In this document: one piece after another, positions 1 to 32,000 of the stretch
How the letters are laid out: every line of letters begins with the position of its first letter
Numbering within the stretch: the stretch's first letter is position 1
Origin: Candidatus Hermodarchaeota archaeon
GTDB lineage: Archaea > Asgardarchaeota > Heimdallarchaeia > Hodarchaeales > Hodarchaeaceae
Direction of reading: 5' to 3'
DNA: 32,000 nucleotides
NCBI GenBank assembly: GCA_048886185.1
Contig: JBHLKY010000015.1
Location: 30,001-62,000, forward strand
Position numbers and translations under genes: made by a program
The notes under the pieces: generated by a model
Seen by the model: only the letters and a program-made list of their open reading frames with translations
What the model was told of the DNA's origin: nothing
Databases searched by the model: none

Positions 1-340
1 GTTGAAAGGATGAAAAAATATCATCCCCCCCAAAAAATTGTGAGAATATTTCAAAAGGATCAATATCCATCCTAAATCCCCCTGGTCCCCCTCGAGTATG
101 CTGAGAGAAAGCTTCATGGCCAAACATGTCATACTGTTGTCTTTTCTCCTTATCAGAAAGAACAGAATAAGCTTCAGAGATTTCTTTGAATTTTTCTTCT
201 GCAACTTTTGGGTCTAAACCACTCTCTTTTGCTCTATCAGGATGGTATTTCAAAGCCATTTTACGATATGCTTTTTTAATCGCTGAAAGATCAGAGTTAC
301 GAGAGACTCCAAGAGCGTCATAATAATCAGTTTTGCCCAC
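1..340 (-). CDS. dnaJ: DnaJ chaperone, N-terminal part (J-domain plus start of G/F-rich region); runs off the window edge; absent from the ORF track
   Basis: Manual translation from GTG at 340: [74 protein letters not shown]...[25 protein letters not shown] motif present; GAGGT SD at 347-351. Confidence 0.92.
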
Positions 341-395
341 AGAAGAGACCTCGTACAATTAAATTAAGTAGATTAATTAAAGCTAAAACCAGTTA

Positions 396-740
396 TTATT
401 CTTCGAGTGTCTTTATAATCTCTCTTTCCAGTTTTTTCATGTCGGCTCCAACGATCTTTGAGACAACTTTATTACCAATTATGATTGCAAATGTAGGTAC
501 ACCATGGACCCGAAGTTTAGCTGCTACCCCCTGGTTGTAATCTACATTAATTTTTATAAAGTCCGCCCCTTGATATTTTTTACTTAATTGTTCAAAAATA
601 GGAGCGCTCACTTTACAAGGGGGGCACCAATCAGTAAAACAATCTACTACCAATGGACGTAAAGAATTGGATTCCGTGTTAGCTTTGATTAAATCAGCAA
701 ATTCTCGTTCGTTGACTATGCGTGCCATGATAACCATCAA
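396..740 (-). CDS. trxA: Thioredoxin (WCPPC active site); true start probably ATG at 737 or 728
   Basis: VVDCFTDWCPPCK, FIKINVD, cis-Pro motif GVPTF, IVGAD; thioredoxin length. Confidence 0.9.
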   Translation of the reverse strand: MMVIMARIVNEREFADLIKANTESNSLRPLVVDCFTDWCPPCKVSAPIFEQLSKKYQGADFIKINVDYNQGVAAKLRVHGVPTFAIIIGNKVVSKIVGADMKKLEREIIKTLEE

Positions 741-977
741 TATGATTTTGAGCTGATTTTTTCACAGGATATTTATATTGACTAGCCTACAAAAAAATGA
801 AAGACTGTCTAGGAATCTTAATTTTAAATAGAACATCTTGGAGGAAATTATTATTCCGTTTTTAGAAAATTTTTTTGATTTAATTGCACTATTTCAACAA
901 GATAGCTTGATTTTTTCTTTATCATTTAATTCAATAATTTAGAATTTACAATAAGCACAGATTCGAGTTTTCGCATG

Positions 978-996
978 TTCCTAAAATTTCTAGGAA
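978..996. promoter_or_regulatory. Palindrome TTCCTA-N7-TAGGAA in the divergent trx / membrane-protein intergenic region; 13-mer AAATTTCTAGGAA repeated at 984-996 and 1072-1084
   Basis: Read directly from the sequence; operator function is inference. Confidence 0.3.
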
Positions 997-1105
997 AAGT
1001 AATCAAAGCAAAACAGTATTAGAATATTAAATGAAGAGCCAAATTGTTCTGTAAATGAAGTGAAAGTGCCCAAATTTCTAGGAATTCCATTAAAGTGAAA
1101 CTATA

Positions 1106-1918
1106 ATGGTTCTATTCGTCGAACTTACTCCATATATACCTCTATTTAATATGATCTTTTTCATCGCAGGTGTACCTTTTGTATTATGGTTGAATAATAA
1201 AACTCAAAACGACTGGATTTGTCTAACTCTTGGAATAATCTATATGATTTGTTATGGATTGATCGCACAACCGGAGTGGGATGAATGGCTCTTTTTCTTT
1301 TTTGGACTAATTGTAGGTTATGTTACAGATTATTGGGGAGTAAAAGCTGGTAAATGGAAATATCATCCTTGGGATCCAGAATATGGATATTCCGCATATG
1401 TGGGATTTAGTTGGGGAATGGTCTCGATCTTCACTTATAATATTGGAAAGGTAATATTAGCTATCCCTGAGCTTGCTTTCCTACCAGGAGTATTATTCAT
1501 GATACCCACATTCTTTTTTGAATGGAGATTTGGTAAAACACGTAAAGACCAATATTTCTTGTTCGCTCGTGTGATTTTTACATTCTTCGCCTTTCTAGCT
1601 GCAGATAGTTTAGGGTTAATGTTCATTGCTTGCTTTGTTGGAGCATATATTGAGTTTGCAGGCGTTAATTGGATCAAGAATTGGCTTTATATTGATACCA
1701 TGAGTTATATATTCATTTCTTTTGGCTACTCTTTTATGATTCTTTGTTCAAAGATGCTAGTAGACTTGATAAGTGGTATAATTACACCTGCAGTATGGAT
1801 TTTTTTCATTTTGGCTATTTTAGCTGCTTTGATAGACATATTTTGGGCACAGAAAAAAGTAGATGTAGATACGAGTAAAGCAATAGTTGCTGCAAAGCAA
1901 TTTCACGAGAATAGATGA
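1106..1918 (+). CDS. Polytopic membrane protein with an internal duplication (DUF2878/CruF-like appearance), function unknown
   Basis: About 8 hydrophobic segments; repeated G-x3-[DE]-x2-GV-x3-5-W-x-Y motif (GLIVGYVTDYWGVKAGKWKY / CFVGAYIEFAGVNWIKNWLY). Confidence 0.6.
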   Translation: MVLFVELTPYIPLFNMIFFIAGVPFVLWLNNKTQNDWICLTLGIIYMICYGLIAQPEWDEWLFFFFGLIVGYVTDYWGVKAGKWKYHPWDPEYGYSAYVGFSWGMVSIFTYNIGKVILAIPELAFLPGVLFMIPTFFFEWRFGKTRKDQYFLFARVIFTFFAFLAADSLGLMFIACFVGAYIEFAGVNWIKNWLYIDTMSYIFISFGYSFMILCSKMLVDLISGIITPAVWIFFILAILAALIDIFWAQKKVDVDTSKAIVAAKQFHENR

Positions 1919-2069
1919 ATAGGACTCATTCTGTAATATCAAAATGAATTCATATTAAAAGAGAATAAAGATTAAAAAAAATGGAAATTCGTGTATGGTA
2001 TTCTAAAAAAACACGATTAATCCATTTATTTGTAACGATCAGTTACCATTTATTAACTCAGATTTGATC

Positions 2070-2582
2070 TTACCAGCGGGAACGTGAATCTCGATCGCGG
2101 CCAGAACTACGAGGACGATCACGGTCGTAACCAGAAGATCTTCCTCCATAACCTCCACCACCATAACTGCCGCGTTGTCTAAAGGATCTCCTCCGTGGAT
2201 CTTCTACATGTTCTGAAGATCTATTATTCTCTTCTTTAATTTCATCGAAAATTGTTGAATCTTCAACAATTGATCCAAATTTCCCTTTGGATAATCGTAA
2301 AGAATTCTGGAAAACATTAGCAAAACCATTACTAAGCCTGTAAACCTTACCAACATCGAGTCCATCAATATCTTCATTCCATAAAGTTAAGGTTATCGAA
2401 GCAGTATCATCTGCAACTGTGAAGTCACACACTCTGTGAGTTTCACCTGATCTTTTATTTATTTCTCGGGTGTCACCACTATCGGTGACCTGAAAAACGA
2501 CATTTAATCTCTTTTCGAGAGGCTTGACATCTCCAATTTTGACATCGTGCGTCTCATTATCTGATTCCGAACTATATGACAT
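2070..2582 (-). CDS. ssb: Single OB-fold single-stranded DNA-binding protein (crenarchaeal SSB / hSSB1 type) with Gly/Arg/Ser-rich tail
   Basis: OB-fold motifs VADDTASITLTLWNE and VGKVYRLSNGFANVFQNSLRLSKGKFGSI resemble Sulfolobus SSB (VGDETGRVKLTLW...); disordered C-terminal tail. Confidence 0.85.
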   Translation of the reverse strand: MSYSSESDNETHDVKIGDVKPLEKRLNVVFQVTDSGDTREINKRSGETHRVCDFTVADDTASITLTLWNEDIDGLDVGKVYRLSNGFANVFQNSLRLSKGKFGSIVEDSTIFDEIKEENNRSSEHVEDPRRRSFRQRGSYGGGGYGGRSSGYDRDRPRSSGRDRDSRSRW

Positions 2583-2750
2583 TTCTTACACTTCTAACGT
2601 CGAATAGAACCCAAATCCTTACAAAAAAGTAAAATCATCCTACATGTTCTAATTTTCGATCTCTATTGATTATAGAGACAAAATTGTTCCATTCGCACAA
2701 TTATTCTTTCATTTCAGAAATTGGGCTTATTTATCTTCGTCTAATTATGC

Positions 2751-2766
2751 TATATAAATCTTCGGC
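2751..2766. promoter_or_regulatory. Candidate archaeal TATA box (TTTATATA on minus strand, with a purine-rich BRE-like element upstream) in the divergent ssb / aminotransferase region
   Basis: TATATAAATCTTCGGC on + strand; which gene it serves cannot be determined. Confidence 0.3.
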
Positions 2767-2905
2767 ATTTTTCATCGAAAAATCGCAATATAGAAAATTT
2801 GTAGCTTATTTATGTTTTATAGTTAGTTAGAGGAAGAAACTATTCTTCAAGCTAATTGAAACAATCTTAATTACGAATTAACAAGACTAATTTGACAAAA
2901 GTGGT

Positions 2906-5221
2906 GTGAGATTAGAGATGCCCCGTAAAATTAGGCCCCAAGACCTTTTCCCAATGGATCGTAAAGTCGAACGGGAAGAAATCTTGGCTGTGAAGCGAGT
3001 TATGCGAAATAAGCGGTTGACTTTTATGAGTGGTACCGAAATTCAAGAATTTGAAAATGCTTTTGCCAGCTACATGAATAGTAAGTATGCTATTGCTGTT
3101 AGTTCTGGTACTGCTGCATTACACGTATCTTTGGCTGCTGCTGGAGTTGGAGCTGGAGATGAGGTTTTAATCCCCCCCTATACCTTTGTGGCTACAGCAA
3201 CAGCTGTCTTACATCAGAATGCCATTCCTATATTCGTTGATATTGATCCTATTACTTTCTGTATGGATCCTACTGATTTAGAAAACAAATTAACAAATCG
3301 GACTAAAGCTATTATACCTGTTCATTTATTTGGACACCCTGCTGATTTAGATTCTCTCCTAGCTTTCGCAAAGAAACATAATCTAGTTCTGATTGAGGAT
3401 GCATGTCAGGCACATGGTGGTGAATACTATGGGAGAAAACTAGGAACATACGGAAAAGCAGGATGCTTCAGTCTATTTGAATCGAAAAATATGATGACAG
3501 GTGAGGGTGGAATGATAATTACAGATGATGAAGACTTTGCAGAGCAATGTCGATTAGTTAGACACCACGGGGAACCATCTTGGTATACATATGAACGATT
3601 AGGATTTAATTATCGGATGACCACAATACAAGCAGCTATTGGATTGGAGCAGTTGAAAAAGCTCGAAACAATGAATGAGGGACGAATCAAGAACTCCAAT
3701 TATTTGAGTTTGTTATTGAAAGATATACCAGGAGTGATTTTACCTCATACTCCCGAAAATGGTAAACATGTTTTCCATGCTTATGCTATTCAGATCGACC
3801 CATCTAAAATTGGTATGAGCGGAAAAGAACTAACTGATCGTCTAAACCGTGACTTTCAGATAACTCAATTAATATACCCAACAGGACTTTATGCTTCTAC
3901 TCTCTTCCAAAAACAAATGGGGTATGGTGAAAGGAAGTGTCCGTTTACATGCCCATTTTTAGAAGGTGAAGTTACTTACACTGATCCTCAGTGTCCTAAT
4001 ACTGATCGAATTGTTGAAAATATAATTGGTTTACCTAATTGGCATCAATTATCCTATATTGAATTATCACTTATCGCAGGAAAATTCTTAGAAGTCTTAG
4101 AGGAGATATTGGACATACCCTTAGGAATTGAGGAACGCATAATAGGTACAATGCTTATGACTGGAACACCCCCCAAAATAAATGAACTCGTTGGCAACAT
4201 TCCAAAGGTAGATAAACCATTAAAAGTAGGTGTCATAGGTTTAGGAGGCATAGGCCGAGTTCATGCAGCTGCTTATGCTGCTAGTCCTTGGACAGATTTG
4301 CATTCTTTTGCCACGAGGAGCTCTATCTCACTTCAAGGAGCAGCACTTTTCTTTGGAGTAAAAAATATCTACGAAGATTATCTAGAGGCACTTAAGGATC
4401 CTGATTTACAGGCAATATCAATTTGCGTTCCAACATTTGCTCATAAGGAGTATATCATTAGTGCAGCAAGAGCAGGGAAACATATCCTATGTGAAAAACC
4501 TCTTTTATTGAACCTAGAGGAATATAACGAGGTTGAATCAGTTATAAAAGAGACAAAGGTTAAATTAATGGTCGCAATGATATGTAGATTCATACCTCAT
4601 TATGCTAAAACAAAAAAAGTAATTGACAAAGGTGAATTAGGTCCATTAGTCAGTTTTTATGCATGCAGACGAAGTCGAGGTCCACCTGCTGCAAAATGGT
4701 TTTGGAATGAAGATGAGAGTGGTGGAATACCTGTTGATCTTGCGATCCATGATATTGATCTTGTTCAGTGGTATCTTGGGCCAAAAGATCCAATTACAAC
4801 TGTTTTTGCAATTGGTTCTAATAATGTGTATCCAGAGATCCAGACTTGGGATACCGTAATGATCACTTTAAAGTCGAAATCTGGCGTTCTCGCCACCATT
4901 GAAGCTTCTTGGACGGCACCCAACCTCACAGACCAGTCAGGTATCAACACATTCATGGTTATTCATGGTGAAGATGGAAGCATTCGAATTGATCCCTCCA
5001 TGCAACCATCAATCAAGAACACGGAACTTGATGGGCCAGAACCAACGTTTGAGGAGACAGATCAGCTCCCTTTCTTTGTAGAACAAGTTAATTCATTTGC
5101 AAAAGCGGTATTAATGGATGAAGAGCCACCCGTTACAATAATTGACGGAATTTTAGCTCTTCGTGTGGCTCGGGCTGCCCTCGAATCACTACAAAGTGGA
5201 AAAGTCATCTATATAATGTAA
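2906..5221 (+). CDS. Fusion: DegT/DnrJ/EryC1/StrS PLP sugar aminotransferase (N-terminal ~400 aa) + Gfo/Idh/MocA NAD-dependent oxidoreductase (C-terminal ~335 aa)
   Basis: SSGTAALH, PPYTFVAT, IEDACQAHG, FSLFESKNMMTGEGG (PLP Lys), GFNYRM; then KVGVIGLGGIG, HILCEKP, DLAIHDIDL. Confidence 0.9.
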   Translation: MRLEMPRKIRPQDLFPMDRKVEREEILAVKRVMRNKRLTFMSGTEIQEFENAFASYMNSKYAIAVSSGTAALHVSLAAAGVGAGDEVLIPPYTFVATATAVLHQNAIPIFVDIDPITFCMDPTDLENKLTNRTKAIIPVHLFGHPADLDSLLAFAKKHNLVLIEDACQAHGGEYYGRKLGTYGKAGCFSLFESKNMMTGEGGMIITDDEDFAEQCRLVRHHGEPSWYTYERLGFNYRMTTIQAAIGLEQLKKLETMNEGRIKNSNYLSLLLKDIPGVILPHTPENGKHVFHAYAIQIDPSKIGMSGKELTDRLNRDFQITQLIYPTGLYASTLFQKQMGYGERKCPFTCPFLEGEVTYTDPQCPNTDRIVENIIGLPNWHQLSYIELSLIAGKFLEVLEEILDIPLGIEERIIGTMLMTGTPPKINELVGNIPKVDKPLKVGVIGLGGIGRVHAAAYAASPWTDLHSFATRSSISLQGAALFFGVKNIYEDYLEALKDPDLQAISICVPTFAHKEYIISAARAGKHILCEKPLLLNLEEYNEVESVIKETKVKLMVAMICRFIPHYAKTKKVIDKGELGPLVSFYACRRSRGPPAAKWFWNEDESGGIPVDLAIHDIDLVQWYLGPKDPITTVFAIGSNNVYPEIQTWDTVMITLKSKSGVLATIEASWTAPNLTDQSGINTFMVIHGEDGSIRIDPSMQPSIKNTELDGPEPTFEETDQLPFFVEQVNSFAKAVLMDEEPPVTIIDGILALRVARAALESLQSGKVIYIM

Positions 5222-5228
5222 TTATGTT

Positions 5229-6341
5229 TCACGTTGGAATTAACCATTTACCTGCAGTATAGATAATTTCGTTATCCAAAAGTATCTTTGATTCTTCACT
5301 CTTCATATCCTTTAAAATATCCCAATGAATTGCTGATTGGTTTTTTGAACCAGATTCAGGATAACCAGATCCTAGTGCAAGATGAACTGTACCACCCAAT
5401 TTCTCATCGAAGAGTATATTTTTGGTAAATTGAGTAATCCCATAATTTGTGCCTACAGCAAGTTCTCCAATAGTATCTGCATTCTTGATAGTTAACATTT
5501 TTTTGAGAAGTTCTTTTCCCTTTGCAGCATCAAAATCAACAACTTTACCATCCCTAAACGATAATCGAACATCCTCAATCTCTTGGCCCTCATATATCCC
5601 AGGATAAGTGAATCGAATTTGGCCATTCACTCCTTCCTCATGTGGGCCAGTGAAAACCTCGCCATCAGGAAGATTTTCGTGACCACAACAATTAACCCAC
5701 TTACGATTTTCAATTGCTAATATTAAATCAGTATCCTCACCAATTATCCGAAATTCAGATCCTTTATTTAAAATGTCTACTATCTTTTTTTGAGTTTTTT
5801 CAACATTTTGCCAAAACTCAAGTGGACTCGTTTGGTGAAGATTGATAGCGTGATAAACAAAATCAGTGTACTCGATTTGGCCCATATTTGCTTCTTGAGC
5901 ATAGGCATCACAAGGATAGGGTGATAAATTCCACTTTAATTCCTTTTTCGCGGCTCTTTCTAGGTAAATTTCATTAATTTCCTTTTTAGCCTCTTTCACT
6001 ATTACTTTTTTATCTGCAGAAACATTTGTTAAGGCACGGGTATTATAATCAGATAAAATCGCTATTAAAACATCTGCTTTTTTCCAATATTCAACTTCGA
6101 GTTCATCGACATATTTCAGCTGTTCATCAGAAGCAGTATTATAAAAAATTTCATCTCGTCCATTAAAGAGGAACTTTTCTCTGATGATAAGGCCTCCTGC
6201 TTTAAGAATTTCTCTAAAAATTTCCCTGAAAAGATTTTCCGCAATTATCGGGGCTTGAATCATCACAAGATCATTAGGTTGTACATTAACTGAGTATTGA
6301 ACTATTAATTTCGCCAGTTTCTCGCTATAATCAGCGTACAT
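5229..6341 (-). CDS. Thermophilic metalloaminopeptidase, peptidase M29 (AmpS/AmpT/PepS family)
   Basis: NLPDGEVFTGP, GELAVGTN, ILFDEKLGGTVHLALG, SAIHWD motifs. Confidence 0.93.
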   Translation of the reverse strand: MYADYSEKLAKLIVQYSVNVQPNDLVMIQAPIIAENLFREIFREILKAGGLIIREKFLFNGRDEIFYNTASDEQLKYVDELEVEYWKKADVLIAILSDYNTRALTNVSADKKVIVKEAKKEINEIYLERAAKKELKWNLSPYPCDAYAQEANMGQIEYTDFVYHAINLHQTSPLEFWQNVEKTQKKIVDILNKGSEFRIIGEDTDLILAIENRKWVNCCGHENLPDGEVFTGPHEEGVNGQIRFTYPGIYEGQEIEDVRLSFRDGKVVDFDAAKGKELLKKMLTIKNADTIGELAVGTNYGITQFTKNILFDEKLGGTVHLALGSGYPESGSKNQSAIHWDILKDMKSEESKILLDNEIIYTAGKWLIPT

Positions 6342-6570
6342 GATTAACCCTCACAATATTAAGATTGTGCTATCTCCCTTTACAAACCATTAAAGGAATT
6401 ATTATTGTGGAAAAATTAGAATTTTCCACTAGAGAGATACTGAGTTACGAAATAATTTCAGCAAACAAAATATAGCTAAAATTCTTGAAGGGGTAAATTC
6501 ACTTTATAAAACATTATATAACTTTCATGAGACGTTATTATCGAACAACGTCGAATGAATGAGAGCTTAG

Positions 6571-9039
6571 TTGTGGGTTAAAACCTTGACTTATGCTAAA
6601 CAGATGCTAAGAATTAATTTAAAGACACAAGAAATCATAACTGAACCTTTAAACCTTGAAATTTTACAACAATATCTTGGAGGAAGAGGATACGGTGTTA
6701 AAATTCTGTATGATGAGCTATCACCAGGAATCGACCCACTTGATCCTGATTCGAAATTTGTTATTATGACTGGTCCAATGACTGGAACCACATCTCCAAC
6801 TTCTTCTAGATGGTGTATGATATTCAAAAGTCCTTTAACAGGCCAGACTCTTAATGATACTCACTGTGGTGGCCGATTAGGAATTGAGTTAAAACGTGCT
6901 GGATATGATGGAATTATAATTGAGAATTCATCCAACACTCCTATTTATCTCTTAATAGACGATGGTGACGTTACTATACATGATGCTTCAGGATTATGGG
7001 GTAAAACTATTGATGAAACTGAAGTACAGTTGAAAAAAACTCACAGGAATCATTCCGTTGCAGCTATCGGCCCTGCAGGTGAGAATTTAATTCGGTTTGC
7101 TTGTGTAATTAATGGTACTCGAACAGCTGGAAGAGGGGGAATTGGAGCTGTATGGGGTTCAAAGAAGCTGAAAGCGATTGTTGTTCACGGTTCCCGTAAA
7201 ATAACACCAGTTAATGAGTATGCGTTTAAGAAATATAATAAAAAGTTTTTAGAAATTTTAAAAGGTCATCCAGTGACAGGTACCGGAATGGGTCTGTATG
7301 GTACTCCTATTTTGGTGAATCTTGTCAATAAACATGGTGTTTTTCCTGTTAATAACTATAATTCAGGGATTTTTAAAGAGGTTCGCCAAATTGCTGGTGA
7401 AACACTTAAGGATTACTTAATAAAGAAAAAATCCTGCCGAGGTTGTCCTATTGCTTGTGGTAGGATAATGAAATACAAAGATGTAGAAACTTATGGTCCA
7501 GAATTTGAATCATTATGGGCATTAGGTCCTAATTGCGGAGTTAGCGATATTGAGATCATCTTCAAAGCTAATTCGCTTTGTAACAAATTAGGATTAGACA
7601 CTATATCTACTGGGAACGTAATTGGTTGGTTTATGGAATGTAGTGAAAAAGAAATCATTCCTGAATCAGTAAAATTCGGTGATGGTCAAACATTATTATC
7701 TTTAATTGAAAAAATTGCATACAGGAAAGAGAGAGGTGAGTTATTAGCTAATGGTGTACAAATAGCTTCTAAAAAAGTTGGTTTAGGAGCCGAAAAGTTT
7801 GCATGTCATGTTAAAGGACTTGAGATGCCAGCTTACGATCCAAGGGGAGTAAAAGGTATGGCCCTAAGTTACGCAACTTCAAATAGTGGTGGAACTCACT
7901 TAAAAGCTTACACAGTCATTCAAGAAATTCTCAGCTTACCTCACTTTGTTGATCCGTTCGCTAATGAAGGTAAAGCTGATTTAGTAAAGGTCATGCAAGA
8001 TGTTTTTGCTGTAATTGATTCAGCAGAGTGGTGTAAGTTTACAACAATGGCAGTGTTTACAACGCTCAAATGTGAAGTTGATATATATGCGAAGCTTTTA
8101 ACAACAGCTACGGGTTTTTATATCGATGAAGCAGAGTTCAGGAAAATTGGGGAAAGAATTTACAACTTGGAACGACTGTTTAATATTAGAGAGGGATTGA
8201 CCGAAGAAAGTGACAGTCTTCCTCCAAGATTTTTGAATGACCCAATGCCAGAGGGCCCTGCAAAAGGCCACATTGTAAACCTTGATAATCTTCTAAAAGA
8301 TTATTATCGTATTAGAGGATGGAATGAGCAAGGAATCCCCTCAGATCGTAAATTAGAAGAGCTTGCTATTAAGCCTCTACAGAATTTAAAAAAGCTTCAA
8401 GTAGCATTAGATTTGAGAGATCTTAATGAAGCTATTAAAATCGCTCATAAAAGTGCACTTGGAGGAGTAGATTGGATTGAAGCTGGGACACCATTAATCA
8501 AAGCGAGTGGAATGGAATCTGTACGTAAGCTTCGTGAGCTCTTTCCGAATAAAATAATCGTTGCAGACCTTAAAACTATGGATGCTAGCTTCTTAGAGAC
8601 TGAAATGGCTGCATTAGCTGGGGCTGATATTGTTTGTATTCTTGGAATTGCTCCTGATAGTACTATAGAGGATGCTGTTGGTGCTGGGAAAAAGTTCAAT
8701 GTTAAGATTTTTGCGGATCTAATTGGAATTCAAGATCCTATAAGCCGAGCTGTTCAACTAGAAGAATTGGGGGTCGATATTATTGGATTTCACATAGGTA
8801 TTGATCAACAGCTACGTTCTGGTTTTGATAAAATACCTTTTCCAATTCTTAAGAAATTAAAAGAAACAATTAAGATCCCAATAGCCGTAGCAGGCGGATT
8901 AAAGGCTGAAACAATCCCGCAAGCCATTGAATGTGGGGCAGACATCCTTATAGTTGGTTCAGCAATTACTCGTTCAGCGGATCCTCAAAAAGCCACTCAT
9001 CGCTTTAAAGAAATAATTCTAGCGAGTACAAAAAAATGA
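6571..9039 (+). CDS. Fusion: tungsten-pterin aldehyde:ferredoxin oxidoreductase (aa ~6-600) + 3-hexulose-6-phosphate synthase (aa 608-822); true start probably TTG at 6586
   Basis: AOR motifs: LGGRG, KSPLTG, AGRGGIGAVWGSKKLKAI, CRGCPIACG, GPEFE, GLDTISTG, VKGLEMPAYDPRG, DSAEWC, YYRIRGW. HPS motifs: LQVALD, IEAGTP, ADLKTMD, ADLIG, FHIGID, VAGG, IVGSAIT. Single uninterrupted frame. Confidence 0.92.
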   Translation: MWVKTLTYAKQMLRINLKTQEIITEPLNLEILQQYLGGRGYGVKILYDELSPGIDPLDPDSKFVIMTGPMTGTTSPTSSRWCMIFKSPLTGQTLNDTHCGGRLGIELKRAGYDGIIIENSSNTPIYLLIDDGDVTIHDASGLWGKTIDETEVQLKKTHRNHSVAAIGPAGENLIRFACVINGTRTAGRGGIGAVWGSKKLKAIVVHGSRKITPVNEYAFKKYNKKFLEILKGHPVTGTGMGLYGTPILVNLVNKHGVFPVNNYNSGIFKEVRQIAGETLKDYLIKKKSCRGCPIACGRIMKYKDVETYGPEFESLWALGPNCGVSDIEIIFKANSLCNKLGLDTISTGNVIGWFMECSEKEIIPESVKFGDGQTLLSLIEKIAYRKERGELLANGVQIASKKVGLGAEKFACHVKGLEMPAYDPRGVKGMALSYATSNSGGTHLKAYTVIQEILSLPHFVDPFANEGKADLVKVMQDVFAVIDSAEWCKFTTMAVFTTLKCEVDIYAKLLTTATGFYIDEAEFRKIGERIYNLERLFNIREGLTEESDSLPPRFLNDPMPEGPAKGHIVNLDNLLKDYYRIRGWNEQGIPSDRKLEELAIKPLQNLKKLQVALDLRDLNEAIKIAHKSALGGVDWIEAGTPLIKASGMESVRKLRELFPNKIIVADLKTMDASFLETEMAALAGADIVCILGIAPDSTIEDAVGAGKKFNVKIFADLIGIQDPISRAVQLEELGVDIIGFHIGIDQQLRSGFDKIPFPILKKLKETIKIPIAVAGGLKAETIPQAIECGADILIVGSAITRSADPQKATHRFKEIILASTKK

Positions 9040-9389
9040 TAACAATAGAACTTAATTTTTTTGCGATTTTACAAGCAGTTTTTGGAGATGAGTATCGCAT
9101 CACTATTGAAGAACCAATTCCTTTAATACAACTTCTTGATTTATTCCATTCTAAGGATGGAGAAAAAGGGAGCCATTTTTTTCTTGAAGATGGAGAATTA
9201 AAGAAAGGATTTTCAATACTTATAGATGGACGGAATATTCATGCTTTGGAGGGATTAAACACAATCCTTGAAAAAAATTGCGAAGTATCTTTTTTTCCAA
9301 TAATTGCAGGTGGAATCTTTAATTATTCGATATTAGCATGTTCTTCTTTCATTTCTGTCTCAGTAATGCCAAGATCTAATGCTAATTGA
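9036..9389 (+). CDS. moaD: MoaD/ThiS/SAMP-family ubiquitin-like sulfur carrier with a 24-aa extension after the GG motif
   Basis: LNFFAIL N-terminus, ILIDGRNI, VSFFPIIAGG at aa 84-93; ATGA overlap with the AOR-HPS stop. Confidence 0.8.
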   Translation: MITIELNFFAILQAVFGDEYRITIEEPIPLIQLLDLFHSKDGEKGSHFFLEDGELKKGFSILIDGRNIHALEGLNTILEKNCEVSFFPIIAGGIFNYSILACSSFISVSVMPRSNAN

Positions 9390-10498
9390 GCCACACATGA
9401 ATCTAAGGTTATCGCTGCTGCATACTCGAATGATGGAATTAAAAAACTGAGGTTTGAAATCTGATGTAAGTCAGCACTTATTTCCTCTGTTCTTCCTTCA
9501 ATAGCGAGACATATGTTAGATTCTAAAGCTAATTTTGATTTAGGAAAGGAAGTTAATCCAACTATATTCATTTTAGCTGATTTTGCGCTTTCAATGCGTT
9601 CTAATGTACTCGTAGATACCCCAGAACCCGAAATACCTATCAGTAGATCGCCCTCTCGTCTAAATCTCCAGTCATAATTAGATTTACAATTAATTCTTAA
9701 ATGACTTAATCTAATAGAAGAAATACTAGCAATTATAGAGTCTAGACCACTTCCAAAAACGAATAATTTCTTTTGTGGTTGGCCAGAATAGCTTTCTAGG
9801 GTAGTAATGAAGTGTTGTAAGGGTTGTTCATTCTTTTTAATATTATGTAAACTCATTTCTGCTGCTCGTAATACTTCATTCACTCCTTCATTAAACCCTT
9901 TGACTATCGATTCATCTCGTAATCCTGAAATAACCCCAATTCCTAATAACATTGTTGTCATTTCGAATACTGTTCCAAGAGGTGTTAAAGGTGCGTGAGA
10001 AACAGGCGTTAAGGGGGCATGAGAAATAGGAGCGAACTTCTCTTTTATATAACCCCGAGGGATATGAATAATTGAATCCGCTAATCTTGCTGCTAAAGAT
10101 TGTTGATCACCTGTAAAAACTAGGATTTTTGCGCCTCTACTTATTGATTCTTGCAGAGTATTGATTGTAAACCTTGTCCATCCCGAACCCGTGATTCCAA
10201 TGACCACATCATCCTTTCGAACGGGTTTTGCTAGACTTTTTCCTAAATATGATACCTTACATCCTATATTCTTGAGTAATTCTCCAAGTAACATCCCAAC
10301 TTTCCCTGACCTTCCCATTCCGACGAGATGTATTCTTTTATCTCCTTCTCTTGCTTCGTCGAGTGCCTTACAAAATTCAACCAAGCTAGGTGGATTCTCA
10401 TTGATTGAATTTACAGTCCTTTTAGCTGATTTAACCAAAAGATTAAAAGCTGAATAAAAAGATGACAAATCTTGGGATGGATTAGTTTCCATTGACAT
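9323..10498 (-). CDS. hxlB: 6-phospho-3-hexuloisomerase (PHI/HxlB)-like protein with two tandem SIS domains
   Basis: Domain 1: LVGMGRSG, DVVIGITGSGWT, PLGTVFE. Domain 2: DLLIGISGSG, PSFE and C-terminal EMKEEHANIE (PHI HANLE signature). GGAG SD precedes ATG 10492. Confidence 0.8.
   Translation of the reverse strand: MSMETNPSQDLSSFYSAFNLLVKSAKRTVNSINENPPSLVEFCKALDEAREGDKRIHLVGMGRSGKVGMLLGELLKNIGCKVSYLGKSLAKPVRKDDVVIGITGSGWTRFTINTLQESISRGAKILVFTGDQQSLAARLADSIIHIPRGYIKEKFAPISHAPLTPVSHAPLTPLGTVFEMTTMLLGIGVISGLRDESIVKGFNEGVNEVLRAAEMSLHNIKKNEQPLQHFITTLESYSGQPQKKLFVFGSGLDSIIASISSIRLSHLRINCKSNYDWRFRREGDLLIGISGSGVSTSTLERIESAKSAKMNIVGLTSFPKSKLALESNICLAIEGRTEEISADLHQISNLSFLIPSFEYAAAITLDSCVAQLALDLGITETEMKEEHANIE
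9981..10028. repeat. Imperfect 24-nt tandem duplication inside hxlB encoding (I/V)SHAPLTP twice
   Basis: GGTGTTAAAGGTGCGTGAGAAACA vs GGCGTTAAGGGGGCATGAGAAATA, 19/24 identical. Confidence 0.85.
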
Positions 10499-10702
10499 CT
10501 CCTGAGAAGTAATTTAATAATCAATGCGAGATATATGTAATAAATGTTATCTTATTTACACTGACCATGAAGCAATATATTGTAAAAAAAATTTCTGAAC
10601 AATAAAGTTGTTTAGTTAAATGTTTTATGTTAATTTATAATGAATAAACTTGATTGAAGAATTTGGAGATCTGGTGTTCTAATATTTACCAACATACGAA
10701 TT

Positions 10703-11842
10703 TTATGATGAAATTAGGGACAACTCACGATTTAGAGCCACCTGAGTAAGTTTTTGTGTATCTGCTGTTGACCAGCTATCAGATTCATGTCTTTGGTGAA
10801 TAATTTTTATTAATTTTTTCTCAAATAAGTGGAGCTCGTGAATTATATTATCATTTTCTAATAAGTCAAGTTTTTCACGGTGTTCAAAAAGATTAATATC
10901 TTTAGAAGCATCTAGAGGTGGAACTACAAAGGGTTTAAAGAAGCTAATACATGGATGGGGTGATCCAGTCATCCAATGAATACTATGTGCACTTTTCTCT
11001 GAAAGATAGGAAACTTGAGAAGCTATTGTTCGGAATGCTCCATGCATACAAATGCCCCCATAATGATCACGAAGGATCTCCATCATAATGGTTGGATTTA
11101 TTTTCTTATAGTTTGATTGTAATAGATAGTTACCCCAACCTTCCCGTGAATACTTTGATGGGTTTAAGTATATTCCCTTTGTAAAGCATTTAGCAAAATC
11201 AAATTCATCTTTGTTTTCACAATACCCTTGTTCGATCGCATGATCAATAATTCCATTTCTAGTAGTCGTGTATTCCGATCTGATCGATAATCCATTAGAT
11301 ATGTTTCGCACTCCATCTTTGATCTGCTGGCTAATCCACCATTTGCCTGCTGTTTCTAGAACCCAAGCTTCTTTAGGATCAGCTATTAAAAAGGAATTGT
11401 GGTACACTAATGTAGGATCATCTTCCGCACAAATACCTCCTTGGCCATACATTTCTAGTAAATCACAAATAATGTGGACAGCCTGACTAGCAGTTGAAGA
11501 CCGTTCAAGAGCCAGACGTACTAGATCCATTCCTAATAAAGAAGGAGGTCCGAAGGGTTCTTTTGTATCAAATATAGCCTCATTACCAATAACAACATTA
11601 TGCTCATTAGCTCCCATTTCAGCTCCCCACATCCATTTGGGCTTTGAAAGTAAAACAGCATGAGTTTTTTCCACTTGAGGGATAGTTATATAGGTACACT
11701 TTACATATGAATTCTCAGAATAGTGTTTTCTAGGTAAATAAAGTATAGAATGGTTTTCAAGATAAGGACGATCACTATTTTTCCCAAAAATGGCTTTTCC
11801 ATCATCTGTCGCTGATCCTAGAGCGACAAAAGTATCACACAT
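10703..11842 (-). CDS. Peptidase C69 (secernin/dipeptidase A-like) Ntn-hydrolase
   Basis: N-terminal MCDTFVA (Cys2 nucleophile), FGKNSDR, WMWGAEMGANEHNVVIGNEA, LLGMDLVRLALER, HNSFLIAD, LETAG, ISN. Confidence 0.9.
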   Translation of the reverse strand: MCDTFVALGSATDDGKAIFGKNSDRPYLENHSILYLPRKHYSENSYVKCTYITIPQVEKTHAVLLSKPKWMWGAEMGANEHNVVIGNEAIFDTKEPFGPPSLLGMDLVRLALERSSTASQAVHIICDLLEMYGQGGICAEDDPTLVYHNSFLIADPKEAWVLETAGKWWISQQIKDGVRNISNGLSIRSEYTTTRNGIIDHAIEQGYCENKDEFDFAKCFTKGIYLNPSKYSREGWGNYLLQSNYKKINPTIMMEILRDHYGGICMHGAFRTIASQVSYLSEKSAHSIHWMTGSPHPCISFFKPFVVPPLDASKDINLFEHREKLDLLENDNIIHELHLFEKKLIKIIHQRHESDSWSTADTQKLTQVALNRELSLISS

Positions 11843-11886
11843 ATCATCTACCTCTATAATGAGGAATAATTTCCTAATCTTGTTTC

Positions 11887-12858
11887 CTATATGGCTAGAT
11901 CACGAAGTAGACTATAGGCATACTCATCTATTTGTTTCTTTTTTCGGGTCTCTTCTAGAGAGATCTTTGTGAGTTCTTTGTTCTGTTCTCCGACCATGAT
12001 ACCAGTATCTCCAGCAAGAATACAATCAATTGCATAAGCACCCAACCGTGTAGCAAGCCATCGGTCTCGTGCGCTGGGAGATCCTCCACGTTGTATGTGA
12101 CCTAATATTGAAATGTAGGTTTTATACTCTAAGTGTTTAGCTAAAGTTTTTGAGAAAGTGAAGATATCGCGATCATCTGCTCCTTCAGCCACAATGACAA
12201 TAAGACTTTTTTTCCCCCGTTCCTTTGCTTCTCGAATACGATTGGCAATAGTTATAAAATCTATCGGTTTATCCTCAGGAATCAATATCTCTTCAGCACC
12301 ACACCCAATACCCACCTCAAGAGCGATAAATCCAGCTTCTCTGCCCATAACTTCTACAAGAAAGACTCGTTCGTGACTTTCCGCGGTATCTCGAATTCTA
12401 TCTAACGCTTGAATTGCGGTGTCAATCGCTGTGTCGTAACCAATAGTGAAATCAGTTCCATAGATGTCATTGTCAATAGTCCCTGGAATGCCGATAATTT
12501 GGCCAGACCAATATTTCTGAAGTTCTATTAAGCCACGAAAAGTACCATCACCCCCAATAGCACACAGAGCATCAAAATTATGTCTTTTTAAGATGTTGGC
12601 TGCTTTCTGAACGCCAGTGTCAGTATAAAACTCCTGTGATCTAGCAGTTCTTATTATTGTGCCTCCTTTTTGGATAATATTGGAAACAGAGCGAGGTGTC
12701 ATTTCTTCAAACTCTTCCTTGAAGATTCCTTCAAAACCTCGATAAATAGCTACCATATCTAGACCTTGTGCAATTCCTCTTCGAACTATAGCACGTAAAC
12801 ACGCGTTCATACCTGGAGCATCTCCACCAGAACAGAAAACTCCAATTTTTTTATTCAA
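11887..12858 (-). CDS. pfkA: ATP-dependent 6-phosphofructokinase, bacterial PfkA type
   Basis: GGDAPGMN, GGTIIRTAR, IGGDGT, PGTIDND, EVMGR, LGHIQRGG; TTG start with GGTGA SD at 12863-12867. Confidence 0.95.
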   Translation of the reverse strand: MNKKIGVFCSGGDAPGMNACLRAIVRRGIAQGLDMVAIYRGFEGIFKEEFEEMTPRSVSNIIQKGGTIIRTARSQEFYTDTGVQKAANILKRHNFDALCAIGGDGTFRGLIELQKYWSGQIIGIPGTIDNDIYGTDFTIGYDTAIDTAIQALDRIRDTAESHERVFLVEVMGREAGFIALEVGIGCGAEEILIPEDKPIDFITIANRIREAKERGKKSLIVIVAEGADDRDIFTFSKTLAKHLEYKTYISILGHIQRGGSPSARDRWLATRLGAYAIDCILAGDTGIMVGEQNKELTKISLEETRKKKQIDEYAYSLLRDLAI

Positions 12859-12977
12859 TATATCACCAAACCTTGATAGGATAGGATTTCTTTATTTTAA
12901 TTGACTTTGAACATTATTTTTGAGACTTTTTAAATAAAAAGAATAATTACACCTAAAAAAAGGATGAGTGAGGTTCT

Positions 12978-13130
12978 ATGAAAATTAGTTTTTTAATTAG
13001 CTTATTATTGGTTTTTGGACTATGTTTCTCCGTGATTTTGATAGAAACTATTATAGATTTTTGTATAAATTGTCCCACGACTGTTGAATCACTTAGTAGG
13101 TATGATAAATGCTCTGGAAACAAATTTTAG
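12978..13130 (+). CDS. Possible 50-aa small protein with hydrophobic N-terminus (below ORF-track cutoff)
   Basis: MKISFLISLLLVFGLCFSVILIETIIDFCINCPTTVESLSRYDKCSGNKF; GAGGT upstream of ATG; TTTAAATA about 40 nt upstream; overlaps the next gene by 22 nt. Confidence 0.2.
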   Translation: MKISFLISLLLVFGLCFSVILIETIIDFCINCPTTVESLSRYDKCSGNKF

Positions 13131-13711
13131 GAAAACCAGATGATACATATATCATTGGTAAACATTGGGTAAAAAAGAATGTCCCCAAAACAAACCGTAT
13201 ACCCAAAACTTTGCACAAAGAGTCGTGTCCTGGTGCTATTTATGACATAGGTTTTCATTATCTTCCTGATGATCCTTCTAAACTGCAACAACTTTGGATT
13301 TGTATTGAAACGGGACAATTGTTTAAAAAAGAACCTCTCCTTGGAAAAAAGGCTACTCCAAAGCCCAAGAAAGTCGAAACCAAACCAATAGTATCTAAGC
13401 CTCCTGTTAAGCCAAAGAAAAAAGCTGAACCTGTCATTGAAAAGCTGCCTGAACTTGAACCTGAGCCAAAACCAATTGCTGAACCAGCTAAACCTCCTGT
13501 ATCTAAACCAACCATAAATACACTCACCTCTGTCTCAGAAGTGAAAGGTATTGGGCAAGCTGCTTTTGACTCGTTAACTGCCGCGAATATAAGGACAATT
13601 GGTGATTTATTGAGTAAACATAGCCAAGAAATTGCAACATTAATTGGCCGTAAGAGTGACAAGCAGATAAAGACTTGGCAAGAAACCGCTCAAAAAATGC
13701 TAACTGGCTAA
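13109..13711 (+). CDS. Protein with unknown N-terminal domain, Pro/Lys/Glu-rich linker and C-terminal helix-hairpin-helix domain
   Basis: C-terminal VSEVKGIGQAAFDSLTAANIRTIGDLL...KQIKTWQETA (HhH, DUF4332/RadA-N-like); KPKKVETKPIVSKPPVKPKKK linker. Confidence 0.7.
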   Translation: MLWKQILGKPDDTYIIGKHWVKKNVPKTNRIPKTLHKESCPGAIYDIGFHYLPDDPSKLQQLWICIETGQLFKKEPLLGKKATPKPKKVETKPIVSKPPVKPKKKAEPVIEKLPELEPEPKPIAEPAKPPVSKPTINTLTSVSEVKGIGQAAFDSLTAANIRTIGDLLSKHSQEIATLIGRKSDKQIKTWQETAQKMLTG

Positions 13712-13741
13712 TTTTCCTACTTTTTAATAATTTAATATGAT

Positions 13742-15850
13742 TTATCTACTAGGAATATACGCTTCTATGTATTCTTTGAGCATTCTTCGACCAGAGAATG
13801 CGGGAGTAACACTTTTGATTGAACTTCTAACAATTTCTAACCATCCCGTTGGTATATTTTCACTATCCCTATCATAGAATAATGGTCGTATTTCTTCTTC
13901 TAACGTGTAATAGATTGAATTAGCATCGTGACGATTTCTTTCTTCAATATTATTGAATTCTTGCCCTCCAATCGACCAACCATTTTGGCCATTATAACCT
14001 TCAGGCCACCAACCATCTAAAATTGAGAAGTTGATGCATCCATTAATAGCAGCTTTCATCCCAGATGTTCCTGATGCCTCAAGGGGTTTTCTTGGTGTAT
14101 TAAGCCAAATATCACAACCTTGGACTAGATATCTAGCGACTTGCAGATCGTAGTCCTCGATGAATGCAACACGACCTCCGATAGCTGGGTCAACAGCCTT
14201 CTCGAAGATTTTCTGAAGTACATCTTTCCCAGGATCATCAGCAGGGTGTGCTTTTCCAGCAAAAATAATTTGAATTGGCGTATAACGGTCTAATAGACTT
14301 TTTTTCAGTCTCTCGAGATCATGGAAAATTAAAGATGCTCTTTTATAAGTTGCAAACCTCCTGGCGAAACCAATCGTTAATGCATGAGGATCCAGAAGAG
14401 CACCCGCAGCAATTGTTTGGCGAGAATCTTTATTTTCCTCTGTTCTTTTAACTCTTGCTCTTTCACGAAGGAAAACAAACATTCGGTCTCTTGCTTCCTC
14501 TCTAGCAGCCCATAATTCCCTGTTTGGAATATCATCAATCTTTTCATACAAATCAGGATCATCTTGTCTGGAAAACCAATTTTTTCCAAGATATTTTTTG
14601 TATAATGTTTGGAACGGAATACTTAACCACGTTGGAATATGAACTCCATTAGTAACAAATTGAATTGGTGAGCGATCTCTGAATTCAGGTTGGTTAAAAA
14701 GGCTAGTCCACATATTACGACTAACCTCACAATTGAGTCGTGAAACAGCATTTTGATATCGGCTTAATCTTATTCCAAGTACAGTCATATTGAATCTAGC
14801 ACCTTGGCCATGTCCCCAATCAAATGCACCCAAAGCTAAAAATTCATCACGATTAATCCCCAAACTTTCCCAATAATCTTGGAAGTACTTCGATACCAGC
14901 TCAAAAGAAAATTGATCGTGGCCAGCCTCAACTGGAGTATGGGTCGTAAATATTATTTTATTCCGCACATTCTGTACTGCTTCCTTAAAATTCTTACCAT
15001 TTTCTGTCATTTCTCTTCTAATGAGCTCAAGCCCTACAAATGCGGTATGACCTTCGTTGCAATGATATACTTCTGGATCATAACCAAGATGCGAAAGAAT
15101 CCTTATTGCTCCAAATCCAAGTACAATCTCCTGCCGGATTCTCATCTCTTGATCACCTCCATAAAGTCGGGCAGAGAGCCCACGATTCCATGGTTCATTT
15201 TGATCAATATCAGTATCCATTAGGTAAAGCCGTGTTCTTCCTACTTTTAGATTCCATACTCTTAGAAAAATTGATTTAGGGAACTTTAATTCAATAAACA
15301 ATTGTTTTTTTTCGTTTTCATAAATGGGGTTAATTGGTGTCTGTTCAAATTTCAAATATTCGTACTGTGCTTCTTGCCAGCCATTTCTTAGCATGTTTTG
15401 CTTGAAATAGCCTTGTGGATAGACAAACCCTACTCCCACAATGGGTACTCCTAAATCGCTGCTTTCTTTTACATGATCTCCACTTAGAACTCCCAATCCC
15501 CCCGAATAAATTGGTAATGATTGATGTAATCCGTATTCAGTGCTCACGTATGCGATCTTCCCATTAAAGTTCGGATAATTTTGAGAAAACCAAGTTTCTT
15601 GTAAATCTAATTCGTGATCAAAAGAATGCATAACGCCATCATAATATTTAAGAAAAGCAGGGTTTTGAGAAGCATTGACTAACCGTTTTTTCGGCATAAT
15701 TTGAAGCATTCTAACAGGATTGTGACCAGTATATACCCATAAAGGATGATCCAAGCGTTTGAAAAGCTCACGTGCCTCAGGTTTCCAAGCCCAAATTAGA
15801 TTCTCTGCAAGTTCTCTGAGTCTTTCGATTCGTACTGGTATTTCAAACAT
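13742..15850 (-). CDS. glgP: Alpha-glucan (glycogen/maltodextrin) phosphorylase
   Basis: YSGGLGVLSGD, RLYGG, HCNEGH, FTTHTPVEAGHD, TNGVH, GFARRFATYKR, AGKAHPAD, EASGTSGMK (PLP Lys). Confidence 0.96.
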   Translation of the reverse strand: MFEIPVRIERLRELAENLIWAWKPEARELFKRLDHPLWVYTGHNPVRMLQIMPKKRLVNASQNPAFLKYYDGVMHSFDHELDLQETWFSQNYPNFNGKIAYVSTEYGLHQSLPIYSGGLGVLSGDHVKESSDLGVPIVGVGFVYPQGYFKQNMLRNGWQEAQYEYLKFEQTPINPIYENEKKQLFIELKFPKSIFLRVWNLKVGRTRLYLMDTDIDQNEPWNRGLSARLYGGDQEMRIRQEIVLGFGAIRILSHLGYDPEVYHCNEGHTAFVGLELIRREMTENGKNFKEAVQNVRNKIIFTTHTPVEAGHDQFSFELVSKYFQDYWESLGINRDEFLALGAFDWGHGQGARFNMTVLGIRLSRYQNAVSRLNCEVSRNMWTSLFNQPEFRDRSPIQFVTNGVHIPTWLSIPFQTLYKKYLGKNWFSRQDDPDLYEKIDDIPNRELWAAREEARDRMFVFLRERARVKRTEENKDSRQTIAAGALLDPHALTIGFARRFATYKRASLIFHDLERLKKSLLDRYTPIQIIFAGKAHPADDPGKDVLQKIFEKAVDPAIGGRVAFIEDYDLQVARYLVQGCDIWLNTPRKPLEASGTSGMKAAINGCINFSILDGWWPEGYNGQNGWSIGGQEFNNIEERNRHDANSIYYTLEEEIRPLFYDRDSENIPTGWLEIVRSSIKSVTPAFSGRRMLKEYIEAYIPSR

Positions 15851-15974
15851 TTTTTTCTCTCCATAGTCAATGGCATGTTTTATTTTCTCTTTTTGCTAGA
15901 TTTTATGAAAATAAAGACAAGCTTAAAATGAATAGTGATCACAATGATCAAAGCTCAGTTCTTTCTTTTTTTCC

Positions 15975-16457
15975 GTGTACCATGAAATTAATTTATTAAA
16001 TCATCTAAAGTATGTAAATTGTGATAGAGATGATATGATGACAGGTTTAAACTATTCAGAGATAAAAATAGGCCAAAAAGCTGAATTAAAGCGAACTATA
16101 ACTGAAGAAGACATAGTAAAATTCGCAGATGTCAGTGGTGACAGGAACCCACTACATCTAGATGAATCTTATGCCAGCTCAACTTTCTTTAAAGGTCGAG
16201 TTGCTCATGGTATGTTATCTGCAGCCTTTATCTCAGCCGTTCTCGCCAATAAACTCCCTGGTCCAGGTAGTATCTTTTTAAGGCAAGAATTAGATTTTAA
16301 GAGGCCTGTTCGCATAGGAGACACCCTTAACATTACTGTAGAAGTAATTGAAAAGAAAGATGAAAAAGAACACATTATTTTGAAAACAACGTGCGTAAAT
16401 CAGCGAAATGAATTAACTGTGAGTGGTATAGCGACAGTTATGCCAATGAGAATGTGA
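15975..16457 (+). CDS. MaoC-family (R)-specific enoyl-CoA hydratase (PhaJ-like); true start probably ATG 16035/16038
   Basis: FADVSGDRNPLHLD hydratase motif, VAHGML, LPGPGSIF, FKRPVRIGD. Confidence 0.9.
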   Translation: MYHEINLLNHLKYVNCDRDDMMTGLNYSEIKIGQKAELKRTITEEDIVKFADVSGDRNPLHLDESYASSTFFKGRVAHGMLSAAFISAVLANKLPGPGSIFLRQELDFKRPVRIGDTLNITVEVIEKKDEKEHIILKTTCVNQRNELTVSGIATVMPMRM

Positions 16458-16490
16458 ATTAAGCAATTGGAAGCTTTTACTATGCCTTCT

Positions 16491-17000
16491 TTAGGTATTT
16501 TTCTCGCTTTTTACTCCACGGACAATATAAAATCGTGCATCTTGTAATATGGTTTCAATGTCCTTAAATCCAATGTTTTCAAGAGATCTGATTAGTTTAT
16601 ATTTTGGTATTGGATAAGGAACCCAAGGTAATGGTTCTTCACGAGTATAATCAAAAACAATGATATTACCACCTAATTTCAAATGATTAAACGCGTTTTG
16701 TAACGCTCGATTTAGATATGGTCCATAATGTAATGAGAATCCAAAGAGTATACCATCAACTAACTCATTAAAGAGAAGATCTTGGTTAAAATCTTTTTTA
16801 AATACCTCTATATTGGTTTTTGGAGGAAGTTTAGATTGTAATAATTTCGTATTGTAATGATTGTTATCAATTGCGATAACGCGGTCAGCTAACGTCGCTA
16901 ATGGGAATGTATAGGTGCCACTTCCACATCCTGCGTCGATCCAAACTCCTCTGGCTATGCCACTCAGCTTAAGTTGATTAAGAATCTTTTGGAATTTCAC
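16491..17000 (-). CDS. Small class I SAM-dependent methyltransferase
   Basis: WIDAGCGSG motif I, VIAID, FSLHY, LKLGGNIIVFD. Confidence 0.85.
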   Translation of the reverse strand: MKFQKILNQLKLSGIARGVWIDAGCGSGTYTFPLATLADRVIAIDNNHYNTKLLQSKLPPKTNIEVFKKDFNQDLLFNELVDGILFGFSLHYGPYLNRALQNAFNHLKLGGNIIVFDYTREEPLPWVPYPIPKYKLIRSLENIGFKDIETILQDARFYIVRGVKSEKNT

Positions 17001-17034
17001 AGGATAATCACAGATTTATAATGGAATCTTTTTG

Positions 17035-18462
17035 TTAAGATTCCTCAAGTGGGTATTTTCTGAACCACCAAACAGCAAAGAGCATTATCATTGATGCGAC
17101 CAATACAACAATTCTTATTCCCAGACTACCTGTTCCTAAGATTCCAGCGTCTTCTGCTCCGCCAAAATCTGAAGATCCGAAAATTGCTAAAATTAAGCCC
17201 ATAACTAATGCACCAGCACTAGCAGCTCCCCAATCTAATACTCCTTGGACTGCAAAATACATGGATTCACGCCGCTCCTGATCACCATAATGATCATTAT
17301 CAATAACATCAGAGAAAACGGAGTATAGCAAGACAACAATACCTCCTGCAGGAATACCAGTTAGGAGGATGCTGATAACGAGATGATAGAAGAGAAATAA
17401 GTAGTATTCATCAGTCCCAGCTGAAGGTGTCCCAGGTATAAAACCAAGGAAGGCTATAGTGGAAGCAAAAAACACAAATAGAATCATGAAAAGTTGAAAA
17501 CTCTTTTTCTTACCTAATCTTTGTTGAATCTTAGTAATAAATGGAATTATTAGGATTGCAGTAATTACGAAGATTCCAGAGACGATCGACATAAGAATAG
17601 AAGGTTTCAATCCTATCCATGATAATGGTTCTGTGGAGTCAATATCTACCCCAAAGATTCCTTCAACAACCAGTGGTAGTTGCGCAAGTAGCATCTGGGA
17701 TGCAGCCATCCACCCCATAATCGTTACTATGTATGATCGAAATGCAGGATTTCGGAGAACTGTTGTAGCTGATTCTTTAAAACCAATAGTTGTAGGTTTA
17801 ACCCTCTCATCTTCTTTGGAACCACGCACCATAATTAACGCGGTTATTATCATTAAACTACCAATTAATGGGGCTCCTAATTCTTCTCCAAGAATCGGCC
17901 ATGCAATTGCAGCAACAACCATCCCAAGAAACGTGAATAGGGTACGAAATTGCTGATAATGTGTTCTCTCCAAAGATCCTTTAGCAATTTCAGGCAACAT
18001 TGCTAAGTAGGGATTAATAACAGCTGCATTCATAATATTGTAGAAAATGTACCAGAAAGTAAGCCAAGAGATCGAAATGATTAGTGAGTCCCCAAAAGGC
18101 TGTGGAAACATAGATGGAATTCCATACAACATAAAAACACTAAGTCCCCATGGAATGGACCCAAATAATACAAAAACTCTTCTTCTTCCCCATCGCGTCC
18201 GAATTCTATCAGAAAATTGAGCTACTGGTAGGTTAGCAAGACCCTGAATTATCTTTCCAAAAAATACTACACTCCCAATGAAAAACATTCTCTCAACAGC
18301 CCCTGGTCCTGTGTATTCACCTAGTACATCAAAAAAATAGAATGCTACAAGAAAAGTATCAAGAATTCCCGATGAAACAGCACTACCAAATTCAATTGCA
18401 CTCCACCACATTACTTGCCATTTAACAGGTTTATAATCCGTACCAATCTCTTCAACTGTCAT
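17035..18462 (-). CDS. MFS transporter, glycoside-pentoside-hexuronide (MelB/GPH, MFS_2) family
   Basis: About 12 TM segments; SDRIRTRWGRRR loop, PYLAMLPE, ERTHYQQFR, SDVID...RRESMYF. Confidence 0.88.
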   Translation of the reverse strand: MTVEEIGTDYKPVKWQVMWWSAIEFGSAVSSGILDTFLVAFYFFDVLGEYTGPGAVERMFFIGSVVFFGKIIQGLANLPVAQFSDRIRTRWGRRRVFVLFGSIPWGLSVFMLYGIPSMFPQPFGDSLIISISWLTFWYIFYNIMNAAVINPYLAMLPEIAKGSLERTHYQQFRTLFTFLGMVVAAIAWPILGEELGAPLIGSLMIITALIMVRGSKEDERVKPTTIGFKESATTVLRNPAFRSYIVTIMGWMAASQMLLAQLPLVVEGIFGVDIDSTEPLSWIGLKPSILMSIVSGIFVITAILIIPFITKIQQRLGKKKSFQLFMILFVFFASTIAFLGFIPGTPSAGTDEYYLFLFYHLVISILLTGIPAGGIVVLLYSVFSDVIDNDHYGDQERRESMYFAVQGVLDWGAASAGALVMGLILAIFGSSDFGGAEDAGILGTGSLGIRIVVLVASMIMLFAVWWFRKYPLEES

Positions 18463-18623
18463 ACTAATTCCTCTAAATCAGATAATTTAGATTAAATTGA
18501 TCTTTTATGTAAAAATATAAATGTACTCCTCGAATGGTAAGGTTTCTATAGCTTTATTGAGTCAAAAACTTCCTATTTGTGAAACATGGGGTAGATTGAA
18601 GATCACTCTTCGTGAAAAAAGTT

Positions 18624-21600
18624 CTATTTTTTCTTTTTCTTCTCTTTTCTTCTTTTTTCTCGTTCTTCTGGATCCATTAATTTCGTCATATCGTCCAAAA
18701 GCCCATCAAATAAATCCACAAATGCTTCTTGTGTCTTTTCCTCTGAAATTTCAACAGTCGATGTCTCCTGTATAACTGCTGCATGATTTGAAAGTGCAAT
18801 ATACTCTTCTGTCCCAATATGATATTTTGCAGCTGTTTTTAAACAGACGCTTACAATATCACTTAATCCATCCTCATCGTCCAAGTCTTTTAAAATAGTA
18901 GTTGCTTGAGAAATCAAATCCAAGCCTTCATTCACATTCCCTGCCTGAAAACTCAGTTTTGCGGAAGTTACTAGAAATCGTCCTTCTTCTTTCCTTCTAC
19001 CTGACTCTTTAAAGTGCTGAAGAATCTTTGAACGTTCGTTTTGAGCAATTTTTTGTGTTAACGGAGAATTATAAAGTGCTTCATAAATCTCAGCCATTTT
19101 TATACAGTAATAATCGTAACCAGATGGTTCATAATCTTGTAAATGATCTGAAGCTGCTTTTATTAGATTAATACCAGTATCAGTATCCTCTGTTAATAAT
19201 CCACTTCCCACAGCAAAAAACATGTCAGCGAATTCAAACAATGATTCTTCAATCTTTGATTTAGAAGCAATTTTTAATCCTTCTGTCCCCAGTTTAAGAA
19301 CTGCATTAAAATCGCTAATTGATAGATTAAATCTTGTGACATTTAACATAACTTTGAGAACAGATTCAGAATCTCCCACTGTTTTATAAGCGTACGCTGC
19401 TGCTGAATACAGTTCATTCACAGCACGAGGGATCCCTTTCTCAGCATAAAGTGGTATAAAATCCTCTGTGATGGTTTTAGCTATAGTGATTGCAGCATTA
19501 TTATCATTAATTACCTTAGCTTTGTCTATAGCCTGACTCCACATTGTTAAGGCAAGGTCTAATCTGTGTGGAGCGAAGAGTTGAGCGTTGTCTATATACA
19601 AACTAATTGCTTGTGAATGTAATCCTGTTTCATCTAACAGTGAATATAAACCCTCAAGAATTGGCCATGCATCTTCGAATTTCTCATCTGCAATTTTTGG
19701 TTTGATGTTACGATCTAATAAACTAACAACTTGGCCTGTTATCTCATCCCTAACCTCCTTAGGATGTTGTACTCTCTCGAAAGTCTGATCAAGTTGTTTG
19801 AAATAGGCTACTGCATGATCAAAATCCTCTTTGGAAGCGAATCCATCGAAAACTTTCCAGAAGAATGTAATGTATTCTTCAATCTGCCCCATAGTTTCGT
19901 GAAAGGCTAGATTCTGAACTGCCAATTCATATATCTGATTGTGTTGTGAGTCTGAGTATGATTCTGAAATATGATTACTTGTCCATGTAAGAATTTCAGA
20001 GAGTTTTGTGTGATTTGAATCCATGGAATGGAAACCATAAAACGCTTTTACAAGAAAGTTCTTCATTTCATTAAAGAAGTCAAGTCTCTCAGATTCTTCA
20101 GCAAGATTCTGTGTGAACGTAAACAGAAAATTATTGTACATTAACATTTTATCTGCGAATTTAGTGAGAAGTTCTAATTTATGAGCTAATAGAACTTTCT
20201 CAGCAAGAATAGTTGAAGTAAGAGCACGTTCTTGAATGTAGTTAAGGTTTCTTTCAACCAAATCACTAAGTGGTTCATGTTTAACTGAAAATTCTGTTGA
20301 CTTTGTTATTAGTTCTAATGCTTTGTCCATATCACTGTCAATTAAACCAGAACCAATCTTGAAATAAAGATCTGCAGCTTCTTTGAAATCAAACTTCTTT
20401 ATCACTTCAAATGCTTTATCAGCTATGTCAATCCCTAAATTAATTAGTCCTGAATTTAAAGCTTTAAAAGTTGTAGCCTGTAGAAACTTTCCATTAGCCT
20501 GATCAGAAATCGCTGACGTAATTTGATCTCCAAGTTGAATTAATTTGTCTCTTGGTTCTTGAGATTTAGAATCTAAATTAAATAAGGGATCTAATTGTTG
20601 TGTAATATAATCAGTCATTCTCTGGAGTTTTTCAGATGCTTTTACAGATTCAAACGCATCATAAGCTCGTTTTAGAAAATTAATTTCAATGTCTTGCTTT
20701 GCTTGTTGGCCAGCAGCTTTAGCTAGTGAAAAAGCGGAGTCTCCTGCTTCCTCAACCTCTCCAATGAACATTTTGATAGAGATTATACTTCCAAGATGTT
20801 GTGATGCTTGATTGAACTTACCTATTGTAATTAAATTTTTAAAATTTGATTCCAGATAATCAAGAACAACTCGAGTTTGAGATTGATTAGATAGATCCCA
20901 CCAATTTTGAGCACAAAATTCAAAGTAAGGGAGTGATTGTTTTGTTAATTTCTTTTCATACATTGATCGACTATATTGAAAGAGGAAGTTAAGAGTCTTC
21001 TCCAGAATCTCAACATTATTGATTTTTTTTGCTAATTCCATATTTTTTAATAGATAATGAATCCCTTCATTATTTTGAAACTCAATTGGAGCCTTCTTGA
21101 CCATCAATAATCGTGAACTAATAATGCTATTACAGATCTCTGTGCCTTGCTTCTCCAGATAACCTAAAATAGAATTTTGAACTGTAATATCTTCATACTT
21201 TAAAACCGTGTCAAAACTAGAGTCTATAAGAGTGAAAAAGAGATCTCTCTGTTTGAATTCATCGTAAATCATTGCTAATTGCCATAAAAACGGACCAATT
21301 TCTGTGTATTTACCAGCATTTTCAAATCCTGCTTTTGTTGTCTTCACTAAGACGTCTGCAATATTGAATTTTTTATTTCGTGCAACATCTAAAGTTTTTT
21401 TAGCAAAAATATTAGCAATATTCAAAGAAAGAACTTCTGTCGTGTATGGGAGAATATTCTGAGGTTGAGACCGAAAATACTGTAACAAAGTTTCGACATT
21501 TTCAATTCCTTCTATGTGTCTGCCAATATCTATAAGTTTGCTAATTTTGTCAAGTTTGACGTTTAGTATTTTTTCGAGTGATTTAGTATCTAGTCGAATT

Positions 21601-22103
21601 TGTTGAAAAGCTTCGATGGCGCTATCAAACAGATCTAATCCTCTTTGCCACTTTTCTTCCTTCCCTAGAAGATGACTAGTGGATAAAAACTGTTGTCCAT
21701 AAGAAAAAAAGGCATCTCCAGCTTCGTGAGATATTTCATACGCAGCATCAAGATTCCCCACGAGCTGGTACAAAGCAATTGTCCATTCTAACACATCAAG
21801 CATTTCTTCTGGGGAATCCGCTAATCGGTCGCGTTCACGGCCAGAAATCTCTAAAAATGTCGGAATAAGCTCTTTGATTTTTTCTTTTTGATCCTCCTGA
21901 TCTAATAGATCATAGTAAGTTTTTCCCGTTTGGAACATTAGACCAGAATTGCCTGATTTCCTCGCAGTAAAAAATGCTTTATTAAAAAGCCTCAGATCAT
22001 TAGTTAGTTCGGCAGCAGTAAAATAATTACGAGCAGCTTTATCAAAATTCCCTTCATCTTCATTTGCTTTCGCTTTTGATAGCGCTTTTTGAACTTCTGA
22101 CAT
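18624..22103 (-). CDS. 1159-aa all-helical repeat (TPR/SNAP-like alpha-solenoid) protein with a basic C-terminal tail
   Basis: Recurrent helix-pair motifs (KAARNYFTAAE, EAGDAFFSYG, EAGDSAFSLA, EAADLYFKIG, FADMFFAVG); no catalytic motifs; GGGTGA SD at 22109-22114; ends EREKRRKEKKKKK. Confidence 0.7.
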   Translation of the reverse strand: MSEVQKALSKAKANEDEGNFDKAARNYFTAAELTNDLRLFNKAFFTARKSGNSGLMFQTGKTYYDLLDQEDQKEKIKELIPTFLEISGRERDRLADSPEEMLDVLEWTIALYQLVGNLDAAYEISHEAGDAFFSYGQQFLSTSHLLGKEEKWQRGLDLFDSAIEAFQQIRLDTKSLEKILNVKLDKISKLIDIGRHIEGIENVETLLQYFRSQPQNILPYTTEVLSLNIANIFAKKTLDVARNKKFNIADVLVKTTKAGFENAGKYTEIGPFLWQLAMIYDEFKQRDLFFTLIDSSFDTVLKYEDITVQNSILGYLEKQGTEICNSIISSRLLMVKKAPIEFQNNEGIHYLLKNMELAKKINNVEILEKTLNFLFQYSRSMYEKKLTKQSLPYFEFCAQNWWDLSNQSQTRVVLDYLESNFKNLITIGKFNQASQHLGSIISIKMFIGEVEEAGDSAFSLAKAAGQQAKQDIEINFLKRAYDAFESVKASEKLQRMTDYITQQLDPLFNLDSKSQEPRDKLIQLGDQITSAISDQANGKFLQATTFKALNSGLINLGIDIADKAFEVIKKFDFKEAADLYFKIGSGLIDSDMDKALELITKSTEFSVKHEPLSDLVERNLNYIQERALTSTILAEKVLLAHKLELLTKFADKMLMYNNFLFTFTQNLAEESERLDFFNEMKNFLVKAFYGFHSMDSNHTKLSEILTWTSNHISESYSDSQHNQIYELAVQNLAFHETMGQIEEYITFFWKVFDGFASKEDFDHAVAYFKQLDQTFERVQHPKEVRDEITGQVVSLLDRNIKPKIADEKFEDAWPILEGLYSLLDETGLHSQAISLYIDNAQLFAPHRLDLALTMWSQAIDKAKVINDNNAAITIAKTITEDFIPLYAEKGIPRAVNELYSAAAYAYKTVGDSESVLKVMLNVTRFNLSISDFNAVLKLGTEGLKIASKSKIEESLFEFADMFFAVGSGLLTEDTDTGINLIKAASDHLQDYEPSGYDYYCIKMAEIYEALYNSPLTQKIAQNERSKILQHFKESGRRKEEGRFLVTSAKLSFQAGNVNEGLDLISQATTILKDLDDEDGLSDIVSVCLKTAAKYHIGTEEYIALSNHAAVIQETSTVEISEEKTQEAFVDLFDGLLDDMTKLMDPEEREKRRKEKKKKK

Positions 22104-22301
22104 TTATGTCACCCAGAAACGGATTAATTCCCTCTGAAAACAATCATATTTAAATAGTGTCAATTCCTTCATTCTAATAAGAACGAAACAGTTATTTTTT
22201 ATTGTTTGCGAATGTCGCGGAAAGAGTTCAAGAAAACTTTACTGCGTTCAAATATACTGAACAGGTAAATTATTTTAGATTAATAGCTTAGAAGTGTTTT
22301 T

Positions 22302-22601
22302 GTGGTAAATAATAGTCAAAAAATTCGTTTTCAGGTTCCCTCAAGCAGAAATCACTATTGTGAGATGCAAAAGACCAAAGAGGGTTATCGCTTAACTTTC
22401 TTTAATGTTGCAACGAAACTGAAGACTATAGAAATCACAGAATCACAGCTGGATCGGGAATATCTGAGAAAAATGGCTGTAAATAGCGGGATTGAATTTT
22501 ATGCGTTAACTGGGCCCTATGATTGTAGTGATGAAATTCTTAGGAAGTGGCATAAACATTTCAAGAAGAAAGGGTTGTTAAGGCGACTTTTAGGAAAATA
22601 A
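22302..22601 (+). CDS. Hypothetical 99-aa protein with a C-terminal amphipathic helix (MinD-like membrane-targeting sequence)
   Basis: Fills an otherwise empty intergenic space; ends KKKGLLRRLLGK. Confidence 0.65.
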   Translation: MVNNSQKIRFQVPSSRNHYCEMQKTKEGYRLTFFNVATKLKTIEITESQLDREYLRKMAVNSGIEFYALTGPYDCSDEILRKWHKHFKKKGLLRRLLGK

Positions 22602-22614
22602 TCTCCAATAATCA

Positions 22615-23688
22615 TTAGAACGGATCCATAACAACTTTAACAGCTCTTTTTTCATCGATTTCAGTCATTCCCTTTTCCCAATCTGACATATTAACCCGAT
22701 GTGTTATTAACTTCTTTAATTGATTCTGAAATCCTTTAGATTTTAAAATACCTCCCATAACTTGCCATGTTTCAAACATACGCCTCCCAGCAATTCCATA
22801 TATACTAGCACCCTTACTAATCATTAATGAATTTATATCAAATTCGATGGGGCCAGGGAAGAAGCCTAATAAGGAAACACGTCCACCTAATGTTAAGGCT
22901 TCTAAACCTTGACGTAGAGCGTGAACATTACCAGACATTTCCAGGAGAATATCAATACCATTTCCATCAGTAGCTTCCCTAATGATTTTAGGAATGTCTT
23001 TATCTATGCGCGCATTAAGAACCATATCTGCTCCTAAATCTTTAGCCATTTCGAGTCTTAGGATATTTCTTCCTCCACCACTAGCGAATACCTGTGCTGC
23101 TCCAAATGATTTCACAACAGGAATAGCCATTAATCCTATCGGTCCACATCCCGTAATGAACACATTCTTGCCAGCAATCCCCTCATCTTCAGTTAAGCCC
23201 TTGGGAAAAACTGTGTGGATTGCATTTCCTAGAGGATCTTGAAGTGATGCAAGAGCGGGATCAAGATTAGCATCATTTTTTACTAAATTAAGTTCAGGTA
23301 CAACAGCAAACTCTGTAAATATACCATCCTTGTCAACACCAAAAATTTTAGTATAACGACAAATGTGCATTCGATCACTACGACATTGATAACAAGTACC
23401 ACAAGCCTCATGACACTCCAAGGAAACTTTATCCCCTATTTGAAGGTTTTTGACATTAGCTCCAATTTCTATAACCTCTCCTCCCAATTCATGACCTGCA
23501 ATAAATGGGATAGCAGGAGGAAGTCGATTTTGAGCCCATTGGTCGTACTCCCATATATGATGATCTGTACCACAGATAGAAGCAACATCAACTTTAATTT
23601 TGACTTCATTCGCATGATTTATCTCTGGTTCAGGAACTTCTTGAATTTCGAATCCTTTCTCCTCTTTTGTCTTCATTATAGCTTGCAT
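22615..23688 (-). CDS. tdh: L-threonine 3-dehydrogenase-like Zn-dependent medium-chain dehydrogenase
   Basis: ICGTD, GHE, CGTCYQC-x7-C structural Zn site, DPLGNA, GCGPIG, LEMSG, GIAGRRMFETW (Tdh signature). Confidence 0.85.
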   Translation of the reverse strand: MQAIMKTKEEKGFEIQEVPEPEINHANEVKIKVDVASICGTDHHIWEYDQWAQNRLPPAIPFIAGHELGGEVIEIGANVKNLQIGDKVSLECHEACGTCYQCRSDRMHICRYTKIFGVDKDGIFTEFAVVPELNLVKNDANLDPALASLQDPLGNAIHTVFPKGLTEDEGIAGKNVFITGCGPIGLMAIPVVKSFGAAQVFASGGGRNILRLEMAKDLGADMVLNARIDKDIPKIIREATDGNGIDILLEMSGNVHALRQGLEALTLGGRVSLLGFFPGPIEFDINSLMISKGASIYGIAGRRMFETWQVMGGILKSKGFQNQLKKLITHRVNMSDWEKGMTEIDEKRAVKVVMDPF

Positions 23689-23829
23689 ATTTTACACCTA
23701 TTGACTATCATTACAAATCAGGGTATTTCTATTGTGTTATCAGGATAAAATAAAGTGGAAAGTTTGGTGTAAAAGACAAACATTAATCAAATATAAGTCT
23801 TTTATGTCTTTATCGGAAATGCTTCCATT

Positions 23830-24225
23830 TTAACAATGATCTTGAATATTAATGGTAAACCGCTCAAGATCTTCAATTTCATTGATTCTATATGCCCTGC
23901 AAAATTTATAAAGCAGTTGTCTGGCATAGGTATCGATTTTACCATGTCCTTTCCTATGTTGTATCTCCTTTTTTAGGATTTTACGTAATTGTTTTCCTTT
24001 TTGATCAAAATCTGTCAATATCACAATGATTGGAGCGTTAAAAACCATATCAATCAATTCATTCAGAGGGAGTTGTCCTTTTTCAATAATTTTCCCTGTC
24101 AATCCTAATGAACGTAGAGACTGGGTATCCCTTTTTCCTTCGACAATAAAAAGAGCTGAATTATCAAGGTCATTACAGTATTGGATAAATTCTGTAAGCA
24201 TTAGTTGAAGTTCAGGTTCTAGCAC
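23830..24225 (-). CDS. Stand-alone Toprim-domain protein (small archaeal primase/RNase M5-like family)
   Basis: FIVEGKRD and ILTDFDQKG (E...DxD) Toprim motifs. Confidence 0.85.
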   Translation of the reverse strand: MLEPELQLMLTEFIQYCNDLDNSALFIVEGKRDTQSLRSLGLTGKIIEKGQLPLNELIDMVFNAPIIVILTDFDQKGKQLRKILKKEIQHRKGHGKIDTYARQLLYKFCRAYRINEIEDLERFTINIQDHC

Positions 24226-24297
24226 CTAATCCACACTTATCTATATATTTGAAAAATTTCTAGATTGAATTACGTTGATCATGCTTTCCTTTTGAGG

Positions 24298-25587
24298 TCA
24301 AGTTTCTTCTGCCGCTTGTTTCTTCATCTTGACGACCATTTGAAAATTCTGTGCTAGTGAATCGTAAAAATCAACGAGCATCTCCAAATCATCAGCCATT
24401 AGTGATCCACCTCGACCAATTTCACCTATACGGCGAAGCATCAGCCTATCAGCCTCTCCTAGGCCAATTGCGTAGAGAACTGCTTCAGGAATTTTTTCTA
24501 TTTTGTTACGAACGACAGGAATAGGATTTACTCCGAGGCCATTACCTTTATTGGGATTCCCATCAGTTAAAACTACAATCATTGTAGGATTACGTTTACC
24601 TATTGTTGAATTTACTTCGAAATTTTCTATACTATTATAAGCCTCATCGAGCGCTCCACTTAAGAAGGTAAGACCAGAGCTTTCAGCTGTTTTCTGAACG
24701 ACATGCCCAATAATGCTTTCAATTCCAGCTTTTTTAGTTTCTCCAACACAAGAAATAACTTGGGAGTCTCCTAAAGAAAATTTTTCGACATTTCCAGAAA
24801 ATGTTATGAGTTGTACTTGCTCTCCCCACCCCTTTGCGATTTTGAGGCTCATGAACAGCATGATTGCAAAACTTGCTGCATCTACTCGACTTACTTTCTT
24901 TCCCTCTTCAAATCTTCCAAGAAAGGCACTTAATTCATCTGTTTCCTCTAATCCCTTCCTCAGTCCTTCAAGAGCGCCACTAATGTTTTGTACTTTCATA
25001 TCTTTTTTTTGCATACTCCCACTCACATCTAAAACAAGAACTGCATTGAAGCTCATCTCCGTGAACGGAATGATATTAATCTCAACTTCTCTGCCTGTTG
25101 GATCCACAATCCCAATCTCACCTTCTTGAATGGGGGGTTCAGAACCCATAAATCGGACTGTTATACTGCCAATCGGACAGTCTTCCCATGCAATCTGTAA
25201 TCCATTAAATACTGGACGATTACGAAGTATAATCGATAATTCTTCAAATTCCGTAGCAATCCACAAGATTGCCTCCTCGACTTCTTGACCAGCTAGAGGT
25301 TCTATACCGAGCTTAATCGATTTAATACCGGCAGCAATTTTTGCTGGTTCCACCTCACAGGTATCACCATCTGAAATATTAGCTGAATTTAGCACACTTT
25401 CATCAACAGCTATAGTTCCTTTGGCAACTTCATCAGATGATAAGATTTGAACAGCTCCCCAGTCTTCCCACTCTGTTGAAATTTTAACAAAATCAAATTC
25501 TTCAATACCAATACTACTAATGTCAGATGGGTGCAAATATGCACGACCTTCGATTTTCCCTACATTTACGACATTCAGTTTAACCAT
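24298..25587 (-). CDS. Cdc48/VAT N-domain (double-psi barrel plus N2 subdomain) fused to a vWA domain; no AAA ATPase
   Basis: N-terminal GRAYLHPSDISSIGIEEFDFVKI...GTIAVDESVLNSANISDGDTCEVEP...IKSIKLGIEP resembles CDC48_N; vWA motifs LVLDVSGSM, TFLSGAL, VVLTDG, AIGLG, IGRGG. Confidence 0.75.
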   Translation of the reverse strand: MVKLNVVNVGKIEGRAYLHPSDISSIGIEEFDFVKISTEWEDWGAVQILSSDEVAKGTIAVDESVLNSANISDGDTCEVEPAKIAAGIKSIKLGIEPLAGQEVEEAILWIATEFEELSIILRNRPVFNGLQIAWEDCPIGSITVRFMGSEPPIQEGEIGIVDPTGREVEINIIPFTEMSFNAVLVLDVSGSMQKKDMKVQNISGALEGLRKGLEETDELSAFLGRFEEGKKVSRVDAASFAIMLFMSLKIAKGWGEQVQLITFSGNVEKFSLGDSQVISCVGETKKAGIESIIGHVVQKTAESSGLTFLSGALDEAYNSIENFEVNSTIGKRNPTMIVVLTDGNPNKGNGLGVNPIPVVRNKIEKIPEAVLYAIGLGEADRLMLRRIGEIGRGGSLMADDLEMLVDFYDSLAQNFQMVVKMKKQAAEET

Positions 25588-25709
25588 AACTAAGCCTCTT
25601 TAAATTTCATTAATATTTGAATTATTTAATCCTTAACTAACAGTATTCTGTATCAAGATTCTTAATCCTTTTTAAGCTAATTTAATTCCGTTTAATTTTT
25701 ATTGTTCAA

Positions 25710-28679
25710 TTATAACATTAAATCAAGTCTCTCTTCATATGTAGCTGGCTGTTCACCTTTTGTTTGGACTCCAATTGGATCAGAAATGAGATCTAGTGGG
25801 ATTTGTCCCATTTCATTTCGTATTTCCACATCAAAATAAAGATAACCACAATCTTTTGGTGTTTTAAACTTAATATTTGGGATAATAAATTCATCCCCCG
25901 CATCGATATCTCTTTTAATTTGAAAATTTGCTAGTCGCTTTGTTTGTCCCCCAGGGAGGGTATTTACATTAATTATTATAGTTGCGTAAGGCATTGATTT
26001 TATAAAATGAAAAACAAAGTTCACTTCATACTGTTTTTTTGGCTCCACACCTTCCCAGAGATTCGTCTTTTTTGTTGGGTCTACTGTAAAATTCCAATCA
26101 ACACATATTTCCTTAAGCGGCTTGATCGGGCCTATTGTCTTAAATGACCTATTCTTCTTAAATCGTCCGATCGTGGTTTGAGATACAATGTAAAAAGGAG
26201 TATGTTGGTAATTTATTAATAAATCAATACTCCGGGCTAATTCTAGATTTTCTTTTGGTTTCAAGTTAAATTTAGTATAATATATTGGGACTGGATCTGT
26301 TAAAGTTTGAGTTACGAGAAATACTTCTAGTTCTCCCTTTTCTGAGTCTTTTGATTCGTTGATTGCCTGAAAGATACATTCTACAAGACCATAATTCCCT
26401 GTTACATAAAATTCTTTCGGATTTATTGCTATTTCATCTTTTCGTGTCAAAGTGAATGAGAAGTTTTTTGGAAATAAATTTTCATTTGTTGCTGTAACAG
26501 CCTCCACATCAACTGTTATTTCCCCATATAATTCACCAAGATTAATTGAACATGGAATTTTGGTCATCCCTCTTTCTTCGAGACTTGCTATGTCTATTAA
26601 AGTATTTATCTTAGACTCCACATTATTATCTTTTTCTTTTGCGTTAAATATTAAAGTGACGGGATTATTTCGAAATTTATACATAGCTCGTCTAGTATCG
26701 CGAAAACTAAGTTCAATATATCCAAATACTTCAGATCCAGAAATTAATGCAGGAAAGATTACAGAAACTTTTTTTGGGGAAGGTTTGAAAGCTATACGTT
26801 CTTTTTTGAGGTGTTCGATGAAAAACTTTCGTCTTCTCACTTCTATTTCTTTGCGTCGTGTTCTCATTACATTTGCTATTTTTGATTCAATTTTTTGGTA
26901 TTTAGCTTCAACTTCTATTGTTGGTGAGAAAACCTCAAGATCTTCACTTTCTTCAAAAGCAGATATTTTGATTTCTTCCTTTAATACGTCAACAGGGGGT
27001 GCAGCTAGTTTAGAAACAGTAATATCACTTTTTGCTACTTTCTGTGCTGGCTTAGTTAAAACAGGTGGTTTTTTCACTTCTACTGTGGGTAATATGGCAG
27101 AAGTCTCAACTTTTCTTTTCTTTGGTATTATTCGGGGTACTTCCTTTTTTGATGATTTTGTGGGAGGTTTTTTCTTAGGTTTTTCAGGTACTTTTAGGAC
27201 TGATATTTTCCTCTTAATCAAATCCTCACGTAATGACTGCTGGAGTGCTGATTCTATAGTCTCTATTTCAGTTGAATCCTTTATTTCAACTTGTTGAAGT
27301 GATGAATAATCACCATCAACAATCAATGGGTAACTATTCTCCTTACTGTAAAACAAATTTGGTAAGAATGAAATAGTTTCATCAGATGTTTTGTATAAAG
27401 AAAGTAGGTACTCTGCTACAGTAAGAGGGGGATCATAATCACTGGAGCCAAGAATAGGTAATAATAAATAATTCACCAGCTCCGAATTAAATCCCTCGAG
27501 CTCCTGCTTAACATAAACTAGTAATGATTTTATGGAATGCATCAATTTTGACGCTTTTTTTCCAGTTGTAATATCATAATTGTAAAATTTGGAGAAATTC
27601 CCGGCTAGACTGTCATCAGTGGTAAATTGAGCGAGTAAGCCAAATTGCACAGATTTTCTTCTGTTTTCATAAAGACATCGTGATGCAACTTTTGGGACTT
27701 CTTCATTATTATTAATTAAATTATTAGTTTTCTGTGCAAGAGCTTGAATCAAAAGTACAATTGCCAAGCGGATCTCAGACCAAGGTTGGGCGTCGAAGAA
27801 ACGAATTTCTATTGTGGAGTAATCAGTAAAAGGATATAAATCGACCATTCGGTCGTCTGGAGGAATTTTTCTTACTGATTTGGCGAAATCCATTCTGGTA
27901 GACTTATTGTCTAAGGCTGGTAGATAAGAGGGTATGTTTGGCCCCATTTGACCGCTATTTTTCAGTAATCGGTACGAATGAACACATCTTGCAATAATTT
28001 GCTCTTTCCTGTTGCTTTTTCGAATTAGAACCTCACCGCTTGGTTTTTTATCTAAAAATGGAGAGGTAGTACTAAGCGCAATTAAATGGGGAACATAATT
28101 TCTAAGCATATTGTAGATTGGAATACGTATTTGCTTACTCATCCCAATATGATGATGCTCTCCACAGGTTAATCCACTTCTTACTCTTTTTTCTGTTGGA
28201 TTTAATCCAATTGGGAGTAATGCAACATCAGGGGGAAGGCCTTGAAGGCCTGCAGCAAATAATGTACTAATCCACCAATCCAATTCTTCTAAATATTCAC
28301 ATGGAGGGGTTACCAGCTCAAGTAACCATGTAATTTGCCCAATATTAGGATCAGGACCAAACGCGTTAACTCGGATGATATTTTTCCCGAGCCTATAGTT
28401 TATAAAAATAAATTTTAGGCGTCTTTCTCTTTTAATCTCCTCTTTAACTTCAATTTTGTCGATTTTTTTTAAAATTTCTTTGGGAACGTGCTTATCTTTC
28501 TTCAATTTCTGTAAAAATTCTGCTGCAGCTGAAAACATCTTATCCCATGCGTTAAGAAGTTCGTCACCAACTACTACTTCACCCGTTTTTCGGGATACTA
28601 AATGATTTTCTATTTCGATTCCATGGGTGAAATATAATTTTGTATTCATTGAATAGTCTTTAGCAGTCATGCGAATCAC
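25710..28679 (-). CDS. Glutamate-cysteine-ligase family 2 (GCS2/YbdK-like) carboxylate-amine ligase with a Lys/Pro-rich linker and a beta-rich C-terminal region; true start probably ATG 28670
   Basis: THGIEIENHL, LELVTPP, PIGLNP, TCGEHHHIG, ALSTTSPF, DLYP...TIEIRFFDAQ, ENRRKSVQFG; GGTGA SD at 28676-28680 overlaps the upstream stop. Confidence 0.75.
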   Translation of the reverse strand: MIRMTAKDYSMNTKLYFTHGIEIENHLVSRKTGEVVVGDELLNAWDKMFSAAAEFLQKLKKDKHVPKEILKKIDKIEVKEEIKRERRLKFIFINYRLGKNIIRVNAFGPDPNIGQITWLLELVTPPCEYLEELDWWISTLFAAGLQGLPPDVALLPIGLNPTEKRVRSGLTCGEHHHIGMSKQIRIPIYNMLRNYVPHLIALSTTSPFLDKKPSGEVLIRKSNRKEQIIARCVHSYRLLKNSGQMGPNIPSYLPALDNKSTRMDFAKSVRKIPPDDRMVDLYPFTDYSTIEIRFFDAQPWSEIRLAIVLLIQALAQKTNNLINNNEEVPKVASRCLYENRRKSVQFGLLAQFTTDDSLAGNFSKFYNYDITTGKKASKLMHSIKSLLVYVKQELEGFNSELVNYLLLPILGSSDYDPPLTVAEYLLSLYKTSDETISFLPNLFYSKENSYPLIVDGDYSSLQQVEIKDSTEIETIESALQQSLREDLIKRKISVLKVPEKPKKKPPTKSSKKEVPRIIPKKRKVETSAILPTVEVKKPPVLTKPAQKVAKSDITVSKLAAPPVDVLKEEIKISAFEESEDLEVFSPTIEVEAKYQKIESKIANVMRTRRKEIEVRRRKFFIEHLKKERIAFKPSPKKVSVIFPALISGSEVFGYIELSFRDTRRAMYKFRNNPVTLIFNAKEKDNNVESKINTLIDIASLEERGMTKIPCSINLGELYGEITVDVEAVTATNENLFPKNFSFTLTRKDEIAINPKEFYVTGNYGLVECIFQAINESKDSEKGELEVFLVTQTLTDPVPIYYTKFNLKPKENLELARSIDLLINYQHTPFYIVSQTTIGRFKKNRSFKTIGPIKPLKEICVDWNFTVDPTKKTNLWEGVEPKKQYEVNFVFHFIKSMPYATIIINVNTLPGGQTKRLANFQIKRDIDAGDEFIIPNIKFKTPKDCGYLYFDVEIRNEMGQIPLDLISDPIGVQTKGEQPATYEERLDLML

Positions 28680-30067
28680 CCATTAAACAACTCAAGAAAT
28701 GTTTTTTCTTTTAAACGTGGTCTTTTTCTTCGCGATTTAGAGAATAATTCAACAGGCTTTAACAATTTGATGGATAAATCATTAATTCTATCGACATTTG
28801 ATATTGGATTAAGATTGATATTTTGATATTCATTCTTTGTCTCAAGGGTGTAAGATATCCTTTGATCTAATTTACCAACCGTTAGAACTTGAATTGATAG
28901 ATCTTTATTACATGGTTTAGCAAGATCCAGACTTCCAATATTATTCTCTTTTGTTAATAATTCTTTTAGATTTGATTGTAAGACTGATAAGGTTGTTGAA
29001 TACCCTTTTGAGCTTTTTTTCGTCGAAGAACTGTCCTTTGTAAACCATAAAGGAGGGATAATTCCTAGAGCATTAGCACCAAGTATTTTTGCTGCCAAAG
29101 TTAATATTTCAGTATCTGACCCATTATTTTCTGCAAGCTCTTTGAATTTCCATGATAATAAAAAAGTAATGAAATCCGCTGCTTGTAAGACACCAAAATA
29201 GTTTGAATCTGTACCAAAAAGTATTTTCTGTTCCCATCCATTTACATTTACAATATTTTTGAAAAAAATCTCTATGTCTTTACCCCTCATCCCTGATGTT
29301 TCCGCAAACATATTATTTTTTGATAAACATTCAAAAATTTCTTCCGAGTTATAATCAAAAGCAGAGTGACCTAAGATAACATTTATAGGAAAATCAACTT
29401 CTTGTCGTGCTTCTTCGGCAATTGCGGTGATATCAACAGCTACCCCCTTATTAGGTACATCAAAGATAATTGGTATAGATAAATTACCAGCTATTCGTAA
29501 AACATCTTTGCAATCAGGTGAAATAATCTTCTCAATCCAACCTTGAGACATTGGGTGAAGTTTTAATCCTCTCATTCCTGAACTAATAGAGTTCTTAACT
29601 TCTTCAGCAGCTCCTTCATCTGTTACATCTATCCTACAAAACGGAATAAATCGAAAAGAAAAGTCAAAGGTCTGAGTTTGATGCCGCACATATTGATTAC
29701 TTTTAATAAATTTTGGAGATGTCTTTGTATGAAAAATGTCGTTGAAAGGAAAGCAAACAATATGATCTACGATCCATCCTCGGCTTTTTGTGCCATTTAA
29801 TTCTAATAACTTTTGTACAACAGGGAGTAAAGGTCTTGAAAGTTCTTCTGCTTTAGGAAGAGTAACGAAATATTCTGACTGGTTCTGTGAAATACGTCTA
29901 TGTATTTCGTACTGCAATTTTTCATAAAGATTGATTATATCTTGAGGGCGATTTACTCTTTGAGAGGCTCCTTTAGTAGTTTCAATCTTGACTCTACCTA
30001 TATGAGTGTGAAAATCAACAAGAGGAAGATGAAATGGTGAACCCTGTTCGTCTAAAACAACAATCAT
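28676..30067 (-). CDS. Metal-dependent amidohydrolase (Amidohydro_2 TIM barrel) with an insertion and a C-terminal extra domain
   Basis: VDFHTHIG, GLKLHP, VILGHS, AETSG, ILFGTDS metal-binding motifs. Confidence 0.85.
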   Translation of the reverse strand: MIVVLDEQGSPFHLPLVDFHTHIGRVKIETTKGASQRVNRPQDIINLYEKLQYEIHRRISQNQSEYFVTLPKAEELSRPLLPVVQKLLELNGTKSRGWIVDHIVCFPFNDIFHTKTSPKFIKSNQYVRHQTQTFDFSFRFIPFCRIDVTDEGAAEEVKNSISSGMRGLKLHPMSQGWIEKIISPDCKDVLRIAGNLSIPIIFDVPNKGVAVDITAIAEEARQEVDFPINVILGHSAFDYNSEEIFECLSKNNMFAETSGMRGKDIEIFFKNIVNVNGWEQKILFGTDSNYFGVLQAADFITFLLSWKFKELAENNGSDTEILTLAAKILGANALGIIPPLWFTKDSSSTKKSSKGYSTTLSVLQSNLKELLTKENNIGSLDLAKPCNKDLSIQVLTVGKLDQRISYTLETKNEYQNINLNPISNVDRINDLSIKLLKPVELFSKSRRKRPRLKEKTFLELFNG

Positions 30068-30227
30068 GTTGTATCACAGCCTGCTTTACATCATCCAAAT
30101 AGAATTAGGACAGCAATAGTCAATTAACCGATAATTAATTAAATTTATCGAAGTTATAAACTTAAGAATTTATTGTCATTTAGATTAAAACTATTCCTAG
30201 GATAAATAGTGATGATTTCTATTTTGA

Positions 30228-31184
30228 TTAAGTTATTCTATACAAATTCTTAAAAAAGAGACGTGCTTGACGTATCAATACAACCCACGGATGTTCTTCT
30301 GTATTGACATTTTTTGTTAAAAATGATTGGAAAATGGACTGATCGATTGATAACTGTTTAATCATTAAGGCTATAACAGGTAGAATAAATACTCCCAAAG
30401 ATGACAATCGATAGAATTGCGTTTTATCTAGTTGTTCAACTAAAATAAGAGGACTTAATTTATTAAGATTACTGGTTATTGAACTTTCGAAATGACTGGC
30501 TATATCATCTTTTGAAATACCAATATTTAGATTTAGGTGATCCCAAAGTATTTCTTCTAAAATTTTGAACGTGTCAATACCCCCCTTACCACTAAAGGTT
30601 TTATTGATGTCGAGATCCAGCGGTTTACTCATCCTGATTGTTTTTGGTTCTTTTCCACTTTTTAAAGATGTCCAGAATTTTTCTGTTATTTTATTACTTT
30701 CGATCAGTGAATTGTTCAAGAATCTGACAAGGTTATCCTCACGATCACCAGAAATATATCCCACAAACATCAACTTATCCCACTCTACCCCATGCATTGG
30801 ATCTTTTATAATGTACATTATGAGAATATATAATAAGGCAATAAGACCCAAATGACTAATGGAATGGAACGAAACTTTAGTTGAACTGATCATTTTAACG
30901 CTTTCACGTTCAAGAATGTTGACATTGATTAAATAAGTTATCAATCTACGAACTTTTGCGGGAGTTGCTTCTGTTTCTTTTCCTAAAAGTGCTGAGAAGA
31001 TATCTGTTATTCCTTGAACTGTATTCTGGTCAGCTCTTTGGCCTAGATATACGGCTATCAAACAGAGGGCTCGGTCATAGTTCTCTAAAACTGCAAGGGT
31101 CTCGACAAGCTTTGAAAAGGGATCTTCTTCGGACGTCATAACATCTGATCCATATATTTCCTGGAATTTTATTGTCCTTCCCAA
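30228..31184 (-). CDS. Hypothetical protein with two winged-helix-like segments; start may be ATG 31139
   Basis: TPAKVRRLITYLINVNILERE...FHSISHLG and SKDDIASHF...NLNKLSPLILVE...FYRLSSLG both end in a wing-type [YH]-x-[LI]-S-x-x-G. Confidence 0.5.
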   Translation of the reverse strand: MGRTIKFQEIYGSDVMTSEEDPFSKLVETLAVLENYDRALCLIAVYLGQRADQNTVQGITDIFSALLGKETEATPAKVRRLITYLINVNILERESVKMISSTKVSFHSISHLGLIALLYILIMYIIKDPMHGVEWDKLMFVGYISGDREDNLVRFLNNSLIESNKITEKFWTSLKSGKEPKTIRMSKPLDLDINKTFSGKGGIDTFKILEEILWDHLNLNIGISKDDIASHFESSITSNLNKLSPLILVEQLDKTQFYRLSSLGVFILPVIALMIKQLSIDQSIFQSFLTKNVNTEEHPWVVLIRQARLFFKNLYRIT

Positions 31185-31795
31185 ACATCAAACGCTGAAG
31201 CATCACGATCAAAATCACATAGACTTAAGATACCATTCAAACAATTTTCTTGGTATTCTTTGAATTCTTCTCCTGTTGATCGTAATGCTACAGTAGGGAA
31301 TATGGCTTTTATCAATTTCCTCTGTTCATCAATGAAGAAGGACTTTACTTCTTCCTCATATTCTTTAAGATTCTTTGCAGCTAAATCATATTTATTTAGA
31401 TATATTACAACTGCTTTTGTAGGTATTTCAAATGTTCGGTAAAATTCGAGCTGAGATTGAAGAGGTTCACTTAAGTCGAACATACAAAGGAATCGGTTAG
31501 CGTTTCGCAAGACGTAAACACGGTAATAATCAGTTATCGGTGTTTGATGTCCTCCTGTGCCATAAAGGACGTGAATGAAGCCTTTTGAAGTGAAACGGAT
31601 AAAATCAACAGTTTGTGTTGTATACATTTCTGGTCCTCCAGGAGCGCCTGCGATGATCTTTTCATCAGAACTAGCTAAAGAATTCATAAAAGAAACGAAG
31701 ACAGATGTTTTTCCGCAATTCATTGTACCTAAAATACCGATGTTGACCAATGTTCGACCTATCCTTATGGGATTTCTGTTCAGAAGTAAATCCAT
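31169..31795 (-). CDS. Small Ras-like GTPase of MglA/CvnD (ATP_bind_1) type
   Basis: G1 GTMNCGKT, G2 TTQTVDF, G3 YGTGGH, G4 NKYD, G5 TVAL. Confidence 0.85.
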   Translation of the reverse strand: MDLLLNRNPIRIGRTLVNIGILGTMNCGKTSVFVSFMNSLASSDEKIIAGAPGGPEMYTTQTVDFIRFTSKGFIHVLYGTGGHQTPITDYYRVYVLRNANRFLCMFDLSEPLQSQLEFYRTFEIPTKAVVIYLNKYDLAAKNLKEYEEEVKSFFIDEQRKLIKAIFPTVALRSTGEEFKEYQENCLNGILSLCDFDRDASAFDVWEGQ

Positions 31796-32000
31796 TGAAT
31801 TAGTTAATAATAGTATCTAGTAAGCTTTAGAAATTAGAGTTTTTTCAATTATTTTCGCATTAATTAAAAGCAATTTTTTAATATATCATATGATCAATAA
31901 AGCCATGTTGATAAAGTTTATTTAATTACTTACTTTGTGGTTTTTCGGATTACTGACTACTAAATCTGATTAATTATTATTTAATATTTCCAATGTGGTA

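Follow-up and report, generated by a model that had tools for sequence, protein, structure and literature searches.

Described relatives of an AOR-HPS fusion

Pentose synthesis in many archaea uses the ribulose-monophosphate (RuMP) pathway in reverse, which releases one formaldehyde per pentose. For archaea without H4MPT, the sink for this formaldehyde has only been guessed at, and separate tungsten oxidoreductases have been suggested. Known aldehyde:ferredoxin oxidoreductases (AORs) are stand-alone 65-kDa subunits or occur with ferredoxin-like or FAD partner subunits, and we know of no AOR that carries an aldolase domain.

Hexulose-6-phosphate synthase (HPS), which performs the formaldehyde-releasing step, has been described in fusion with other domains. 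In Thermococcales, PHI is fused to its C terminus (HPS-PHI, NF041755; P. horikoshii and T. kodakarensis; PDB 9lj9) and the formaldehyde sink lies outside the protein; this enzyme supplies ribulose-5-phosphate (Ru5P) in archaea without a pentose phosphate pathway (PMC3189178). In Fae-HPS, found in methanogens and other H4MPT users (NF009833; M. hungatei Mhun1628 and M. barkeri), HPS is joined to a formaldehyde-taking enzyme, and the fusion has been proposed to "immediately capture formaldehyde" released as Ru5P is made through reverse RuMP or the RHP route (PMC5241800). Another fusion, HPS-RraA/MenG-like (NF005442; M. hungatei Mhun0647), is about 440 to 470 aa long and common in Asgard archaea; no function is known for the domain joined to HPS there, which, unlike the partner described below, is not an oxidoreductase. 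Papers that name HPS/PHI together with AFOR treat these as separate enzymes.

The window analyzed here, a stretch of 32,000 nucleotides from a contig of Candidatus Hermodarchaeota archaeon (Hodarchaeales), encodes an HPS joined to an AOR. Like Fae-HPS, this protein would pair HPS with an enzyme that takes formaldehyde, but the partner is a 600-aa N-terminal tungstopterin/[4Fe-4S] oxidoreductase rather than the Fae hydro-lyase, and the predicted sink is oxidation to formate with ferredoxin reduction rather than condensation with H4MPT. The fusion protein contains no Fae domain and scores 145.6 against NF009833, for which the cutoff is 274. Thermococcales HPS-PHI is the best sequence and structural relative of the HPS domain (219 bits), and by analogy we predict the same pathway role, Ru5P supply, for AOR-HPS. 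There is no PHI domain in the fusion, however; only the HPS half matches NF041755 (209.7; cutoff, 500), and the PHI-like protein is encoded by a separate, tandem-duplicated gene. The fusion had been proposed in an earlier sequence-only reading of this DNA. Full-text literature searches found no published description of an AOR-HPS fusion, and the architecture is apparently undescribed so far.

A single frame encodes both enzyme domains

The fusion lies on the forward strand in a single stop-free frame of 822 codons, from position 6571 to position 9039. The sequence-only reading had assigned this whole interval to the gene; the frame is indeed open throughout, but the database copy of the protein (P0002, 100% identical) has 817 aa, and thus the start is probably the TTG at 6586, which places the gene at 6586 to 9039 (+). 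Residue numbers used here are positions in the 822-codon frame. Pfam finds AFOR_N (PF02730; residues 11 to 207, positions 6601 to 7191, +; 252.5 bits), AFOR_C domains 2 and 3 (PF01314; residues 222 to 600, positions 7234 to 8370, +; 461.3 bits), and OMPdecase (residues 608 to 811; 118 bits) in this one frame, with both AFOR matches exceeding the Pfam cutoffs. The uninterrupted AOR-HPS frame proposed from the letters is therefore real, as are its finer features: the AOR ends in RKLEELAI at nucleotide 8370, and the translation then reads through a 7-aa linker, KPLQNLK (8371 to 8391, +), into the HPS barrel (residues 608 to 816, positions 8392 to 9018, +), which is assigned by its TIGR03128 score and its PDB matches. 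A full-length AF2 model of the fusion had a pLDDT of 92.7 and a pTM of 0.90. With the AOR part (residues 12 to 603) and the HPS part (residues 604 to 822) modeled as separate chains, the score was 0.00, a value with no bearing either way.

A fusion of this kind might arise as an artifact of assembly or annotation, with two neighboring genes wrongly joined. We found no point in favor of this explanation and regard it as close to impossible. Logan contigs from four sediment-metagenome runs, all from one study and possibly the source samples of the assembly, bridge the junction at 8370 to 8400 without differences. No RNA run was among the sequencing runs listed for this stretch. The same fusion is present in more than 100 independent protein clusters from NCBI, JGI, ENA, and Logan assemblies, closed genomes included. 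Linker length is also kept: in 80 of 85 fused homologues, 11 residues lie between the invariant L598 and the invariant Q610, and in the other 5 there are 12. Bridging contigs, fused clusters, and conserved linker length together rule out a misassembled or miscalled join of two adjacent genes. The sequence-only reading had also raised the prospect that independent relatives always carry split genes, and this is not what we see; the relatives are fused, and an apparent standalone exception, the HPS P0291, nested among fused sequences, was rejected because the gene had been miscalled within an open frame of 850 aa.

The architecture and its active-site residues are conserved in three archaeal phyla

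The more than 100 fused clusters with the same architecture are from Asgard archaea (Hodarchaeales and others), Thermoplasmata, Nezhaarchaeales, and Methanomethylicia. AOR-HPS is conserved across three archaeal phyla. We also came across a genuine standalone HPS, P0286, which is close to one fused subgroup.

For the N-terminal 600 residues, Pyrococcus furiosus (Pf) AOR (1aor) is the best match at 527 bits, and the cluster, pterin, and second-shell residues are all shared. Alignment to 1aor pairs the 4Fe-4S ligands C289, C292, C296, and C488 with Pf C288, C291, C295, and C494 and identifies D343 and D483 as the pterin Asp residues of AFOR_C; the CxxCxxxC and DSAEWC motifs picked out by the sequence-only reading correspond to C289/C292/C296 and D483...C488. 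T245, E313, Y422, and H443 are equivalent to Pf Thr243, Glu313, Tyr427, and His448, which have catalytic second-shell roles (PMC12096430). All of these residues are invariant in the 85 fused homologues, down to 48% identity.

The closest similarity is not to the FOR clade, as represented by P. furiosus formaldehyde:ferredoxin oxidoreductase (1b25), which scored 347 bits versus the 527 bits of 1aor, and by sequence the domain belongs to the AOR sensu stricto type rather than the FOR type. Because its closer relative is broad-spectrum AOR, family membership gives no pointer to formaldehyde specificity; even the FOR clade may not consist of formaldehyde enzymes (PMC12096430). The AOR-domain phylogeny suggested by the earlier reading separates the fused domains from P. 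furiosus AOR and other AOR sensu stricto enzymes: a single clade (SH-aLRT, 99) takes in those of 39 fused proteins and includes neither a true unfused member nor any of the 12 other AOR paralogues of the genome. One candidate for an unfused AOR within this clade, P0141, was rejected because it is a C-terminally cut fragment. When 1.84 billion representatives were searched with the AOR domain, two fused proteins came first (681 and 672 bits), followed by an unfused one at 552 bits.

These data bear on the idea that the AOR domain acts on some other aldehyde (such as glycolaldehyde, glyceraldehyde, or one derived from an amino acid) and that the fusion reflects regulation or assembly rather than a shared intermediate. 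The grouping with broad-spectrum AORs is compatible with it, and the 13 AOR genes of the genome, fusion included, suggest a diverse aldehyde metabolism. Nonetheless, an exclusive clade of fused AORs that co-evolved with HPS over three phyla would be unexpected without a functional link, and formaldehyde is the only aldehyde that HPS releases, so we consider an unrelated aldehyde unlikely.

The C-terminal domain meets the curated HPS model, with 213.4 bits for the fusion protein against TIGR03128 (RuMP_HxlA; cutoff, 200) and 211 to 222 bits for eleven congeners, and it matches 9lj9 at 219 bits and 3ajx at 151 bits. Its barrel carries D614, E637, D666-x-K668-x-x-D671, D716, H741, I744, and A774, among them the catalytic set of the OMPDC suprafamily: the Mg-ligand Glu (E637), the DxKxxD motif (D666, K668, and D671), and the His (H741). 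Alignment to 1xbx, a KGPDC triple mutant, places D716, I744, and A774 at KGPDC positions 112, 139, and 169, the Asp/Ile/Ala combination that had been recognized as HPS type from the sequence, and the triple mutant scores above the wild type against this domain (82.3 versus 76.0 bits). D614, E637, D666, K668, D671, D716, H741, and A774 are invariant in the 85 fused homologues. With a curated model passed and HPS-type specificity residues retained, the domain is a predicted HPS.

A predicted route from fructose-6-phosphate to formate

We favor the view that AOR-HPS is a bifunctional reverse RuMP enzyme, a reading that we hold to be reasonably probable, though well short of assured. The tandem PHI-like neighbor would isomerize fructose-6-phosphate (F6P) to D-arabino-3-hexulose-6-phosphate, the C-terminal HPS barrel would cleave this to Ru5P and formaldehyde, and the N-terminal tungstopterin/[4Fe-4S] AOR domain, on the same polypeptide, would oxidize the formaldehyde to formate and pass two electrons to ferredoxin. 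Such oxidation would both clear a toxic product and pull the unfavorable retro-aldol step. The net conversion would be F6P to Ru5P, formate, and 2 reduced ferredoxin, making the coupled reaction a counterpart, linked to ferredoxin, of the pentose phosphate pathway's oxidative branch. Fae-HPS (PMC5241800) and the proposed yield of reducing power from reverse RuMP in Asgard ancestors (PMC10307638) are precedents for such a reading. The sequences themselves establish the architecture and how well it is conserved, the intact active sites of both domains, the gene context, and the phyletic pattern; that flux runs in this direction, that the AOR domain takes formaldehyde and reduces ferredoxin, and any direct hand-over between the sites are our inferences.

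The fusion probably shows how formaldehyde is disposed of during pentose synthesis in these cells. No genomic evidence to date points more strongly to oxidation as the formaldehyde sink than this conserved covalent HPS-AOR fusion in three phyla, Hodarchaeales included, and the idea could be tested with a single recombinant protein. If the idea is right, formate and reduced ferredoxin would be products of pentose synthesis in these organisms, a point that matters for models of Asgard fermentation and syntrophy; both a physiological substrate and a domain architecture would be new to the tungsten-enzyme family; and synthetic C1 metabolism would have a natural formaldehyde-handling module to draw on.

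It is possible, though we hold this more ambitious proposal only tentatively and would not bet on it, that AOR-HPS is a true channeling enzyme and that anaerobic archaea have, built around it, an "oxidative pentose pathway" linked to ferredoxin. In the conversion of F6P to Ru5P that it would carry out with PHI, carbon would then leave as formate, not CO2, electrons would be held in reduced ferredoxin, not NADPH, and the formaldehyde made in the HPS barrel would reach the tungsten site without release into the cytoplasm. Channeling of this sort would account for the fate of reverse-RuMP formaldehyde in archaea lacking H4MPT, and the proposal that reverse RuMP was a source of reducing power in Asgard ancestors (PMC10307638) would gain an enzyme.

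Genome content and gene neighborhood

In the 96%-complete genome the fusion is the sole HPS, and it is likewise the only HPS match in 15 of the 16 Asgard genomes that carry it intact. Transketolase, transaldolase, G6PD, and Fae were not found in this 96%-complete genome. The lack of Fae means that the H4MPT sink for formaldehyde is missing, and the lack of transketolase and transaldolase means that a cyclic, assimilatory RuMP pathway could not regenerate Ru5P. The sole HPS, the PHI-like and MoaD-like neighbors described below, and the failure to find transketolase, transaldolase, and Fae lend weight to the favored reading. A strong 6-phosphogluconate dehydrogenase (6PGD) gene is present, and part of the oxidative pentose phosphate pathway has been reported for Heimdallarchaeia (PMC10307638), so Ru5P may have a second source. 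With a single HPS and neither transketolase nor transaldolase, reverse RuMP is needed for pentoses unless 6PGD serves.

The same gene content weighs on a rather unlikely scheme of dual-sink detoxification, in which both domains consume external or metabolic formaldehyde, HPS fixes it onto Ru5P in the forward RuMP direction, AOR oxidizes the excess, and the fusion serves only coexpression. HPS and PHI do detoxify formaldehyde in bacteria, metagenomic papers have read archaeal HPS and AFOR in this way (PMC8065059), and the 6PGD gene could provide the Ru5P. Set against this are the sole HPS in a genome where transketolase and transaldolase were not found and the consideration that two enzymes competing for a substrate would have little to gain from a 7-aa linker that stays fixed across wide divergence. 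No methylotrophy genes were noticed in the window.

The reaction might also run the other way, as reductive formate assimilation, with a reversed AOR using low-potential ferredoxin to reduce formate to formaldehyde and HPS condensing this with Ru5P to hexose phosphate. AORs are reported to be able to reduce acids when given low-potential donors (PMC9295118), and, as we infer from established thermodynamics, such a reduction could be drawn forward by the exergonic aldol condensation. Nevertheless, without transketolase and transaldolase, Ru5P could not be regenerated from F6P and there would be no assimilatory cycle; no formate uptake channel was found in the genome; and two neighboring genes fit hexose breakdown, namely, an ATP-dependent 6-phosphofructokinase (11887 to 12858, -), which draws on the same F6P pool, and a glycogen/alpha-glucan phosphorylase (13742 to 15850, -), a supplier of hexose phosphate. 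Formate assimilation is thus quite improbable. As for sinks for the formate that the favored oxidative route would yield, the models used to search the genome gave no formate dehydrogenase above cutoff, formate-THF ligase, or FNT formate channel, an absence that is not proven given 96% completeness. RuBisCO-like genes are present, and a check for a role in the RuBisCO/PRK "RHP" cycle found no PRK above cutoff in the genome.

Convergent with the fusion is the gene for a tandem-duplicated PHI-like SIS protein of 391 aa (9323 to 10498, -), the best PHI-like gene of the genome. Both halves match TIGR03127 (RuMP_HxlB), with 126.8 bits summed over the two SIS halves against a cutoff of 160, and the five best of its six PDB matches are PHI or PHI-like (the PHI half of 9lj9, 1vim, 1jeo, 1m3s, and 1viv). 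Eight genomes of the same genus have a standalone HPS-like gene in place of the fusion; in G058, the one of the eight whose locus we read, this gene adjoins an orthologue of the PHI-like gene (68% identity), so that in this locus the fusion fills the HPS slot of a RuMP pair. PHI-like neighbors of the fusion were seen in Hodarchaeales and in one Thermoplasmata-like locus, and none was seen within 6 kb of the fusion in the Nezhaarchaeales and Methanomethylicia loci.

Immediately downstream, on the same strand, a MoaD/ThiS-like small protein is encoded at 9036 to 9389 (+), its start overlapping the fusion's stop by 4 nt. It matches Pfam ThiS, falls below the cutoffs of NCBIfam SAMP1 and moaD_arch, and has an ...AGG motif followed by a 24-aa extension. 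A ThiS-family gene also adjoins the fusion in three other loci (L022, L023, and L027), and a MoaD-like neighbor is seen in three lineages. Such a neighbor is what would be expected for an active pterin enzyme.

An uninterrupted AOR-HPS reading frame

The aor-hps gene lies in an open frame of 822 codons without a stop (window 6571-9039, + strand), in which Pfam assigns residues 11-207 to AFOR_N, 222-600 to AFOR_C, and 608-811 to OMPdecase. The open frame stands as first described by the sequence-only reading, but a start at 6571 probably does not; translation more likely begins at TTG 6586, because the N terminus of P0002, the 817-aa database copy of this protein, matches the consensus of aligned homologues. 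As also noticed earlier, the AOR domain ends at nucleotide 8370 and runs on through a 7-aa linker (KPLQNLK, 8371-8391, + strand) into the first strand of the HPS barrel without a stop.

A misassembled junction, or split genes in all independent relatives, would have refuted the fusion. Contigs independently assembled from four sediment-metagenome runs span the junction without differences, these runs being from one study and possibly the window's own source. The stronger evidence is recurrence: protein clusters with this architecture number more than 100 and come from NCBI, JGI, ENA, and Logan assemblies, among which is a closed genome of 4.9 Mb. Full-text searches of ~8.4 million papers and preprints turned up no description of it, in line with the earlier impression of novelty, and where archaeal HPS/PHI and AFOR were treated in the same paper, the literature found handled them as separate proteins. 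PDB matches were to each domain, with no solved structure containing both. NCBI labels the 817-aa proteins only "3-hexulose-6-phosphate synthase" or "aldehyde ferredoxin oxidoreductase."

Identity of the two domains

The first 600 residues matched Pyrococcus furiosus AOR best among PDB entries (1aor, 527 bits), followed by the AORs 9g7j, 9mqx, and 8c0z, and scored 347 bits against FOR (1b25) and 197 bits against WOR5. These scores place the domain with AOR sensu stricto rather than with FOR, a placement that had been left to further analysis. The cluster cysteines (C289, C292, C296, and C488), the pterin aspartates (D343 and D483), and the second-shell residues given as catalytic (T245, E313, Y422, and H443) all align to 1aor counterparts, their roles being those set out in a review (PMC12096430); this bears out the CxxCxxxC, DSAEWC, and pterin motifs recognized earlier. 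Formaldehyde is the putative substrate; sequence alone cannot give formaldehyde specificity. As the true substrate of FOR is itself possibly not formaldehyde (PMC12096430), placement elsewhere than in the FOR clade does not count against oxidation of formaldehyde.

The fusion scored 213.4 bits with the HPS model TIGR03128 (NCBIfam; curated cut-off, 200), and the Fae-HPS, HPS-PHI, and KGPDC models of NCBIfam all fell far under their cut-offs. The best PDB matches of the C-terminal domain were the HPS half of an HPS-PHI (9lj9, 219 bits) and Mycobacterium gastri HPS (3ajx, 151 bits). Aligned with KGPDC, the domain has Asp at position 112, Ile at 139, and Ala at 169, the HPS-type residues already proposed, and an engineered HPS-like triple mutant of KGPDC (1xbx, 82.3 bits) outscored wild-type KGPDC (76.0 bits).

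A predicted formaldehyde-oxidizing branch of the reverse RuMP route

From the predicted activities, the best-supported reading is a reverse ribulose-monophosphate (RuMP) route in three steps, the last two on the fusion. A tandem PHI-like protein would convert fructose-6-phosphate (F6P) to hexulose-6-phosphate, the HPS domain would split this into ribulose-5-phosphate (Ru5P) and formaldehyde, and the AOR domain would oxidize formaldehyde to formate, yielding two reduced ferredoxins. The retro-aldol step is reversible and disfavored unless formaldehyde stays low; oxidation on the same polypeptide would pull it and avert formaldehyde toxicity. Fae-HPS follows the same logic, its Fae part having been proposed to "immediately capture formaldehyde" (PMC5241800), and AOR-HPS can be classed as a further example of HPS fused to a formaldehyde-handling partner, the role of AOR being predicted. 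The mechanism also agrees with a proposal that Asgard ancestors drew reducing power from the reverse RuMP route (PMC10307638).

A forward, assimilatory cycle is unlikely because Ru5P cannot be regenerated without transketolase and transaldolase. Neither these nor classical G6PD or Fae were detected in the window's own genome (4.84 Mb, 96% complete), and transketolase was absent genus-wide except for one contig-end match in a 9%-contaminated bin. The reverse route may not be the sole Ru5P source, since this genome has a strong, intact 6-phosphogluconate dehydrogenase gene (contig C10) and a partial oxidative PPP has been reported in Heimdallarchaeia (PMC10307638). Two further fragments of this dehydrogenase, with internal stops, lie at C3:92733-94971.

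Besides the fusion, the genome has a single OMPdecase-family gene, of 261 aa, taken from its length and family to be PyrF; the fusion would thus be its only HPS, as it is the only HPS match in 15 of the 16 Asgard genomes with an intact fusion. No formate dehydrogenase above cut-off, formate-THF ligase, or FNT channel was found in the genome. It also contains 13 AOR-family genes and three RuBisCO-large-like genes, with no PRK above cut-off.

Distribution and evolution

Judged by the source names of protein records, the fusion is present in Hodarchaeales, Heimdallarchaeota, and other Asgard archaea (66-85% identity), in Thermoplasmata (~55-60%), in Methanomethylicaceae, Nezhaarchaeales, and other Thermoprotei (~50%), and, as partial sequences, in Bathyarchaeia. 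Among 400 Asgard genomes, the survey called for earlier found it in four genera: that of the window, with 11-13 of 22 genomes (the window's own included), and g39, g6, and g67, with three, one, and one genomes. Other Asgard archaea have an HPS-RraA-like protein (~450 aa) or a standalone HPS. In a single-contig congener (70% complete; G065:C1:1041000-1052500), aor-hps is broken inside the HPS barrel by ~6.2 kb encoding a 604-aa unknown protein, a PIN protein, eIF2-gamma, and a P-type ATPase, through either rearrangement or misassembly.

When the AOR domain alone was searched against 1.84 billion representative proteins, the best two matches were fused (681 and 672 bits) and the next was unfused (552 bits). 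A tree of 101 AOR domains grouped the 39 that are fused, without exception, in a clade of their own (SH-aLRT 99); none of the genome's 12 other AOR paralogues fell inside it. The fused HPS domains likewise grouped together at one end of the HPS tree, with the same three subgroups. The simplest reading of these trees is a single origin, evolution as a unit, and patchy spread.

Two apparent exceptions were rejected: P0141, seemingly an unfused member of the AOR clade, is a C-terminally truncated fragment, and P0291, seemingly a standalone HPS nested among fused ones, is a miscalled gene within an 850-aa open frame that aligns over its whole length with a fused protein. At 3153-5705 of a Verstraetearchaeota locus (L025), an intact 850-aa aor-hps frame is called only as its last 234 aa, a "DUF561 domain-containing protein." Miscalling of this kind keeps the fusion out of sight in databases.

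Across 85 full-length fused proteins (identity down to 48%), the listed AOR and HPS functional residues are invariant, except the nearly invariant I744, the Ile at KGPDC position 139. From the final invariant position of AOR to the first one of HPS, the spacing is 11 residues in 80 sequences and 12 in 5. The whole-protein AlphaFold2 model (mean pLDDT, 92.7; pTM, 0.90) is consistent with a defined relative placement of the domains.

Longer variants of the fusion also occur. In P0035, P0037, and P0041 (~990 aa), AOR is followed by a partial second HPS barrel and then by the full HPS; the extra copy is 40% identical across some five-eighths of the barrel, with its first Asp replaced by Asn. A different protein, P0224 (1,026 aa), in which an iron alcohol dehydrogenase precedes an AOR, is another case of an aldehyde-producing enzyme on one chain with a tungsten-type aldehyde oxidoreductase.

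Neighboring genes

A MoaD/ThiS-like gene (9036-9389, + strand) overlaps the stop codon of the fusion by 4 nt, and a ThiS-family gene also adjoins the fusion in one Nezhaarchaeales and one Methanomethylicia locus, an arrangement that suits an active pterin enzyme. The MoaD-like protein extends 24 aa beyond its AGG motif (6 aa in a related closed genome); unless these extra residues are read-through, a role as sulfur carrier would call for C-terminal processing.

Convergent with the fusion is the gene for the tandem PHI-like protein (9323-10498, - strand; 391 aa, two SIS domains). The PHI model was the best for both halves, totaling 126.8 bits against a cut-off of 160, and the five best of six PDB matches were PHI or PHI-like. 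Known PHIs have a single domain and ~180-200 aa. A second paralogue in the same genome lies at C5:22666-23658.

Eight fusion-less genomes of the genus carry instead a standalone, divergent HPS-like gene (117-126 bits). In one, G058, its product is 34% identical to the fused HPS domain, with motifs kept, and the gene is convergent with an orthologous tandem PHI-like gene (68% identity to that of the window). A comparison of these two loci thus shows, beside a conserved PHI anchor, an HPS slot occupied by either a plain HPS or AOR-HPS plus MoaD, which associates the fusion with the RuMP pair and suggests replacement in situ. In one congener that does carry the fusion (G072), an additional, very divergent 221-aa OMPdecase-family gene lies between moaD and the PHI-like gene (locus L031, 3955-4620).

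Farther along the window are genes for ATP-PFK and glucan phosphorylase, both related to the F6P pool. Three ORFs on the - strand, of 1,159 aa (18624-22103), 989 aa (25710-28679), and 463 aa (28676-30067), have no Pfam family or a marginal match. Upstream, a 771-aa protein (2906-5221, + strand) fuses a DegT/DnrJ/EryC1 sugar aminotransferase to a GFO/IDH/MocA oxidoreductase and could unite two successive reactions of amino-sugar synthesis in a single polypeptide; the related closed genome keeps it (locus L022, 2430-4730).
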